DNA from: a virus
Taxonomy: Duplodnaviria > Caudoviricetes
DNA length: 64,000 nucleotides
Virus record (IMG/VR): IMGVR_UViG_2744054895_000002
Location: 1 to 64,000 of that record
Direction: 5' to 3' (one strand)
The position numbers and the translations under genes were made by a program. How positions within the stretch are numbered: the stretch's first letter is position 1; each line of letters starts with the position of its first letter. A model generated the notes under the pieces. The model searched no databases, was not told where the DNA came from, and saw only the letters and a program-made list of their open reading frames with translations. Below, piece after piece: positions 1-64,000 of this stretch.

Positions 1-1587
1 TCACGCGGCGGGCCGCAGATCCTCGTCCGGACCGCTCTTCTCGGCGCCCCTCTTGGCCTCCGGGCCGGCCGTGGTCTGGTCCTTCGGCTGGGTTCGCTTG
101 CCCTTTCCGGTGCCTTTCTTCCGCGTGCGTGGCACGACCGCGATCGTGGACTCCGCCTCGGCTGTCAAGAGCTGCGGCAGGACGCTCGTGTAGGTGTCCG
201 AAGTGATCTGGCGGGAACTGTGGCCCAGCCGCTCCTGAACGACCTTGATGTCTGCCTTTCCGAGCAGCGCCAGCGTTGCCGAGAGGTGCCGGGTGTCATG
301 CAGCCGGATCGGGGGAAGCCCCGACAGCTCCACAAGCCGGGTGAACCGACGACTGATCCAGTCGGGATGCAGGGGCTCGCCGTTCTCGTGGGTCCAGACC
401 CGGTTGGTCTCCACCCACGCCTTCTCGCCAGACCACCGCTCCCGCTCCTTGGCCTGAGTGGCCTGCCACTCCTTCCACAGCTCGCGAGACTGAGAGTCGA
501 GAGTGACAGTGCGTACACTGTCCTGCTTCGGGGCTTCGTCGTACTGCCGGTAGGCGATCTCGACGATCTGTGCGGAGATACGGAACCATGATCCAGTCAG
601 GCTGACCTCCGGCCAGGGCAGGGCGCACATCTCGCCGCGACGAGGACCGCGGAAGATGAACGCGTGCCACATGGCGCAGAGTCGGTCGTCGCTCACGAAG
701 TCGAGGAACTCGCCGGTCTGCTCCGGTGTCCAGACCATGACGGGGCTGGGTTTCTTGCCCGTGCGCTTCCAGTCCTCGACCCGCTCCGGTGTCCAGACCA
801 GTGCCTTCGGGCGCTTGACCGCTGGCAGTTCGACAAGCGCGGCCAAGTTGGCCGAGTACTCGCCACGCTTGATGCCGCTGCCGAAGAACGAGCTGAGCGT
901 GGCGTTGATGCGGTGCATCGTCGCGGCACTGGTGATCTTCCGCTTGCCCTTGCGGCCTTCGCGAAGTGCGGCGTTGGCTTCGAGGTACAGCCGACGCGTG
1001 AGGCGACGCGCCGTCTTCTTCCCCGCGGTACGGATCCATGCTGTGTGGGCGGCGTCGCGGGCCTCCTGCAGCTCGACCACCTTGGCGTGGTGGAGCAGTC
1101 GTTCGGCGTTCTCCCGCTCAATCGCGTCGTACATGGCTTCGATGTGGCGTAGCTTGAGGTCCCGCCGCTTGATGTGGCCAAGGTGCGGTTCCAGGTACAG
1201 CGTGACGTGCTCCTCATACCCGTGCAGGGTCGTGCGGGCCAGGCTCTTCTTGCGCTTGAGCCAGTGCCGCAGGTCCTCGCCGACGGTGGCGTTGCTGAGC
1301 ACATCCGTGCCACCGATGACGTTGCGATAGACCTCGGTGGCCTTGGTCTTCGCGTCGTCCTTCGTCGCGAAGCCTCCTCGCCGCACGCGCTGGCGCTTAC
1401 CGCCCTCGCCTGCTTCAAGCTCGAAGTAGAAGTACCAGGTGCCGTGCCCCTTCTGCGTCAGCTTGGGGCAGCTCGCGCCCAGCATGCGCATCTTGGGCGA
1501 GCCGTCGTCGTTGAGTATCGGTTCCCCGGCGGCGTCGAGGGCCGGTGCCTTGCAAGCGCAGCGCCGGTAGTAGTTGGGGTTGAACAC
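1..1587 (-). CDS. int: Tyrosine recombinase / phage integrase
   Basis: Catalytic residues R (FRGPRRGE), HxxR (HDTRH), LGH and Y (DTYT); N-terminal arm-binding-like region; GTG at 1587 follows GAAGGGGA (ORF track extends to 1659). Confidence 0.95.
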   Translation of the reverse strand: MFNPNYYRRCACKAPALDAAGEPILNDDGSPKMRMLGASCPKLTQKGHGTWYFYFELEAGEGGKRQRVRRGGFATKDDAKTKATEVYRNVIGGTDVLSNATVGEDLRHWLKRKKSLARTTLHGYEEHVTLYLEPHLGHIKRRDLKLRHIEAMYDAIERENAERLLHHAKVVELQEARDAAHTAWIRTAGKKTARRLTRRLYLEANAALREGRKGKRKITSAATMHRINATLSSFFGSGIKRGEYSANLAALVELPAVKRPKALVWTPERVEDWKRTGKKPSPVMVWTPEQTGEFLDFVSDDRLCAMWHAFIFRGPRRGEMCALPWPEVSLTGSWFRISAQIVEIAYRQYDEAPKQDSVRTVTLDSQSRELWKEWQATQAKERERWSGEKAWVETNRVWTHENGEPLHPDWISRRFTRLVELSGLPPIRLHDTRHLSATLALLGKADIKVVQERLGHSSRQITSDTYTSVLPQLLTAEAESTIAVVPRTRKKGTGKGKRTQPKDQTTAGPEAKRGAEKSGPDEDLRPAA

Positions 1588-1652
1588 GTACGCATCCCCT
1601 TCGTTTGTGGATCTTCTGTGCCGGTCTTTGTTGACCGATGCCCTATCTTGCC

Positions 1653-1670
1653 CCAACACTCCAGTGTTGG
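1653..1670. promoter_or_regulatory. Palindrome CCAACACT-CC-AGTGTTGG between divergent int and xis (candidate operator)
   Basis: Perfect 8-bp arms in the int/xis intergenic region; related half-sites at 7372, 54117 and 58414. Confidence 0.55.
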
Positions 1671-1716
1671 CGTATCCTTATGGCATGTTGGCGCGGGGGA
1701 GAACGCGACAACGGGA

Positions 1717-1968
1717 ATGACAACGAAAGACGCCTCTGTAGCTACGGACTCCGGGGTCAGACAGATGACCCTGGAAGAACTGCTCGCGCTGCCGCCGACC
1801 GTGAACGTCACGACGGCCGCGCGGGCGCTTGGGATCGGTGTGCATAAGGCTTACAGCTTGATCAAGATGGGGTCTTTCCCCGTGCAGACGCTCCCCCTGG
1901 GCGGCACGGTAAGAGTCCCCACAGCTGCGCTTTGGCGAGTACTTGGAGTGACGCCACCGGCGCGGTGA
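1717..1968 (+). CDS. xis: Excisionase-like HTH protein
   Basis: 83 aa, LPPTVNVTTAARALGIGVHKAYSLIK winged-helix (HTH_17-like) pattern; divergent from int. Confidence 0.8.
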   Translation: MTTKDASVATDSGVRQMTLEELLALPPTVNVTTAARALGIGVHKAYSLIKMGSFPVQTLPLGGTVRVPTAALWRVLGVTPPAR

Positions 1969-2074
1969 TCTGAGAAGCCCTTGGCCCGTCGATCTCCCTG
2001 CGCCCAGCTTGAACTTAGTGCTGTGGCCTAGGATCGGGCGGCTACAGGGCGCACGAGACGGAACGGACCACCGC

Positions 2075-3034
2075 ATGCCACGGCTCTTCGGTTTCGCCGA
2101 CACATCGCGTCGTCGGCTACATGATGACGAGGTGGACCCGCTTCGCCAGATGGTTAGCCGCGCACTCGCTGGCCAGAGCAACGCGGATGTTGCTGTGTGG
2201 GCGAACGGCGAGGGCTACCGCGGCACGCTCGGCGGGGAGTGGAAGGACGCATCGGTAGGTCGCCTCTTCCGTAACCCGGCCATCGCCGGACTGCGCTACG
2301 ACGAGAACGGCGAACTCGTTGATGCCGGTCACCCAGGGGCCATTGAGCGCGAAGAGTTCGAGGCGCTTCAGGAACGGGAGCAGAGCCGTAAGACGGCGGA
2401 TGCGGACCCGCCGTACGACTACCTTTTGGTCGGCGGAGCGAGCACCTGCGGCAACTGCACGCACGTCCTCCAAGGCGCCCGCACCAATGCGGGAACACCC
2501 GGCTATCGCTGCCGCCCGAAAGACAAGGACGGACGTGGGGGTTGCGGCGAGGTCCGGATGGATGCCGAGCTGTTGGAGAACCACGTCGGTGAGTACGTTG
2601 TGGCGGAACTCCTCAAGCCCGGTGTCCGGGACCAGATCCTCAAGGCCCAGGCCGCTGTGCGTGAGCAGGTCGCGAAGATCAACCAGGAGATCAAGGACCT
2701 GGAGGTTCGCCGGACCGAGGCTGGGACGCTCTACGGCAAGCGCCAGATCAGCAGCGACTCGTTTGTGGCCGCTGACCGCGAGATCACGGCGAACCTCAAG
2801 GCTGCCCGTTCACGTCTCCGGTACGCGGAGCAGATGGCGAACTTCTCGCTGGGCAGCGCCAAGGATCTGGTGAGGTGGTGGAACACCGCGCCGACAGCGT
2901 CCAAGAAGGCCATCGTCACGTTGCTCTTGGAGAACGTCGAGGTGTTCCCCGCAAGCGCCCGCGGTATTCGCACGGTCGAGCCTGGCCGTGTCGTCCTGCA
3001 CTGGCGCACGCTGTCGAGCCTGTCAGGCGGCTGA
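2075..3034 (+). CDS. Large serine recombinase homologue with recombinase domain, Zn ribbon and coiled coil only (no catalytic resolvase domain)
   Basis: LFRNPAIAGLR and HPGAIEREEF (recombinase domain), CGNC..YRC..GC Zn ribbon, coiled coil, C-terminal LLENVEV strand; no N-terminal YxRxS motif and only ~100 bp between it and xis. Confidence 0.8.
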   Translation: MPRLFGFADTSRRRLHDDEVDPLRQMVSRALAGQSNADVAVWANGEGYRGTLGGEWKDASVGRLFRNPAIAGLRYDENGELVDAGHPGAIEREEFEALQEREQSRKTADADPPYDYLLVGGASTCGNCTHVLQGARTNAGTPGYRCRPKDKDGRGGCGEVRMDAELLENHVGEYVVAELLKPGVRDQILKAQAAVREQVAKINQEIKDLEVRRTEAGTLYGKRQISSDSFVAADREITANLKAARSRLRYAEQMANFSLGSAKDLVRWWNTAPTASKKAIVTLLLENVEVFPASARGIRTVEPGRVVLHWRTLSSLSGG

Positions 3035-3796
3035 GGCGGCCGCCTTGCGGGCGGCGAGCCGCTTGCCGACCGTCGCCATGGTCAATCCAGTGATCAGCGA
3101 CATCACGGCGAGTCCGGCCAGGACCGGTGAGACGATCTCCTCGTCCCGCAGCGGCCACGGGTGACCCAGATAGTGGGTCACCAGGTATGAGCCCTTGCTC
3201 GCGGCGTAGGCCACTCCCAGGAGGGCCGCCGTCGCCGACATGGCGAGCCCGCGAGCCGACCACATGTGCCCACCTCGCCTGGCGGAGAGCGCCATGCCGG
3301 AGCAGAGAAAAGCGATTTCGCCGCAGGTGATCGCTACATAAGCGAGGTAGACCATGAGGTAGACGGTGACCCCTGGCGCCGCGGCGTACTCCGTCGTGAA
3401 CTCGATGCTCTCGCCGGTGGTCTCGATGAATAGCGGCAGCATCGCGGCCAGGACGCAGACCGCGAAGGCGATGCGCGCGTACAGGCTGGCCTTCAAGACG
3501 TCCTGGTTGTAGGACCAGTCCACCAGCATGAGTTGAAGGCTGCCGCACCACAGGACCGCGCAGATGTGTGCCCCAAGCTTGGCCGCGTTGTTCATGCCGG
3601 TCGCGGACTCGAAGAAGTCTTCGATCGGTGGCACAGCGAGGAGGACGCCCAGGGTGCAGACGCCGAAGGCCACGGTCCGGGCGAATCGGGCGATGTGGTA
3701 TTCGTTCCGGATGCGCTGACGCCAGGCTTCGCGAGCGGAGAGAACGGTGCCTGCTAAGCCGAACAGCGCGCACAGGCCAAAGACGATGCCGTCCAT
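3023..3796 (-). CDS. Multi-pass membrane protein, MAB_1171c-like
   Basis: 257 aa with about 7 hydrophobic segments; NNAAKLGAH and YLMVYLAY patterns recalled from MAB_1171c-family proteins; directly downstream of an XRE gene. Confidence 0.65.
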   Translation of the reverse strand: MDGIVFGLCALFGLAGTVLSAREAWRQRIRNEYHIARFARTVAFGVCTLGVLLAVPPIEDFFESATGMNNAAKLGAHICAVLWCGSLQLMLVDWSYNQDVLKASLYARIAFAVCVLAAMLPLFIETTGESIEFTTEYAAAPGVTVYLMVYLAYVAITCGEIAFLCSGMALSARRGGHMWSARGLAMSATAALLGVAYAASKGSYLVTHYLGHPWPLRDEEIVSPVLAGLAVMSLITGLTMATVGKRLAARKAAASAA

Positions 3797-3802
3797 TTTG
3801 GT

Positions 3803-4330
3803 TCAGGTTCCTTCCAGATCAGCGACGGCCCGTTCGGCAGCTTCTGTGAAGCTGAGGCGCCTCCGCCGGCCCGGCCGCGGTGGTTCGGCGGCAGGGGGAA
3901 GAGGCTCGGGGACTTCTGGGACGTTGAGATCGCTGTGTCCGTGTCGCAGACGGATCTCACGTGCGGCCTCCAGAAGTTCGGCAGCCCCGGCCTCGCCCAG
4001 GTCATGGACTAGCCGAAGTGCCTCGCGGGCGTCTTGGTGCTCCTCGTAGACCGACAGAGAGGTCAAACCGTTGTAACCAGGCAGTAGGTAAGCTGCCGGA
4101 CATTCGAATGCACGTGCGAGTCCGAGGAGTTGCGAGACCTGGGGATTGGCCTTGGCGCCGTTCAGGAGGTCGTTGACCACCTGATGGGTCATTGCCGGTT
4201 TCCCCTCGGGTGTCTCGGCTGTGGCGGCAGCGATGGCGCGCGTACTCGGGGTCTTCCCGTCCGCTCCGCGCTTCCTGCCGAGCAGGACGGCGAGCTTGCT
4301 GGAGAGGGGGGTGTCCGGGCCGAGCGGCAT
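3803..4330 (-). CDS. XRE-family HTH transcriptional regulator
   Basis: STRAIAAA..MTHQVVNDLLNGAKANPQVSQLLGLARAFECPAAYL HTH pattern; ATG 4330 after GAGGAG. Confidence 0.8.
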   Translation of the reverse strand: MPLGPDTPLSSKLAVLLGRKRGADGKTPSTRAIAAATAETPEGKPAMTHQVVNDLLNGAKANPQVSQLLGLARAFECPAAYLLPGYNGLTSLSVYEEHQDAREALRLVHDLGEAGAAELLEAAREIRLRHGHSDLNVPEVPEPLPPAAEPPRPGRRRRLSFTEAAERAVADLEGT

Positions 4331-4594
4331 GGTGCTGGTTACTCCTCGGTTGTGCGGCGGCGGTTCATGGGACAGCTTAATGTCTAGATTGGTTGACAAT
4401 AGGTGAGGGGCGCAGCAAGATCTGTAACGGCAGTCGTAGAACGCGTACTCAGCATGCGGGCCGCCTCCTCTCTTTTGCTCTCGGGCTGCAAGATTGTGAC
4501 CGGCAACCCTCACGCCTACCTGATGTGTGCCGCCAACGAGTCTGCGCGGGGATCTAACTCGGGGGTCGAACGCTGCAATGCGGGGAGGGTGCGA

Positions 4595-4765
4595 GTGGGG
4601 ATCGAGCTGGAGCGAGTGCTGGCCCGGCTGGAGGAGTCCGATGGCACGGAAAACGTTGTCATGGACGAGAGGGTGGCGTACGAGGTGCTGGGGGCTCTGG
4701 CGGTCGTCGATCCGGAGCGGGTCGGCTGTCGGACCGAGTGCTTGAGCGGGGTCGCCGCAAGCTGA
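4595..4765 (+). CDS. Small hypothetical protein (56 aa) divergent from the XRE gene
   Basis: GTG after GGGGAGGG; 3' part of ORF 4403..4765. Confidence 0.4.
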   Translation: MGIELERVLARLEESDGTENVVMDERVAYEVLGALAVVDPERVGCRTECLSGVAAS

Positions 4766-4845
4766 TTATGGCGCCAGCCATCGAGTGCGGATCCCTGGAG
4801 GGTCCGCGCTCAAGCGTCTGACCTGCAAAAACATGTCGAAAATTG

Positions 4846-4880
4846 TGGACCCCCTCCTCTAATGCCTATAGAATAGAACC
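4846..4880 (+). promoter_or_regulatory. Early promoter/operator copy 1 (TGCCTATAGAATAGAACC; -10 TAGAAT at 4869)
   Basis: Near-identical 18-mers at 53981, 57893 and 62918; TGGACC 17 bp upstream of TAGAAT. Confidence 0.75.
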
Positions 4881-4929
4881 AGAAGGAAGGGGGAAGGAGA
4901 AGCCCCCCGCCGACCTCTTGGAGTCCGCA

Positions 4930-6069
4930 ATGCACAAGTACGCCGCCCTGAAGATGCGCCAGATCCGCCGCAACCCGAACCAGCCCCGCAAGACCTTCAG
5001 CGAGGAGGCCCTTCAGGAGCTGGTCGACTCGATCAAGGAGCACGGCCTGCTCCAGCCGATCGTCGTCCGGAAGGTCGAGGAGGGCGGATACGAGCTGGTC
5101 GCCGGCGAGCGCCGCTTCCGCGCCAACGAGCTGGCGGGCAACATCACCATCGAGACCAAGATCCTGCTGCCCGAGGCTGACGCTGAGATCAGCGACATGG
5201 AGTCCTTCAAGAAGGCGATGGCCGAGAACCTGAACCGCGAGGACATGCTCCCGCTGGAGGAGGCTCGCGGCTTCAAGAAGGTGCTGGACGAGGAGGAGGA
5301 CGCCACGGTCGCCAGCGTGGCGAAGACCTTCTCCAAGTCGATTCAGTACGTCAACCAGCGCCTGGCCCTGCTCGCCCTCCGCCCGGAGATCCAGACGGCT
5401 GTCGACCTCGGACACATCGGCACCCAGGCCGCCGTGCAGATCGCCGCTCTCTCGCGCGACAACCAGAAGGCGGTCTTCGAGGACTGGAAGAAGGGCAACA
5501 AGAGCGACAACCAGCTCGTCCACATCGCCTACGCCATGCGCAAGCAGGAGACGGCGGCCAAGCAGGACTCCATGGTTGACGTCGAGGAGATCACCCCCGA
5601 GGAGAAGGCCGAGCGCAGTCGGACACAGGCCAAGACCAAGAGCGACCTCGACGAGATCGAGCGGATGTGCGAGCTGCTGGACAACATCGGCAAGGCGGAC
5701 CCGATGGAGCTGGCCCGCGCCCTGGAAGGCCAGGTCGGCAAGCGGCTGGAGCAGATGGACCGGGTCGCCAACTTCGTCCAGAAGGCGCGCTTCCAGCTCC
5801 GTCAGGCGAAGGCGCACGCCGACGCCAGCGAGATCATGGTTAACCCCGACGCGGCGGCGCCCGACCTGGTCGCGGAGGCCGACGCCGCGCTCGCCCAGCT
5901 GGAGCCCAAGGCCGACGCCGCTCCGCAGGCGGAGACGGGGCCCGTTACCGCGCCGCAGGACGAGGCCGCCCCGGAGCCCGAGAACACGCCCGCCGCCGAC
6001 ATGGAGTCGGAGAACGAGGCCGACGCGGAGGAGGGCGACACCCAGCCCAAGCCGGTTGTCGCGGCCTGA
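4930..6069 (+). CDS. parB: ParB/RepB/Spo0J-family protein with HTH and acidic tail
   Basis: NPNQPRKTF, GLLQPIVVR, LVAGERRFRA (ParB CTPase box), ENLNREDM, HTH VASVAKTFSKS; ATG 4930 after GGAG. Confidence 0.9.
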   Translation: MHKYAALKMRQIRRNPNQPRKTFSEEALQELVDSIKEHGLLQPIVVRKVEEGGYELVAGERRFRANELAGNITIETKILLPEADAEISDMESFKKAMAENLNREDMLPLEEARGFKKVLDEEEDATVASVAKTFSKSIQYVNQRLALLALRPEIQTAVDLGHIGTQAAVQIAALSRDNQKAVFEDWKKGNKSDNQLVHIAYAMRKQETAAKQDSMVDVEEITPEEKAERSRTQAKTKSDLDEIERMCELLDNIGKADPMELARALEGQVGKRLEQMDRVANFVQKARFQLRQAKAHADASEIMVNPDAAAPDLVAEADAALAQLEPKADAAPQAETGPVTAPQDEAAPEPENTPAADMESENEADAEEGDTQPKPVVAA

Positions 6070-6082
6070 CCCAGCCGACCCC

Positions 6083-6107
6083 GGGGCGGCCCCCAGTGGG
6101 CCGCCCC
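6083..6107 (+). terminator. GC-rich stem-loop after parB
   Basis: GGGGCGGCCC-ccagt-GGGCCGCCCC perfect 10-bp stem. Confidence 0.55.
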
Positions 6108-6149
6108 CTATCTCTGCGGAGACATGCAGTGAGGAACCCCATCCACGCC

Positions 6150-6440
6150 ATGCGGAACATCAACCGCAACCTGTTCCAGGTGCCAGCCTCGGCTGACGCA
6201 CTTGAGGAGTACGACTCCGATGCAGCCGAACTCGTCCGCGCGGCCGCGCAGCACCTGTACAAGGCGCGGCGTGACCACGACCAGGCGGCCCTGGACGAGG
6301 CCAGCAACCTGACCATCCACGCAGCCGCCCATCTCTTGAACCAGGCCGGCGGATCGGTCTACGTGCGCTTCCCCATCATGCTCACGGCCCGCCTGGTCGA
6401 ACTCGAAGCGGCGCTGCTCGCCACGACGGCCAACGAGTAG
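6150..6440 (+). CDS. Hypothetical protein
   Basis: High-GC3 codon usage, GAGGA upstream, stop 10 nt before the next gene. Confidence 0.65.
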   Translation: MRNINRNLFQVPASADALEEYDSDAAELVRAAAQHLYKARRDHDQAALDEASNLTIHAAAHLLNQAGGSVYVRFPIMLTARLVELEAALLATTANE

Positions 6441-6450
6441 GGAGACGACT

Positions 6451-7368
6451 ATGCAGATAGATCCCGACACCCTCGACGTGATCCGGGCAGCCACGGTCGA
6501 CGGCTCGGCGCTCCGCCTCCCCGGCCAGCTCGACCCGAAGCTGTACAAGCGGGTTGACCTCGCCCTGAGCGTCGTGGGCGGCAAATGGCACCGCTATAAG
6601 CGCGCTCACATCTTCCCCATCGCCGCAGCCGACGCCATCGCTGAACTGCTCGCCACCGGCGAAGTGATCACGGACGGCGACCGCGGGTACTACCCCACCC
6701 CTGAACCCGTGGTCGAACAGCTCCTGGAGCTGGCCGACCTCGAACCCGGCTGCGAGGTACTGGAGCCCTCGGCCGGACGCGGCGCCATCGCTGAGCCTGC
6801 CGCCGCTCGCGGCGCCATTGTCGACTGCATCGAACTCGACCAAGGGCGCGCCGAACACATTCGCGCCGGTGGATACGCACGCAGTGTCACCAATGCCGAC
6901 TTCCTCAGCATGAAGGTGGAGCGCCGCTACCAGCGCGTCATCATGAACCCGCCGTTCGCCGACCGGCAGGACATCCGGCACGTCGAGCGGGCGCTGCGTT
7001 TCGTTCAGCCCGGCGGTCTGGTCGTCGCGGTCATGTTCGGCAGCTTGTCCTTCCGTACTGACCGTCTGACTAAGGACTTCCAGGCGCGCGTGCGGGAGGC
7101 ACGAGGCATCATCATGGCCCTGCCGGACAACGCCTTCCCAGTCGTGGGCGTGCGTACCGTCATCGCGGTCATCCCCGTCCGCGAAGCGCCACCAGCCCCA
7201 CGCGTGCACCTGTCGGCCCCGCGCCCCGAGCACTTCACGGAGCGACCACGCGCCGTGCAGCAGGACTTGTTCATCACCGACGGGCCGACCGGCCATAGGA
7301 CAGCCGCCCTCGACGGGTTCGGCTACGGGGCGGCTCCGGACGGGGGAGCCAGTCAGCAGCCTAAGTAG
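6451..7368 (+). CDS. SAM-dependent (probably N6-adenine DNA) methyltransferase
   Basis: YYPTP, motif I VLEPSAGRGAI, motif IV MNPPF. Confidence 0.85.
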   Translation: MQIDPDTLDVIRAATVDGSALRLPGQLDPKLYKRVDLALSVVGGKWHRYKRAHIFPIAAADAIAELLATGEVITDGDRGYYPTPEPVVEQLLELADLEPGCEVLEPSAGRGAIAEPAAARGAIVDCIELDQGRAEHIRAGGYARSVTNADFLSMKVERRYQRVIMNPPFADRQDIRHVERALRFVQPGGLVVAVMFGSLSFRTDRLTKDFQARVREARGIIMALPDNAFPVVGVRTVIAVIPVREAPPAPRVHLSAPRPEHFTERPRAVQQDLFITDGPTGHRTAALDGFGYGAAPDGGASQQPK

Positions 7369-7616
7369 ATCCCAACACAGGACAGTGATACGGTCTATCT
7401 CGTTGGCGGGTACGGCCACAGCCGAGGAACCGGCTCACCAACACGCCGTGGCATGCGGCATCCCCTTCGGTGCCTGGCGGGTGGCCAATCCCCCGCGCCC
7501 TACCCGCCAGGCATCGGCTCCGCGCCGAAGCGAAGCCGCCAGGACCGCAGCACGACGAACGCCATCGGACCCGCCCCCGCCCACGCCGGGGCGGGTCCCT
7601 TGCGATCCGGAGCGAC

Positions 7617-7826
7617 ATGAGCGCAGAGGACTTCAACGGAGACCCCGAAGACCGCGAGTTGTACTTGCGTCTGCTCATCGAAAGGGACGGCCCGTCGGAC
7701 AGGGCGATCGATGAGCGAGACCCCGGCCGACAGGTCCGGAAGGCCCCAGACCGTGATGCGGCGCGGCGAAGCGCGGAACTCGAAGCAGCTAACTCAACCA
7801 GTCGACGACGGAGGACAGTGGGATGA
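7617..7826 (+). CDS. Small hypothetical protein
   Basis: ATG after GGAG inside ORF 7470..7826; no recognisable motif. Confidence 0.35.
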   Translation: MSAEDFNGDPEDRELYLRLLIERDGPSDRAIDERDPGRQVRKAPDRDAARRSAELEAANSTSRRRRTVG

Positions 7827-8086
7827 ATGAGGGCCAGGCGCCCGAGCCAGCCAAGCACCGTAAGCCGCCTGTTCCAGGAGCCGAGTGGTGCACAGCCTGT
7901 GAGTCCTGGTGTCTGCCGCCGAGCATCTGTGGCTGCAACAACAGGTGAGCGTCAGACGCCGTCGCCACTTGGTGCGCCAATGCGACCGGTGAGCGGGGCG
8001 ACATCGGCCCGCTCACCTCCAAGGCCAAGCGGGTGGTCAAGGAATGGACTGAACGGCCCGCGGTCGTTGCGGCTGACTAGGTTCCA

Positions 8087-8953
8087 TCAGGCAACGGGAG
8101 GTGCTGTGCCTGCCTTCCTGGTTCCCTGAGTCGCCGGTCCCTGTTTGAGGGAAATGGCGAGCAGACCAGCCATCGCCCTGACGTAGTTTATGTCGCTCTT
8201 TTGCAACACGTCCGGTTCGGTGGAGTCAACAGTGAGCATTCCGAGCAGCTTAGATTTGGTTGCGATAGGAACCGATATAAAAGCGTGGTAATTGCCAAAC
8301 TTGGGTAGCGGCGCGTCACCGGTGTCATCCTTCGATATTAGATACCGCTCTCCCCGTTCCAGTCGATCAAAGACGTAATCTCCTTCCTCTGTGCCCTTGG
8401 CGAAGCGATGGCGCGGTTCACTAGCACGGCCGGCGATCGCGTCGGAAATTAGCTCGCCAGGTGAATCAAGTTTGAAGTAGCATGCACGCAAGCATCTCTT
8501 CGCCCCGCCCTTAAGAGTGTGACTGAGGCTTGATACAAGGCCCTGCAAAATTATGGTCTTCGCTGCCCCGATGTGTGCAGCCCTACCCTTTAGGGGTTCA
8601 TCGAGGGCTGCTTCCAGCTCACGCACCCATGGGACTAGTGTCTGCTGGACGGTTACGTTGAAATCGGCCTCTATAGCTCTGGCTTTCGCTTCTTCCTGCC
8701 TGGCCTCATCGGCGGCCCGAAGGGCTTCCTTGTGCGCGGCTGCGTTCTCAATTCGACCAGCAGCCCAGTTCAGGGCGTAACAAACAGCAGCCAGGCTTGC
8801 CAGTGCGAACTTCCATGATCCGCTCACCAGCGTCGCGATTATGCCTAGTGGCCAGAACGCCAAACCGCTCGATATGCTAGCGAATTTAACTGCCCGCTTC
8901 GGTGCCTTCGTCAAGGCGTCGAGGAGCTTCTTGCGCAAATCACGCCAAGCCAT
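8087..8953 (-). CDS. Membrane-anchored GAF-domain protein (moron)
   Basis: Two N-terminal hydrophobic helices; C-terminal YHAFISVPIATKSKLLGMLTVDS GAF pattern; opposite strand and visibly AT-richer than flanks. Confidence 0.7.
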   Translation of the reverse strand: MAWRDLRKKLLDALTKAPKRAVKFASISSGLAFWPLGIIATLVSGSWKFALASLAAVCYALNWAAGRIENAAAHKEALRAADEARQEEAKARAIEADFNVTVQQTLVPWVRELEAALDEPLKGRAAHIGAAKTIILQGLVSSLSHTLKGGAKRCLRACYFKLDSPGELISDAIAGRASEPRHRFAKGTEEGDYVFDRLERGERYLISKDDTGDAPLPKFGNYHAFISVPIATKSKLLGMLTVDSTEPDVLQKSDINYVRAMAGLLAISLKQGPATQGTRKAGTAPPVA

Positions 8954-9117
8954 CGATCCCCCTTCAGTGTCCTAGGGGTACCACATGTCTCACACCTCAC
9001 GCTCCTCTGGGAGATGCTGGCCCGCAAGTCGAGAATGCTTGAGTGCTGGTCGGCAGGGAGATCAACTACCCTGAGCGATGTAGGGCGCGGGGAAACGACC
9101 TAGACAAAGGACGTCTC

Positions 9118-9774
9118 GTGCCCCCGACGCTGATCCCCGAACAGCTCCTGCCGCTCGCCGTCCCCATCGGGGACCTCGCGCCGTACCACCGCAACCCCCG
9201 CACCGGCGACATCCCATCCATCGCCGAGTCGTTGACCGCCAACGGCCAATACCGACCCGTCGTTGTCAACAAGGGCACGCACACCGGCCGCCCCAACGAG
9301 ATCCTGGCAGGCAATCACACCGTCGCCGCCGCCCAGCAGCTCGGCTGGGAACAGATCGCGGCCACCTGGGTCGATGTCGATGACGACGCCGCGGCCCGCA
9401 TAGTCATCGTCGACAACCGGACCAACGACCTCGCCGGATACGACACCGCGCTCCTGGCTGAAGTCCTCTCCGAGATCCCCGACCTCACGGGCACCGGTTA
9501 CGACCGCGAGAGCGTTGACCGGCTGCTTGACGACACCTCGCTCCCCGAGTCGCTGGAACTCACCTCCGACGGCGCGGGGACCGGCGCCGTCGCCGCAGTC
9601 GACTTCCTCCAGTGGGGCTACCTCCAGTGGGAGTCCAAGCGCGTACGGATCACTTCCGAAGAGGTCGAAGCCCTCAACGCCATCTACACCAAGTTCGTCG
9701 ACGACACCAACAGCGACCTCGGCTTCGGCTGGCACGTGCTCCAGCAGGCGTACCAGGAGGGCGAACTCGCATGA
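9118..9774 (+). CDS. ParB/Srx N-terminal-domain protein
   Basis: PYHRNPR, GQYRPVVVN, ILAGNHT, IVDNRTND motifs; GTG after AAAGGA. Confidence 0.8.
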   Translation: MPPTLIPEQLLPLAVPIGDLAPYHRNPRTGDIPSIAESLTANGQYRPVVVNKGTHTGRPNEILAGNHTVAAAQQLGWEQIAATWVDVDDDAAARIVIVDNRTNDLAGYDTALLAEVLSEIPDLTGTGYDRESVDRLLDDTSLPESLELTSDGAGTGAVAAVDFLQWGYLQWESKRVRITSEEVEALNAIYTKFVDDTNSDLGFGWHVLQQAYQEGELA

Positions 9775-11216
9775 GCGGCGCACCCACCACAACGTTCCAC
9801 GAGGCATACCCGCTCGACCAACTGCGCCCCGCCGACTACAACCCGCGCCGCCTCAGCGAGACGGCATTCGTCCGGCTACAGGCATCGCTGCGCCGTCATG
9901 GCGTCGTCAAACCGGTCATCCTCAACGCTGATGGCACATTGGTCGCAGGGCACCAGCGGACCAAGGGCCTCAAGGCCATCGGCCTGACCCACACCCCCGC
10001 GGTCATGCTCGGCACGAAGGTCCGTCTCCAGGACGAGATCCAGTTCAACCTGCTCCACAACCGGGTCGAGACCGAGGCCAGTATCGTCTACGCGGAACCC
10101 GGTGAGATCGGCTCCTGGTCCTGGATCCCTTGGCAGTCCATCCGCGTCGCCGAACGCAAGAACCTCTCCTTCGTCAACGCCATCGCCCACATGACCGCCG
10201 GCCACGGCCCCTGGGGCAGCGTCGTCATCGACGACCAAGGCCGCATCGTCCTCAACGCCGAATACGCCGTCGTCGCCTCGATCTCGCGTTTCAACCTCCT
10301 CGCCTGGACCGTGCCCTCAGCCGACGCCGCTCAGCTCCACGCCGACCTCACCGGCGAATATGGCGTATACGACTGGACCGCCATCGAGGGCAAGGCCCCT
10401 GTGTGGAACCAGCACATCGTCCAGCCCAAGCGACTCCGGCAGTTCTCCTCCAAGGCCAAGGCGGGGAAGCTCGCCTACGGCTCCGAAACCTGGGACCAAC
10501 TCGTCACCCCCTGGCTCAAGCCCACACACCGCGTCGTGGACTTCGGCGCCGGATACGGCGACTACGCAAAGCACCTGCGCGCCAAGGGCTTCAACATCCG
10601 CGATTACGAGCCCTATCGCTGTCGGGACGGCTCGTACGCCGTAGACATCCGTGCCGTGGTCGGCATGATCCGCGACATCGACAAGGACATTCAGGCTCAC
10701 GGCCTCTACGACGTTGTCGTACTGGACTCCGTCATCAATGCCACGACCTCCCTCGACTACCAGCACTGGGTAATGACCACCGTCAACGCCCTGTGCGCGG
10801 CCGACGGCGTGGTGTGCCTCGGCACGCGCAACCTCGCTCGCGAACTCCGCGACGAACAAGCCAAGCGCGTCACCTCAAAGACGGCAACTACGAAGATGAG
10901 CTTCCTCGATGAGGACAACGTCGAGATGAACTTCGTCAAGGGGAAGTGGCAGAAACTCCGATTCCACACGCCCGAGACGCTGGAGCCGCTACTCCGCCGC
11001 TACTTCAAGGACGTGCAGGTCAGCGACCTCAGCGGGTCCAACCTGAAGGCTACTTGCCGCCACCCCATCGCCCTTCCCAAGGAGGAATACGAGAAGGCAT
11101 TTGAGGAGGAATTCAACATGCCTTACCCGAATGGCTTCCGCCATGACAGGCATCTGGAATTGGTTGGAAATTTGATAAAATTGACATTAGGGAGAAATGA
11201 ATCTCTCTCCAGTTAA
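9771..11216 (+). CDS. ParB/Srx domain fused to a class I SAM-dependent methyltransferase
   Basis: PADYNPR..LVAGHQR at N-terminus; VVDFGAGYG and YDVVVLDSVIN in C-terminal half; ATGA coupling to the upstream gene. Confidence 0.8.
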   Translation: MSGAPTTTFHEAYPLDQLRPADYNPRRLSETAFVRLQASLRRHGVVKPVILNADGTLVAGHQRTKGLKAIGLTHTPAVMLGTKVRLQDEIQFNLLHNRVETEASIVYAEPGEIGSWSWIPWQSIRVAERKNLSFVNAIAHMTAGHGPWGSVVIDDQGRIVLNAEYAVVASISRFNLLAWTVPSADAAQLHADLTGEYGVYDWTAIEGKAPVWNQHIVQPKRLRQFSSKAKAGKLAYGSETWDQLVTPWLKPTHRVVDFGAGYGDYAKHLRAKGFNIRDYEPYRCRDGSYAVDIRAVVGMIRDIDKDIQAHGLYDVVVLDSVINATTSLDYQHWVMTTVNALCAADGVVCLGTRNLARELRDEQAKRVTSKTATTKMSFLDEDNVEMNFVKGKWQKLRFHTPETLEPLLRRYFKDVQVSDLSGSNLKATCRHPIALPKEEYEKAFEEEFNMPYPNGFRHDRHLELVGNLIKLTLGRNESLSS

Positions 11217-11236
11217 GCAACTCAATTGGGGAGCGC

Positions 11237-11749
11237 ATGGCGCAGCGAATACGGATCGAAATTGAATCGCGAAGTCGATACCACATCATGTGGCTGGCAG
11301 GCGTGCGGCACGTCGCACTCGATCAGCACTGCCTGCGCAGCTTCGGTCAGCCCGACCGTCCGCGGGTGGACGTGCGCCACCGGCACCAGACCATCGAACT
11401 GCCGCAGTACAATCCGCCGCTGGCCTGGTACCTGTGCGCTCTGCCCAACCCCTGGAACTGGAGTCAGAACGCCCACCTGGCCTTCGAAGGCGCCCCCGGA
11501 GAACAGTGGACCGGACCCGCCCTCGTGCCGGGTCTGTTTGTGCACCTGGACAACGCGCGTCCGATCACAGGATGGGGCGAGCACACCATCCCGGCGAGCG
11601 AACCACGCCGGAAGTCCTACCGCTTCCGAACCTGCCGGAACTACCAGTTCGCCTGGTGGCTACGCACCGAGCGCAACGCACCGGACGCCCCGCCCGAGTC
11701 CGTATTACGGAAGAGGACTGGCGAGGGTGAACAGATGTCCTTGCTGTAG
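11237..11749 (+). CDS. Hypothetical protein, third gene of the ParB-MTase operon
   Basis: ATG after GGGGAG; Trp/Cys/His-rich. Confidence 0.7.
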   Translation: MAQRIRIEIESRSRYHIMWLAGVRHVALDQHCLRSFGQPDRPRVDVRHRHQTIELPQYNPPLAWYLCALPNPWNWSQNAHLAFEGAPGEQWTGPALVPGLFVHLDNARPITGWGEHTIPASEPRRKSYRFRTCRNYQFAWWLRTERNAPDAPPESVLRKRTGEGEQMSLL

Positions 11750-11755
11750 GTGTCA

Positions 11756-11786
11756 CCGGGGTCGGTGACCTGACCGCCGACCCCGG
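11756..11786. terminator. Stem-loop between convergent genes
   Basis: CCGGGGTCGG / CCGACCCCGG inverted repeat. Confidence 0.6.
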
Positions 11787-11797
11787 ACACGCCCTAC

Positions 11798-12028
11798 CTA
11801 TTCTGTGCGGCGGTTCTCTGTCGAGGGGAGTGTGCTGTCGTCAGTCAGCAGCCGGAGGACGCTATGCCTGATTCGGGCACGAATGCGGCGCCGAAATTGG
11901 CGGATAAGCGTCCCGACCTTTGTGCGGGAGATGCGAAAAACTCTGGTCCACCACCAGATAGCCGGAACGACCAAGACCAAGAGGATCAAGGCTACGACAA
12001 ACCGCATGACTTCCGTGTGGGAAAACAT
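11798..12028 (-). CDS. Small single-pass membrane protein with basic tail
   Basis: ATG after AGGCAGGAG; FVVALILLVLVVPAIWWW followed by an Arg-rich segment. Confidence 0.55.
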   Translation of the reverse strand: MFSHTEVMRFVVALILLVLVVPAIWWWTRVFRISRTKVGTLIRQFRRRIRARIRHSVLRLLTDDSTLPSTENRRTE

Positions 12029-12071
12029 GGCTCCTGCCTGGTTGAGAGGGCGTTCACCTGCCCTCGTCGAC

Positions 12072-12665
12072 TCAGGCAGTAAGAACACCGAAAGCTGATG
12101 TGGTCCGAGACGCGATGAGAGATCCCGGTGCGCGGGGAACCAGGGGAGCAGCGAATCGAATCACGCCACACGGTGACATGGCGTGGCGGGGTGGCGGAGC
12201 AGCAGTATCGAAGTTTCGAACTCCGAGGAGAAGGTCAAGAGCTCGCAGCAGTCGCAGAACCGGACGCTCAATTGCCTGGAGCAGGCGCCCAAGAACCTCG
12301 ACAAGATCCGACGCACCCAGGCCCAGTCTCCGCTGGATGGCGCCCAGGTTGCTATCACCCAAGATCAGCGACGAGGTGATTGCGGGGAGCGAGTTGTCCT
12401 TTTCCGAAGTCGACAGTAGATCGACAGAGTTACCTAGTCCGGCCAACTTCTCCTGGAACCCGCGGACCTGCTTCTGCGCATCGTGAAGAGCCGCCAACTG
12501 CCTGAACATGGCACTTGCTGTGCCACGGATAGGCGCTACGACTAGGAAGCGGTTGCACCGGCCCCGTCGGCTAAACAGTTCTGCGACCGCCAGACTTGCA
12601 TGAGTCTTGCCTGCCCCTAGAGGCGTTTCGATCACCAACGGGCTGTCGAGCCGGTATAGGTCCAT
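12072..12665 (-). CDS. Truncated SF2 helicase-like protein resembling the N-terminal part of the Cas3 helicase domain
   Basis: LVIETPLGAGKTHASLAVAE (motif I) and FLVVAPIRGTASAMF (motif Ia); no DExH or later motifs; start uncertain. Confidence 0.55.
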   Translation of the reverse strand: MDLYRLDSPLVIETPLGAGKTHASLAVAELFSRRGRCNRFLVVAPIRGTASAMFRQLAALHDAQKQVRGFQEKLAGLGNSVDLLSTSEKDNSLPAITSSLILGDSNLGAIQRRLGLGASDLVEVLGRLLQAIERPVLRLLRALDLLLGVRNFDTAAPPPRHAMSPCGVIRFAAPLVPRAPGSLIASRTTSAFGVLTA

Positions 12666-12877
12666 GCCGTGGGACACAGAGGCAGTCTGCAGCACGAGTT
12701 CGCGGCTCGGCTTTCGAACTCCCTCATGGTCCACGCCTGGAAGGATAGACGTTCCCACGGGGCAAGGTTGGACGATCGACCTACTCGTGCCGGGAGGCGC
12801 GGCTGCGGACTGCCGACACCATGCGCAATCATAAGCATGGGCGTGGGGGCGCACCCGAGCTGTGAAGGACTCCCGCC

Positions 12878-13414
12878 GTGGGACGCCCCGACAAGGCCGC
12901 GCGTGCGGCCATCGCGCGCCGCCGCTCGGACGCCATCGACCTACGCCTCGCCGGCGTGGACTGGCTGACGATCGCCCGCAAGCTCGCCGCCGACCCAACC
13001 GCCAACTCCGACGGCATCGCCTACCCCCAGGGGTACGGCATAGAGCGGTACCGCAAGAACCAGGCTCCGCCCGCCGACGAGGCGCTGATCCACGCCGCCT
13101 GCCGAGACGTTCGCACCGCGCTCGCCGACCGCCGCGCCGAGCTGAACGACGATGTGGACGAGCTGCGTGCGCTGGAGGCCGACCGTCTCGACCGGCTCTT
13201 TTTCGTCGCCTACAAGAAGGCCGTCCGCGACCAAGACCTGGCCGCCATCGACCGGACCCTCCGCATCATGGAGCGTCGCGCACGCCTTCTCGGCCTCGAC
13301 ATGCCCGTCCGCACGGAGCTGTCGGGCCCGGACGGCGGAGCAGTCCAGATCGAAAGCGCGACTACCGACGAACTCGACGCCTTGATCACGCTCACCGATC
13401 CGGACGCCGAATGA
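12878..13414 (+). CDS. terS: Terminase small subunit
   Basis: N-terminal HTH, RRARLLGLD and ELSGPDGGAVQ motifs; overlaps terL start. Confidence 0.8.
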   Translation: MGRPDKAARAAIARRRSDAIDLRLAGVDWLTIARKLAADPTANSDGIAYPQGYGIERYRKNQAPPADEALIHAACRDVRTALADRRAELNDDVDELRALEADRLDRLFFVAYKKAVRDQDLAAIDRTLRIMERRARLLGLDMPVRTELSGPDGGAVQIESATTDELDALITLTDPDAE

Positions 13415-14949
13415 GGACGCGCGACCAAGCGAGCGTCATCACCCGCTACAGGACGCTCCCAACCGCTCAGCGCCGAGCCATCGCCCGGGCCGCGTCCCCC
13501 ACACTGCGCGCCGAGCTTGCCCGAGCCGAACGCCAACTGGCCATGGACCGCTCTCCAGGTGCGCTGGCCGCCGTCCTCACCGGAGGGCGGGAGATGCAGG
13601 CGCCGCACCTGGATCTCATCGACCAGGCATTCATAGACATGGCCGAAGGCCGATGCGACCGAGTCATGCTCACCATGCCTCCGCGGCACGGCAAGAGCCG
13701 ACGCGCCTCCCGCTGGGCCCCGCTCTGGTACCTCCGGCGCAACCCCGGGCACCGCATGATGATCGCCAGTTACTCCGCCGACTTGGCCGACGACCATGGT
13801 CGGTGGATCAGGGATGCCATCTACACATGGGGCGACGACCTCGGTATCCAGCTCAAGACCGGCTCGCAGGCGGCCAACCGGTTCGACATCGTTGGGGGCG
13901 AAGGCGGTCTGCTCGCAGCCGGCATCGGCGGTGGCCTCACCGGGCGCGGCGCCCACATCGCGATCGTGGATGACCCGGTCAAGGACATGGCCGACGCGGA
14001 CTCACCCACCATGCGCAAACGGGCCTGGGACTGGTGGACCTCCGTACTGCAGACCCGACTCGAACCGACCGGCGCCATCTGCCTGATCCAAACTCGGTGG
14101 CACGAAGACGACCTCGCCGGGCGCATCCTCGCCACCGAACGGGACGCCTGGCGCGTCATCGACCTGCCGGCTCTGGCCGACAGCCCCGACGACCCACTCG
14201 GCCGGGCACCAGGTGAGCCGCTGTGGCCAGAACGATTCGACGCTGCCCACCACGCCCGAACCCGCAGGCGAGTCGGCGAGCGAGTATGGGGCGCCCTCTA
14301 CATGCAGAAGCCACGCCCGCCCGAGGGCGGAGTGTGGAAGCGCGAGTGGATCGACACCGCCAGGATCAACGCCGTCCAGTTCTCCGGCCTCGACATGGCG
14401 CGCATCGTAGTGGCTGTGGATCCCGCTGGCGGAGAGTCCACGGTTGGCGACGAGACAGGCGTCATCGGAGTCGGCCGGGACTTCGGTCGACAGCTCTACG
14501 TCCTCGCCGACCGGTCTGGCTCCATGGGCGCCAACGACTGGGGCTTGGCCGCGTGCCGCCTCGCGCTGGCACTCAAGGCGGACGCGATCGTGGTCGAGAA
14601 GAACTACGGCGGAGACATGGCCAGACAGGTGGTCACCCAGGCATGGGAGCAGCTACGTCGCGAAGGAGCGACCAAGGGCCTGCTCATGCCGATGATCCTG
14701 GAAGTCACCGCCAAGGTCGGCAAACGCCTGCGCGCCGCTCCCGTAGCCCAGCTCTACGAACAGCAGCTCGTCCACCACGTCGGCGAGTACCCCGAGCTGG
14801 AAGACCAGATGGTCACCTGGGTCGAAGGCATGGACAGCCCGGATCGCATGGACGCCGCGGTGCATGGTCTGACAGAGCTGGCCGACCCCGACCAGCTCGA
14901 CACCCTGCCCAGTGACATCGACGACGACCGCTTCGACGGCCGCCGATGA
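13411..14949 (+). CDS. terL: Terminase large subunit
   Basis: Walker A MPPRHGKS, GGGLTGRG, Walker B IVDDP, QTRWHEDD, nuclease VAVDPA and DRMDA; ATGA coupling. Confidence 0.95.
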   Translation: MRTRDQASVITRYRTLPTAQRRAIARAASPTLRAELARAERQLAMDRSPGALAAVLTGGREMQAPHLDLIDQAFIDMAEGRCDRVMLTMPPRHGKSRRASRWAPLWYLRRNPGHRMMIASYSADLADDHGRWIRDAIYTWGDDLGIQLKTGSQAANRFDIVGGEGGLLAAGIGGGLTGRGAHIAIVDDPVKDMADADSPTMRKRAWDWWTSVLQTRLEPTGAICLIQTRWHEDDLAGRILATERDAWRVIDLPALADSPDDPLGRAPGEPLWPERFDAAHHARTRRRVGERVWGALYMQKPRPPEGGVWKREWIDTARINAVQFSGLDMARIVVAVDPAGGESTVGDETGVIGVGRDFGRQLYVLADRSGSMGANDWGLAACRLALALKADAIVVEKNYGGDMARQVVTQAWEQLRREGATKGLLMPMILEVTAKVGKRLRAAPVAQLYEQQLVHHVGEYPELEDQMVTWVEGMDSPDRMDAAVHGLTELADPDQLDTLPSDIDDDRFDGRR

Positions 14950-14954
14950 CTCTC

Positions 14955-15899
14955 TCACTCCATCTCGGAGAATATTTTCGAGACAGGTAGATAGCAATGG
15001 CCCGTCCGGCTGGCGTGCTTCCTCTTGTGGGCGATCAGGTCGTCTAGCCGCATGCGTCGTTCGAGCACAGCCATGAAGTCGTTACCATCCATCGTGATGA
15101 ACGGAGTGCTGTAGCTGTACACCTCCAGCGCGTCGGAGGTGAAACCGCTCATGCTGATGTATAGGCCGAGGGTGTTTTTCCCTTTGCGCTCGATGTTGGC
15201 CTTAAAGACGTCCAGCAGTGGCCGACCAATGGCTTTCTTCCACCACTTGGCCTCCAGTACATAGTGATCGGTATCGAACATGAAAGCGCCGTCGATCTGC
15301 TCATGCTCCAGGATGTATGCCGCCTGGGGCTCCAGGTCATAGAGACCGAACAGCTTGTTGATGAAACCTTCGAAGTCGGTACCGCGTTTGTGGGCGTCGG
15401 TAGCCGCGTGCATCTCGAAGAAGCGTTGCTTCAAGGCTTCATGGTCGCTGCTGAATAGTTGAGCCTCCTTGGCCCTCTCAAGGTTCTCTGCCATGGTGGC
15501 GGCGTGTGCTTCCTGCTCTTGGACGACCTCGCGTTGCTTCTCCGTCCAGTGCTTCAATCCTTCAACTGCAGCTTCAGCTCGGGCGACCATGCCCACCCGA
15601 TCTTCTTGCTGTTCGAGGTTCGGGAACTTCTTCATGTCGGCAATGTCGAGCATCAGGCGGATAGTCAAGTCGCGGTAGCGGGCTTCATTTGCTCGCAGGA
15701 GGTCGACCAGATGGCCGGAAGTCTCGCGCTTCGTCATCCCGAAGTCGAGCCGCGCCAATAGCTCGCTGTGGTCCTGCAACATCCCTCGGAGGTACCGCTG
15801 AAAGGGCGGTTTATTCCAGAAGATGACCGTCAACGCGTCGGCCAGGGCGATGTAGGCACTCGGGTTGATCGTCTTACTACGGGCGTTGGATTGTGGCAT
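14955..15899 (-). CDS. Mrr-like PD-(D/E)xK restriction endonuclease (moron)
   Basis: RGTDFEGFI..EQIDGAF..VLEAKWW..GLYISMSGFT pattern; antisense to structural genes; ATG after GGAGG. Confidence 0.8.
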   Translation of the reverse strand: MPQSNARSKTINPSAYIALADALTVIFWNKPPFQRYLRGMLQDHSELLARLDFGMTKRETSGHLVDLLRANEARYRDLTIRLMLDIADMKKFPNLEQQEDRVGMVARAEAAVEGLKHWTEKQREVVQEQEAHAATMAENLERAKEAQLFSSDHEALKQRFFEMHAATDAHKRGTDFEGFINKLFGLYDLEPQAAYILEHEQIDGAFMFDTDHYVLEAKWWKKAIGRPLLDVFKANIERKGKNTLGLYISMSGFTSDALEVYSYSTPFITMDGNDFMAVLERRMRLDDLIAHKRKHASRTGHCYLPVSKIFSEME

Positions 15900-16169
15900 C
15901 GTCCCCCACCTCCGCTGACCTTCATGCACACACAGTCGTGATCTCAACACGATAGCGTGATGTTGCCCGTTGGGGTGCATCTGCACACGTCTTGATCCCC
16001 CCCCACCACCTCGTGTGGCGAGGGTTCCCGCCGACCGCGTTGCCGCCGATCAGAGCTCAGTCATGGGCAGTCGGTGGCCCAAGCCCATGTCTGTTCAGCC
16101 CGAAAACGGCCCCAAGAGAAAACGGTCTTGGCTCCTCGGTAGCCTCCGCCTGCTGCTAGCCTCGCAGCC

Positions 16170-16556
16170 ATGGGGAGCAGGGGGAGTTGGGCAGGAATCC
16201 TGTGCACCGCAGCACTCGCGGCCACATGCCTCATGGGCTGTTCCTCCGGGATCAAAGAGCCGACGACAGCCGACCAGCGGGCCGGGCATCTAGAGCGCGT
16301 GCGCGAGACATACCGGCTCGGGCGCAGCGAGGCGCTGGCCTTACAGCGGCAGAAGATCGCCAACGGCACGGCGCCGGCCTACTCCAGCCCGAACGAGCAG
16401 GAGTGCGCCGACCGGTGGGACCAACTCGGCGAGCGCCAGCAGAGTGCAGGCGACCGCGGGGGCTTCTTGTCCGCGTGCTCCTCTTTCCCCGCGCCGGGAC
16501 TGCCCGGATACGACGAGGCAGTGGCCGAGGCCAGGGGAAGCGCGCCGACGCCGTAA
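16170..16556 (+). CDS. Putative lipoprotein
   Basis: Signal-like N-terminus ending LMG-C lipobox; two further Cys in the mature part. Confidence 0.6.
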   Translation: MGSRGSWAGILCTAALAATCLMGCSSGIKEPTTADQRAGHLERVRETYRLGRSEALALQRQKIANGTAPAYSSPNEQECADRWDQLGERQQSAGDRGGFLSACSSFPAPGLPGYDEAVAEARGSAPTP

Positions 16557-16750
16557 TCTGCTCTTGGGGCGCGGGCTGACTCTCTGGGTACGGGGTCAGC
16601 AACATCGTCAACGACCCCCTCGGCGGCTGCCAGCCATCGCCTCACATGCTGCCTCTCAAGACGGTTGCGTAAGGGAAATTCCCCGGCAATGTCTGTCCAA
16701 CACTGCGATCCTCGTAGCCGATGTGCCGTCATTCCAGGGAGAGAGCAGCC

Positions 16751-17653
16751 GTGTTCGATGAGGAACAGCTCAAAGGCGACGGGCTGAACCATAGCTTCTG
16801 TGCGATGCAGGCTTACCTTGGCGCGGAGACTGACCTGTTCAGTTTGCATGCAGGCATATCTGCTGAGCGGCTCGCCAAAGCATGCCTCGTGCGCCGCAGC
16901 CCTGCTCTTCTTGTGGAGCTGCAGTCCAACGCGTTCAACTCGCTCGCCACCCTTCTAGGGATAGCCGTCGTGGAGCCTCCAGGGCGGCGGGCCAAGATGA
17001 GAACGGTCGGCTTGCAAGTGGCGTTTGCCCGTCTCCAAGCTCTCGGCGTGCAAATCGATGTCTCTAAAGAGGGGTTGGAAAACTTCATTGAGGCGCGCAA
17101 CTGGGCAACCCATGGTGGTCCTGGATCCTTCGACCTCGAAGAGACCGCAGCGGACTTCGTGAAAATCGTTGACTCCCTGCTCGATGATCTGCACTTTGAT
17201 CGCTACTCCTTCTGGAACGTCCATCTAGCTCAAGCAGACCGACTTAAAGATGGCGCGGAACAGCGGCACCGGGAGCGCGTTCGAAAACTCCTGTCGGAGG
17301 CTGCTGCACGGTTTGAATCACTGAGTGAAACTGAGCGCGATAACTTGCAGACCAGGGCTGCGCTCCTCATGTTCGCGGAGCCCAATCACGTTAGGTTCGA
17401 TTGCCCTTCTTGTGGAAATCCGGGTGTGCTCTCGGGCGAATATGGAAGTCTGCGTCCTCTGACAGACGAGAGTGAAGATGGAATCCAGTGGGCAATGCTG
17501 GAAGTGGAGGAATTTGAATGCTATTGCTGTGGGCTACGTTTAAACGGCAGGTCGGACATATATGCGGGTAACGTCCCCCCGACAGTGACCGTGCCTCATA
17601 ACGAGGCCATGGCGCAGGTGTACAGATCAGACTCGGAGATCGAGAACTCGTAG
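16751..17653 (+). CDS. HEPN-motif protein with C-terminal Zn ribbon (moron)
   Basis: Rx4H motif RNWATH; CPSC..CYCC; AT-richer codon usage. Confidence 0.6.
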   Translation: MFDEEQLKGDGLNHSFCAMQAYLGAETDLFSLHAGISAERLAKACLVRRSPALLVELQSNAFNSLATLLGIAVVEPPGRRAKMRTVGLQVAFARLQALGVQIDVSKEGLENFIEARNWATHGGPGSFDLEETAADFVKIVDSLLDDLHFDRYSFWNVHLAQADRLKDGAEQRHRERVRKLLSEAAARFESLSETERDNLQTRAALLMFAEPNHVRFDCPSCGNPGVLSGEYGSLRPLTDESEDGIQWAMLEVEEFECYCCGLRLNGRSDIYAGNVPPTVTVPHNEAMAQVYRSDSEIENS

Positions 17654-17695
17654 ACTGACTGTGATGCGGCGCGGGGTCGTTTGCCTGGAGGGGCT

Positions 17696-19528
17696 GTGGG
17701 CCTGCGCGAGCTGATCACCGACGTCTGGAGCTGGCTGGACTACAAGCCAGTCATGGCCGACCCACGCCGACCGGGCCGCAATGCTTGGGCAGAGTTGACC
17801 TCATCCTGGGTTCCTGACGAGGACCTGCGGCGCCTCGCCGCCTACCGCTTGCTGGCAGCGTACGACTCCAACCAGGCCGGCCAGGTCGCCGCGATCACCG
17901 GGGACGACGAAGCCGGAACCGAGCGGCGCGAACTCGGCGACGCCTCGAAGCTCGTCGACACCGCCCTCGGCTACCTCCTTGGCTCCGAGCAGACCATCAC
18001 GGTCGCGGGAGCGGAGCACGCCGACGATGAACCGACGGACGAAGCCGCCATGGCGCTGGCGGTCCAGGACAAGCTGAGGGCGTGGGCGGAGAAGGAACTG
18101 CTGCCACTGCGCATCCAGCAGGCGGAGCGGACCGCGATCCTGCTGGGCGATGCGGTCTACAGCCTCGCCTGGGACCCGGCGAAGGGCCGAGTCCTGCTGC
18201 GCACATGGGACCCGGGCCTGTACTTCCCGGAGTGGCCGGAGGACGGCGAGCAAGACGGCGCTGAGTTCCCCATGCGTGTACACCTGGCCTGGGAACTGCC
18301 GGAGGACAAGCGCCGCGGGCTGAAGGCGAGGCTCCGGCGGGTCACTTACGAACTCGGGCCGATCGGTCCGGCCAGCCGACGCGGCACCGCCAAGAATGGC
18401 AGCGTCGTGCGCGAGTACATCTACGCCGACGACGGCGAACCGATCCTCGTCAAGGGCGATTCCCTTAGCGGAGAGACCGGTGTGATCACCCGAACCTACC
18501 CGTGGGCTCCGAACCGGCCGACCCCGTGGACGTGCTACCTCACTGACGCCGAATGGGAGTTGGACGACCTCAAGTACTCCGACTTCCTCTACGAACTGCC
18601 CATGCACAAGGCCACCTATCGAGTCCGATCGGACGGTGAGGTTCTCGATCGGCTTGACCTGATGGTGGACTTCATCCCGCTCGTCCACGTCACCAACTCC
18701 ATCCCGTCCAGCGGTGAGCACTGGGGAAAGCCGACCGTTGCCACCGTCCTCCAGGCCCTGGACGAGCTGTCCGCCACCGACACCGACAGTTCCGGCGCCT
18801 CGGCCACCACCGGCTCGCCGATCATCGGCCTGGCCGGCGCTCGGCTGCCCATCGACCGGGCCACCGGCCAGCCTCTCCCGGTCAAGGTCCGGGCCGGGAC
18901 GGTCTGGCAGCTCAACGACAACGGGCGCATGGATGTCCTGGACACCTCTACCCAGCTCGCCGAGTTGCGTGCCCGCGTTGACCACATCCTCGACCGCATC
19001 GCGGCGAACAGCCGTCTCACCGCCGCCGGCCTCGGCACCCTCGACCCCACCGCCCTGCCGTCGGGCTACGCTCTGCAACTTGCCTTGGGTCCGCTGGACT
19101 CGCTAGTCGCCGCTATGCGCCTGGCCCGAACCCACAAGTACGCCGTCCTGCTGCGCATGGTCCAGCGACTCCACCAAGCCGGACAGGCCGAAGGATGGCC
19201 CGCGGGGGAGTCCCTGCCCACACGTCTCATCTGGGGCCCGCACACCCCGACTGATCGCACCGCCGTCCTCGACGAGGTGGTTAAGGGCGTCGGCGCTGGA
19301 GTGCTGTCCGTGGAGACCGGCGTCCGCATGCTGATGGACGCTGGCTACCCAATAGACGACGCCCAGGAGGAGATCGAGAGAATCCAGAAGCGGGCCTTCG
19401 ACGCAGCTGCCCGTCTTGCTGACGCAACTGGGGACAACGGGGCTGTCCGTGCATACCTCGGGCTGCCAGCAGCGGACTCGGAGCTCCCGAAGACGCCATT
19501 GATCCCCGCCGAAGCCCGCGACGAATGA
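17696..19528 (+). CDS. Portal protein
   Basis: ~610 aa between terminase and scaffold; FIPLVHVTN and SGYALQLAL portal-like segments; GTG after GGAGGGG. Confidence 0.75.
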   Translation: MGLRELITDVWSWLDYKPVMADPRRPGRNAWAELTSSWVPDEDLRRLAAYRLLAAYDSNQAGQVAAITGDDEAGTERRELGDASKLVDTALGYLLGSEQTITVAGAEHADDEPTDEAAMALAVQDKLRAWAEKELLPLRIQQAERTAILLGDAVYSLAWDPAKGRVLLRTWDPGLYFPEWPEDGEQDGAEFPMRVHLAWELPEDKRRGLKARLRRVTYELGPIGPASRRGTAKNGSVVREYIYADDGEPILVKGDSLSGETGVITRTYPWAPNRPTPWTCYLTDAEWELDDLKYSDFLYELPMHKATYRVRSDGEVLDRLDLMVDFIPLVHVTNSIPSSGEHWGKPTVATVLQALDELSATDTDSSGASATTGSPIIGLAGARLPIDRATGQPLPVKVRAGTVWQLNDNGRMDVLDTSTQLAELRARVDHILDRIAANSRLTAAGLGTLDPTALPSGYALQLALGPLDSLVAAMRLARTHKYAVLLRMVQRLHQAGQAEGWPAGESLPTRLIWGPHTPTDRTAVLDEVVKGVGAGVLSVETGVRMLMDAGYPIDDAQEEIERIQKRAFDAAARLADATGDNGAVRAYLGLPAADSELPKTPLIPAEARDE

Positions 19529-19575
19529 GCTGAAACTCCAAGTCTCATAGGGGCGCGTAGCCGATAATCGTGCGC

Positions 19576-20550
19576 ATGACGTCCCACCGTCGCTACCCCG
19601 GCATAGCTCAGTTCCCTCGACCAGTGCCTGTGGACGTGGAGGCGCTGGGCTTTTCCTCAGGAGTGACGATCGGAAGTCACCAGGCCACCATGACTCTGCC
19701 AGTCGTGGAGGGTGACGCCCGGCGCACCCCAGCCCCCGACTGGTTAGGGAGGCTGGACAGACTTGTGGCACCGCCTGGCGTGGCAGGCGAGCCGTTTCCC
19801 CAGGCGCTGCGGCGGGATTTCACAGATGTATGGGGGTTCCGCAGCACGCAGCGTATCTGCTACGTCGAGGCCGTGGCCATTGCGCCGATCCTCGGTCTTG
19901 AGGAAGACGAGCTGGCCGAGCCTGTTCGCGATCTCGGCAATCACTTCTTCAGGTGGTTCCGAATATTTCAGGAATGGGCCTGTGCCTGGAGTGGTGAGCC
20001 GATGCAGGACTTCGATCCCAACCGTCCTTCCGTGGTCCATGTTCTAGATGAGAAGGGGGTGATCACCAGCAACGGTCCGAGACAGCGTGGTGTGTACGTC
20101 TGGCCAGAGCCCCTCAACAAAGCCCAAGTTGCTGGTGCAATGAGGCGCGCTTCAGCTGGAGAGTGGTTGCCGCCTGAGCATCGCACGCTCCTCGATGCGG
20201 TCGAAGCCAAGGTTGGGGGAATGCCCCGCAAGGCAGTGATTGACGCGGCTACGGCAGTGGAGGTCGCGCTGGCTGGATATGTCACCCGCGAACTCACTAG
20301 CAAGGGCATCGACGCTTCCTTCATCGATGAAGTAATCAAGGGCGTCAATGGGTTAGTGAATCTGCACAGCCTCTGCACGGAACTCGACGCGAATCCGGGA
20401 GTGTCCAAGAATAAGCTGGGCGCGCAACTCGCCAACGTTAGGAACAGGGCTGCGCATGCCGGAATAGTTCCCACGCGGGACGAAGAGGTGGCCGCCATTG
20501 GCCATGCAGCAACGATCGTGCACGCCATTACACCTCTACCTGAGGCGTGA
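19576..20550 (+). CDS. C-terminal HEPN-domain protein (moron, possibly leaderless)
   Basis: AVIDAATAVEVAL helix and Rx4H motif RNRAAH; GATAAT 7 nt before the ATG, no SD. Confidence 0.65.
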   Translation: MTSHRRYPGIAQFPRPVPVDVEALGFSSGVTIGSHQATMTLPVVEGDARRTPAPDWLGRLDRLVAPPGVAGEPFPQALRRDFTDVWGFRSTQRICYVEAVAIAPILGLEEDELAEPVRDLGNHFFRWFRIFQEWACAWSGEPMQDFDPNRPSVVHVLDEKGVITSNGPRQRGVYVWPEPLNKAQVAGAMRRASAGEWLPPEHRTLLDAVEAKVGGMPRKAVIDAATAVEVALAGYVTRELTSKGIDASFIDEVIKGVNGLVNLHSLCTELDANPGVSKNKLGAQLANVRNRAAHAGIVPTRDEEVAAIGHAATIVHAITPLPEA

Positions 20551-20704
20551 TGGAGCCGTCCGCTCTGTTGTCCAACACCTCAGGTCGCCACCCGAAGTGA
20601 GCTGCCAGCCCGAGTTACGGCCCCATGAGGAAACGGCCCAGTCCGGCTGATCGCTACACTGATCACCGGCGCGGGGGCGCTGGAGACCTGTGGATGGTTC
20701 ACAC

Positions 20705-21391
20705 ATGACGCGCCCCTCGCATCCCAATCCGCTTGCGCCGGTTGGGCACCGCCGTGACGGACGGCCGATCTACCCGATTCTCGGCGCCTCCTCGGAGGAC
20801 GACTCCAACAAACCCGAAGGCGATGGCGGTACCCCCAATGGTTCCGTCACGCAGGAGGACCTGTCGCGCCTGCTGGCCCGTGAGAAGACGCAGGGCGGAC
20901 GCGCGGCCGTCAAAAAGCTGCTCGGCGAACTCGGCTTCGACAACTCCGAGGCGCTGACCGAGTTCATCACCACCAAGCGCGACGCCGAGCAGGCCGCGCT
21001 GACGGAACTCCAACGGCGGGAGCAGGCCGCCGACGAGAAGCTGAGGTCAGCCGAGGCCCGCGAGGTGCAGGCCGCAGCCAAGGAACGCGTCGCCATCCGA
21101 CGGGCCGCTCTGGCGGGACTCGGCGCTGCTGGTGACGACCTGGCCGACGCGGTGCTCCTCATCGACCGCGCGCTGGACGACCAGCCTGACGCCGACGAGG
21201 AAGCGGTCGCTGTGGCTGCCGAGCAGTTGAAGGAGCGGCGGCCGGAGCTGTTCGGTCAGAACCGCGAGGGCACACCGCCCGCCCCTGGCGGTTCTCCCGC
21301 CGGCGGCCCGCCGTCGCGCGGCGGTGTACCGCCCAAGCCCGGGGCGGCCGGACTGGAGATGGCCCGGCGTCGAGGATTCGTCACCGGCTGA
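20705..21391 (+). CDS. Capsid scaffolding protein
   Basis: GRPIYPILGA N-terminus, charged coiled coil, Pro/Gly tail; upstream of decoration and capsid genes. Confidence 0.75.
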   Translation: MTRPSHPNPLAPVGHRRDGRPIYPILGASSEDDSNKPEGDGGTPNGSVTQEDLSRLLAREKTQGGRAAVKKLLGELGFDNSEALTEFITTKRDAEQAALTELQRREQAADEKLRSAEAREVQAAAKERVAIRRAALAGLGAAGDDLADAVLLIDRALDDQPDADEEAVAVAAEQLKERRPELFGQNREGTPPAPGGSPAGGPPSRGGVPPKPGAAGLEMARRRGFVTG

Positions 21392-21468
21392 CCAGGCTCA
21401 ACGACGTCATGGCGCACACCATGACCCCACCGGTGGGACAGCCGGACATGGGGACCACGCCCCTCACA

Positions 21469-21534
21469 CCTCCCGTGGACGGTGCCACCGCCAGGTGAGT
21501 ACGCGAATCCGATTCGCTTCACGTCCACGGGAGG
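21469..21534 (+). promoter_or_regulatory. Structured leader whose 13-bp stem covers the SD of the head decoration gene
   Basis: CCTCCCGTGGACG (21469-81) is the exact reverse complement of CGTCCACGGGAGG (21522-34); inner hairpin GCGAATC-c-GATTCGC. Confidence 0.6.
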
Positions 21535-21540
21535 ACGGCT

Positions 21541-21960
21541 GTGACACTCCAGCCCATCACCACGTCGACGTCGTACACCGCCGACCGGGCCTGGCTCGCG
21601 GCGCTGCACGGCACCGACTCCACCGAGACCATCACGCTCGACATGTCGAAGCTGACCGCTGGCACGCACACTGCGGCCTCGACCGACACCACACAGCCGT
21701 ACAGCCGGGTCCTGTCCGGTGTGCCTGTCGGCAAGATCGCCGCGAGCGGCTTGTACGGGGCCTTCGACCCGACGGCTTCCGACGGCCGCCAGAATCTCGC
21801 CGGTCACGTCTTCGCCGAGGTGCTGTTCGCACCGACCGCAACTAAGGTCCCCGCCGCTCTGCTGTGGCACGGGGTGATCGTCGCTGCGAGGGTCCCCGGC
21901 GGCATCGACGTCACGAAGATCACCCCGTCGGTGACCGGTCCCCAGATCCGGTACGTGTGA
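21541..21960 (+). CDS. Head decoration protein
   Basis: SGVPVGKI..YGAFDPTASDGRQ pattern; immediately upstream of the major capsid gene. Confidence 0.8.
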   Translation: MTLQPITTSTSYTADRAWLAALHGTDSTETITLDMSKLTAGTHTAASTDTTQPYSRVLSGVPVGKIAASGLYGAFDPTASDGRQNLAGHVFAEVLFAPTATKVPAALLWHGVIVAARVPGGIDVTKITPSVTGPQIRYV

Positions 21961-21973
21961 GAGGCGGCTGACG

Positions 21974-23029
21974 ATGACCATTCAGGACCTGATCAAGAAC
22001 GTCGCCGCCCGCGACCTCACGACGTTCGCGCGTGCCATCCCGTCGCAGAAGGACCACCTGCTCACCAGGGAAGGCGGGATCATCCCGACGCTGGAACAGG
22101 ATGAGGTGAAGTGGCGGGTCAAGGACAACGGCCGGTACGTGAACGTCGCGAAGTACCGGGCGTTCGATGCCAGCGTGCCGTTCGCCTCCCGCGAGGCGTG
22201 GCAGACCACGCGTGAGGGCATGCTGCCACCCCTCGGGCAGAAGCTGCTCGTCGGCGAGCAGGAGCAGATCCTGTTGGAGGCGTCCCGCGGTGCGGACGAG
22301 GACCGGCTGATCGAGCTGCTGTACGACGACACCGAGCGGCACGTCGAGGCGATCCGCTCCCGAGTCGAACTCGCCTGGGGTGACGTCCTGGTCGACGGCA
22401 AGTTCTCCCTCGTGGCGGAGAACGGGCTGACCACCGAGGTCGACTGGGGCGTGCCGGCGGGCAACCTGCCGACCGCGCCGAAGCTGTGGTCGGATCCCAC
22501 CTCCGACCCGATCAAGGACGAGCTGGCGTGGATCCAGTACCTGGATGATCGTGGCGCGCCGTTCCCCGACATGGTGGTCACCAGTCGTAAGGCGTTCAGC
22601 TTCCTCGCTGCCAACAACGCCTACCGCGCCGCCTACTACGGCTCGGTGAACCCCTCGAACACCCCGACCGCGACGCTCACCCCTCAGCAGATCAACGTGG
22701 TCCGCGACAACTACGGCCTGCCCTCCATCACCTTCTACAAGGGGCAGGTGCGGGTCGACGGCGTCCAGACCAAGGTGCTCCCGGAGGACCGGTGGATCAT
22801 GTTGCCGCCGGACCGAACGAAGTGGGGTCAGACGATTTTCGGCGTGACGGCCGAGGGCCTGGCTCTGTCGCGCGGTACGAACCCGGAGATCACGAAGGAG
22901 GACCGACCGGGCATCATCATCACCCGCGGTGCGCAGGACGACCCGGTCCAGATCTGGACCAAGGGCGCGGCGGTCGGCATGCCCGTTCTGCATACGCCGG
23001 ACGCTCACATCGTGGCGAAGGTGATCTGA
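21974..23029 (+). CDS. Major capsid protein (lambda gpE-like)
   Basis: 351 aa, AKYRAFDA, VDWGVP, DPVQIWTKGAAVGMPVL; position. Confidence 0.88.
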   Translation: MTIQDLIKNVAARDLTTFARAIPSQKDHLLTREGGIIPTLEQDEVKWRVKDNGRYVNVAKYRAFDASVPFASREAWQTTREGMLPPLGQKLLVGEQEQILLEASRGADEDRLIELLYDDTERHVEAIRSRVELAWGDVLVDGKFSLVAENGLTTEVDWGVPAGNLPTAPKLWSDPTSDPIKDELAWIQYLDDRGAPFPDMVVTSRKAFSFLAANNAYRAAYYGSVNPSNTPTATLTPQQINVVRDNYGLPSITFYKGQVRVDGVQTKVLPEDRWIMLPPDRTKWGQTIFGVTAEGLALSRGTNPEITKEDRPGIIITRGAQDDPVQIWTKGAAVGMPVLHTPDAHIVAKVI

Positions 23030-23313
23030 TGAGCCGCCGTCTCGCAGCCGCTGTGCACGTTCAGCACCCGAGCACGCGCGAGTGGATCGTCTTGGAGCCG
23101 GGCGACTCGCCCGACGATGAGCTGGCCGACGAGATCACCAACCCGGATGCCTGGGCGGACGACGGGCCGTCGACCGATTCCGAGGGGCCCGAGTTGGAGA
23201 AGGGCGAGCCGAAATTCTTCGGCTTCACCGCGCCGCCGGAGCCGGAGCACGAGGCCGAACCGACGCCGCCGGCCCCCAGACGGCGCAGGAAGACCGCCGA
23301 CGCTGACGCGTAA
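23029..23313 (+). CDS. Small capsid-associated hypothetical protein
   Basis: TGATG overlap with the capsid stop. Confidence 0.7.
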   Translation: MSRRLAAAVHVQHPSTREWIVLEPGDSPDDELADEITNPDAWADDGPSTDSEGPELEKGEPKFFGFTAPPEPEHEAEPTPPAPRRRRKTADADA

Positions 23314-23330
23314 GAACACGAGACAGCTCA

Positions 23331-23363
23331 GCCCGTCCTCGCCCGACCGGGACGAGGGCGGGC
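23331..23363 (+). terminator. Stem-loop after the capsid block
   Basis: GCCCGTCCTCG..CGAGGGCGGGC inverted repeat. Confidence 0.5.
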
Positions 23364-23384
23364 GACGGGCATCCAGGAGCACTG

Positions 23385-23711
23385 ATGGACCCAATCCTTC
23401 TCGCCTGGCTGCGCGCGCAGCTCGGCACGGCCACAGACGAACAGGATCTCGTTGCCCGCTACGCACGACTCGGCCAAGCTCGCGCCGTCGCAGCCGAGGT
23501 CCTGGCCGAGCGCCGCGCCAAGCTCCTGGCTGAGCCGCTGCGCATGACGGTCGATGGCGTGGTCACCATCGACCAGAGCAACAACCTCGCCGGCTTGGAG
23601 CGCCAGATCGTGGGCCTCGCCGAGCTCGTCGCCCCAGACGATCCGGCGGCGGGCGAGGCGAGCGCGGACCTGGTCACCGCGCCGCTCATGCCGTCCCGTC
23701 GCACAAGGTAG
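23385..23711 (+). CDS. Putative head-tail connector protein
   Basis: 108 aa helical protein after the capsid; AGGAG SD. Confidence 0.6.
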   Translation: MDPILLAWLRAQLGTATDEQDLVARYARLGQARAVAAEVLAERRAKLLAEPLRMTVDGVVTIDQSNNLAGLERQIVGLAELVAPDDPAAGEASADLVTAPLMPSRRTR

Positions 23712-23718
23712 AGCCGCT

Positions 23719-24543
23719 ATGCCGTACGAGTGGCCGCCGCTGGTTCCCGGGGACCCTGACGAGATCGCGCGCCGCGTCGCAGCCGTACTCGAGGAAGCCT
23801 GGCAGCGCCTCGCCAGCAAACAGCGCGAAGTGATCGCCAAGTTCGTGGACAACCCACGGACGCCGTACACCTTGGCGACTCTGGAGGAGTTCAAGCAGTC
23901 GATCCGCGAGTTCCGCAAACGAGTGGATCAGGAAGCCCAGCAGTTCGTACAGCGGCAGCTCCCTCACCTGTACGAGGAGGGCGGGCGCGCGGCCGCCGAG
24001 GCCCTGGGCGTGACCTTCACCTGGACGACGTTCCACCGCGACGCCCTCCAGTCGCTCGCGGCAGACTCCTACGCCGACTTCCTGCGCCGTTCCGAAGAGG
24101 CCGAGCGGATGGCAAACCAGTTCTACCGGGCTGCGCGGGAGGCCGCGCGCCGAGAAGTACCGCTGCTCGCAGCGGGCAACCTGACCGCGAAGCAGGCTGC
24201 GAAGAACCTGGCAGACCGACTCGCCGCCAAGCACAAGCTGGCCCACGTCATTTATCGCAACGGGGCGAGAGTCCCGGTCCGCGCCTGGGCCGAGGCCGCC
24301 ACGCTCGCAAAGTCGGCCGTCGCCTACAACGCTGGCACTCTCAACCGGTCCCGTCAGGCTGGTGTAACGGTGGTCGAGGTCTTCGACGGCCTCGACTGCG
24401 GCTGGACGTCCCATCAAGACCCGGACAAGGCCAACCGGACCTTACGCAGCGTGGAGGACGCAGCTGAATGGCCGATCAGCCATCCTCGGTGCCGCCGCGG
24501 CTTCGGACCTCGCCCGGATGCGGCTGAGCAGAAGCTGCTGTGA
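23719..24543 (+). CDS. Minor capsid / MuF-like head morphogenesis protein
   Basis: C-terminal DGLDC..HPRCRR motif typical of minor head proteins. Confidence 0.75.
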   Translation: MPYEWPPLVPGDPDEIARRVAAVLEEAWQRLASKQREVIAKFVDNPRTPYTLATLEEFKQSIREFRKRVDQEAQQFVQRQLPHLYEEGGRAAAEALGVTFTWTTFHRDALQSLAADSYADFLRRSEEAERMANQFYRAAREAARREVPLLAAGNLTAKQAAKNLADRLAAKHKLAHVIYRNGARVPVRAWAEAATLAKSAVAYNAGTLNRSRQAGVTVVEVFDGLDCGWTSHQDPDKANRTLRSVEDAAEWPISHPRCRRGFGPRPDAAEQKLL

Positions 24544-24741
24544 CGTTCATCGAAGCCGCCAGCGCACATCTCAACGGCGCAAGGAGCCCCAATGAGCCAT
24601 CCGTGCACCGCACAGGGTGCGCCTGCTGACCGGAGGGCGGGCGCTGGGGAATGGCCGTCCCGAGGGTCGCGAAGGGTTCCCCGCGCCATGAGGGCCCTCC
24701 TCTGGGGTTACCGGGGGAGGGCTCTCGCCAAGTGGGCTTGG

Positions 24742-24927
24742 TCAGACCTTGTGACCTTTGGCGTACTCCACGAAGGATGCCCAGGGAGCTGGCAGGAAGG
24801 TCAGGCAGCCGCGGTCTCGATCCTTTGAGTCTCGGACCAAGACCACGGACGAGTCGTTGTCAGCTACCTCGACACAACTGTCGGACTTGGTATATGAGCT
24901 GGTGCGCCACTTCGGTTCTGCTGTCAA
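24742..24927 (-). CDS. DUF397-family protein
   Basis: WRTSSY..CVEVA..VRDSKD signature. Confidence 0.92.
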   Translation of the reverse strand: MTAEPKWRTSSYTKSDSCVEVADNDSSVVLVRDSKDRDRGCLTFLPAPWASFVEYAKGHKV

Positions 24928-24939
24928 AATTGTGGCCTC

Positions 24940-25794
24940 CTAGTTTTCGGACATGCGGTCATAATGGTGAATTGCGGCAAGGATTAGGTCTCTTGCGGGC
25001 TGGCCATAGACGGCAGACTGTCGATGAAACTCGAATGCCTTGCGGTAAAGATCGATTTCCCTCGGCTGCGTTACGGACATCTCCGCAGAGTACGTTTCGA
25101 CCATGACGAGCCGGTCGTCAAACATTGAAAAGCCGTGGCCGAGCCAGAGGGCGAGGGGCGCTGACCGCGGGACGATGCCCAGGCTGAGCCGAGGAAGCGC
25201 CAACACAGCCAACAGTCGGTCGAGCTGTGCCCTCATGACCTCCGAGCCACCGTGGTTCGAGTAGAGAGCCTGCTCGCCAAGGAGCACGTTGAAGATACGG
25301 TTCCCCTCGTAAAGGTACTTCTGCCGTTCGAGACGTTTCGCCACGGCAGCTTCCATGTCGGCTGGCGTATCGTGGAAGTTCGATACCTGATCGAAGACGT
25401 TCTCGGCGTAGTCGGCAGTCTGAATGGTGCCCCAAATCATGTTGGGCTCCCAAATCCTGAACACCTTGGTCTTACGGTAGAGCGGCAAGGACTTCTTCTG
25501 ACGGCTCTCGGCTCCGTCCGCGAGCAGCCGACGCCACTCCATCCATAGCTCATCAATGTGGCGGACTGTCGCGATGAGGTCGCTAGCCTCGGCCTCGTGC
25601 CCGGTCATCTGGCACCAGGTGCGGATGTCGTCCTCGCTGGCGTTCTGCTTGCCGTTTTCGATGCGGGAGACTTTGGATTCCTGCCAACCGGTGGCAGCGG
25701 CGAACGCCCGGCCACTGGTGAACCCCGCATCCTTGCGGAATCCACGCAGCCGGGCGCCCAACGCCTCTCGCGACTCTTGTGCTTGGTTGCTCAC
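24940..25794 (-). CDS. XRE-family regulator with DUF5753-type C-terminal domain
   Basis: LGARLRGFR..WQESKVSRIENG HTH; GTIQTADYA, LGEQAL, VMRAQLDRL; paired with DUF397. Confidence 0.88.
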   Translation of the reverse strand: MSNQAQESREALGARLRGFRKDAGFTSGRAFAAATGWQESKVSRIENGKQNASEDDIRTWCQMTGHEAEASDLIATVRHIDELWMEWRRLLADGAESRQKKSLPLYRKTKVFRIWEPNMIWGTIQTADYAENVFDQVSNFHDTPADMEAAVAKRLERQKYLYEGNRIFNVLLGEQALYSNHGGSEVMRAQLDRLLAVLALPRLSLGIVPRSAPLALWLGHGFSMFDDRLVMVETYSAEMSVTQPREIDLYRKAFEFHRQSAVYGQPARDLILAAIHHYDRMSEN

Positions 25795-25801
25795 TGAACG
25801 A

Positions 25802-26323
25802 TCAGGGCTTGTACTCGTTGTGTGGGATGGACATGTCCCAGAGCAGATCTCGCACACGGATGCACTCAGCGACAACGGCGGGGCTATCGATGATCTGAGA
25901 GCCCAGGACACGCCCCGAGCTGTCGAAGTGCCCGACAGCCAAGAGCTTGTCGTCGAAGAGCCACCAGTCGTTGCCCTCCACAGGGAACACCAGGCCCTCC
26001 GGCAGATGATGACGAGGGAGCCATCGGATGTCCTCGCCGGCTTCCACGTTGAGGTTGGAGGTTGCGCACTCCCACCGGATGTAAGAGCTGTGCGGCTCAG
26101 TGACGACACGCACCCGGCGCACGGTCTTCCCTGACTCGGTGACGCGCCTCATGAGCTGAGTCCACGGCGCCATGAATGAGTCGTCGGCTGTCCCGTTGAG
26201 CCAGCTCTCATATGGGCCCTCCTCGTTGGGGACTGAGTAGTCGTCCCTCAGCTCCAAGTGGAAGGCGTCGTGCGCGAAGCTCTCAAAGAGCCGGTTGCGC
26301 TCGTCGCTGGAGATCAACTCCAC
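25802..26323 (-). CDS. DUF6879-like protein
   Basis: AFHLELRDDY, RRVRVVTEP, AGEDIRWLPR, DWWLFDD motifs. Confidence 0.8.
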   Translation of the reverse strand: MELISSDERNRLFESFAHDAFHLELRDDYSVPNEEGPYESWLNGTADDSFMAPWTQLMRRVTESGKTVRRVRVVTEPHSSYIRWECATSNLNVEAGEDIRWLPRHHLPEGLVFPVEGNDWWLFDDKLLAVGHFDSSGRVLGSQIIDSPAVVAECIRVRDLLWDMSIPHNEYKP

Positions 26324-26702
26324 GCGGTTCCTCCAGTAGCGCGGTGATCGCGGCCTTGGGGACCTCGACCACGGTCTCGTAGTCCGGAATATCCATCGCT
26401 GCAAGGGTCTCGGGGTCGGTCACCTCCCGGCCTTGCACAACGTACGTCCCTCCGGGAGTGAGGACCATGAGGGGGCTCTCAAGGCGCCTGAACTCACCGG
26501 ATGGCAAGCCGTCCTTCTCCAGGTGGTCGAACAGCTCGGTGGGCACCTCCACGGCCGTTTCACCTTCGGGGATGGTGAGCTGCATCAGCAGGTCACTGGC
26601 GTAGATCCTCCATCCCTGGACGAGGTAGGTGTCGCGATCCGTGGCGTAGAGAGTTGGGCAGTCCCCCTGCTTGGAGTCCTTACCAAGGAACCGTAGCTTC
26701 AT
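26283..26702 (-). CDS. Small protein of the type usually upstream of DUF6879 genes (internal duplication)
   Basis: CPTLYATD..YLVQGW; the YxVQG..IPxxETxVEVP unit occurs twice. Confidence 0.75.
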   Translation of the reverse strand: MKLRFLGKDSKQGDCPTLYATDRDTYLVQGWRIYASDLLMQLTIPEGETAVEVPTELFDHLEKDGLPSGEFRRLESPLMVLTPGGTYVVQGREVTDPETLAAMDIPDYETVVEVPKAAITALLEEPRGVDLQRRAQPAL

Positions 26703-26884
26703 GGTTGCTCTCCTGTCCGCTGCCTTGCGCTGATTTGCGCGGCATCACGATGGTTGGTGAGGCCTTCCGGTGGCGTCAACCAGCTTCCTGCAAACTCGCG
26801 CAATCTCCTTGGAGCTTGGCATTGCCGAGGTCTACGGTCGTCTTCACGTCAAGGCCATCCACGGAGAGTGACGAGGGGCCACAC

Positions 26885-27163
26885 ATGGAAAGCGGACAGG
26901 CGAGGCGAGCGGCAGGCGCCAGGACGAGGCGCAGTCTCGGACTCGGGCACTTGGACCACCCCCTGTTGGGCCGCCTCGTCGTGGATCACGCTCACGGTGA
27001 TCGAGTGGGGGTCATGCGAGCTCTTGCGCCTGACGTGGAGGCGCCCAACCCGAATGCAACGATCCCGGGGGCCGAGGCCCGTGCAGTCGCATGGATTGCG
27101 CCGGAGTCGGGGGGTGTGGAGTGGACGACCGATCCCAACTCGATTGAGGGAGCCGCGCAATGA
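26885..27163 (+). CDS. Hypothetical protein divergent from the XRE module
   Basis: ATG after GAGGGG; LVVD..RVGV..AWIAPESGGVEW pattern. Confidence 0.6.
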   Translation: MESGQARRAAGARTRRSLGLGHLDHPLLGRLVVDHAHGDRVGVMRALAPDVEAPNPNATIPGAEARAVAWIAPESGGVEWTTDPNSIEGAAQ

Positions 27164-27453
27164 GATCTTGGCAGTGTGCGGGGAAGGACCTTAAGCGGCG
27201 ACATCAGTTCTATCCGCTGGCGAAGCCCGCTGTGGCCGATGAAGCGCCAATCGGCGCGGCTCCAAGTGTGCTGAACGCGGATGTGCGCGAAGAGCCCTTC
27301 GCCGAGTGGTGGACGGCGTACGGCGGAGAGAGTGACCCTGAGTCGGGAGTGATCTACTTCCCGCCCATCGAATTTGAGCGTTGCCCTTTCGCGTGTAGCA
27401 AATGTGACGGCGAGGAGAATGTGGAGCGCCGCGCATTTGTTGGGTCTATGTAA
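27160..27453 (+). CDS. Hypothetical protein (Cys motifs)
   Basis: ATGA overlap with the upstream gene. Confidence 0.5.
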   Translation: MRSWQCAGKDLKRRHQFYPLAKPAVADEAPIGAAPSVLNADVREEPFAEWWTAYGGESDPESGVIYFPPIEFERCPFACSKCDGEENVERRAFVGSM

Positions 27454-27648
27454 CGAGCCGTGATGGGCTACAACAATCGCGACGCGCCCGACGTGTAGCC
27501 GCAGGCAGCGTAGCCGCCTGGGCTCCGTATCTCGGCTCGCTTCAGCTGCCCTATAACCCTCGCCCCTGCCGGATGTACTGAACCTCGGGGCTCCCCCATC
27601 CTCGGATTCGGGGTTCCCGGCAGGGGGGGCACCACAGGAAGGCCCTAA

Positions 27649-27891
27649 GTGCGCTTACTGACCGGATTGTTCGAACCCCGGAGTGGTCCTGTCGACCCCG
27701 ATACCTGCAATCTGTGTTGTGACCTCCGTGAACTTCTTCAAAAGGTCGGCAGGGAAGGCAACACCCGCCACATTTTGAGGGTCATGACTGTCATGGAGCT
27801 GCACGCAAATTTCGGTCATCGAGATGAAATCGTTGTCCGGGGTGCAGGCGCTTACTCGGCTGGAGGCCATCGTCAACGACGACGTACGTGA
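27649..27891 (+). CDS. Small hypothetical protein
   Basis: GTG after AGGAAGG; CNLCC..H..H. Confidence 0.35.
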   Translation: MRLLTGLFEPRSGPVDPDTCNLCCDLRELLQKVGREGNTRHILRVMTVMELHANFGHRDEIVVRGAGAYSAGGHRQRRRT

Positions 27892-28209
27892 GGCGCCCGA
27901 CCACTGTCCCGTCATGGCCACCTTCAGCCTCTCGCGCCTGCGCCGCGTTCTTGCGCCGGACGCTTGGACGGCCGCATGACCAAGAGACGCCCGCCCCGGC
28001 GAACCGGCTGCTTTCGGCCCGGTTCATCGAGGCGGCTCAAGCCCCGTTCCGGGACAAGGCGCTGACGTGCTCCCGCACGGTCGGCGCCGACCGCCGGTCC
28101 GGTCTGGCCGGGAACCGCTTGGATGGAGTAGCCGGTTGCCTACGCTCCGTCCGGCGCAACCGGGTCATCTGCAACACCACGCGTAACTCAACAAGAAGGG
28201 TGTTAACCG

Positions 28210-28404
28210 ATGAGTGCAAGCACGGTGCAGGACAAGGCCCAGGTGAGGGACATCCCCGAGGTGGTGAGCGGAGCCGTACAGGATCCGTTCGACCTCGATG
28301 TGGACGTCCTGGAGCTGGCCGGCGGGACCGTCCCGCTGATCACGCTGACCGACGACGGCTGCAAGCCCTCGTGCCCGGCCTCCTGCGCCACGAACGTGGC
28401 CTGA
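28210..28404 (+). CDS. lanA: FxLD-family class I lanthipeptide precursor
   Basis: 64 aa; leader DPFDLDV; C-terminal TDDGCKPSCPASCATNVA with 3 Cys plus Ser/Thr; directly upstream of lanB. Confidence 0.93.
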   Translation: MSASTVQDKAQVRDIPEVVSGAVQDPFDLDVDVLELAGGTVPLITLTDDGCKPSCPASCATNVA

Positions 28405-28418
28405 CCGTCGCGGCACCT

Positions 28419-28454
28419 GGTGCTGGTCCGCGCGGAAATACGCGGGCCAGCACC
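28419..28454 (+). terminator. Stem-loop between lanA and lanB (attenuator/stability element)
   Basis: GGTGCTGGTCCGCG..CGCGGGCCAGCACC 14-bp stem with one G-U pair. Confidence 0.6.
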
Positions 28455-28486
28455 ACCCACAGGGACCTCACAGCGACGGGAATCGA

Positions 28487-31400
28487 GTGGTGGGTAGTAA
28501 TCAGCGGCTGTACCGGTGCGCCGACACCGTGTTGTTGAGGGCAAGCGCCCAGGCGGACGTGGCGCTGCCGGAGTGGCCCGACATGCCTGTCGATACACCT
28601 GCGCACGCTGCAGCTTGGACGGCCTGGCTACGGGAAGTCGGGAAGCAGGAAGTAGTCGCCGATGCGATCGAGCAGGCCAGCCCGGGCCTCGCACGACAGG
28701 TCGATGCCGTGCTTACGGCTGGCGAGGTGAATGTGCGCCAGGTGCGGCGCACCGCGTTGTCGGTCGCCCGGTACGTACAACGACTCACCGGCAGAAGTAC
28801 GCCGGCCGGTCTGTTCGCTGGTATCTCCGTAGCATCCTTCGGCTCCGAAGCGGCTGTGCGGTTCGGAACCCGACATCGGCCCGTTGCCAGGGCCGACGCC
28901 TCGTGGCTGGTGCCTGTCGTCACCGAACTGGAGTCCTCTCGCAGGTTACTCGCCCGGCTGCCGGTGATGGTGAACACCACTGCCTTCGTGCGCGGTGACC
29001 GCCTCGTGGTGCCTCACCCGCCGCCGGACAGTGGGGCCGGCCCGGCTCTGGCAGAGGTGTCCGTCCGCAACACGCAAGCCGTCCGAACGACGGTGGCACA
29101 CGCCCAGTCACCCATTCGATTCGACGCCCTCGCCGACAAGCTCGCATCCGAGTTCCCCGCGACACCGGCATCGACCATCGACCAGATGCTCGCAGGCATG
29201 GTCAAGCAACACATCCTCATCACCGCCCTGCACGCACACTCGGGGATCTGTGACGCCTTCGGACACGTCATGGAACAACTGGACATCGCAGGCGCTGAGG
29301 GCATCGCCGAGGTAGCACACCTGGTCAGCAGGCTGCACGAGATCCACAAGATGCTCGACCTCCACAACGAGGACCGTACGCCCTCGGATGCCCGGACACT
29401 CCGCTCGGCGATGACCGCGCGTATGACGGCTCTGGCGCCAGCCGCGAAACGGCCACTGGCGGTGGATCTCCTGGCGGACTGCTCGCTCGTCCTGCCGCAC
29501 CAAGTGGCGAACGAGGCAGAAGCCGCTGCTCACGCGCTTACGCGCTTGAGCTCCTATCCGTCCGGCACCCCAGCCTGGGCGGACTACTTCACGCGCTTCT
29601 TCGCGCGGTACGGGGTCGGCTCGCCGGTGCCACTGTTGGACCTCGTGGACCCCGACGTGGGGCTTGGCCTGCCCGTCGGCTACCTGGGCGGTGACCCGGA
29701 GCCGCCCGAGTCCGTCTCCGCCCGCCACCGGCGGCTCCTCGCCATGGCACAGGCTGCGGCACTGGACGGGTGCCGCGAAATCGTGCTGGACGAACGGCTC
29801 GTGGACGAACTCGCCATGGCCGACCCGGACGCGGTTCAGGTTCCTCCTCACCTGGAGCTGTGCTTCCAGCTTCAGGCCCCGTCGCTTGCCGCGCTGGACC
29901 GCGGGGAATTCGATCTGTGCGTAGTCAGCGCATCCCGGGCTGCTGGCACCATGTCCGGCCGCTTCCTCGACCTCCTGGAGCCGCCGGACCGGGAGCGGGC
30001 GACCACCGTGTTCGACCAGTTCGCGGCCACTGACCCCGAGGTGCTGCCGGTGCAGGTCTCCTCCCCGCCGCTTGACCCGAAGAACGCCCACGTCACACGG
30101 GCCCCTAACCTGCTGCCCGACCTCATCAGTATTGCCGAGCACCGCCCGCCAGACGACCACGTGATCTCTCTGGACGACTTGGCGGTGCAGTGCACCAAGG
30201 AGCGGCTGTTCCTGGTCTCGCTCTCGCGTGGGCGCCGACTGTCCCCGACGATGCTGCACGCTCTGGATCTGCGGGCCCATACTCCTCCACTGGGGCGGTT
30301 CATCGTCGAGGTGGCCAAGGCGCAGCAGGCGTTGGTCACCGGGTTCGACTGGGGTCCGGCCCGTCACCTGCCGTACCTGCCGCGCCTGCGCTACGGTCGC
30401 ACCATCGTGGCCCCCGCCTGCTGGATCCTGGAGTCCAGCGAGCTACCCGGCCGCGATGCCTCATGGGTGGAATGGAGCGAGGCGGTAGCCGAGTGGCGGG
30501 AGCGGCGGGGCCTTCCATTCACTGTCTTCATCACCGAGGGCGACCACCGCCTGAAGCTCGACCTCGACCAGGCCGCCCATCTCCTGTTGCTGCGAGAGCA
30601 CCTCGCCACTGCTGAGTCCGCCGTTCTCACCGAGGCCCCGGCAGCCCCCGCCCACGGCTGGTTCGGCGGACGCCCCCATGAGATCGTGACCACGTTGACA
30701 GCCAGGCGAGCGTCAACGCCACCGCTCGCAACGACCGGCCTACGCATGCCAGTCGAGCGCGGTCACGGCCATTTGCCCGGCGCGCCGCCCTGGCTGCACG
30801 CCAAGCTATATGGGCACCCCGAGCGGCTTCCTCACCTCGTGGCCCAGTACCTGCCGGAGCTGTTCGCCGCGTGGGAAGCGCCACCACGGTGGTGGTTCAC
30901 GCGATTCCGTGATCCTCAGTGGCACATGCGGTTGCGGATCGCCGTCGCGGACGCGGCCGAGTTCGGCATTGCGGCTCAGCGCATCAGCACATGGGCCAGC
31001 GATCTGCGTCGCCGGGGGTTGCTGAGCGATATGCAGTTCGCGAGCAGCTTTCCGGAGACCGGACGCTGGGGGAGCGGATCGGCGATGGACGCCGCCGAGA
31101 ACGTCTTCGCCGCCGACTCCGTCGCCCTGGCCGCCCAGTTCGCAACCCCAAAGCGACCGCACGCGCAAGCCCTGGCCGCCGTCAACTTCGTCTCGATCGC
31201 GTGCGACTTCACCGGCAGCACCGAGGCTGGCATGGCATGGCTGCTCGACCAGCCCCGTGGTGACGCCTCCCGGCGCCTGGATCGCACGCTGCTCAAGACC
31301 GCCGTTCGCCTGGCCGACCCGGCTGACGGCTGGGCTGCCTTGAAGGCAGCACCGGGTGGCATGAGCATCGCCAATGCTTGGTCCGCCCGCAGTCAGGCCC

Positions 31401-31588
31401 TGGCCGACTACCGCGAGGAGTTGGCCCGTGCGGAGGAGGTGCCGGCGGACTCGGTCCTCGATTCACTCCTGCACGCCCACCACATCCGGGCTGTGGGCAT
31501 TGACCGCGACGGTGAGGACACCTGTCGTCGTCTCGCCCGCGCCGCTGCCCTGTCTTGGCGGGCCCGTTGCTCAGGAGAGAGGGGATGA
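28487..31588 (+). CDS. lanB: Lantibiotic dehydratase
   Basis: 1033 aa; RSTPAGLFAG, YLPRLRYG, C-terminal elimination domain WWFTRFRDP..HMRLR. Confidence 0.95.
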   Translation: MVGSNQRLYRCADTVLLRASAQADVALPEWPDMPVDTPAHAAAWTAWLREVGKQEVVADAIEQASPGLARQVDAVLTAGEVNVRQVRRTALSVARYVQRLTGRSTPAGLFAGISVASFGSEAAVRFGTRHRPVARADASWLVPVVTELESSRRLLARLPVMVNTTAFVRGDRLVVPHPPPDSGAGPALAEVSVRNTQAVRTTVAHAQSPIRFDALADKLASEFPATPASTIDQMLAGMVKQHILITALHAHSGICDAFGHVMEQLDIAGAEGIAEVAHLVSRLHEIHKMLDLHNEDRTPSDARTLRSAMTARMTALAPAAKRPLAVDLLADCSLVLPHQVANEAEAAAHALTRLSSYPSGTPAWADYFTRFFARYGVGSPVPLLDLVDPDVGLGLPVGYLGGDPEPPESVSARHRRLLAMAQAAALDGCREIVLDERLVDELAMADPDAVQVPPHLELCFQLQAPSLAALDRGEFDLCVVSASRAAGTMSGRFLDLLEPPDRERATTVFDQFAATDPEVLPVQVSSPPLDPKNAHVTRAPNLLPDLISIAEHRPPDDHVISLDDLAVQCTKERLFLVSLSRGRRLSPTMLHALDLRAHTPPLGRFIVEVAKAQQALVTGFDWGPARHLPYLPRLRYGRTIVAPACWILESSELPGRDASWVEWSEAVAEWRERRGLPFTVFITEGDHRLKLDLDQAAHLLLLREHLATAESAVLTEAPAAPAHGWFGGRPHEIVTTLTARRASTPPLATTGLRMPVERGHGHLPGAPPWLHAKLYGHPERLPHLVAQYLPELFAAWEAPPRWWFTRFRDPQWHMRLRIAVADAAEFGIAAQRISTWASDLRRRGLLSDMQFASSFPETGRWGSGSAMDAAENVFAADSVALAAQFATPKRPHAQALAAVNFVSIACDFTGSTEAGMAWLLDQPRGDASRRLDRTLLKTAVRLADPADGWAALKAAPGGMSIANAWSARSQALADYREELARAEEVPADSVLDSLLHAHHIRAVGIDRDGEDTCRRLARAAALSWRARCSGERG

Positions 31589-32844
31589 CCATGAACCGGG
31601 AAGCGGCCGAACTGACCGCCGCCGCTGTCGCCGACCGACTGGCCAATCCGTCCGCCGCCCAGAAGCTCGGTCTTCCGCAGGGCTGGCACCGACAGTCTCT
31701 CGCCCACGGTGCGGTAGGGGTCGCGTTGTTGCACGTTGAGCGTGCCCGCGCGGGCCTGGGGCCCTGGCAGCGCGCCCACGACTGGCTCGCCTACGCCGCC
31801 GCGGGCCAGGTCGAGTCCTGGGAGGACAGCCATCTCCACTACGGCGTTCCGGCGGTCGCCTTCGCCCTGAACGCCGCAGCCGACCGGCCAGGCCAGTACG
31901 CCCGTGCCCTGGACACCTTGGATCGCAACATCGCGAAGACGACGCGGCGCCGCCTGGAACGTGCCCACGCCCGGATGAACGCTGGCGTCGCGCGTTCAGC
32001 TCTCGCCGAGTTCGACAGCATTCGGGGACTGTCCGGTATCGGCGCGTACCTGTTGAGACGCCAAGCGGACACCGACCTCTTGCGCGACGTCCTCACCTAC
32101 CTGGTGCGCCTGACCGAGCCGGTGAAAGAGGACGGCGAGTTGTTGCCCGGTTGGTGGAGCGATCTGGCCCCCTCCGGCCAGCCCTCACCGGATTACCCGG
32201 CAGGACACGCCAACAACGGCATGGCCCACGGCATCGCCGGTCCGCTCGCTCTGCTCGCCATCGCGGCCCGCCACGGCATCTTCGTGAGCGGCCACCTCAA
32301 CGCGATCCAACGGATCTGTGCCTGGCTCGATCGCTGGCAGCAGGAGAGCGCGGCCGGTCCCTGGTGGCCCGCCCTGGTCACACGCGCCCAGTACCGCGGC
32401 GAGCAGCCGCTCGCCGCCGAGCCGTCCAGACCCTCCTGGTGCTACGGCACTGCGGGGCACGCCCGGTCTCAGCAGCTCGCTGCCCTGGCGGTCGGCGACA
32501 CCTCACGCCAGCAGGCAGCGGAAGGCGCGCTGGCTAGGGCACTCACCAATCCCGAGCAGCTCGCCGCGACGACTGACAGAAGCCTGTGCCACGGGTACGC
32601 CGGCATGGCCCACATCGCCGCGCAGGCAGCCGCCGACGCGCTCACCCCTGACCTCGCTGTTTGTATCCCCCAGCTCCTCGACGTGATCGGTACCGACCCG
32701 GACGTGGTGGCCATTTCCCTCACGCAGGCCGTTGGCGGTGACATCGGGCTTCTGGAAGGGGGAGCCGGAGTCGCGCTGGCTCTCCTCGCGGTCGCAACCG
32801 GTGCTCCGCTCTCCGGCTGGGACGCATTCCTCCTGATCAACTGA
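31585..32844 (+). CDS. lanC: Lanthionine cyclase
   Basis: GMAHGIAG, WCYG and LCHG Zn-ligand motifs, GLLEG; ATGA coupling to lanB. Confidence 0.95.
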   Translation: MTMNREAAELTAAAVADRLANPSAAQKLGLPQGWHRQSLAHGAVGVALLHVERARAGLGPWQRAHDWLAYAAAGQVESWEDSHLHYGVPAVAFALNAAADRPGQYARALDTLDRNIAKTTRRRLERAHARMNAGVARSALAEFDSIRGLSGIGAYLLRRQADTDLLRDVLTYLVRLTEPVKEDGELLPGWWSDLAPSGQPSPDYPAGHANNGMAHGIAGPLALLAIAARHGIFVSGHLNAIQRICAWLDRWQQESAAGPWWPALVTRAQYRGEQPLAAEPSRPSWCYGTAGHARSQQLAALAVGDTSRQQAAEGALARALTNPEQLAATTDRSLCHGYAGMAHIAAQAAADALTPDLAVCIPQLLDVIGTDPDVVAISLTQAVGGDIGLLEGGAGVALALLAVATGAPLSGWDAFLLIN

Positions 32845-32864
32845 CGACTCCGGAAGGCAGCGCC

Positions 32865-34979
32865 ATGCAGACCACGCAGGAGTGGCCGCAGTACGGCATC
32901 GAGTGCGCCGATCGGCACGCCGCCGAGCAGGTGGCAGCCGAACGCCTCAACGCCGAGCTGGCGACCTTGGTCGCCGACGGCGCGATCACCTCTTGGTGGT
33001 TCATCCGCAAGCCGCCCGGCCTGCGGCTCCGCTACCTCCCTGCCGACGGCCGCGCCCACCGACAGCTCAAGGCCCTCTTCGATGCCCTGACTGCTGAGGG
33101 GCGGATCATCCGATGGACCCCAGGCATCTACGAACCGGAAGTCCACGCCTTCGGAGGACGCGCCGGTATGGATGTCGCACACCACCTGTTCCAGCACGAC
33201 AGCCGCAACATCCTCGACTATCTGGCCCGGTCGCAATCTGCCGCCGGAGCCGTACTCGGGCGGCGCGAGCTGGGAATCCTGCTGTTCAGCGTGCTCATGC
33301 GGGGCGCCAGGCTGGACTGGTACGAGCAGGGCGACGTATGGGCCCGGGTTGCCGACGAGCGACCAGCCACGAGTTCGGGGCCTGTCTCTGAGCGGCTGAG
33401 GAAGGCCGTACATCGGTTGATGACCGTCGACGCCGGGCCGACCAGCAGTTTGGTCAACGGAGGGCCACTAGCGGCGCTCACCGACTGGGTCACATGGTTC
33501 GAGCACGCCGGGCAGCAACTCGTGGATCTTGACCGACGCGGAGTCCTGGAGCGCGGACTCCGCGCGGTCATCGCCCACCACGTGATCTTCCAATGGAACC
33601 GTCTGGGGCTGTCGGCCGCAGACCAAAGCACCTTGTCAACCCTGGCAAAAGAGATCGTCATGGGAACGAGGGAAGGCGCCGCGTCGGCGCCGGAGACCAG
33701 CACCGCAAGCACTACCTTCAACGAAGTGAGCACTCAGATGACCGATGACACCCGTACCGCCGAAAGCCTGCGCGAGGAGTTGGCAGACCAGCTTCGCCAA
33801 CAGGGAACGGTGACTACTGACTCGGTGGACGCGGCGGTACGGACCGTGCCCCGTGACGTTTTCGTGCGCCAGTTCAAGCCCGATGCCTCCCTGGAAGAGT
33901 CGTACGCCGACCAGCCGGTCCACACGAAGTTCAACGACTCAGGCGAGTCCATCAGCGCGGTGTCCCAGCCGACGGTGAACGCGCTGATGCTCGAACTCAT
34001 CAATGCCAGGAAGGGCCACAAGATCGAGGAGGCGGGCGCGGGCAGCGGCCTGTTCGCCTCCTACTTGGGGCATCTGGTCGGTCCCGAGGGACACGTCATC
34101 ACGCTCGACGTCGACCAGGACCTTGTCGACGGGGCCCGCGCTGCCGTAGAGAAGGCCGGGGTGAGCAACGTGAGCGTCATCCTCGGCGACGGTGCGGTCG
34201 GCCACCCCGACGGAGCCCCCTACGACCGGATCGTGGCGACTGTCGGTGCCCACGGCATCCCCCAGGCGTGGCTGGACCAGCTCGCCCCCGACGGCCGCCT
34301 CGTCGTGCCGATGCGACTGCGCGGCAGCGTCTCGCGCGCCGTCGCCTTCGAGCGTGACGAAACCGGCCGCTGGCGAAGCGTCCGCAGCGAGATGTGCACG
34401 TTCATGCCCCTGCGCGCAGGAGTGGCCGACGACCCTCGCCGCGTCGTCTCGCTGACCGACGACGGTTCCGTCAAGCTTCAGTTCAACGGAGAGCAGCAGG
34501 CGGACGAGGCTGCGCTGCAGGGAGTGCTCGAACGCCCGGGCACCGAGACATGGTCGGGCGTGACGTTCCGGGGGCCGGAGTCCCCGGAGTTCATGTGGCT
34601 GTGGCTGGCCTGCCGTCTGGACAACGCCTTGAGCCGGATGGAAGTCGATCGTCAGTCTCCCGCTGCCAGCAAGCTCGACCCCATGTTCCGCCCCATGGCC
34701 GTGGCAGAGCAGGGCGACCTCGCTTACCTGACCCTGCGCAAAGCTGACCTGGACCAGGAGGGCAACCAACTCTACGAGGCGGGAGCTATTGGCCACGGGC
34801 CTGCGGGCAAGGAGCTTGCCGACCGGGTGGCCGAGGAGATGGCCGTCTGGCACCGCAGCTTCCGGGGGCGCGACGTGACATTTGAGATTCAGCCGCTCAG
34901 CGCCGCCCCGCTCCACTCGAAGCCTGGTCGCTTCGCCTTCGATAACCCGATCAACCGGATCGTCATCGAGTGGCAGTGA
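32865..34979 (+). CDS. fxlM: Fusion of a LanB-type elimination domain and a PIMT-like O-methyltransferase (FxLD-system methyltransferase)
   Basis: N-terminal WWFIRK..LRLRY, YEPEVHAFGG, HHVIFQWNRLG; C-terminal VPRDVF, SQP, EAGAGSG, PYDRI, QLAPDGRLVVP. Confidence 0.9.
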   Translation: MQTTQEWPQYGIECADRHAAEQVAAERLNAELATLVADGAITSWWFIRKPPGLRLRYLPADGRAHRQLKALFDALTAEGRIIRWTPGIYEPEVHAFGGRAGMDVAHHLFQHDSRNILDYLARSQSAAGAVLGRRELGILLFSVLMRGARLDWYEQGDVWARVADERPATSSGPVSERLRKAVHRLMTVDAGPTSSLVNGGPLAALTDWVTWFEHAGQQLVDLDRRGVLERGLRAVIAHHVIFQWNRLGLSAADQSTLSTLAKEIVMGTREGAASAPETSTASTTFNEVSTQMTDDTRTAESLREELADQLRQQGTVTTDSVDAAVRTVPRDVFVRQFKPDASLEESYADQPVHTKFNDSGESISAVSQPTVNALMLELINARKGHKIEEAGAGSGLFASYLGHLVGPEGHVITLDVDQDLVDGARAAVEKAGVSNVSVILGDGAVGHPDGAPYDRIVATVGAHGIPQAWLDQLAPDGRLVVPMRLRGSVSRAVAFERDETGRWRSVRSEMCTFMPLRAGVADDPRRVVSLTDDGSVKLQFNGEQQADEAALQGVLERPGTETWSGVTFRGPESPEFMWLWLACRLDNALSRMEVDRQSPAASKLDPMFRPMAVAEQGDLAYLTLRKADLDQEGNQLYEAGAIGHGPAGKELADRVAEEMAVWHRSFRGRDVTFEIQPLSAAPLHSKPGRFAFDNPINRIVIEWQ

Positions 34980-34980
34980 G

Positions 34981-36114
34981 ATGGATGCCAGCCAGATAAC
35001 GCGAAGGTTCCCTCTGGTCGCTCGCCCTCGCCCCGCATGCACGCCACTCGACGAACGGGTTCGCGAGATCGGCGCCCTCGCGCGAGAGGCAGAACACGAA
35101 GGGCGCATGGCACTGGCCGCCACGGCGTTCAACAAAGCCGCGCTGCTGGCCAGCGACTGCGACCTGCCCGAGCTGGCTCGCGCTCTGTGCTGGCGACATT
35201 CCGAGGTGTACCTGCGCACCCAGCCACTGGGTGCGCAGGTCGCCCGGTACGGTCTGGAGCCCTTGGTCAACCTCGCCCGGTTGCTGATCCGCTCCGGCGA
35301 CGGCGAAGCCGCTTACGTCCTCCTCGACTCCATGTTCCAAGCAGTGAAATCCGGCTCGGACACCGTCATCGATGGGCGAACTGTGTCCTTCGAGCACATC
35401 ACCGGATCAGACGAAAACCGCCGTGAGCTGTACCAGTGGCTGTGGGCCGTACTGCTCGCCGACGGCGCCCGCGCTCTGGCCAGCGCGGGCCGGTGGACGG
35501 ATGCACTGGCCCAGCTCAAGCGCCACAAGGGGATTGGCAAGCGGATGTTCGACGGTCGCCAAGTCGCGGTGATCGCTGACCTCACGGCAGACAACGCATT
35601 CGGGGCCATGACCCTCCTGGCCGACACCGTCCCGGGTGAGCCCTGGGAGAACGCCGTCACGGCTTGCCTGATGGTGATGTCCCGACGGCAGGCTGGCTTA
35701 CCGGTCGATCGCGAACTTGCCGAGTTGCTGGACTGCTACCAGCGACTTGACCGCCCGGCGGAGTTGGCCGTCTTCCACACCCGGTTGGGCCTCTCTGTCC
35801 TCGACATCGCCGATGGCGTTGGCGAGGTGGTTGCCCATCGCATCGCGACGAACCTCATTGGTCAGACGGTGGCGACATCAGATGGATACGCGGCCCGTGA
35901 CGTGCTGGCCCACGTGGGCTGCTCCGCACTCCTGACGAGTGCCCAAGCCCAACAACTCGGCCACGCGGTGGAAGCCTGTGCCCTCGGTAGAGGCCACATT
36001 CCCGTAGAAATGCGAACCGACTTGATGGCCGCGCTCGATCTCAGTGAAGGAGTGCTCAGGCAAACGTTGGCTGCAACACCCCCGTGCGGCCGGCCCCCGG
36101 CCTTCGACCGGTGA
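34981..36114 (+). CDS. Helical hypothetical protein at the end of the lanthipeptide operon
   Basis: Starts 1 nt after the fxlM stop; FPLVARPRP, NKAALLASDC, EPLVNLARL motifs. Confidence 0.75.
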   Translation: MDASQITRRFPLVARPRPACTPLDERVREIGALAREAEHEGRMALAATAFNKAALLASDCDLPELARALCWRHSEVYLRTQPLGAQVARYGLEPLVNLARLLIRSGDGEAAYVLLDSMFQAVKSGSDTVIDGRTVSFEHITGSDENRRELYQWLWAVLLADGARALASAGRWTDALAQLKRHKGIGKRMFDGRQVAVIADLTADNAFGAMTLLADTVPGEPWENAVTACLMVMSRRQAGLPVDRELAELLDCYQRLDRPAELAVFHTRLGLSVLDIADGVGEVVAHRIATNLIGQTVATSDGYAARDVLAHVGCSALLTSAQAQQLGHAVEACALGRGHIPVEMRTDLMAALDLSEGVLRQTLAATPPCGRPPAFDR

Positions 36115-36158
36115 ATCTACAAGCGGCGCAACGTGGTGGAACGGTGCTCGCAACTGAC
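36088..36158 (+). mobile_element. IS5-family transposase remnant
   Basis: Reading through the stop gives GRPPAFDR*IYKRRNVVERC, matching the recalled C-terminal signature of actinobacterial IS5 transposases. Confidence 0.6.
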
Positions 36159-36364
36159 GGGCCAGGTAGTCGAGTTCGCCGTAGGGTAGAGCGACGCAGT
36201 CCGGAGCTCGTGATCAGGCCAACTGACGCAACTCTGCCCAGTGCGTGCGGCTACGGCCTTATCGTGCGGGTACGTGGATGAAGACGAATTCGGCCGCGGG
36301 CTCGCCGAGCTGGAGATAAGGCCCGATCCGAGACCGGCACGAGCAGAATAGGAAGGGGAATTGC

Positions 36365-37014
36365 GTGTCCGCTCCGCCGTCGCTCGGGCCTGTCGCACGC
36401 TTGCGTGAACACAACGAACGGGTCCTGAGGCTGCGTCAGGACATCCGGGAGGTGACCCTTCGGCAGCGTCTGATGTACGGCTTCGGTGCTGGTGTCGTGC
36501 TCTGCGTCCTCGGCGTCGCCGTCCCTACAGCACTGACGTGGCGGCGCTTCAACATGGCACCCATCAACACGGTGCTCGTTCTCCTGGCCGTCGTATCTGT
36601 TGTTGGGTTCATTGCGTCCTCATCGATGGAAACGATCAGACGCGCAGGCTCACGGCCTGACACTTTTGGGGAACGGCTGACTCGCCAGGAGCTGGAGCTG
36701 GATCTCGAAATCGCTATTGAGAACAGGCTCATCGACGCGACCCCGCTAGACATCCCCATCCGCAACAGGCAGTTCGCCTAGGCATCACCGGGTACTACAA
36801 GTTCCGCGAACGCAGCTTCAACCTGCAGCAGACCGCGGACTCGATCGAAGAGCACGCCAACGCTTTCCACCTCGGCCTGCCGCCCTACGACAGCACCGAC
36901 CCTGCGGCCAACCTGGCGCTCCTGACTGCCAAGGTCGAAACCCTCCGAGTGGAACAAAGACGCCGAGAACAACAACTTGACCAACCGCCGGAAACTCGCG
37001 ACCAGTCCGGCTGA
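36365..37014 (+). pseudogene. SLATT/DUF4231-like membrane protein, broken by an internal deletion or frameshift at ~36780
   Basis: First part (2 TM helices) stops at TAG 36779-81; another frame starting at 36781 continues GITGYYKFRERSFNLQQTADSIE to TGA 37014 without its own start. Confidence 0.6.
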
Positions 37015-37389
37015 TCCTTAGCCTCAGCAGAGCCCAGGGAAGGCCGCCACACGCTGTCGGTCAGCCCGGCAGCTTGTCGGTGTTGTCACTTGGCGGCACA
37101 GCCCCGTGAGCCTTCGGCAGCGGCTGCCCAGGTGACGGGCCCCGGAGTGAAAGCGTCCTGCCCGACCGGCCGTGTTTGAACGGTGTCGACGGTCACGAAG
37201 CCGCTCGGCCCGCCGTACAGGCGGGCGATGGGACGGCTGAGCCTAGTGCGGGCCGACGCCAGGTGCCCGTGGCATTGAACCTCGAGCCGTAACACGACTG
37301 ATCACGGTCGCGTGGCTGGCCCGCCAGACGCTGCTCAGTTTCGGCGTTTCTGTGGCGGCGCTGATGCTTGATGACCATGCTGGTCAGCT

Positions 37390-38262
37390 ATGGGTAATGA
37401 GCCGTCGCCGGAGAGATCATCCTCGTCAGTGTCGAGGCAAGTTGGTCGTTTGTTTGGCGTCTCCGTGGGTGTCGGAGCGGCGATGACCGCGGGGATTGCA
37501 TGGGCCGCAAACCGGTTTCCCGAAGGACCTTCGCCCCAGGGCCTTGCAGCCTTACTGGGGGCAGGAGCCGCGGTTGTGGGCGCCGGGCTCGCGGTTGTGG
37601 CCATTTGGCAGGGGCGCCAGGCTGACCGAGCCATCGATGCCGGTCGTGAACGTGTTCGTGAGGCCGAGCGCGGGGTGGAAGGTGCTCTGGCTGCTCCCTC
37701 CGGATCGGCAACCACCGTGGTGGTGACCAACGGGGGCCCTGCGGTGACCGGAGAGGCGGAGGTGACAAACGATCGCCGAGATCTGGCACTGGCCCGGTTG
37801 TGGTCACTGACTCATCGACGGTTGGACCTTTATCACGAGATTGCCACGAACCAGGCACGGCGTTCGTTCGTGAGCGCACAGATCTCAATGGTGATCGGCT
37901 TTGCGCTGCTAGTGCTGTTTGTCGTCCTGGCCTTGAACGTGAGCAGCACCACCGGCGCAATTGTGACGGGCGGTCTTGGGGCGGTCTCGGCAGCTCTGGC
38001 CGGATTCATCAGCAAGACTTTTGTGAAGTCCCAGCAGTCTGCGGCTGATCACCTCAAGGCATACTTCGATCAGCCGCTGGAATTCTCCCGCTACCTGGCA
38101 GCAGAGCGGTTGCTGGCCGACGCGGGTCTGCCCGATGAGAAGCGGGCTGATGTTGTCTCCGTGTTGGTTCAAACGATCGCGGCCGGGCCCGGGCCTGACG
38201 CTCCCTTGGGTTCGAATGGACTGGCGCAACAGTTGCAAGACCTGCTGCCCGGTCAGCCATAG
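37390..38262 (+). CDS. Membrane protein with TRADD-N-associated-type 2TM domain
   Basis: YHEIATNQARRSFVSAQISMVIGFALL followed by two TM helices; two further N-terminal TM helices. Confidence 0.65.
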   Translation: MGNEPSPERSSSSVSRQVGRLFGVSVGVGAAMTAGIAWAANRFPEGPSPQGLAALLGAGAAVVGAGLAVVAIWQGRQADRAIDAGRERVREAERGVEGALAAPSGSATTVVVTNGGPAVTGEAEVTNDRRDLALARLWSLTHRRLDLYHEIATNQARRSFVSAQISMVIGFALLVLFVVLALNVSSTTGAIVTGGLGAVSAALAGFISKTFVKSQQSAADHLKAYFDQPLEFSRYLAAERLLADAGLPDEKRADVVSVLVQTIAAGPGPDAPLGSNGLAQQLQDLLPGQP

Positions 38263-38392
38263 CCAGGGTCCCCCAGTACTCCGTGCCACTCAAACTTCGA
38301 TGCCACAAACCTGGTGATCATCAAGGTTCGATGGCACAGGATAGGGGCACAGAGAATCCGAACTGCCTGGTTCCGCGGCTAGGCTCGAACAC

Positions 38393-38824
38393 ATGAGCGT
38401 GCCTACTGAAGGGCTGACTCTGGGGGCCGTCAGCGCGATCGTCGAGAAGAAGATCCTTACCAACAAGATCCGGATCTATCGGCCTGGCGAGCCGGTGTTC
38501 AACCCGGATACCGGACAATACGAGCCTGGCCCACCCGTCACCATCTACGAAGGCTCGGGTGCGCTCTTCCCCGCGGGCGGCCCATCTGTTGTTCTGCACC
38601 TCGCGGGACAGGCATACGTGGATGACACCCCGTCCCGGTACCGTCTCCTGACGCCGTTGTCGGCCCCAGTCGCCTCCCGCGAGGACACCGTCGCCGTCAT
38701 CGAGGCCGAGGATGAAGCGGCCATCGGCCGAACGTGGCGAGTGCTCGACGTCGGGGAGACCTCCACGCTGAGCATCGTCCGCACCACGTGGGTGGACCAG
38801 AACACCCAGACGGCGGGGGAGTGA
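38393..38824 (+). CDS. DUF6093-like head-tail joining protein, copy 1 (possibly leaderless)
   Basis: IRIYRPGEPVFNPDTG..IYEG motif; TAGGCT 7 nt before the ATG. Confidence 0.7.
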   Translation: MSVPTEGLTLGAVSAIVEKKILTNKIRIYRPGEPVFNPDTGQYEPGPPVTIYEGSGALFPAGGPSVVLHLAGQAYVDDTPSRYRLLTPLSAPVASREDTVAVIEAEDEAAIGRTWRVLDVGETSTLSIVRTTWVDQNTQTAGE

Positions 38825-38825
38825 A

Positions 38826-39251
38826 GTGACCACAGCGATCGATCCGGAGGAAGTCCGCAAGGAACTGGAGGCCAAGCTCCTCCTGGACACGGTTCGGGTG
38901 ACGCGCCCTATCGGGACGCCTGTGCTTGACCCGGCCACTGGGCTCCTTGGGGAGGTGCCCGCCGACGTAATCTACGAAGGGCCGGGTGCCGTGTTGTCCG
39001 GCCACGGCCAGGTCACAGCGGAGGGCATCGTGGGCAAGCAGTGGTTGGACGACACGGTGTCCTGGTACCGGCTCCTGACTCCGCTGAGTGCACCGGTACC
39101 GGCCCGGTATGACCGCGTCGAGGTGACCGTTGCGCATTCAGGGAGTGCGGCAACCGGCGGACGGGTGTGGCAGGTGCTGGACCCGGCTGAAGCCTCTACC
39201 GTCGAACTGGTCCGTGTCACTCGACTGGACGAGATCACACCGCCGTCGTGA
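38826..39251 (+). CDS. DUF6093-like head-tail joining protein, copy 2
   Basis: Clear paralogue of the upstream gene (shared YRLLTPLSAPV, IYEG, WxVLD). Confidence 0.7.
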   Translation: MTTAIDPEEVRKELEAKLLLDTVRVTRPIGTPVLDPATGLLGEVPADVIYEGPGAVLSGHGQVTAEGIVGKQWLDDTVSWYRLLTPLSAPVPARYDRVEVTVAHSGSAATGGRVWQVLDPAEASTVELVRVTRLDEITPPS

Positions 39252-39291
39252 GGCGAATCGGAGTTTCCGAGAATCGTCCTACGCTCGACGT

Positions 39292-39696
39292 ATGGAGATC
39301 ACGGACACTCCGCCCGCCGACATGCAGAAGGTAAGGATCACGGCAGACGGCAGTAAGGCGTCGATACAGATAGGCGGAATCGACTACTCGCGCGTCGTCT
39401 CCGGCTACACGATCCACCAACAGGCTGGACAGGAACCCGACTTGGTTATCCAGCTCGCCAAGGGACGCAACAGCCCCGACTTCGACGGCTACGCCCGGGT
39501 CGCCATCGGCGTCCCATACGAGCCGGGCCCGGCGGCGGCCCATTTCCTGTCGGCCATCGACGCGAGCCTGCTGGAGAAGGCGGCACTCGCCCGCCCCGAC
39601 CTCGACGGCGGCCCGCACGGATTCACAAAGGCTGTACTGGCACAGCTCCAGCAGTGGGCGCGGGGGGAGTTCGACCGAGCCCAGGAGACGAGCTGA
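39292..39696 (+). CDS. Hypothetical protein (possibly leaderless)
   Basis: TACGCT 6 nt before the ATG; TGATG coupling to the next gene. Confidence 0.6.
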   Translation: MEITDTPPADMQKVRITADGSKASIQIGGIDYSRVVSGYTIHQQAGQEPDLVIQLAKGRNSPDFDGYARVAIGVPYEPGPAAAHFLSAIDASLLEKAALARPDLDGGPHGFTKAVLAQLQQWARGEFDRAQETS

Positions 39697-40127
39697 TGGC
39701 ATCCCCGCAGAACCCTCACCTCAATGCGCACCCGCTGGCGGGGGCGTACTCGAACGCTCCGCAAATCGCGGCGCGGCTGAACGCCCGCGCGGCAGCCGCG
39801 CTGCCTGCTGTGGCCAGCGTCGTCCAGCACTACGCCATGCTGCTGGAGACGAGGATCAAGGCCAACGCAAGCGGCAGGCCGGGACCGAACGCGCCGACCG
39901 GCGACTACCGGCGTTCGTGGACACACGAGTTCATCACCAGCGGCATGACCGTCGAGGCGGTCGTCGGCACCAACAAGCCTCAGAGCAGGCGCTTGGAGTA
40001 CGGCTTCGTCGGCGCCGACAGCCTCGGGCGGATCTACAACCAGCCGCCGTTTCCGCATGTTGGACCGGCCGTCGAGGAGATCCGCCCTGCCTTCCTGGCC
40101 GCAGTCGGAGCGGCGGTGGGCGGCTGA
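39696..40127 (+). CDS. HK97 gp10-like neck/tail-completion protein
   Basis: PTGDYRRSW, RLEYG, PPFPHVGPA motifs. Confidence 0.8.
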   Translation: MASPQNPHLNAHPLAGAYSNAPQIAARLNARAAAALPAVASVVQHYAMLLETRIKANASGRPGPNAPTGDYRRSWTHEFITSGMTVEAVVGTNKPQSRRLEYGFVGADSLGRIYNQPPFPHVGPAVEEIRPAFLAAVGAAVGG

Positions 40128-40558
40128 TGGCCGTTTCCGGACGTGTGCTCAGCCTCGCCGTCCAAGCGATGCTCGCCACCTCGACGGGCCGCTCCTGCGG
40201 GTACGGAGCGGCGCCCACCGCCAGCAGCCTTCCCACGGGGGCGGCCACTCCGTACAGCGTGCTGTACCCGGTTGGCTCGACCAGCGACGGCCCGCCGTTC
40301 GGTGACGCCAGTGCGGACGCCCGAATCATCTACCAGGTCACGTCGGTCGGCACGACCGCCGAGCAGGCCGAGTGGATGGCCGACAAGGTCCGGGCGGGCA
40401 TCCTGACCCGCACGCCCGCTGGCTACACCTACTCCATCACCGCCACCGGCTACGTGGTCATGGCCCGCGAGCTGGACAAGGAGGAAGGCGTGACTGCCGC
40501 AAGTGGCGTATACAGTTACGTTCAGCGGTTCGCGATCGAAGTGACAACCCTCAGCTGA
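40127..40558 (+). CDS. Putative tail terminator protein
   Basis: PYSVLY, YQVTSVG; between the gp10-like gene and the major tail gene. Confidence 0.7.
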   Translation: MAVSGRVLSLAVQAMLATSTGRSCGYGAAPTASSLPTGAATPYSVLYPVGSTSDGPPFGDASADARIIYQVTSVGTTAEQAEWMADKVRAGILTRTPAGYTYSITATGYVVMARELDKEEGVTAASGVYSYVQRFAIEVTTLS

Positions 40559-40693
40559 CAGCGCGCCCACCTCACCGCGGAGGCCCATCGCGGACGCCCG
40601 GCCACTCGGTACGGGCTGACTCCCAGCTTGATCCATTGGGGACGGGCCTGCCGTATTCCGGAGCCATCAGCGTCCCCGGAGAGTGAGAGTCGC

Positions 40694-41191
40694 GTGGCAA
40701 CCACGCAGCAGCAGCGTTTCATGCGCCGAGGCACCACCCTCTTCTACTTCTTGCAGAAGATCGCCTCCGACGACAACATCCCCACCCGCGCCGAACTGGG
40801 CCCCACCAACGCCACCAATCTGTCGGACACCATCTCCGACGTCGAAGGCTGGTCGTTGGAAAACACCCCGATCGACACCCCGGACATGGGCAGCACGTTC
40901 GCCACCACGATCCCCGGTGAGGACAAGGCCGACAACAGCTCGCTGACCTTCTACGAGGACAAGGTCAGCGACGAGATCGAGACCCTGCTGTCCAAGGGCG
41001 TCATCGGCTTCGTCGCCATCCTGCGCAAGGGCGACGTGCCCGGCTCCAAGTCCCTCGACGTGTTCCCCGTCCGCGTCGGCAGCCGCAGCCCCTCGTACAG
41101 CACCGCGTCCGAGCCCGCGAAGTTCAAGGTCACCTTCGGAATCACCGACGAGCCGACCCTGGATGCCGCCGTGCCGGCGAAGACCGCCTGA
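40694..41191 (+). CDS. Major tail (tube) protein
   Basis: PTRAEL, TPDMGSTF..IPG, DVFPVRV motifs; highly biased codons; upstream of the chaperones. Confidence 0.8.
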   Translation: MATTQQQRFMRRGTTLFYFLQKIASDDNIPTRAELGPTNATNLSDTISDVEGWSLENTPIDTPDMGSTFATTIPGEDKADNSSLTFYEDKVSDEIETLLSKGVIGFVAILRKGDVPGSKSLDVFPVRVGSRSPSYSTASEPAKFKVTFGITDEPTLDAAVPAKTA

Positions 41192-41204
41192 GCGGGGGTG
41201 CTGC

Positions 41205-41816
41205 ATGACCACCACAGCGACCACGCAGCCGCCCGCCGCCGCGGTCGCCCGCGACGCCCATTGGTCGGCGAAGATGGCGCGGCTCAAGGCGCGCAAGCTC
41301 CCGGAGCGCAGCCTGCGGCTGTGCGATGACGACGAGGCGAAGAAGAACGTGACCGACGCCGCCCTGGAGCTGGCCAAGGCCCGCACCGCGGCCCGCGCGG
41401 AATCCGTCGAGCAGGGCATTGCCGAGGACGCCCGGGAGGAGTGGACAGTCGCGCAGCCGGACGTTGCAACCGCGCAACTGCGGTTGGACGCAGCCGAACG
41501 GGCCCTCGATGATGCCACAGTCGTCCTGACCTTCCGGGCCCTGCCGCGTCCGGCCTGGGAACAGCTTCTGCGCGATCACCCGCCGACGGAAGCCCAGGCT
41601 GACCAGGGCATGGAGTACAACGTCGAGACGTACCCAGCCGCCCTCATCGCCGCGTGCCATGTCGAGCGGGATGAGTCCGGGGGCGAGGTCCCCGGGATGA
41701 GCGAGCAGGAAGCGCAGGAGCTTCTCGATGCCTGGCCTGACTCCGAGGCCAAAGCCCTGTTCACCTGTGCGCTGCTGGTCAACCAGACGCTGCGGGCTGA
41801 CCTGGGAAAAGGCTGA
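41205..41816 (+). CDS. Tail assembly chaperone (G)
   Basis: Between tube and tape measure genes; ends in slippery G GGA AAA. Confidence 0.8.
   Translation: MTTTATTQPPAAAVARDAHWSAKMARLKARKLPERSLRLCDDDEAKKNVTDAALELAKARTAARAESVEQGIAEDAREEWTVAQPDVATAQLRLDAAERALDDATVVLTFRALPRPAWEQLLRDHPPTEAQADQGMEYNVETYPAALIAACHVERDESGGEVPGMSEQEAQELLDAWPDSEAKALFTCALLVNQTLRADLGKG
41804..41810 (+). other. -1 programmed ribosomal frameshift site GGGAAAA
   Basis: X XXY YYZ heptamer in the correct phase; the -1 frame is open (GKRLTSDPGFRAEMEIC) into ORF 41843..42148. Confidence 0.85.
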
Positions 41817-42148
41817 CCTCCGACCCGGGCTTCCGCGCGGAGATGGAGATCTGCGCCTCGTATGGAATTCCGCACTCGCAGTTCACCGGGGCGGGAGACG
41901 GGCGGTGGTCGGCGCTCGACCGTGCGAAGGCCATCGCCTACCTCGCTTTCTCGCGGGCGCTGTGCGAGTCGTGCGGGACCAGGCCGGAGGAGTGGGACGA
42001 GAAAGCGGGTGGCGACCGCTTCGCGTACGTCACCGAGACACACCGGTGTGTCGGCTGCGAGCTGATCGCCATGGAGCAGGAACAGGTCCCGGATGGTCCG
42101 GAGGGGCGTGGGGTGAAGGTCGGGCTTCGGCCCAGGAAGAAGGCGTAG
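41804..42148 (+). CDS. Tail assembly chaperone frameshift extension (T part of G-T)
   Basis: -1 frame continuation; CESC..CVGC motifs. Confidence 0.75.
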   Translation, partial: GKRLTSDPGFRAEMEICASYGIPHSQFTGAGDGRWSALDRAKAIAYLAFSRALCESCGTRPEEWDEKAGGDRFAYVTETHRCVGCELIAMEQEQVPDGPEGRGVKVGLRPRKKA

Positions 42149-42151
42149 CCA

Positions 42152-45100
42152 GTGGCTGGGGCCTACACCCTCTACGTCAATGTCCAGGCTGGCGTGTCCA
42201 GCCTGGTCGGAGGACTGCGCACTGCGGCGGGAAGCGTCACCGCGTTCGGCGGACAGGTGCGTCGCCTCGACGGCGACCTCAACCAGCTCGCGGCGCGCTC
42301 GGACCGAACGCGCCGTGCGATGGCCACCGGGTTCACAGTGATGGGCGCGGCGCTCGGCGGCGCGTTCGTCATGGGCGTGCGAAGCGCCGTCGAGCTCGAG
42401 AAGCACATGGCGAACGTCATGACGATCTCGAAGGAGATCAATAGCACCAACATCAGCCACTTCACCGACCAGATCGTCGAGCTGAGTACGCAGCTCCCGC
42501 AGTCCGCCGACCAGCTCGCCGAGGCTCTGTACCAGGTCGTCTCGACCGGGTTCGACGGCTCAGACGCGATGACGATCCTGCGCGTGGCCGCGCGCGGTGC
42601 CGCCGCCGGCCTGACAACGACAGAGACTTCCGCCCGCGCACTGCTTGGCGTGCTGAAGGCGTACGGCATGGATGCCTCACAGGCCAGTGACGTCATGGAC
42701 ATCATGTTCCAGACTGTCAACTACGGCGTGGTGTCGTTCGACGAGCTGGCACAGCAGCTCGGTGACGTCGTTCCGATGGCCGCCGCGGCGGGCGTGGAAT
42801 TCGAGGACATCAGCTCGGCGCTCGCGGCCGTCACCCTCTCGGGCATCCCAGCGGCGGAGGGCGTCACGGCACTGAACATGCTGCTGACGCGCATGATGAA
42901 GCCCACCCAAGAGCTGTCCGAGATGATCAAGGGCTTCGGGTACGAGTCGGCCGCTGCCGCCCTCCAGCAGGACGGCCTGTACGTCGTCATGGAGAAGGTC
43001 CGCAACGCCACCGGTGGCAGCGCAGACCAGTTGGTTCCGCTCCTCAGGGACATCCGAGCGGTCCGCGCCGCCTTGGCGCTTTCCGCCGCAGACGGTCAGA
43101 ACTACGCCGCCACGTACCAGGGCATCTCTCAGGAGGTCGAGCGGGCCGGGGCGACGCAGAAGGCGTACGCGATCCAGATGGATACGACCGCGGGTCAGTG
43201 GAGCCTGTTCCAGAACCAGGCCCAGGCCCTCGGCATCGACATGGCACGTGTGCTATTGCCCGCCTTGCAGACCGTCGGGGAGTACCTGAATGTGCTGGCC
43301 GGGGCCGTCAACGACCTGCCGGGCCCGGTGAAGTCGCTCATGGGTGTGATGGTCGCCCTGTCGGCCGCCGCGCTTCTGGCCAAGGCCGCGTTCGTGAGGT
43401 TCGGTACGCAACTGTCACTCTTCCGTACGCAACTCGCGGCAGCGCGAGCCGGCGGATCGGCTCTGCCCGCTGTTCTCAGCGGAACCGGAATCGCGGTAGC
43501 GGGCTTGAGCGCGCTGATGGCGGTCGGCGTTGGCGTGTACGCCGCGTACTCGGCAAGCAAGCAGAAGGCCAAGGCAGCGACCGAAGAGCTGGTCGCCGCT
43601 CTGCGTAAGGAGCGGGACGAGGGCGAGCAAGGCGCCGGACTGCGCACCCTCACCGAACAGCTCACCAATAGCGACGATGTTAAGAAGCTCAAGGACGCCG
43701 GGGTGGACGTGACCACCGCCATCGACGCGATCACCTCCGGTGGCCAGAAGCTGAAGCGCCTCAAGGATGAACTGGCGACCAAGAAAGCCGAGTCCTGGGA
43801 AGTCGCTGGCAGCGTCTACACGTACGACGTCTCCTACGACCGGGCCAAGAAGGTGCTGGACAAGCAGCACAAGATCTGGTCCAACGCGGTCAAGGAGGAA
43901 AACGAGCTGGCCGCGAACCTGGCCATCGTCAACAACAAGATCAAGGCCAACCGGCGGGAGATGATCGGCGCCTGGGATCTGACACAGTCCCTGCCGACGG
44001 ACAAGAACGGCTCGCCACAGTTCACAGAGCAGATGGAAGCGATGGGCAAGTCCCTCGCTTCGATCGTTGACCCCGCGAAGGCGTGGAAGGCTGCCCAGGA
44101 CAAGGTGGCCGAGGCGAACCGTAAGGCAGGCCGTTCTGCTGACGCCTCCAAGGCATCGTTGTCCGACTACGTCGAGGAGCTGCGCAAGCAGCTCAAGGCA
44201 CAGCGCGAGTTCCAGAAGAACCTGGGGCTGCTGGCAGCCGAAGGACGCCTGGATCTCGCCGACCACTTCTCAAGCCTCGGACCGGATTCGGCACCGATCC
44301 TCGACGAGCTGGTCAAGCAGCTCAAGAAGGGCGAGGTCAAGGTCGCCGACGAACTCGATTCGATCATTCGGGAGTCCGCTGCACGCTCCACCCCGGCCTT
44401 CCGAGCCGGCTTGGAGCAGCTGCCCGCGATCTCTGCGAAGTACGGGAGGAAGGTTGCCGAGGCGTGGGCGGACGCGGCTGCCACCAACGACCCAGGCAAG
44501 CTAGCCCGCGTCATGCAGGACATGGCCGTGGCCGACATGGAGAAGGCCGCCAGGAGGCTGCCCAAGGTCGCCTCCAAGCAGCTCGAACAGGGCATGCGTC
44601 TCCTTGCTGACGTCTCCGCGAAGTACGGCAAGGAGGCGTCCACCTCGCTCGCTCAGTCGTTCCTCAAGGGCGACGTTGAGGAGATCCGTACCCAGCTCAG
44701 CTACCTCTACGGCGCAGACATGCCGATCAAGGCACCCGACCTGTCCGGAGTCGTCGGGGCTTTCAAAACCGCTGGCATCCAATCCAACTCTGAGTGGTCG
44801 GGCATGCTCAGTCTCATCGTCGCAGTGGCTCAGACGAAGGGAAGCGCCGCAGCGACCGCCCTGACCAGTGCCCTGCTGTCCGGCGACATGGCCGCTGTGA
44901 AGACACAACTCGACAGCATCGGCGCCTCCGTCGGCCGTATCCCGGGCACGAAGACCATCACCATCAGCGTCAACAAGCCCGCCGCGGTGACGATCCCCTT
45001 CTTCGCCAAGGTCCGGGCCACCTCGTGGGACAAGGACGCCAACGGCGTCCCGGACCTGATTCAGGCGCCGAAGGCGCAGGCGAACGGTGGCTTGCTCGAC

Positions 45101-46423
45101 TTCTATGCCCACGGGGGAGTGCGGCGTGAGGAGCACACGGCCCAGATTGCACCGGGGGGCACCTGGCGAGTGTGGGCCGAACCGGAGACTCAAGGCGAAG
45201 CCTACATACCGCTGGCCGGAGCCAAACGGGCCCGCTCCAAGCGCATCCTGGACGAAGTGGCGCGCCGCTTCGGTGGCGAGGTCAGCTACCACGCCGACGG
45301 TGGCCTGTCCGGCTTCACCTACCGACCCCAGTCGCTGTATTCCCTTTCCGGGATCGCGAGCGATTCCCAGGACAAGAAGGGCAACTTCAGCCTCGCCCTG
45401 TTTGCCAAGAAGCTCCACTCCTCCGTCTCGACCGCGAAGCGGTGGCGCAGAGACCTGGACACCGTTGCCCGCCGAGCCGGGCAGGACGTTGCGGGAGCCT
45501 TGGCGGAGATGGGCGAGGAAGGAGTCTCACTCACCCACAAGATGGCGACCGGCAGCTCGCGGTACGTGCGGTCAATGGCGAAGGACCTACGTGACCTGGC
45601 TGCGGCGTCGAAGGCGAGCCTCGGCGAGTACACCGGGCAGCTCCGCCAGGCAGTGAAGGACCAAACCGGCTTCGAGCAGAACATCGCCAAGCTGGCTGCC
45701 AGTGGGTACGGCGACTTGGCGAAGCGCCTGGCCGAGCAGGGTGACCAGGACGCGGCCGAGCTGGCCACCCAGGCGGTGAAGAATAAGAAGAAGGCCAAGG
45801 CGGCCAACGACGCTGCCCGTAGCGCAGGCAAGACCGTCCCCGACGATGACCTGCCCGACTTGGCGGCCATCGTCGCAGCGGTCAAGAACAAGACCACGGG
45901 ACTGCACACAGTGGCCGACGCCACCGGTTTCGATGAGGACCACATCATCGAGATCGCCAACCTGGGCCTGGCGCGGATGAAGAAGGCGCTGGGTTCCAAA
46001 GGCGCCAAGTTCTTCTCCGACCTGAGTCGAGCGAACAAGGGGCTGGCGTACGCCGACGGCGGCATCCTCACGCCCGGCCTCTACGCCACCTCCGGCGGCC
46101 TGATTAAGTTCGCTGAGCCTTCGACTGGAGGCGAGGCGTTCATTCCGCTCGGCGCCGCCAAGCGAAGCAGCGCGACCGCTGTCCTGAACGACGTCGCAGC
46201 GCGCTTCGGGATGCGCCTATCCAGCGGCGCCCATGTCCCCGCCATGCGGCTGGTCGATGCCCGTCCGCCTACGGCCATCAAGGTCACTGTCGTCCAACAG
46301 CAGCCCAAAGCCCTGGTGGAAAACATGCCCATCACCATTCAAGGCCGCGACACCTCGCCCCAGGAACTGTCCGGCGAAATCATGCGACGGCTGCGCAACG
46401 CCCAGCGAGGAGGACGGCTGTGA
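42152..46423 (+). CDS. Tape measure protein (TP901-type)
   Basis: 1423 aa, Ala-rich helical; LAEALYQVVSTG core motif; follows the chaperones. Confidence 0.93.
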   Translation: MAGAYTLYVNVQAGVSSLVGGLRTAAGSVTAFGGQVRRLDGDLNQLAARSDRTRRAMATGFTVMGAALGGAFVMGVRSAVELEKHMANVMTISKEINSTNISHFTDQIVELSTQLPQSADQLAEALYQVVSTGFDGSDAMTILRVAARGAAAGLTTTETSARALLGVLKAYGMDASQASDVMDIMFQTVNYGVVSFDELAQQLGDVVPMAAAAGVEFEDISSALAAVTLSGIPAAEGVTALNMLLTRMMKPTQELSEMIKGFGYESAAAALQQDGLYVVMEKVRNATGGSADQLVPLLRDIRAVRAALALSAADGQNYAATYQGISQEVERAGATQKAYAIQMDTTAGQWSLFQNQAQALGIDMARVLLPALQTVGEYLNVLAGAVNDLPGPVKSLMGVMVALSAAALLAKAAFVRFGTQLSLFRTQLAAARAGGSALPAVLSGTGIAVAGLSALMAVGVGVYAAYSASKQKAKAATEELVAALRKERDEGEQGAGLRTLTEQLTNSDDVKKLKDAGVDVTTAIDAITSGGQKLKRLKDELATKKAESWEVAGSVYTYDVSYDRAKKVLDKQHKIWSNAVKEENELAANLAIVNNKIKANRREMIGAWDLTQSLPTDKNGSPQFTEQMEAMGKSLASIVDPAKAWKAAQDKVAEANRKAGRSADASKASLSDYVEELRKQLKAQREFQKNLGLLAAEGRLDLADHFSSLGPDSAPILDELVKQLKKGEVKVADELDSIIRESAARSTPAFRAGLEQLPAISAKYGRKVAEAWADAAATNDPGKLARVMQDMAVADMEKAARRLPKVASKQLEQGMRLLADVSAKYGKEASTSLAQSFLKGDVEEIRTQLSYLYGADMPIKAPDLSGVVGAFKTAGIQSNSEWSGMLSLIVAVAQTKGSAAATALTSALLSGDMAAVKTQLDSIGASVGRIPGTKTITISVNKPAAVTIPFFAKVRATSWDKDANGVPDLIQAPKAQANGGLLDFYAHGGVRREEHTAQIAPGGTWRVWAEPETQGEAYIPLAGAKRARSKRILDEVARRFGGEVSYHADGGLSGFTYRPQSLYSLSGIASDSQDKKGNFSLALFAKKLHSSVSTAKRWRRDLDTVARRAGQDVAGALAEMGEEGVSLTHKMATGSSRYVRSMAKDLRDLAAASKASLGEYTGQLRQAVKDQTGFEQNIAKLAASGYGDLAKRLAEQGDQDAAELATQAVKNKKKAKAANDAARSAGKTVPDDDLPDLAAIVAAVKNKTTGLHTVADATGFDEDHIIEIANLGLARMKKALGSKGAKFFSDLSRANKGLAYADGGILTPGLYATSGGLIKFAEPSTGGEAFIPLGAAKRSSATAVLNDVAARFGMRLSSGAHVPAMRLVDARPPTAIKVTVVQQQPKALVENMPITIQGRDTSPQELSGEIMRRLRNAQRGGRL

Positions 46424-47319
46424 AGCCGGACCTCAAGGAGTGGCAGATCGACTTCTCGGGAGTGCTGCTCGGCCATGGAACGTCCGTAGCGGTCTCCGAT
46501 GTCGAAGGACTCGGCGCTGCCGAGCTGCGTACCCAAGACGTGCTGAACCCTGCCGACGACGGCGCGTTTCCCGGCGTGGATCTCTACTCACCGCGCACGG
46601 TGCGGATCGAAGCCGGAATCCGGGCCGCGGGCGACCCCGCCACGGCCCTGGACAAGCTCGCCGAGATAGAGGCAGTCGCAGCGGATACGGCAATCCGCCG
46701 CACCGCCGGCGCACTCGCCCAGCTGCGGCTGCGCTGGCCCGGACGCGCCACGAAGGTCCTGTTCGGCCGCATCCGGCGCGCCGAAGCGGTTTCCACATCT
46801 CAGGTCATTCACGGATGGATTCCACTGGACCTTGAGTTCACCGCCCTCGACCCGCGCATGCACGACGACGAGATCTCCAGCGTCATCCTGCCCTTGGACA
46901 TCTCGCACAGCGGCGGTGGCTTCAAGGCGCCCGTCGTAGCCCCCATCACCACGGGCATCGCAACCCCGGAGACCAGGCCGGGATGGCTGATCAACGAGGG
47001 CGACACCGGGGCGTGGCCCTCCATCCGGATCACCGGCCCCGTCGCGAACCCGCGCATCGTGCACGTCGAGACCGGGCGCGTCTTGAACCTGGACATCACC
47101 CTTGGCACCGGTGAGCGCATCGACATCGAAACCCGCCCCGGTACCCGCTGGGTGCTCCGTAACGGCAGCGGAAACGCCGCCCCGGCCCTGTCCGGAGCTT
47201 CGCGCCTGGATCTCTTCCAGATCCCTCCGGGCCGCAGCGAAATCCGCTGGACGGCCTCGGACTACACCAACACCACCCGCCTGACCGTCTCGTGGCGGTC
47301 GGCGTGGATCGCTCTGTAA
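46420..47319 (+). CDS. Distal tail protein (Dit-like)
   Basis: FTALDP, NEGD..WPSIRITGPVANP, IPPGRSEI motifs; follows the tape measure. Confidence 0.8.
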   Translation: MKPDLKEWQIDFSGVLLGHGTSVAVSDVEGLGAAELRTQDVLNPADDGAFPGVDLYSPRTVRIEAGIRAAGDPATALDKLAEIEAVAADTAIRRTAGALAQLRLRWPGRATKVLFGRIRRAEAVSTSQVIHGWIPLDLEFTALDPRMHDDEISSVILPLDISHSGGGFKAPVVAPITTGIATPETRPGWLINEGDTGAWPSIRITGPVANPRIVHVETGRVLNLDITLGTGERIDIETRPGTRWVLRNGSGNAAPALSGASRLDLFQIPPGRSEIRWTASDYTNTTRLTVSWRSAWIAL

Positions 47320-47335
47320 GAAGGAGGATCTTGCT

Positions 47336-48265
47336 GTGACGCTCGTCCAGCCACCCATGCTCACCCATGGCGGCACTCACCCGGCCCGAGCCTTTCGCAT
47401 GATGGTCAGAGACCTCGCCCGCGGCTCTCAAGGCGTGACGGAGGCCAACGATCTCAAGGTCAGACAGCTCTCCACACCCGGTTCTGCCGTCCGGGTCGGC
47501 GACGGCTCGTCTGTCATACGCGGCGCCTCATGGGGGCAAGGCTCCTACACGCAGTACAACGTGGGCGACGCCATCGTGCCCGTCGCGCCGACTGGTGCCA
47601 CCGGTCGGTCGGACCTCCTGGTTCAGCGCATCGAGGACCCCGAGTATGAAGGCAACCGGGACCCGGCCAAGGACGACATCGGCTACTTCCAGGTGATCCC
47701 CAACGTATCGGCGACCGCAAGGGCGGTGCCCGCCGGGATGACCGCCATCCCGCTGGCCCGACTCGACATCCCGCCGAACACGGCGACCATCACGGACGCG
47801 ATGATCAAAGATCTGCGGAGCATAGCCAACCCGCGACGCGAGCGTCGGCTCTACACGGCTTTCCCGGGCAGCCTGTCGAGGCTCACCTACCAGGACAGCA
47901 AGTGGCACACATGGCCCACCGCCGCGCGATGGACCATCCCGGTGCCCGACTGGGCCGTGAACATCAAGGCCGTCACCACCTTCGCCGGACTACGTATGGA
48001 CAGCGCGGACGTCTTCGCTTCAATGCAGCAGGTCTTCGGCACCGTCCAGGGGCAGAACACCGTCATCGACGACGACCAGGGCAAGAACGTCCGCCGGTGC
48101 ACCGTCGTTCTGGCCGACAACATCACGGTCACGGCCGCCATGCGGGGTAACAACCAAGCCCTGTACGTGCAGACCTACATGTCCAAGAGCGAGACCGGCA
48201 ACCTCAGCGTGGACGGTTCCACCTCGCTCATCTGCGACGTGGAGTTCAACGAGGGCGTCATCTGA
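47336..48265 (+). CDS. Minor tail / baseplate protein
   Basis: RSDLLV, IPLARLDIP..ITDAMIKDLR motifs; AAGGAGG SD. Confidence 0.7.
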   Translation: MTLVQPPMLTHGGTHPARAFRMMVRDLARGSQGVTEANDLKVRQLSTPGSAVRVGDGSSVIRGASWGQGSYTQYNVGDAIVPVAPTGATGRSDLLVQRIEDPEYEGNRDPAKDDIGYFQVIPNVSATARAVPAGMTAIPLARLDIPPNTATITDAMIKDLRSIANPRRERRLYTAFPGSLSRLTYQDSKWHTWPTAARWTIPVPDWAVNIKAVTTFAGLRMDSADVFASMQQVFGTVQGQNTVIDDDQGKNVRRCTVVLADNITVTAAMRGNNQALYVQTYMSKSETGNLSVDGSTSLICDVEFNEGVI

Positions 48266-48267
48266 CG

Positions 48268-49353
48268 ATGTCGTACCGCTACCTGACCACGCATGCCCTC
48301 ACCGGTGACACCCTTGCGTGGGACCTTCCGCTCACCGAAGTCGAGTTTGGCCCGGAACTATGCGGGCCTGGCAGCTTCACGGGCGTCATCGAACCCAGGC
48401 TGGCCAACCTCACGGCCAAGCAAGTTGATCCCGGAACTACGCTGATCTACGCGGAACGGGACCGCACCCTGCTCTGGGGCGGCATCATCTGGCGTGCCGA
48501 ACCCGAGGGGCAGAAGCTCCGCTTGGAGGCGAGCGGCTTCGGCTCCTACCTCACCAAGCGCACCGACCTGCACGGCAACCTCAACGGCCGCGGGCCGTGG
48601 GTCAACGCAGACCCCTGCCGCGTCATCCGCGACGTCTGGGCATACTGCCAGTCCCAGCCCGACGGAGACCTGGACGTGACGGTCGACGCGACGACGTCCA
48701 AGGCCAAAATCGGCACACCAGCAGAGCCCTACTCAACCCCTTGGTGGGAGGCGCCGCCCCTCAGCAAGGTTATCGACGACATGGTGGCCGTGGCAGGCGG
48801 ACCCGAGTGGACCGAGTCCGTTGCATGGTCCGGCGACACCCCCACGCAGCGCATCCGGATCGGGTGGCCACGCCTGGGAACCAGGCGGCAGGACATCAGC
48901 TTCACTTCGGGCATCAACGTCACCTCCACGGTTCCGGTGGAGTATGACGCGGACAGCTACGCCCAGGTCGTCATCGGCTTGGGCGCCGGCGAAGGCCGCT
49001 CACGACGCCGTGTCGTTGACGCGGCGCGCAACGGCCGTCTGCGCCTGGAGCAGATACTCGAGATACCCACCGAGAAGGCCAACGACCGGCTTGCCGCGCG
49101 CACCCGCACCGAGCGCGTGAACCGGTCGGTCATCGGCGAGGTCACCGAGGTTGTTCTCCGCGACCATCCGGCCGCCCGCATCGGAGCCTTCCAGATCGGC
49201 GACGACGTGCGTGTGCGCCTGAACGACGAGTGGTCGGAATACGACGGCTGGTCCCGCATCACGGGCTGGACCCTCAAGCCGCCGGCCGGTGACGAGCCGG
49301 AGCAAGTCACGGTGCAACTGGCGCGGGCAGACCGCTACACCTACGGAGCCTGA
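48268..49353 (+). CDS. Minor tail protein (baseplate hub-like)
   Basis: LWGGIIW, GAGEG, FQIGDDVRV motifs; position. Confidence 0.7.
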   Translation: MSYRYLTTHALTGDTLAWDLPLTEVEFGPELCGPGSFTGVIEPRLANLTAKQVDPGTTLIYAERDRTLLWGGIIWRAEPEGQKLRLEASGFGSYLTKRTDLHGNLNGRGPWVNADPCRVIRDVWAYCQSQPDGDLDVTVDATTSKAKIGTPAEPYSTPWWEAPPLSKVIDDMVAVAGGPEWTESVAWSGDTPTQRIRIGWPRLGTRRQDISFTSGINVTSTVPVEYDADSYAQVVIGLGAGEGRSRRRVVDAARNGRLRLEQILEIPTEKANDRLAARTRTERVNRSVIGEVTEVVLRDHPAARIGAFQIGDDVRVRLNDEWSEYDGWSRITGWTLKPPAGDEPEQVTVQLARADRYTYGA

Positions 49354-49355
49354 GC

Positions 49356-51536
49356 ATGACCAACCAGATCGCCAGCCTGGCCGCCCGCCTGGCCGCGGTA
49401 GAGCGGCGCCTCGACAGCACGAGTCGCACCGCCCAGCTCGCCTACTCCTCCATCGAGAACGGCGCGATCGACGTGTTCGATGAGGACGGTTCCCTGCGGG
49501 CGGTGATCGGCCAGCAGCCAGACGGCACGACCGGACTGAACGTGGTCAACGGCCCTCCGCCGCCGCAGCCCACCGCCCCTACCCTCACCTCCTCAATCGG
49601 CGGCGTCACCGTCGGCTGGGGCGGCCGCTTCACCGGCGACGGCCCCGTGCCCTTGGACTGGGCCAGACTCGAAATCCATGCGGCCGACGTGGACTTTGTC
49701 CCGGACGCATCCACCCTGCGCGCCACCATCGAATCTCCCCAGGGCGGAACCTTCACCATCACGGCCGAGACCCCCGTCTACGTTCGGCTGGTCGCACGCA
49801 ACACCTCCGGCACAGCGTCGCTCCCATCACCGTCCGCAGGGCCCCTCGGGCGGGTTCCGGTGGTTGCCGAGGCCGTGCTTGACGGCATCGTCGGCGAACT
49901 GGCGCTGGCGGATGCCGCCGTCAGCCGCAGCAAGATCGCCGTGGGAGCCGTTGACGCCGACCGTTTGGCCATCGGCACCGGCAACCTTCTGCCGGACGCC
50001 AGCTTCGAGGGCGCTTACTCCCAGAACCTGGTAGCCGACAGCCCTGTCTGGCAGATCGCGGGCCCGGGGAACAACTCGGCCCGGTGCCTAACTGTTGACG
50101 CCAAAGCCGCGTCGCCGACAACGCGCAGCCAGCAGCTCACTACGCTTCCCGCTTCGCCCGGCGACCACTTCTTCCTCGCCATCGACTACCGCAGCAGCGC
50201 GGACTGGTCCGGACTCGCCCCGAAGTTCTACTTGTGCTGGCAGGACGCCGTCGGCCTTCCCATCGGCTACGGCGTCGTCCAGGGGACGGCAGCGCCCGTC
50301 ACGGCCTGGACGCGCATGAGCAGGCAGGTGCAAGCTCCAGCCAACACGGTCAGCGCCGCCGTATGGGTCGAGTCCTTTCAGGCCAACACGGGGAACCTGT
50401 CGTTCGACAATGCAGAGATTCGTACGGTCGTCACAGCCGGGGTTGTGCTGGCAGGTTCCATCAGCGGGGACGAGCTGGCCGCGAACTCAATCACTGGTGA
50501 GAAGGTCGTCGCTCAGAGCATCACTGGGCGTGAGGTGAAGTTCCAGTCCCTCACCGGTGACCATCTGGACGTCAACTCCGCCCGTATTGCACTTCTCACG
50601 TCCGGCGTCATCACCGCCGACATGCTCATGGCCGACGCGCTGAACGGCAAGACGATTACGGGCGGCCACATCATCGGTGTGGAGATCGACGGTGCCGCTC
50701 TCCGCACCGCCGACACAGGCAGCCGCGTGGAGATTACGTCTGTCCCGGCCACCGACACCACGCCGTCCTCGGGGCGGGTGCGCCTCTACTCCGGTTCCAC
50801 CACGGAGGTGGAACCGGCGTCCATGTACTCCCTGTATGACGCGGCCACCAACACATCTACGCTCCACCTCCAGTCGGCCGTTCTGAATACGCCCGTCTTG
50901 AGCGGCGTGGTAGGTCCCATGTCGCCTACGCCCGACTGGCCGACCTCCGCGATCACCATGTGGTCCGAGCCCAATACCGCCTATCTCAACCTGAGCGCCA
51001 CCGAGGCGAACGTCGACGCGGTCACCACCGTGATCGGCAGCCCTCCCTACTACCAAGTGGTGGTCAGATCCGGCGTGATCAGCGCGCAAACCAGCGCGGG
51101 CGTCGACGCGAACCTGTACCTCAACAGGATGCTCGGCGTAGACCCGAGTGGCTGGATCAGCCGGTCCAACGAGGACTGGAAGACCCCCACGCTTTCATCA
51201 GGCTGGAGCCACTACGGCGGTACCTGGGACCGAGTGGCGTACAAGATCTATCCGGACCGGACGGTCGGACTGCGAGGGCTGGTCAAGCGCACGTCGAAGG
51301 ACCCTGCGTCTGGCGGCGAAATCGTCATCGTCCTGCCAGCTTCCGCGAGGCCAACGACCACCAACACGCAACAGTTCTCAGTCCTCGTCCCCCAGAACGG
51401 CTCCGCCTTGACGCTGAACATCAACCCGTCGAGCGGCATCGTCACTCTGGCCAACATCACCTCGGGCGCCGCCACCGCTCTGGCTTCCGGCTCGGCCTAC
51501 TTGAACCTGAGCGGCATCCGCTTCCCCCTCGACTGA
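49356..51536 (+). CDS. Tail fibre / receptor-binding protein
   Basis: 726 aa; NLLPDASFE carbohydrate-binding-like module, (I/V)xxxx(I/L) repeats, C-terminal VGLRGLV..LPASARP module. Confidence 0.75.
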   Translation: MTNQIASLAARLAAVERRLDSTSRTAQLAYSSIENGAIDVFDEDGSLRAVIGQQPDGTTGLNVVNGPPPPQPTAPTLTSSIGGVTVGWGGRFTGDGPVPLDWARLEIHAADVDFVPDASTLRATIESPQGGTFTITAETPVYVRLVARNTSGTASLPSPSAGPLGRVPVVAEAVLDGIVGELALADAAVSRSKIAVGAVDADRLAIGTGNLLPDASFEGAYSQNLVADSPVWQIAGPGNNSARCLTVDAKAASPTTRSQQLTTLPASPGDHFFLAIDYRSSADWSGLAPKFYLCWQDAVGLPIGYGVVQGTAAPVTAWTRMSRQVQAPANTVSAAVWVESFQANTGNLSFDNAEIRTVVTAGVVLAGSISGDELAANSITGEKVVAQSITGREVKFQSLTGDHLDVNSARIALLTSGVITADMLMADALNGKTITGGHIIGVEIDGAALRTADTGSRVEITSVPATDTTPSSGRVRLYSGSTTEVEPASMYSLYDAATNTSTLHLQSAVLNTPVLSGVVGPMSPTPDWPTSAITMWSEPNTAYLNLSATEANVDAVTTVIGSPPYYQVVVRSGVISAQTSAGVDANLYLNRMLGVDPSGWISRSNEDWKTPTLSSGWSHYGGTWDRVAYKIYPDRTVGLRGLVKRTSKDPASGGEIVIVLPASARPTTTNTQQFSVLVPQNGSALTLNINPSSGIVTLANITSGAATALASGSAYLNLSGIRFPLD

Positions 51537-51624
51537 CACCGCAAGGCCATGAACCGGGGTCGCCCCGCTCCGGCCGTATGATCAAGGCGTGGCGCGGGGC
51601 CACCGATCGCCGAGGGAGTACGCG

Positions 51625-51984
51625 GTGAGCATCCCGCCGCCAGGCGCCGAACCCACCCTGTGGGAGCTGCACCGCGCCGTCGTCCAGTTGCGCGAGGACC
51701 AGCGCGACGACCTCGCACAGCTCCGCGACGATCTGCGCAGTGACATCGCAGCCCTGGCGAACCGCTTGAACCAGGTGGTCACCGTGGATGTGTACCGCGC
51801 CGATCAGCGCAACCTCTCACTGCGCATCGACTCTCTCGAACGCGAGCTGGAGACGGTGAAGAACGAGCGTGACCAGGACCGCGAACAGGCGAGTACCAAC
51901 CGACGCCTGATCATCTCCGCTTTCGTCGCGCCGGTGCTGCTGGCCGTGCTGCAACTGCTGCTCGCTGCGCGCGGCAGCCCCTAG
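51625..51984 (+). CDS. Coiled-coil protein with C-terminal TM helix (lysis cassette)
   Basis: GTG after GAGGGAG; single C-terminal hydrophobic helix; upstream of the endolysin. Confidence 0.65.
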   Translation: MSIPPPGAEPTLWELHRAVVQLREDQRDDLAQLRDDLRSDIAALANRLNQVVTVDVYRADQRNLSLRIDSLERELETVKNERDQDREQASTNRRLIISAFVAPVLLAVLQLLLAARGSP

Positions 51985-52042
51985 AGAACACCCACCTCAC
52001 CCAAGATCGCCCATGGCGCGGGGGAGAAGCAGGACGCGCCTC

Positions 52043-52888
52043 ATGCCCGATCTCTGGCTATCCGGAGCCGAGCGACACCCGCTCCGCGACACGGCACCGA
52101 CTGACACCAAGTACGCCCCGCGCGTGATCTGGCACATCACCTGGGACAAGAACGCCACGGCGGCCAAGCCCGCCGACCTTGTCCCGTTCGACCAGCTCGT
52201 CCGGTACTTCACCGGCGGCGGCAGCGGTGCCGCACCACATCTGCTGTGGGACCCGTTCAGTGGAAGGACCGCCCAGTTCTACCCGGCCACCAGTCGGTCG
52301 AAGTCCGTTGTCGACACCGCCGGCGGCACCCGAACCAACCGCACGGGCCGGGTCTGCCTCCAGGTCGAGACGCTGTTCTTCCCTCACTGCCGGGTGAACG
52401 GGCGGTCGTACGCGACCGTCCGCGACACGCCAGCCAAGGGCCTCGACAAGATCCTGGCGTGGACCCGGAGCTGGGGCGTGCCCGACGCCTGGCCGATGGG
52501 CGCCCCGACCTGGAGCGCACACCGCAACGAGCACTCCTGGGAGACCGAGGGCGGGCACTACGGCCACGGCCAGGTGCCCGAGAACCAGCACACCGACCCA
52601 GGCCCCATGCCGAAGTGGCCCACCACTGGGACGACGCCCAAGCCGGGAACGCCGCCGTTCCCCGGCCGCAGTGTCTTCGGGCCCGGCAAGTCGAACGCGT
52701 CGATCCTTCTGCTGGGCCAGCAGCTCGTCCGGAGGGGATTCGGAAAGCACTACAAGATCGGCCCGTCCCGCGACTGGGGCGAGGCGGACCGCCTGAACGT
52801 CAGGGACTTCCAACTCGCCCAGAAGTGGACCGGTTCCGACGCCGACGGCTTCCCCGGACCGCAGACCTGGGCCCGCCTCTTCGGCTGA
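52043..52888 (+). CDS. Endolysin (amidase-like domain plus peptidoglycan-binding domain)
   Basis: VIWHIT, GHYGHGQVPENQHTDPG amidase-2-like motifs; C-terminal FQLAQKW..ADGFPGPQTW. Confidence 0.88.
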   Translation: MPDLWLSGAERHPLRDTAPTDTKYAPRVIWHITWDKNATAAKPADLVPFDQLVRYFTGGGSGAAPHLLWDPFSGRTAQFYPATSRSKSVVDTAGGTRTNRTGRVCLQVETLFFPHCRVNGRSYATVRDTPAKGLDKILAWTRSWGVPDAWPMGAPTWSAHRNEHSWETEGGHYGHGQVPENQHTDPGPMPKWPTTGTTPKPGTPPFPGRSVFGPGKSNASILLLGQQLVRRGFGKHYKIGPSRDWGEADRLNVRDFQLAQKWTGSDADGFPGPQTWARLFG

Positions 52889-52917
52889 TCCACCCGTCCC
52901 AAGTAAGGAGTCACCTC

Positions 52918-53172
52918 ATGAATCTGTACGCCTCGCTGCTGCGCACCGGAGTTCCGGCCGCGGTCGGCTGGCTCGTCGCGGTAGCCCTGCGGCACGGCCT
53001 CGACTTGGACGCGACCGCCGTCACCGGGGTGCTGACCCCACTCGCGACCTTCGCGTACTACGGGGTCTTCCGTTTCGCGGAGGAGCACCTCTCGTCCCGA
53101 TTCGGCTGGCTGCTCGGCTACGCGCGCCCGCCGAAATACGAATCGGCGCCGCTTCCTCTGCCGAGAGCCTGA
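52918..53172 (+). CDS. Holin
   Basis: 84 aa with two TM helices after the endolysin; LRTGVPAAVGWL and GWLLG..PPKY; TAAGGAG SD. Confidence 0.75.
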   Translation: MNLYASLLRTGVPAAVGWLVAVALRHGLDLDATAVTGVLTPLATFAYYGVFRFAEEHLSSRFGWLLGYARPPKYESAPLPLPRA

Positions 53173-53215
53173 CCGAGAAGGCGTGACGCCGAGCAATCGG
53201 CGAGTCAGCAAGGGA

Positions 53216-53245
53216 GAAGGCCCCTGTCTCACGACGGGGGCCTTC
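53216..53245 (+). terminator. Stem-loop ending the late region
   Basis: GAAGGCCCCTGTC-tcac-GACGGGGGCCTTC. Confidence 0.7.
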
Positions 53246-53351
53246 GACCTCTTGGAAGCACTCACACTACCGGACCTCCAAGCGGTTGTGGATCTCCATC
53301 CCGCACTGGTTACTATCTATATGCAACGTTCCGCGATCTGGAGGCGATGGA

Positions 53352-53939
53352 GTGGCCGGGGATGACAGGCCCGAGGTGAGGAAGCCGTACCTGGTCGGTG
53401 GGGCTGAGTTTGCCGCGCTGTACGACGTGAAGCGGCTCCAGGTCAGCCAGTGGATCAGCCGGGATCACACGCTCGACTACCAGTACGCCAAGATCATCAG
53501 TGGGTCGCCCTACTGGCTCCTTCGGTTCGCCACGCGGTTCGGGGAGACGACGCCGCGGCGTCGGGAGCTTAACGGAGCGGAACTCTCGCGAATCCAGCGG
53601 CAACAGTCCCCCGGGTACTGGGTCAGCGAGGTCGCCGACCTCCCCCCTCTGGTGGGGCAGGGGGAACTGGTGGCCCTCTTCCGGTTGTCATCCGGCGCAC
53701 TCCTGCGGAAGGCGATCAAGACGGGCCGGTTCCGTCCCGCCGACTACACCCTGTCCGGGTCGCCGATCTGGCTCTTGGAGCCAGTGGTCGAAGACGCGCC
53801 CGTGCTCCAGGCTGGGGCGCGCGGAGTGGAGTGGGCGATTGACGAGCGGGTCTTGGTCGCTCTGCGTGACGGTAGCTATGACGGACCCGGGTCCAGGATC
53901 GTGCCACGCGGTAAGGCGGCGCGCCAACCAATCGAGTAA
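53352..53939 (+). CDS. Tandem winged-HTH (AlpA/Xis-like) DNA-binding protein, candidate repressor
   Basis: Two internal repeats LVGxxExxAL..SGSP(Y/I)WLL; flanked by copies of the TGCATATAGA motif. Confidence 0.65.
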   Translation: MAGDDRPEVRKPYLVGGAEFAALYDVKRLQVSQWISRDHTLDYQYAKIISGSPYWLLRFATRFGETTPRRRELNGAELSRIQRQQSPGYWVSEVADLPPLVGQGELVALFRLSSGALLRKAIKTGRFRPADYTLSGSPIWLLEPVVEDAPVLQAGARGVEWAIDERVLVALRDGSYDGPGSRIVPRGKAARQPIE

Positions 53940-53963
53940 CCCCAGGTCAGCGGCGTCTTGGTC

Positions 53964-53998
53964 TTGATTCACTCCCTTAATGCATATAGAATAGAAGT
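53964..53998 (+). promoter_or_regulatory. Early promoter/operator copy 2
   Basis: TTGATT-17-TAGAAT with TGCATATAGAATAGAAGT. Confidence 0.75.
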
Positions 53999-54157
53999 GC
54001 ACTCAAGGGGGTGCGCTTCTGTTTGGTTGAGGGGTGTTTATGCGGTGCTCCAGGGGTCCGTCGATGGGTGCTTGCTGGTGCTGTCGATCGACAATTTCCC
54101 CGTCCAGAGATAGATTCCAACACTTCAAGGTGTTCGTCTTATCTCTGAGGGGGAGCC

Positions 54158-54502
54158 TTGCTGATCGAACAGCCGCCGTTGTTCGGCACCATCCAGCCCG
54201 TTCGCCACCCTGCCGACGTCGGCAACCTGACCATCCAGCAGCGGTTCGAGGCATTCCACGCGCTCAACCCTTGGGTCCTCAGGGCGCTGGCCCGGATGAC
54301 CGCCGACTGCGCGGCGAAGGGGTTCGGCCGCATCGGCATCGGGATGCTCTTCGAGCTCCTGCGCTACCAGTACGGCGCGGCGACCCGAGGCGACGAGTTC
54401 GCGCTGAACAACGACTACCGCTCCCGGTACGTCCGGCTCTTGTTGGCCGAACACCCGGAGTGGTCCCCGCTTTTCGAAGTCCGAGCCCTGCGCACGGACT
54501 GA
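54158..54502 (+). CDS. Phage hypothetical protein
   Basis: TTG after GGGGGAG; FEAFHALNP..LNNDYRSRYVR. Confidence 0.7.
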   Translation: MLIEQPPLFGTIQPVRHPADVGNLTIQQRFEAFHALNPWVLRALARMTADCAAKGFGRIGIGMLFELLRYQYGAATRGDEFALNNDYRSRYVRLLLAEHPEWSPLFEVRALRTD

Positions 54503-54525
54503 CCACGACCTCTTGGAGCCAGATC

Positions 54526-55617
54526 GTGAACGCACCAGCGGGCGCCGCAAAGCCGCCCGTCATCAAGCTCAAGACCCGCAAGCCGACCGGCATCGTCCCG
54601 TGGCCCCTTCTCCTCATCGAGGGCGAGGAAGGTGCTGGCAAGACCTACTCGGCGGCCCAGTTCTCCAGCAGCGACCGCATCGGCCAGATGTACTGGATCG
54701 ACCTCGACGAGGGTTCGGCCGACGAATACGCGGCCATCGAGGGTGCCAACTATCTGATCATCGAGCACGACGGAACCTACCGAGACATCCTCGAACAGGT
54801 CGAAGCCGTGCACGCAGACGCGCGGCGCGCGGCGGCAGCCGGGGAACCGCCGGTCGTGCTGACCATCGACTCGGGGTCGGCCCTGTGGAGGATGCTCACC
54901 AACTGGACGTACGAGCGGGGCCGCAGGACGAGGAAGAACCGCGCGCTGCTCCATGAGGACCCGGACGCCGCCTACGACATCGGCCGGAACCTGTGGAACG
55001 ACGCGCTGGAGCGGTGGAACAGGATCATCTACCTGCTGCGCACCCTGCCCGGCATTTCCATCGTCCTGGCCCGCGGTAAGCAGGTCAGCGCGACGGACGA
55101 CAACGGCCAGCCGATCCAGAACAAGAGCGAGTGGAAGGTGGCGGCCCAGAAGGACCTGGGCTTCGACTCGACCTGCTGGGTGCGGATGAAGCGCAACGAT
55201 GACCCGCAGATCATCAAGGTCCGGTCGCTGCGGATGCGCGTGGAGCAGAAGAAGCCGCTGACGCTTCGGGACTTCAGCATCGAGGACCTGGTCTTCAACA
55301 AGCTCGGCTGCTCCGTCGACTCCCAGCCGCGCATTATGCCCGCGCTCTCCGGCGACCTGGTGCAGCCGTGGCTGACCCGCATCGCCGAGCTGAAGGACAA
55401 GGAAGCTCTCGGCGCGCTGTGGCGCTCCGTCCCGGACCCGGTCAACCGCCTCAGCCGGGAGGAGATCGCCACCGTCCGAGCCGCCGCCGAGCAGAGGGCG
55501 GCTGAACTGGACAACCCGCGCTCGGAGATGAGCGAGGGCCCACTGACCGACGCCGACAAGCTCCGCGCCGCCGCCAAGCGGAAGGCCGCCGAGCAGGACG
55601 CGGACGCCGAGCAGTGA
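54526..55617 (+). CDS. AAA-family ATPase (Sak4-like recombinase candidate)
   Basis: Walker A GEEGAGKT, Walker B LTIDSG; adjacent to an exonuclease; GTG after GGAG. Confidence 0.7.
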   Translation: MNAPAGAAKPPVIKLKTRKPTGIVPWPLLLIEGEEGAGKTYSAAQFSSSDRIGQMYWIDLDEGSADEYAAIEGANYLIIEHDGTYRDILEQVEAVHADARRAAAAGEPPVVLTIDSGSALWRMLTNWTYERGRRTRKNRALLHEDPDAAYDIGRNLWNDALERWNRIIYLLRTLPGISIVLARGKQVSATDDNGQPIQNKSEWKVAAQKDLGFDSTCWVRMKRNDDPQIIKVRSLRMRVEQKKPLTLRDFSIEDLVFNKLGCSVDSQPRIMPALSGDLVQPWLTRIAELKDKEALGALWRSVPDPVNRLSREEIATVRAAAEQRAAELDNPRSEMSEGPLTDADKLRAAAKRKAAEQDADAEQ

Positions 55618-55648
55618 CCGTCCTGCACTCACCTCTTGGAGAACTCCC

Positions 55649-56779
55649 ATGTCCGTAGCCACCATCGTTGACGGTGTTGCACCCTCCATCTGGGACGCCG
55701 CCCACGACGTCGACGCCCGGCGCCCCCGCTCCCTACAGACTCAGCTCGGGGCATCCGACACCGTGTGCGGCCGACGCGCCGCCTACATCCTGCATGGCGT
55801 CACCCCGACCGATCACGCTGACAAGCGCGCCGCGATCCTCGGCACGTTCATCCACTACGGCCTGCTGGAGTCGGCGCGCACGGAGTACAGATGGCTGGTT
55901 GAGCGCAGCGTTCAGGACGACCTGATCCGGGGCCACGTCGATGTCGTCCAGCTCGACGCGGCGACGGCCGCGCGCCTGCCTGCCCGGCACAGACCGGCGA
56001 TACCCGCCGATGTGCTCACCGTGGAGGACGTCAAGACAAAGTCCACGTACATGTGGGACCGCGTCCTGCGCTACGGCGCCACGGCCGCCGAGTTGCGACA
56101 GGTGCACCTCTACGCGGGCGCGCTGTACGAGGAGGGGTTCGAGGACATACCCGGCCAGCGATATTTATCCCGCCTGGGGTCACTGGATATCGGCCGTATC
56201 CGCTTCCGTTTCATCAACCGCGACAGCGGCGCGGAGCACATCCAGGAGATCGACTTCGACCCCCAGCGGGCTGCCGAGGCCCGGTGGTGGGTGGAGCGTG
56301 TGCGCGAGACCAGCGACCCCGAAGAGATGCCGCGTGACTTCAACGGGCCGGGTCTGGACACCATCTGTGACTACTGCCCATTCCGTTCCCTGTGCTGGCC
56401 CGGGACAGCTCCGGGCGCACCGGAGCAGACGGCCCTCATTCACAACGACGCCGACCGAGAGCAGGCGCTCATCGACTACGTGAAGGGACACGAACTCGCC
56501 AGCGAGGGCGACCGGATCAAGAAGTTCGCACGGAAGAAGCTGGACCAGTCCCCGGCCGGAGTCTACGGGCCCAACAGGCTGTCCTGGCGTGGTGGGAACG
56601 ATGAGGAGAAGGACGACGTGGAGGCCATGGTCGACCTTCACGAGATGGCTGGCATCCCAGTGCCGATGAAGCCGGACACCGATCGCATGGTCAAGAACCT
56701 CAAGGCGGCTGGGCTGGCTGTCCCGCGGCGGAAGACCGGCAAGAAGACGGCTCTCGTCATCAACGTCGGCCCGGCCTGA
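55649..56779 (+). CDS. PD-(D/E)xK (RecB/Cas4-like) exonuclease
   Basis: GASDTVC, GTFIH, GHVD, EDVKT, QVHLY, CDYCPFRSLC. Confidence 0.85.
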   Translation: MSVATIVDGVAPSIWDAAHDVDARRPRSLQTQLGASDTVCGRRAAYILHGVTPTDHADKRAAILGTFIHYGLLESARTEYRWLVERSVQDDLIRGHVDVVQLDAATAARLPARHRPAIPADVLTVEDVKTKSTYMWDRVLRYGATAAELRQVHLYAGALYEEGFEDIPGQRYLSRLGSLDIGRIRFRFINRDSGAEHIQEIDFDPQRAAEARWWVERVRETSDPEEMPRDFNGPGLDTICDYCPFRSLCWPGTAPGAPEQTALIHNDADREQALIDYVKGHELASEGDRIKKFARKKLDQSPAGVYGPNRLSWRGGNDEEKDDVEAMVDLHEMAGIPVPMKPDTDRMVKNLKAAGLAVPRRKTGKKTALVINVGPA

Positions 56780-56798
56780 CCCGGGTCCCATCACCTCT

Positions 56799-56827
56799 CG
56801 CCCCGCCCGTCAACGACGGGCGGGGCG
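56799..56827 (+). terminator. Stem-loop before the replication gene
   Basis: CGCCCCGCCCGTC-aac-GACGGGCGGGGCG. Confidence 0.55.
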
Positions 56828-56866
56828 TCCCGCCTGCCCCCACGCCCGTACCGCCCAAGGGGAACC

Positions 56867-57847
56867 GTGTCCATCCAACTGATGATCGCTGCGGCGTACT
56901 TGCCACCTGATGTGCTCAGCCAGAGCCAGAAACTCGCCCTCATGAAGATTGCGGACAGCGCCGACGATGAAACACGCCTCGCTCGGCCTGGTCTCACTCG
57001 CCTTGCCGCCTGGGTCGGCGTGACCGACAAACGCGCCATCACCGTCGTCACGGAGCTGATAGCCAAGGGGCTCGTCGAACGTGTCGAGACCGGCAAGGCG
57101 GGCCGCGCTGCGGTCTACCGGGTCTTCCCGCTCGGCGTACCGCCCACGCCGACCACACCGGAACTCAAGGCGGCTGCGGAGGCCCGTAAGGCCGCCCCCA
57201 GGAACCCCCGCAAGGCCCGTTCCGGTGTGGTGCGTTCGGCTCCGGCCAAGCCCGCCATGACGTATCAGGACGTCGAAGCCCGTGAGGCTGAGCGGCAGCA
57301 GGAGGCTGGAAAGGCGCAGGCAGAGGCAGGGTTCCAGGCGGGGAACCCAGAGGAAGAGGCAGGGTTCCACGGGGGGAACCCGGAGGCGTCAGATGGCCGG
57401 GTTCCACCTGTGGAACCCGATGAGTTTCACGGGGGGAACCCACTGGGTTCCAGTGGTGAAACCCCTTCCTTTCCTGGTTCTTCCTCTGTTCTTCCTTTCC
57501 CCCCTACCCCCACGGCTGACGCCGTAGGGGAGCCTGCGCCCGCTCCGGCAGACGCCCTGACGCCGGACCGCGAGGCGCCGCAGAAGGGCTGCGCGAGGCA
57601 CCGTGGGCGCCCCGCCGCATCCTGTCGTGGATGCGGCACCAACCCGCGTGCAGGACGCGAGAGAGAGCGGGAGGGAGCCAAGGCGGCGGAGCACCAGGCG
57701 CACGGGCGCTTCTGGGATGAGTGGCACGAGGATGCGGCCAGCCGCCGCCAACGGGTCGAGGAACACCGGGAGTCTGTGGATGCCGCCCGCAGAGCTGCGC
57801 GCGAGGCGGTGCGTGAGTCCAAGGCTCGCAGACAGCAAAAAACTTAG
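56867..57847 (+). CDS. Replication initiator (N-terminal wHTH, lambda O-like architecture)
   Basis: KLALMKIADSADD..PGLTRLAAWVG..LIAKGLV HTH; internal iterons; C-terminal CARH..CRGC. Confidence 0.75.
   Translation: MSIQLMIAAAYLPPDVLSQSQKLALMKIADSADDETRLARPGLTRLAAWVGVTDKRAITVVTELIAKGLVERVETGKAGRAAVYRVFPLGVPPTPTTPELKAAAEARKAAPRNPRKARSGVVRSAPAKPAMTYQDVEAREAERQQEAGKAQAEAGFQAGNPEEEAGFHGGNPEASDGRVPPVEPDEFHGGNPLGSSGETPSFPGSSSVLPFPPTPTADAVGEPAPAPADALTPDREAPQKGCARHRGRPAASCRGCGTNPRAGREREREGAKAAEHQAHGRFWDEWHEDAASRRQRVEEHRESVDAARRAAREAVRESKARRQQKT
57329..57464. repeat. Five 20-bp palindromic iterons GGGTTCC-N6-GGAACCC (putative origin)
   Basis: Copies start at 57329, 57362, 57399, 57422 and 57445 (last two imperfect), followed by a pyrimidine-rich tract. 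Confidence 0.85.
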
Positions 57848-57876
57848 GCTTCCGAATGAATATTTCGCCAGGAATC

Positions 57877-57910
57877 TGGACACCCTTAGATTTGCATATA
57901 GAATAGAACC
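57877..57910 (+). promoter_or_regulatory. Early promoter/operator copy 3
   Basis: TGCATATAGAATAGAACC at 57893; TGGACA upstream. Confidence 0.75.
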
Positions 57911-57951
57911 AGAAAGAGGGGGAAAGGCTCCCTCGTAACCGGAAGGACGAC

Positions 57952-58380
57952 ATGAGCTACCTGCCCACCCTTCGCCGCGAGCACAAGGGCGCGATCGTGC
58001 TTGACGGCAGCGCCGCCGCGCACGAGCAGATCCGTACCCTCGCCGACCTCTACCGTGAAGACCCCGAGGGTATCGGCGACATGCTCATCCAGATCGCCGA
58101 CCTCGGAGGTCAGGTCGAGTGTGAGCGCGCCCTCGACGGCCTCGGCCACGCCGAGCACGTGCGTGACGAGATCGTCGGCGAGCTCCTCGGCGAGCTCGGC
58201 GGCGCGGAGATCCACCTCGACCCCCGCGACAATCACCATGCCCTCATGCAGGTGCGCAGCCTCGCCCACCAGGCGCGGCACATCGCCGACGCGGCTCAGC
58301 GTCGCGTCGACGAGCTGGTGGTCCTGACCGCCGTCGCCCGAGGGGTGCGAGAGGGGTGTCGGAGGCCCCCTGTCGGCTAG
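57952..58380 (+). CDS. Hypothetical protein
   Basis: ATG after GGAAGGA, downstream of promoter copy 3. Confidence 0.7.
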   Translation: MSYLPTLRREHKGAIVLDGSAAAHEQIRTLADLYREDPEGIGDMLIQIADLGGQVECERALDGLGHAEHVRDEIVGELLGELGGAEIHLDPRDNHHALMQVRSLAHQARHIADAAQRRVDELVVLTAVARGVREGCRRPPVG

Positions 58381-58460
58381 TCGCAGCTGCTTCAACCCGT
58401 TCCAAAGTAGATCCCAACTCTGTACTGTTCGACGGCATAAGACCTCTTGGAGAGAAGACC

Positions 58461-59114
58461 GTGAGCAACGACCTCGCGCAGATGGCCCCGATGCCCGTGC
58501 ACGGCAACACCGATGACCCGCTGTGGCGCAAGCTGTGGAACGCCTACGAGCCGATCATCACCGCGCTGCGTCGCATCCCGCTCGTCACGGACGTCGAGAT
58601 CTCCGGTGGCATGTTCGGCATCACCGCACAACTCACCGACGGTTCGCATCTGTGGATCTCGTCGGTCGGGGAACTGCCCATCGACCCCGATGACCCGGAG
58701 GGTTTCCACGTCCGGCGCGCACACGAGGACAACCCGACCATCGACGAGATGGTCTACGACTCCACCGAGGACGGCGAACACTCCCAGCACGGAAACAACC
58801 TCGTTTCCCTCATCCAGGCCATCACCGCCTTCGTCACCGAACGGCGCCTGGCCCCTCGGCTCATCGATCTGGTCGCCGTACAGGTCCAGGGTGTCTCGGC
58901 GAAGCACCAGCCGCTGTCCCAGCTGATCCAGGGCCCGTTCGACGATCGCCACGCGGCCGTCAAAGAGTACGGCTACGCCACCCGCGACCTGATGCAGCGC
59001 GGCTGGCGGTGCATCCACGAACAGGGCGGAACCGAATGGCCGCTCACCGTCTGGGAGCGGAACGGCGAGGTCGCCACCGTCTACCTCGCCCACGTCGGCC
59101 AGATCACTGCCTGA
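58461..59114 (+). CDS. Hypothetical protein
   Basis: GTG after GACCTCTTGGAG; high-GC3 codons. Confidence 0.7.
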   Translation: MSNDLAQMAPMPVHGNTDDPLWRKLWNAYEPIITALRRIPLVTDVEISGGMFGITAQLTDGSHLWISSVGELPIDPDDPEGFHVRRAHEDNPTIDEMVYDSTEDGEHSQHGNNLVSLIQAITAFVTERRLAPRLIDLVAVQVQGVSAKHQPLSQLIQGPFDDRHAAVKEYGYATRDLMQRGWRCIHEQGGTEWPLTVWERNGEVATVYLAHVGQITA

Positions 59115-59269
59115 TGACCGTCATCCACGCGCTGCTCGTGCTCGCCATCGGCGCCTCCGTCGGCCTCGCCGCGCTCGTCGTGGGCGAACTCCGCTGGGAA
59201 GCCCGCAACCGGATTCCGCGGTGCACCACCTGCGGCAAACAGCACCGCCGCCACGCCGCCCACCGCTGA
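59114..59269 (+). CDS. Small membrane protein with CxxC..H tail
   Basis: TGATG coupling; N-terminal TM helix. Confidence 0.55.
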   Translation: MTVIHALLVLAIGASVGLAALVVGELRWEARNRIPRCTTCGKQHRRHAAHR

Positions 59270-59329
59270 ACACTGCCCGGCCCGGCTTGATGCCGGGCCG
59301 GGCAGTCGAAGACCTCTTGGAGAAACCCC

Positions 59330-59812
59330 GTGGGATACGACATCTACATCCTGACCCCTGATGGCAAGCGCGCCGAAGGGGACGAGAACCACTTCCGCTT
59401 CGCGTGGACCGCGATGCCACGCACCCTCGACGCGATGAACAACTTCGGGATGCTTGTCGAGCTACCCGTTCCCTCCTACCCGGCCCTGTCCGCCTACGGG
59501 CTGACGCGTGAGGACTTTCAGCCGGGCACCCAGCCCGACCAGGCCACGGCGAACCGCATCGCCGAGTATCGAGCCGCATACCTGGCCGTCAAGGACGCCT
59601 CCGAGTCCACGCCTCGGGGCATCCCCGCCTACAAGCTCAGGTACAACGACGGCTTCCTGGTCACCGTCGCCGAGATCACAGCCGCCCTGTCCACTTACGA
59701 GGCCCATCCGCACGTGGACATCGCCGAGATGCCCGTCGGCGACCCCACCTGGCGGCAGTGGATGACCTTCCTGCGCCGGGCCAAAGAGCACGGCGGCCTC
59801 CGCACTCACTGA
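59330..59812 (+). CDS. Hypothetical protein
   Basis: GTG after GACCTCTTGGAG; MGYDIYI N-terminus. Confidence 0.7.
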   Translation: MGYDIYILTPDGKRAEGDENHFRFAWTAMPRTLDAMNNFGMLVELPVPSYPALSAYGLTREDFQPGTQPDQATANRIAEYRAAYLAVKDASESTPRGIPAYKLRYNDGFLVTVAEITAALSTYEAHPHVDIAEMPVGDPTWRQWMTFLRRAKEHGGLRTH

Positions 59813-59881
59813 TCCCGGCCATCGCCCGGCCCCGCAGACGCGGGGCCGGGCTCGCAGACCTCTTGGGAAACGACCACCACC

Positions 59882-61378
59882 ATGGCCACAGTCATCGACC
59901 TGCTGTGTGGTGCAGGCGGCAGCAGCACCGGGCTCGTCGAAGCCGGGTACGAACTGATCCTCGGCATCAACCACTGGAAACTCGCCATCGAGACGCACGC
60001 CGCCAACCACCGCAACGCCGACCATGCCTGCATCGACATCTCCGGCTTCCCGATGCGCTACCTGCCCAACGCCGATGTCCTGTGGGCATCGGTCATCTGC
60101 ACCGAGATCAGCCCCGCGGGCGGGCGGCGGCGCGAGACCAATCAGATGGACCTGCTCGGCCTGATCGACGAGGGCGAGGACTGGGAGGCCCTGACCAAGG
60201 ACGCCTTCGAACGAACCCGGGTCACCGGCTGGTGCGTCGTACGGGCAGCCGAGGCCAAACGGTTCAAAGCCATCGTCGTCGAGAACGTTGTCGAATTCGG
60301 CCTCGACTGGATCTTGTTCCCGAAATGGCTCGAAGCCATGGAACTACTCGGCTACCAGTACCAAATCGTGTGCGTCAGCAGCGCCCACATCGGTGACGAC
60401 GTCAACCTGCGCGCCCCGCAGTGGCGCGACCGGATGTACATCGTCTTCACGCTCAAGACCATGCGGAAGCCCGACCTGGAGCCCAGGCCGCTCGCGCCGT
60501 GCGTGGACTGTGGCGAGGACGTGCACGCCGTCCAGTCCTGGAACGTCGAAGGAATGCGGATCGGGAAATACCGGCGGGACTACATCTATCGCTGTCCCAA
60601 CGCCCGCTGCCGCCACGCCATGGTCGAGCCGTACGTCCGCCCGGCCAGCGACATCATCAACTGGGACGACCTCGGGACCCGGATCGGTGACCGCAAGAAG
60701 CCACTCGCTGACACGACCATGGACCGTATTCGTGCGGGCCTCATCAAGTTTCCCTACCGTCCCAGCTCGATCACGCTCACCCACGGCAAGGACGGCGGAG
60801 ACAGGGCGTACGCCGTCGAAGACCGGCCGCTGCCCACGCGCACGGCCAAGCAGGGCGACGCGCTCCTGGTGCCGACTGGCGGCTCGTGGAACACCGAAGC
60901 CGTCCCCGTCGACGTACCGCTGCGCACGCGCACCACTCGGGAAAGCGAAGCCCTGCTGACGGTGGACCCCTTCATCGTCGAGTTCCGCAATCACGCCACG
61001 GCCAGCCCCGCCAGCAACCCGCTCGCCGGGATCACAGCGAAGGGCAACCATCACGGCCTGGTCACCCATGCCGGCCGAGTGCCCGAGCAAGCCAGAAACA
61101 CCCTCGTCGTGCCGTACCGCAAGGCTGCGGTGAAGACGGCCGCCGAACCCGTCCACACCCTCTCCACCCGCGACTCGGCCGCCCTGGTGCGCAGTGCCCC
61201 GGACATCAACGACTGCTATTTCCGGATGCTCAAGCCCCGCGAACAGCTCGAAGGGCAGCGGTTCCCCGCAAAGTACGTCGTCTACGGCAACCAGGCCGAG
61301 CAGACCATGCAGGCAGGCAACGCGGTCTCGGTGAACGTCGCCAGGTGGATAGGCAAGCGATTGGAGCCCATCCTGTGA
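59882..61378 (+). CDS. DNA (cytosine-5)-methyltransferase
   Basis: Motif I DLLCGAGG, motif IV Cys (ASVIC), motif VI ENV, motif VIII PQWRDR, motif X QAGNAV; Zn-finger insert. Confidence 0.9.
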   Translation: MATVIDLLCGAGGSSTGLVEAGYELILGINHWKLAIETHAANHRNADHACIDISGFPMRYLPNADVLWASVICTEISPAGGRRRETNQMDLLGLIDEGEDWEALTKDAFERTRVTGWCVVRAAEAKRFKAIVVENVVEFGLDWILFPKWLEAMELLGYQYQIVCVSSAHIGDDVNLRAPQWRDRMYIVFTLKTMRKPDLEPRPLAPCVDCGEDVHAVQSWNVEGMRIGKYRRDYIYRCPNARCRHAMVEPYVRPASDIINWDDLGTRIGDRKKPLADTTMDRIRAGLIKFPYRPSSITLTHGKDGGDRAYAVEDRPLPTRTAKQGDALLVPTGGSWNTEAVPVDVPLRTRTTRESEALLTVDPFIVEFRNHATASPASNPLAGITAKGNHHGLVTHAGRVPEQARNTLVVPYRKAAVKTAAEPVHTLSTRDSAALVRSAPDINDCYFRMLKPREQLEGQRFPAKYVVYGNQAEQTMQAGNAVSVNVARWIGKRLEPIL

Positions 61379-61827
61379 CCGGATCACGCCGTGCCCTGCC
61401 CGGCACCCACGTCACCGACCACGCCCCGTGCTGGGGCGATCCGGACTTCGCCGTAGCCGACAGCCGGTGGAAGACCGGCAAGGACCTGGTCGCCATCTGC
61501 GAACCCGTCCTGTACGTCTGCGGCGGCTGCCCCTTCCGGGCAGAGTGCATCCGGCAGGTCGGCCCTGCCAAGAACGAGTTCGACGGCGTGTGCGGCGGCC
61601 GGATCTGGCTCAACGGCGTGATCGTCCACGCCCTGCCGGACGCCGACCCCTCCGAGCTCCCACCGCCGGTCATCCGCAAGTCCTGCGGCACCGCCGCCGG
61701 GTCTCGGGCTCACCGGCGTGCCGTCGAGCAGCAGTGCCCCCAATGCGAGCCCTTCTACCAGCCCGGCCCCAACCCCCTGGACGCCGAGGACGGCGCGCAG
61801 CAACTCGAACTCCCCAACATCGCCTGA
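61375..61827 (+). CDS. WhiB-like transcription factor with extra C-terminal Zn finger
   Basis: C..CGGC..C followed by DGVCGG (variant of GVWGG); CGT..H..CPQC tail; GTGA coupling. Confidence 0.65.
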   Translation: MTGSRRALPGTHVTDHAPCWGDPDFAVADSRWKTGKDLVAICEPVLYVCGGCPFRAECIRQVGPAKNEFDGVCGGRIWLNGVIVHALPDADPSELPPPVIRKSCGTAAGSRAHRRAVEQQCPQCEPFYQPGPNPLDAEDGAQQLELPNIA

Positions 61828-61959
61828 ACCATCGAAGGAGAAACACTCCGTGCTTGAAGACCGATCGATGCGCGAACTCCTCGGCCCAGTCGCGGCCGCG
61901 GCGCTCATCGCTCAGCTCAACCCCGATCTGCCCGCCCAGCCGGATCAGGACGGCAGAGC

Positions 61960-62184
61960 GTGACCGGCCTGCTCGCCGTACTCATCCTCCTCGGCTGGCT
62001 CGCCGGAATCATCTTCCTGGCCGGTGTCTTCTCCTCACTGCTCGCCAACGAACCGTTGCTGGGCCTCGTCGCCCGACTGTGGCCCGTTGCGCTCGCCCTG
62101 TACCTCGCTGTCGTCGCCGTCTTCTGGCCCGCGGTTGTTGTCGCCAAGGTCGTCGATGCGCTGGTGAATCGGGAACGCCCATGA
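61960..62184 (+). CDS. Small membrane protein
   Basis: Two hydrophobic helices; overlaps neighbours by 4 nt. Confidence 0.55.
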   Translation: MTGLLAVLILLGWLAGIIFLAGVFSSLLANEPLLGLVARLWPVALALYLAVVAVFWPAVVVAKVVDALVNRERP

Positions 62185-62867
62185 ACCACATACGGACGGG
62201 CCGCATCTTCGCGGCCTGCCATCCGCAGGACACCGCTCGCATTCGCATCGTGCGTTACAAGGAAGGGGACGTGCGCGCCCTGGTCGCCGATGCTGCGACT
62301 GGCGCACGTCAACGCCTCATCCTCGCCTCCAGCCTGCACGCCGAGCCCTTCACTGCGTCGGGCAGCAAGCGCAGGAGCGGATATGCGCCTGAGGACACAC
62401 CAGCGAACGACGCGTCGGCGGCAGCCGTGCAGCTGGCACAGCCCGCTGCCGAGACGACGGATTGGTTCGAGGGGATGCCAGGGCGCCGGTTCCGCGTGGC
62501 CATGCCCTCGCGCCTGCTGCTCTTGAACTCCAACCAGCGCCTTCACCACCATCGGCGGGCCGACATCACGAGAGTCCCACGGCGTGCGGCGTGGGCTGCT
62601 TCGAGGGGTGTTCCGCATCTGGAGCGCGTCCACATCATCGGCGTGCTGCACCCCGAGGATCAGCAGCGCAGAGACCCCGCCAACTGGTACCCGAGCTTCA
62701 AAGCGTGCGTCGACGGGCTCGTGGACCAGGGCGTTCTGGACGACGACGACCACACGAGGGTGCTAGGGCCGGACATGAGGCTCGGGCACATGGTCAGCGG
62801 TTCACGCCTCGTACTCCACATCCGGGAACTCGCAGACGCCGAAGCCGCCCCTGAGCTGCGGAAATAG
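62181..62867 (+). CDS. RusA-like Holliday junction resolvase with N-terminal extension
   Basis: RRDPANW..KACVDGLVDQGVLDDDD RusA-type acidic motif. Confidence 0.7.
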   Translation: MNHIRTGRIFAACHPQDTARIRIVRYKEGDVRALVADAATGARQRLILASSLHAEPFTASGSKRRSGYAPEDTPANDASAAAVQLAQPAAETTDWFEGMPGRRFRVAMPSRLLLLNSNQRLHHHRRADITRVPRRAAWAASRGVPHLERVHIIGVLHPEDQQRRDPANWYPSFKACVDGLVDQGVLDDDDHTRVLGPDMRLGHMVSGSRLVLHIRELADAEAAPELRK

Positions 62868-62901
62868 CTCCTCTTTCGATCAAGAATATCCGCCCGAAAT
62901 C

Positions 62902-62935
62902 TTGCAAACCCTCCTAGTGCATATAGAATAGAACC
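62902..62935 (+). promoter_or_regulatory. Early promoter/operator copy 4
   Basis: TGCATATAGAATAGAACC at 62918; TTGCAA upstream. Confidence 0.75.
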
Positions 62936-63026
62936 TACAAAGAGGGAAACCCCCTCCGTAACTCCGCCCGGCGGCCGGCACAGAGTGACCCGGCCGCCGG
63001 GCGGACCTACGCCAAGGAGTCCAAAC

Positions 63027-63434
63027 GTGACACCGTTAGACCCCTGTCCGATCGCAGATCGCCAGGTCTGCCTGGCCACGCGCGACCTCGCGCGCGCCGT
63101 GCTGCGGCGGCTGAGTGTGACCGCGGCTGGGATCGAGCCGCGCATCAAGACCATCGTCGCCACTCGGGCCGACGACTTCATGGGCTACGACCTGTGGCGC
63201 CTGCATGGGAGCGACGGGCGGCTCCTTCTTCGGTTCGACCTGCTCAAGAACCCGGGCGCCGAGTGGGTCAAGCTCGCCGCCGACGTGTCGCTCCTCGCCC
63301 GGCTGGCCGACCTGCGAAACCACCCGCCCGGCTACTACTACGTCCACCCTCTGTCCGACCCCCGCGACGTCGCCATCCCTCTGCCCTCCAATCCGCGCGG
63401 CCTCGCTCCCCGCGCGATCGGACCGCTCCCGTGA
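63027..63434 (+). CDS. Hypothetical protein
   Basis: GTG after AAGGAG. Confidence 0.6.
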   Translation: MTPLDPCPIADRQVCLATRDLARAVLRRLSVTAAGIEPRIKTIVATRADDFMGYDLWRLHGSDGRLLLRFDLLKNPGAEWVKLAADVSLLARLADLRNHPPGYYYVHPLSDPRDVAIPLPSNPRGLAPRAIGPLP

Positions 63435-63560
63435 TCGCCACGGCCTCGGCCGCGGACTTCGCCCAGCTCTGACCCCTGCTCGTTCGCAACCAACGCCGCA
63501 CCATTCCCCGAATGCACATAGAAAAGAAGCATTCGGGAACTCACGCCACCGGAGGCATCC

Positions 63561-63908
63561 ATGCCCGCCCGTCCCTCGATTCCGGTCATCGACACACCGG
63601 AACACCACTTCGCCGCCATGCTCCTGGTCATCCTCACTCGGTCGCCCGACAACGCTGCCCTTCGCGCCGCCGCCAGCCTCGCGGACAACGCCGCAATCGC
63701 GTCCTGGGCGCTGCGTCCGGACCACCTCGTGGCGCTCACCGTCGAGCAGTACCGGCAGCTTCTCGACTACGCCGCCGCTCCCCAAGTCCTCGACCTGGCC
63801 CTGTACCTCGGCGGCGACAGACGGCAGCTCCGCACCCTCATGGACCAGATCGCCCGTGAGATCGCCGAACTACTCACCCACTACGCCCGGCCGAGCATGC
63901 AGGGATAA
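63561..63908 (+). CDS. Hypothetical protein
   Basis: ATG after GGAGG. Confidence 0.65.
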   Translation: MPARPSIPVIDTPEHHFAAMLLVILTRSPDNAALRAAASLADNAAIASWALRPDHLVALTVEQYRQLLDYAAAPQVLDLALYLGGDRRQLRTLMDQIAREIAELLTHYARPSMQG

Positions 63909-63943
63909 CCGGCCGTCAACCAGCAACGCCACGAAGGAGAACA

Positions 63944-64000
63944 GTGATCAGCCCATCCCGCAACTGGTGGGTCATCTATCAAGAGCCCAACCCCGTCGAG
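63944..64000 (+). CDS. Partial CDS running off the window
   Basis: GTG after GAAGGAG; open to the end. Confidence 0.5.
   Translation, partial: MISPSRNWWVIYQEPNPVE

Follow-up and report, generated by a model that had tools for sequence, protein, structure and literature searches.

Lanthivirins, formerly named lanthiphages, are a family reported to protect bacteria from phages (Shomar et al., bioRxiv 10.1101/2024.06.26.600839; cited as later published in Cell Host Microbe 2026). According to passages of the preprint, five members of the family were protective, adsorption was unaffected, and phage late transcripts were lost. Expression left the growth of the producer unaffected, and spent medium and cell extracts were inactive on cell viability and phage replication alike. 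The same passages state that ABC transporters adjoin only 18.3% of the family clusters, that the pattern TXDXCXXXCXXXC is found in 57% of the family cores, that LanC of the family belongs to a 'defensive clade' in the phylogeny of class I cyclases, and that LvnF (LanH) stands at the operon end and is limited to some lanthivirin clades. One of these clusters, lanthiphage_Sco, is the coi cluster of Streptomyces coelicolor A3(2) (Shomar et al., bioRxiv 10.1101/2024.06.26.600839; Chen, Zhu and van der Donk, bioRxiv 10.64898/2026.08.26.747419). In the coi literature (bioRxiv 10.64898/2026.08.26.747419, 10.1101/2024.06.26.600839), the LanH/CoiH/LvnF family is described as converting the A-ring methyllanthionine to a sulfoxide, as seen by co-expression and NMR, and Asp59, Asn97, Arg100 and Leu332 are reported as essential residues of CoiH. 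The olv cluster of Streptomyces olivaceus (OlvA, OlvS_A; Acedo et al. 2019, as described in citing literature) is likewise an FxLD-type class I cluster, with a PIMT-like methyltransferase acting on a conserved A-ring Asp to give isoAsp. There, OlvS_A is described as free of a glutamyl-lyase domain, and the syn-lyase domain is said to be absent from clade 7, the olv-type clade. Class I lanthipeptide clusters borne by Streptomyces prophages, as is the one studied here, are already in print (Sharma et al.); the passages on them give neither a position within the phage nor a comparison with sibling phages, both of which are given below.

The sublancin cluster of Bacillus phage SPbeta resembles the present one in being a complete RiPP cluster carried as lysogenic-conversion cargo of a temperate phage. 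Sublancin itself, a glycocin, is exported and antibacterial, and its cluster includes genes for transport and immunity. Phage-borne bacteriocin clusters, including that of sublancin on SPbeta, were reportedly treated by Dragos et al. in 2021. The present cluster, in contrast, has no exporter, and the lanthivirin family is reported to be intracellular and anti-phage.

The window, that is, the whole stretch of 64,000 nucleotides analysed here, is part of an IMG/VR provirus record of 78,095 bases (CheckV completeness 86%), which starts within the left integrase gene. At 28210-36114, five tightly coupled genes lie on the plus strand: lanA, lanB, lanC, a glutamyl-lyase/PIMT-type methyltransferase fusion, and a gene for a protein of 377 amino acids. 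The gap between lanA and lanB is 82 nt, lanB and lanC overlap by 4 bases, and the next two gaps are 20 nt and 1 nt. All five ORFs are intact, with coding-type GC3 (0.76-0.89). The order LanA-LanB-LanC-(PF14028+PF01135 fusion)-hypothetical protein is exactly the gene set of lanthiphage_Sco. The core enzymes of the family, LvnB and LvnC, are represented by PF04738+PF14028 and PF05147, and both parts of the FxLD system pair are present, the precursor (TIGR04363, 39.9 bits, cut-off 30) and the methyltransferase (TIGR04364, 420.6 bits, cut-off 320). No PADLOC (2023) model matched the lan genes or their island neighbours. The earlier note had described a complete FxLD class I lanthipeptide cluster linked to lanthivirins; all five genes were confirmed, four of them by matches in Pfam or NCBIfam, and the link agrees with gene set and core motif. 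It had also named the locus as its strongest candidate for a new system, which does not stand. Judged by sequence, the cluster is a new, informatively placed example of the already described lanthivirin family, and a new system is ruled out, because the published lanthivirins and the coi cluster agree with it in gene set and core motif. In our reading the locus is probably a complete coi-type lanthivirin cluster, which a temperate, siphovirus-like prophage (most probably from Streptomyces) bears as cargo, in a variable slot where the head genes give way to the connector-tail genes.

The precursor gene lanA (28210-28404) encodes 64 amino acids with an FDLD leader motif at residues 27-30 and the C-terminal part ...TLTDDGCKPSCPASCATNVA. 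A six-frame motif search of the island found no second precursor, so that lanA is its only one; the coi cluster has three precursor genes. The core had been thought atypical for its Pro and Lys residues. In fact T47-D-D-G-C51-KPS-C55-PAS-C59 fits TXDXCXXXCXXXC exactly and is CoiA1-like. KPSC-type cores recur in other loci, including that of a S. coelicoflavus precursor with CoiA1 numbering, in which two positions are different. The A-ring sequence, T-D-D-G-C, is common to the tested substrates of CoiH, KitH, LydH and PauH.

Between lanA and lanB, a stem-loop (28416-28457, plus strand) with a stem of about 17 bp was found in the fold of the 101-nt segment 28395-28495 (-49.8 kcal/mol, z -2.0; an equally good fold in 7 of 200 shuffles). 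Attenuator-type stem-loops occur in other lantibiotic operons, and by analogy this one is a possible attenuator.

lanB (28487-31588) encodes a full-length class I dehydratase with a glutamyl-lyase domain of its own (PF04738, 716.7 bits; PF14028, 130.2 bits). The product of lanC (31585-32844) is a cyclase (PF05147, E 3.3e-46), whose AHG, WCYG and CHG motifs pair with the same motifs of NisC chain 2g02_A in an alignment. lanS_A (LvnDE; 32865-34979) combines a second glutamyl-lyase domain (PF14028, residues 7-262) and a PIMT-type O-methyltransferase domain (PF01135, residues 303-517) in one protein of 704 amino acids. The earlier note had compared this methyltransferase with PIMT homologues of the OlvS type. 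The implied link to Asp methylation is sound, but by its domains the fusion is CoiS_A-type (glutamyl lyase plus methyltransferase), with the lyase domain that OlvS_A does not have.

The last gene, lanH (34981-36114; 377 amino acids, GC3 0.76 in its own frame), had no match in Pfam, NCBIfam, PHROG or PADLOC, but 1420 homologues at E<=0.001. Of the 80 genomic loci with a LanH homologue, LanB was within 10 kb in 74, LanC in 74 and LanS_A in 77. The protein is 52% identical over 341 amino acids (E 4e-120) to LanH of a coi-like S. coelicoflavus locus, L053, which served as comparator in place of the CoiH sequence itself and was taken as the CoiH orthologue because its precursor matches CoiA1 numbering (A36, D43, D44, P48). 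D59, N97, R100 and L335 are invariant among 39 aligned LanH homologues and pair with D59, N97, R100 and L332 of L053, so that all four residues reported as essential are kept. By family, the gene is a LanH/CoiH/LvnF homologue with a putative role in forming the methyllanthionine sulfoxide. An immunity role, proposed in the earlier note with this gene as a candidate for self-resistance, is not supported, given the family homology and the conserved residues.

The likeness to the coi cluster thus extends to the FxLD precursor, full-length LanB, LanC, the lyase-methyltransferase fusion (CoiS_A/LvnDE), LanH (CoiH/LvnF) with its essential residues, the T-D-D-G-C A-ring, the core pattern, and the absence of transporter and protease. 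The presence of both the lyase fusion and LanH makes the cluster coi-type rather than olv-type. Against the coi-like locus of S. coelicoflavus, its proteins share only about 51-63% identity, and the cluster described here sits within the structural region of a prophage.

The provirus is siphovirus-like, with PHROG structural genes on both sides of the cluster. Upstream are the large terminase (12862-14949), portal (17681-19528), scaffold and decoration genes, the major head protein (21974-23029, plus strand; phrog_29, E 6.2e-62) and a head-module protein (23554-24543, plus strand; phrog_37388, E 4.2e-106, with weaker minor head protein matches), for which nine IMG/VR relatives are 83-90% identical. 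This is the last backbone gene before the island. The first one after it, in the connector region (38393-38824, plus strand; phrog_13779, E 1e-41), is 90-92% identical in two sibling proviruses, G001 and G002. It is followed at 39654-46423, on the same strand, by Neck1 (39654-40127), major tail (40628-41191), chaperone-like genes and tape measure (42152-46423; phrog_5, phrog_2491, phrog_991 and others in this segment), and beyond the minor tails by an endolysin (52013-52888). The left end carries integrases, and a replication module occupies 54-58 kb; att sites could not be delimited in the provirus record. With head genes upstream, tail and lysis genes downstream, integrases and a replication module, the location inside a prophage was borne out.

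Nucleotide homology to G001 and G002 (about 84%) ends at 24521 and restarts at 38374. This break defines a cargo island of 13.85 kb at the head-tail junction (24522-38373), within which homology is confined to the lan genes (about 68%). On its left, three genes lie on the minus strand, opposite to the lan operon: a DUF397 protein of 61 amino acids (24742-24927; PF04149, 59.7 bits), the adjoining XRE-type regulator (HTH_31 + DUF5753; 24940-26109; PF19054, E 7.2e-30; PF13560, E 2.9e-10; phrog_9908), with which it is paired as in the G001 island, and a 139-aa protein (26283-26702) with no match in Pfam, PHROG or PADLOC. Homologues of the last, 43% identical, adjoin lan clusters in two other loci (L054 and L069). 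On the right, on the plus strand, are a 138-aa protein with a hydrophobic central stretch (36365-36781; no family match in Pfam, PHROG or PADLOC) and a 290-aa protein with two transmembrane segments (37390-38262; PF20712 CyanoTRADDas_TM, 29.6 bits, cut-off 24.3; sub-threshold SLATT_fungal; no PADLOC match). A consensus scan of the island for promoters and terminators gave no excess over shuffles (1 vs 1.0 and 6 vs 6.4, respectively).

The impression that the neighbours look like defence genes was right in part. The two-transmembrane protein, with its CyanoTRADDas_TM and weak SLATT-like matches, is possibly a separate defence or abortive-infection cargo. However, only 3 of 10 flanking ORFs had a Pfam match (the regulator, this protein and an Mrr_cat protein); the Mrr_cat gene is not in the island but between terminase and portal, and gave the one weak PADLOC match among 10 proteins.

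A classical exported lantibiotic cluster of the nisin type has exporter, leader protease and immunity genes (LanT/LanFEG, LanP, LanI), which were not found here. The whole 78,095-base record had no match to PF00005 (ABC ATPase) or PF00082 (subtilase), profiles that were found in 14 of 14 and 8 of 14 control genomes, and the island ORFs scanned had no transporter or peptidase domain, in line with what had been noted from the sequence. The record also had no Pfam GNAT match and no recognisable immunity gene; several small island ORFs are without any family match, so that the absence of an immunity gene cannot be concluded.

The earlier note had suggested a survey of proviruses for the same cargo, which revealed divergent lanthivirin cassettes at the same head-tail junction in siblings. 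G001 and G002 share the backbone with the window (major head protein 97-99%, portal 94-95%, tape measure 86-90%) but carry at this junction a different five-gene cassette with two lanA genes (LanB 52-53%, LanC 62-63%, LanS_A 68%, LanH 65%). In L104, tail genes are 90-96% identical, yet LanB is only 44%, LanC 54%, LanS_A 49% and LanH 48%. Other siblings have a caspase-WD40 protein, a thymidylate-synthase-like protein or an aldo-keto reductase there. In a distant relative, L026 (major head protein 55%), both flanking genes are about 320 bp apart and the island is absent; as this sole empty-site relative is distant, recent insertion in the present lineage is not directly shown. By position, then, the island is prophage cargo (a 'moron'), with backbone genes of one phage on both sides and absence or replacement in relatives.

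The LanC tree, built solely of cyclases from LanH-linked clusters, has 77 rows. Its 9 phage-linked rows need 7 changes, at least 5 of them forced by starred branches, a count that is approximate because the 'non-phage' label rests on a 10-kb neighbourhood only (no homologue of the phage proteins of the window within 10 kb). LanC of the window groups with that of a chromosomal cluster, L029, with support 100 (a starred branch). On this tree the phage-borne lanthivirin cassettes are polyphyletic. In crude gene calls, interruptions are apparent in two related clusters, L029 and L030. No LanC homologue was found in 50,697 deposited phage records, and therefore virion packaging of such clusters is undocumented in that collection. 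Beyond published work, these comparisons add that one junction holds divergent lanthivirin cassettes or other cargo in siblings and is empty in one distant relative, and that the phage-borne cassettes have no single origin on the tree.

By analogy with the coi and olv enzymes, LanB would glutamylate Ser/Thr of the LanA core and then eliminate glutamate, the second lyase domain, in LanS_A, may form the other Dhb isomer, and LanC would close three thioether rings, of which the first joins T47 and C51. The PIMT-type domain would methylate the second Asp of this ring, leading through aspartimide to isoAsp, and LanH would turn the A-ring thioether into a sulfoxide. Because there is no exporter or protease, the product would stay inside the cell, as in the lanthivirin family. 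From the same family we infer expression in the lysogen, where the product would block late transcription of superinfecting phages, so that the prophage would protect its host and itself while escaping its own product. A phage arming its lysogen with an intracellular anti-phage RiPP would match the reported action of the published family.

Could the peptide serve the phage's own cycle rather than the exclusion of rival phages, for example as a signal, as a factor expressed late, or by modifying the development or transcription of the host? The operon lies on the structural-gene strand between head and tail modules, read-through with late transcripts is possible, the consensus scan gave no convincing terminator ahead of it, and phage transcription is the reported target process. 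Such a role is nevertheless unlikely. Three minus-strand genes (DUF397, the XRE regulator and the 26283 gene) separate the head genes from lanA, the cluster has its own regulator pair, and the nearest cassette is chromosomal, in L029. The cassette must also be dispensable for the phage cycle, since siblings replace it with unrelated cargo and one relative is without it. Silent or decaying cargo in a defective prophage, with a cluster present but non-functional, seems quite improbable. The incomplete record cut within the integrase, a transposase-like gene at about 68.7 kb and the apparent interruption of the L029 and L030 clusters would fit it, but no lan ORF is broken and all have coding-type GC3, the catalytic and essential residues are retained, and every structural gene has its full length and 85-99% identical counterparts in several other proviruses. 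That the prophage supplies a secreted antibacterial lantibiotic killing non-lysogens, as SPbeta does with sublancin, is very improbable: phage-borne bacteriocin clusters are known and many lanthipeptides are antibacterial, as the lanthivirin preprint states, but the 78-kb record showed neither an ABC transporter ATPase nor an S8 protease, nor any immunity gene that could be recognised, and the preprint reports the family to be harmless to the growth of its producers and inactive in spent media and extracts.

For the reading as intracellular anti-phage cargo, we tentatively put forward a wider possibility. The head-connector junction of a widespread temperate Streptomyces siphovirus lineage may be a dedicated slot, in which entire lanthivirin clusters are exchanged as cassettes with other phages and with host chromosomes, and the carrier may tolerate its own product because the GNAT gene that would be the point of attack in sensitive phages is missing from it. 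If this is true, phages would be major vectors and diversifiers of lanthivirin chemical defence.

The cluster comprises five plus-strand genes at 28210-36114 with GC3 values of 0.76-0.89, as in coding sequence. The precursor gene lanA (28210-28404) encodes 64 residues with FDLD at 27-30 and the C-terminal end TLTDDGCKPSCPASCATNVA, and passes the NCBIfam model TIGR04363, 'FxLD family lanthipeptide' (39.9 bits, cut-off 30). The dehydratase gene lanB (28487-31588) combines PF04738 for glutamylation (716.7 bits) with PF14028, the lyase domain (130.2 bits), and the cyclase gene lanC (31585-32844) carries PF05147. The AHG, WCYG and CHG motifs of LanC aligned to their counterparts in NisC (chain 2g02_A). 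These motifs contain the active-site His and the Cys/Cys/His set of zinc ligands. The fusion gene lanS_A (32865-34979) encodes 704 aa with an N-terminal PF14028 domain followed by PF01135 (PIMT), scoring 420.6 bits against TIGR04364, 'methyltransferase, FxLD system' (cut-off 320). The fifth gene, lanH (34981-36114), encodes 377 aa with no match in Pfam, NCBIfam, PHROGs or PADLOC. The reading frames of lanB and lanC share 4 bases, lanC and lanS_A are 20 nt apart, and a single nucleotide separates lanS_A from lanH. A stem-loop, its stem about 17 bp long, lies in the 82-nt gap 3′ of lanA. No second precursor was found when the island, the cargo segment at 24522-38373, was searched by motif in all six frames. 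Consensus promoters and terminators in the island were no more numerous than in shuffles, and therefore transcription units could not be drawn. Sequence data sets matching 27000-36900 comprised ten of DNA or contigs, each with a share of 0.29 or less, and none of RNA, which has no bearing on expression.

By its sequence, the locus is a coi-type member of a family already described. Shomar et al. (bioRxiv 10.1101/2024.06.26.600839) reported over 2000 class I clusters from actinobacteria, originally named lanthiphages, with LphB, LphC, LphD/E or a fused LphDE (PF14028 and PF01135), and the hypothetical protein LphF. The newer name, lanthivirins, is used by Chen, Zhu and van der Donk (10.64898/2026.08.26.747419), who cite the work of Shomar et al. 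in its Cell Host Microbe 2026 version. The core of our precursor, T47-D-D-G-C51-KPS-C55-PAS-C59, fits exactly the TXDXCXXXCXXXC motif given by Shomar et al. As S. coelicolor, the source of the coi cluster, was absent from the best 80 of 460 LanH loci, the LanH of an S. coelicoflavus locus (L053) stood in for CoiH; residues A36, D43, D44 and P48 of the L053 precursor agree with the published numbering of CoiA1. The core of that precursor is of the K-P-S-C type, with two positions unlike the window lanA, so the core that the earlier note had called atypical is of the CoiA1 type. The fusion enzyme resembles CoiS_A in having the lyase domain and differs from OlvS_A in this domain; since it carries the domain, it is of the CoiS_A type, not the OlvS_A type.

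Of 8000 candidates scored for similarity to LanH, 1420 were homologues at E<=0.001, almost all of them actinobacterial proteins without a name. Chen, Zhu and van der Donk (10.64898/2026.08.26.747419) reported that CoiH (LanH, LvnF) converts the A-ring methyllanthionine of CoiA1 to the sulfoxide, that its Asp59, Asn97, Arg100 and Leu332 are essential, and that the T-D-D/N-G-C ring is also a substrate of three CoiH homologues. The window LanH is 52% identical to that of L053 (E 4e-120), and its D59, N97, R100 and L335 pair with D59, N97, R100 and L332 there. These four residues are invariant in an alignment of 39 homologues that are 42-85% identical to the window protein. A self-resistance role, for which the earlier note had named this gene a candidate, was dropped for a place in the LanH family, given the homology to L053 and the conservation of all four essential residues. 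The earlier note held in the identity of the cluster by sequence and in its position inside a prophage, and its interpretation stood in part, less the atypical core and the self-resistance gene. The system having been described already, the value of the locus lies in its genomic context.

Five lanthiphage clusters protected Streptomyces from phages; culture medium and extracts were inactive, adsorption was unaltered, late phage transcripts were reduced, and escaper phages had mutations in a phage GNAT described as unlike known enzymes (Shomar et al., 10.1101/2024.06.26.600839). The locus is best read as a lanthivirin cluster of the coi type that the prophage carries as lysogenic-conversion cargo. 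Its product would probably be an intracellular peptide, bridged three times, methylated on Asp and sulfoxidised, which would hinder late transcription of superinfecting phages. The sequence establishes what the locus is and where it lies; that it is expressed, makes this product, has this phenotype and is packaged, and that the carrier tolerates it, we infer from the family. A role in the phage's own cycle is less likely, and so is silent cargo, given that all five lan ORFs are intact and the essential residues of LanH are kept. A secreted bacteriocin is likewise the less likely product: searches of the whole provirus record found no ABC ATPase and no S8 protease (with positive controls in each search), and ABC transporters adjoin only 18.3% of lanthiphage clusters (Shomar et al., 10.1101/2024.06.26.600839). 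Three Pfam models (PF00583, PF13508 and PF13302, with positive controls) found no GNAT in the record. This absence is weak evidence, because the GNAT of Shomar et al. is unlike known enzymes and three Pfam models only were used. A carrier without a Pfam-recognisable GNAT offers a testable idea of how a phage can carry a weapon against phage transcription.

The window covers the first 64 kb of an IMG/VR provirus record of 78,095 bases (CheckV completeness 86%), the left end of which cuts an integrase gene. In the PHROG scan, integrases and then ParB-like genes at the left end were followed by the large terminase (12862-14949), the portal (17681-19528), scaffold and decoration genes, the major head protein (21974-23029) and a head-module protein (23554-24543). 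After the island came a phrog_13779 protein (38393-38824), Neck1, the major tail protein, the tape measure (42152-46423), minor tail proteins and the endolysin (52013-52888), with a replication module and a DNA methyltransferase beyond. As the cluster lies in the middle of the virion genes and not at an edge, an error in the prophage boundary cannot explain it. No tRNA gene was found in the window or at the right end of the record, and no att site was identified. Against deposited phages, megablast of 38000-62000 gave a sole match of 303 bases (77%) to Micromonospora phage pMLP1. The major head protein matched 403 deposited phage records, all at less than 60% identity, and therefore a close cultured relative is absent. 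The top match was Streptomyces phage ZL12 (45.6%), presumably a plasmid-prophage. The two ParB-like genes lie at 4843-6069 and 9612-11216, and the provirus may have a plasmid-like lifestyle or a partition system. A second, small insertion was seen between the terminase and portal genes (14955-17653), with a minus-strand Mrr_cat restriction-endonuclease-like gene (PF04471, 32 bits) and a 310-aa ORF of low GC3 (0.62) without a family match; the sibling provirus L008 has an Mrr homologue (42%) at the same position.

Within the island, a DUF397 gene and a regulator with HTH_31 and DUF5753 lie upstream of the lan operon on the opposite strand. This pair was also found in the island of a sibling provirus, G001, and a DUF397 gene likewise adjoins the nearest chromosomal cassette, L029. 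A stretch of 103 bases at 27845-27947 matches the 3′ end of a G001-island gene of the endonuclease/exonuclease/phosphatase family at 82.5% identity, and is probably a sequence relic of the shared ancestry of the two islands upstream of lanA. Downstream are two genes, one for a small hydrophobic protein and one for a 2-TM protein that matches CyanoTRADDas_TM; G001 is without both, its connector gene lying about 120 bp after lanH. PADLOC gave a single weak Mrr match for ten proteins (LanC, LanH and eight flanking ORFs) with a 2023 library that predates the description of lanthivirins.

The position of the island proved to be a recurrent one. Nucleotide similarity to the siblings G001 and G002 was about 84% on both sides of the island, ending at 24521 and resuming at 38374; between these points only the lan genes matched (about 68%). 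In the backbone, identity to both was 97-99% for the major head protein, 94-95% for the portal, about 92% for the terminase and 86-90% for the tape measure. The cassette at the same junction differs: it has two lanA genes, its LanB is 52-53%, LanC 62-63%, LanS_A 68% and LanH 65% identical to ours, and further upstream genes include two endonuclease/exonuclease/phosphatase-family proteins. A third cassette, in Streptomyces sp. MMS24-I31 (LanB 44%, LanC 54%, LanS_A 49%, LanH 48%), is followed after 58 bp by connector and tail genes that are 90-96% identical to those of the window. In other siblings, the junction held a caspase-WD40 protein, a thymidylate-synthase-like protein, an aldo-keto reductase or unknowns. 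Structural proteins were thus 85-99% identical among siblings, and the lanthivirin cassettes at the same point only 44-68% identical, or replaced by unrelated cargo. In a distant relative, L026 (major head protein 55%), the flanking genes are about 320 bp apart and the island is absent.

More distant phages showed the same arrangement. Connector genes follow the cluster after 79 bp in S. malaysiensis JCM 10672, after 88 bp in S. zagrosensis, and 3.7 kb after lanH in S. aureocirculatus. One of the clusters tested by Shomar et al. (10.1101/2024.06.26.600839) came from another S. malaysiensis assembly. Among the best 80 of 460 confirmed genomic LanH loci, 5 had homologues of window phage proteins nearby (1 weak). 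Streptomyces sp. NPDC058045 has tandem clusters (lanS_A-lanH, several lanA, lanB-C-S_A-H) followed by a gene with weak homology to one from a phage connector region. A literature search, with the Cell Host Microbe version and supplements outside its range, found no published description of the slot beyond two general statements. What is new, if modest, is that a head-tail slot recurs as a site of cargo and that its cassettes turn over.

The LanC tree had 77 rows, all of them cyclases from LanH-linked clusters with no non-defensive outgroup; 7 of 83 loci, which had no LanC match of 330 residues, were left out. 'Non-phage' on this tree means only that no homologue of a window phage protein lay within 10 kb. 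The nine phage-linked rows needed seven label changes, at least five of them forced by starred branches, and the phage label clustered little more than it did after shuffling (a count as low came from 44 of 500 shuffles). The window LanC grouped with chromosomal L029 (support 100*), apart from the sibling phages.

A scan of IMG/VR with a LanH profile confirmed 13 records besides the window's own. Four had related connector genes directly after lanH, and six (L110-L113, L115 and L118) start exactly at lanH. Three of these six (L111, L112 and L118) come from a different kind of phage, in which a large portal gene (phrog_2662, E 1e-80 or better) lies 1-3.3 kb downstream; lanthivirin clusters thus neighbour structural genes in at least two phage lineages. 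In five host genomes, the prophage was split into two IMG/VR records at the head-tail junction (L004/L019, L005/L023, L009/L024, L010/L021 and L011/L017). Biosynthetic cargo seems to be systematically trimmed from automatic provirus calls. No LanC homologue was found among 50,697 deposited phage records. Sharma et al. (2023) had already noted that prophages of Streptomyces contain several class I lanthipeptide clusters, and a survey of 824 actinobacterial genomes (PMC9903846) held nothing on prophage lanthipeptides.

Other occurrences were also seen. One IMG/VR record (G004; loci L012 and L116) of 134,012 bases, with direct terminal repeats and CheckV completeness of 100%, has a LanB/C/S_A/H cluster 43-52% identical to the window's, and may be a large phage or phage-plasmid. 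Six assemblies labelled as different Amycolatopsis and Saccharopolyspora species (L038-L043) have a LanB/C/S_A/H cluster region in common, 10-21 kb at 99.6-99.99% nucleotide identity; either a mobile element has spread very recently, or the assemblies are mislabelled or contaminated. Streptomyces sp. NPDC001530 has an orphan lanH homologue, 79% identical to the window's, with no lanB, lanC or lanS_A within 10 kb.

The locus is a clean case: a provirus with head, tail, lysis and replication modules carries a complete RiPP pathway of 8 kb between its head and tail genes. Phage-borne biosynthetic clusters may be undercounted, because provirus calls often end at or split around the island. As siblings with closely similar structural proteins have divergent or unrelated cargo at one point, the results suggest that temperate phages move and shuffle lanthivirin clusters, and the divergent sibling cassettes are natural allele sets for asking what sets phage specificity.
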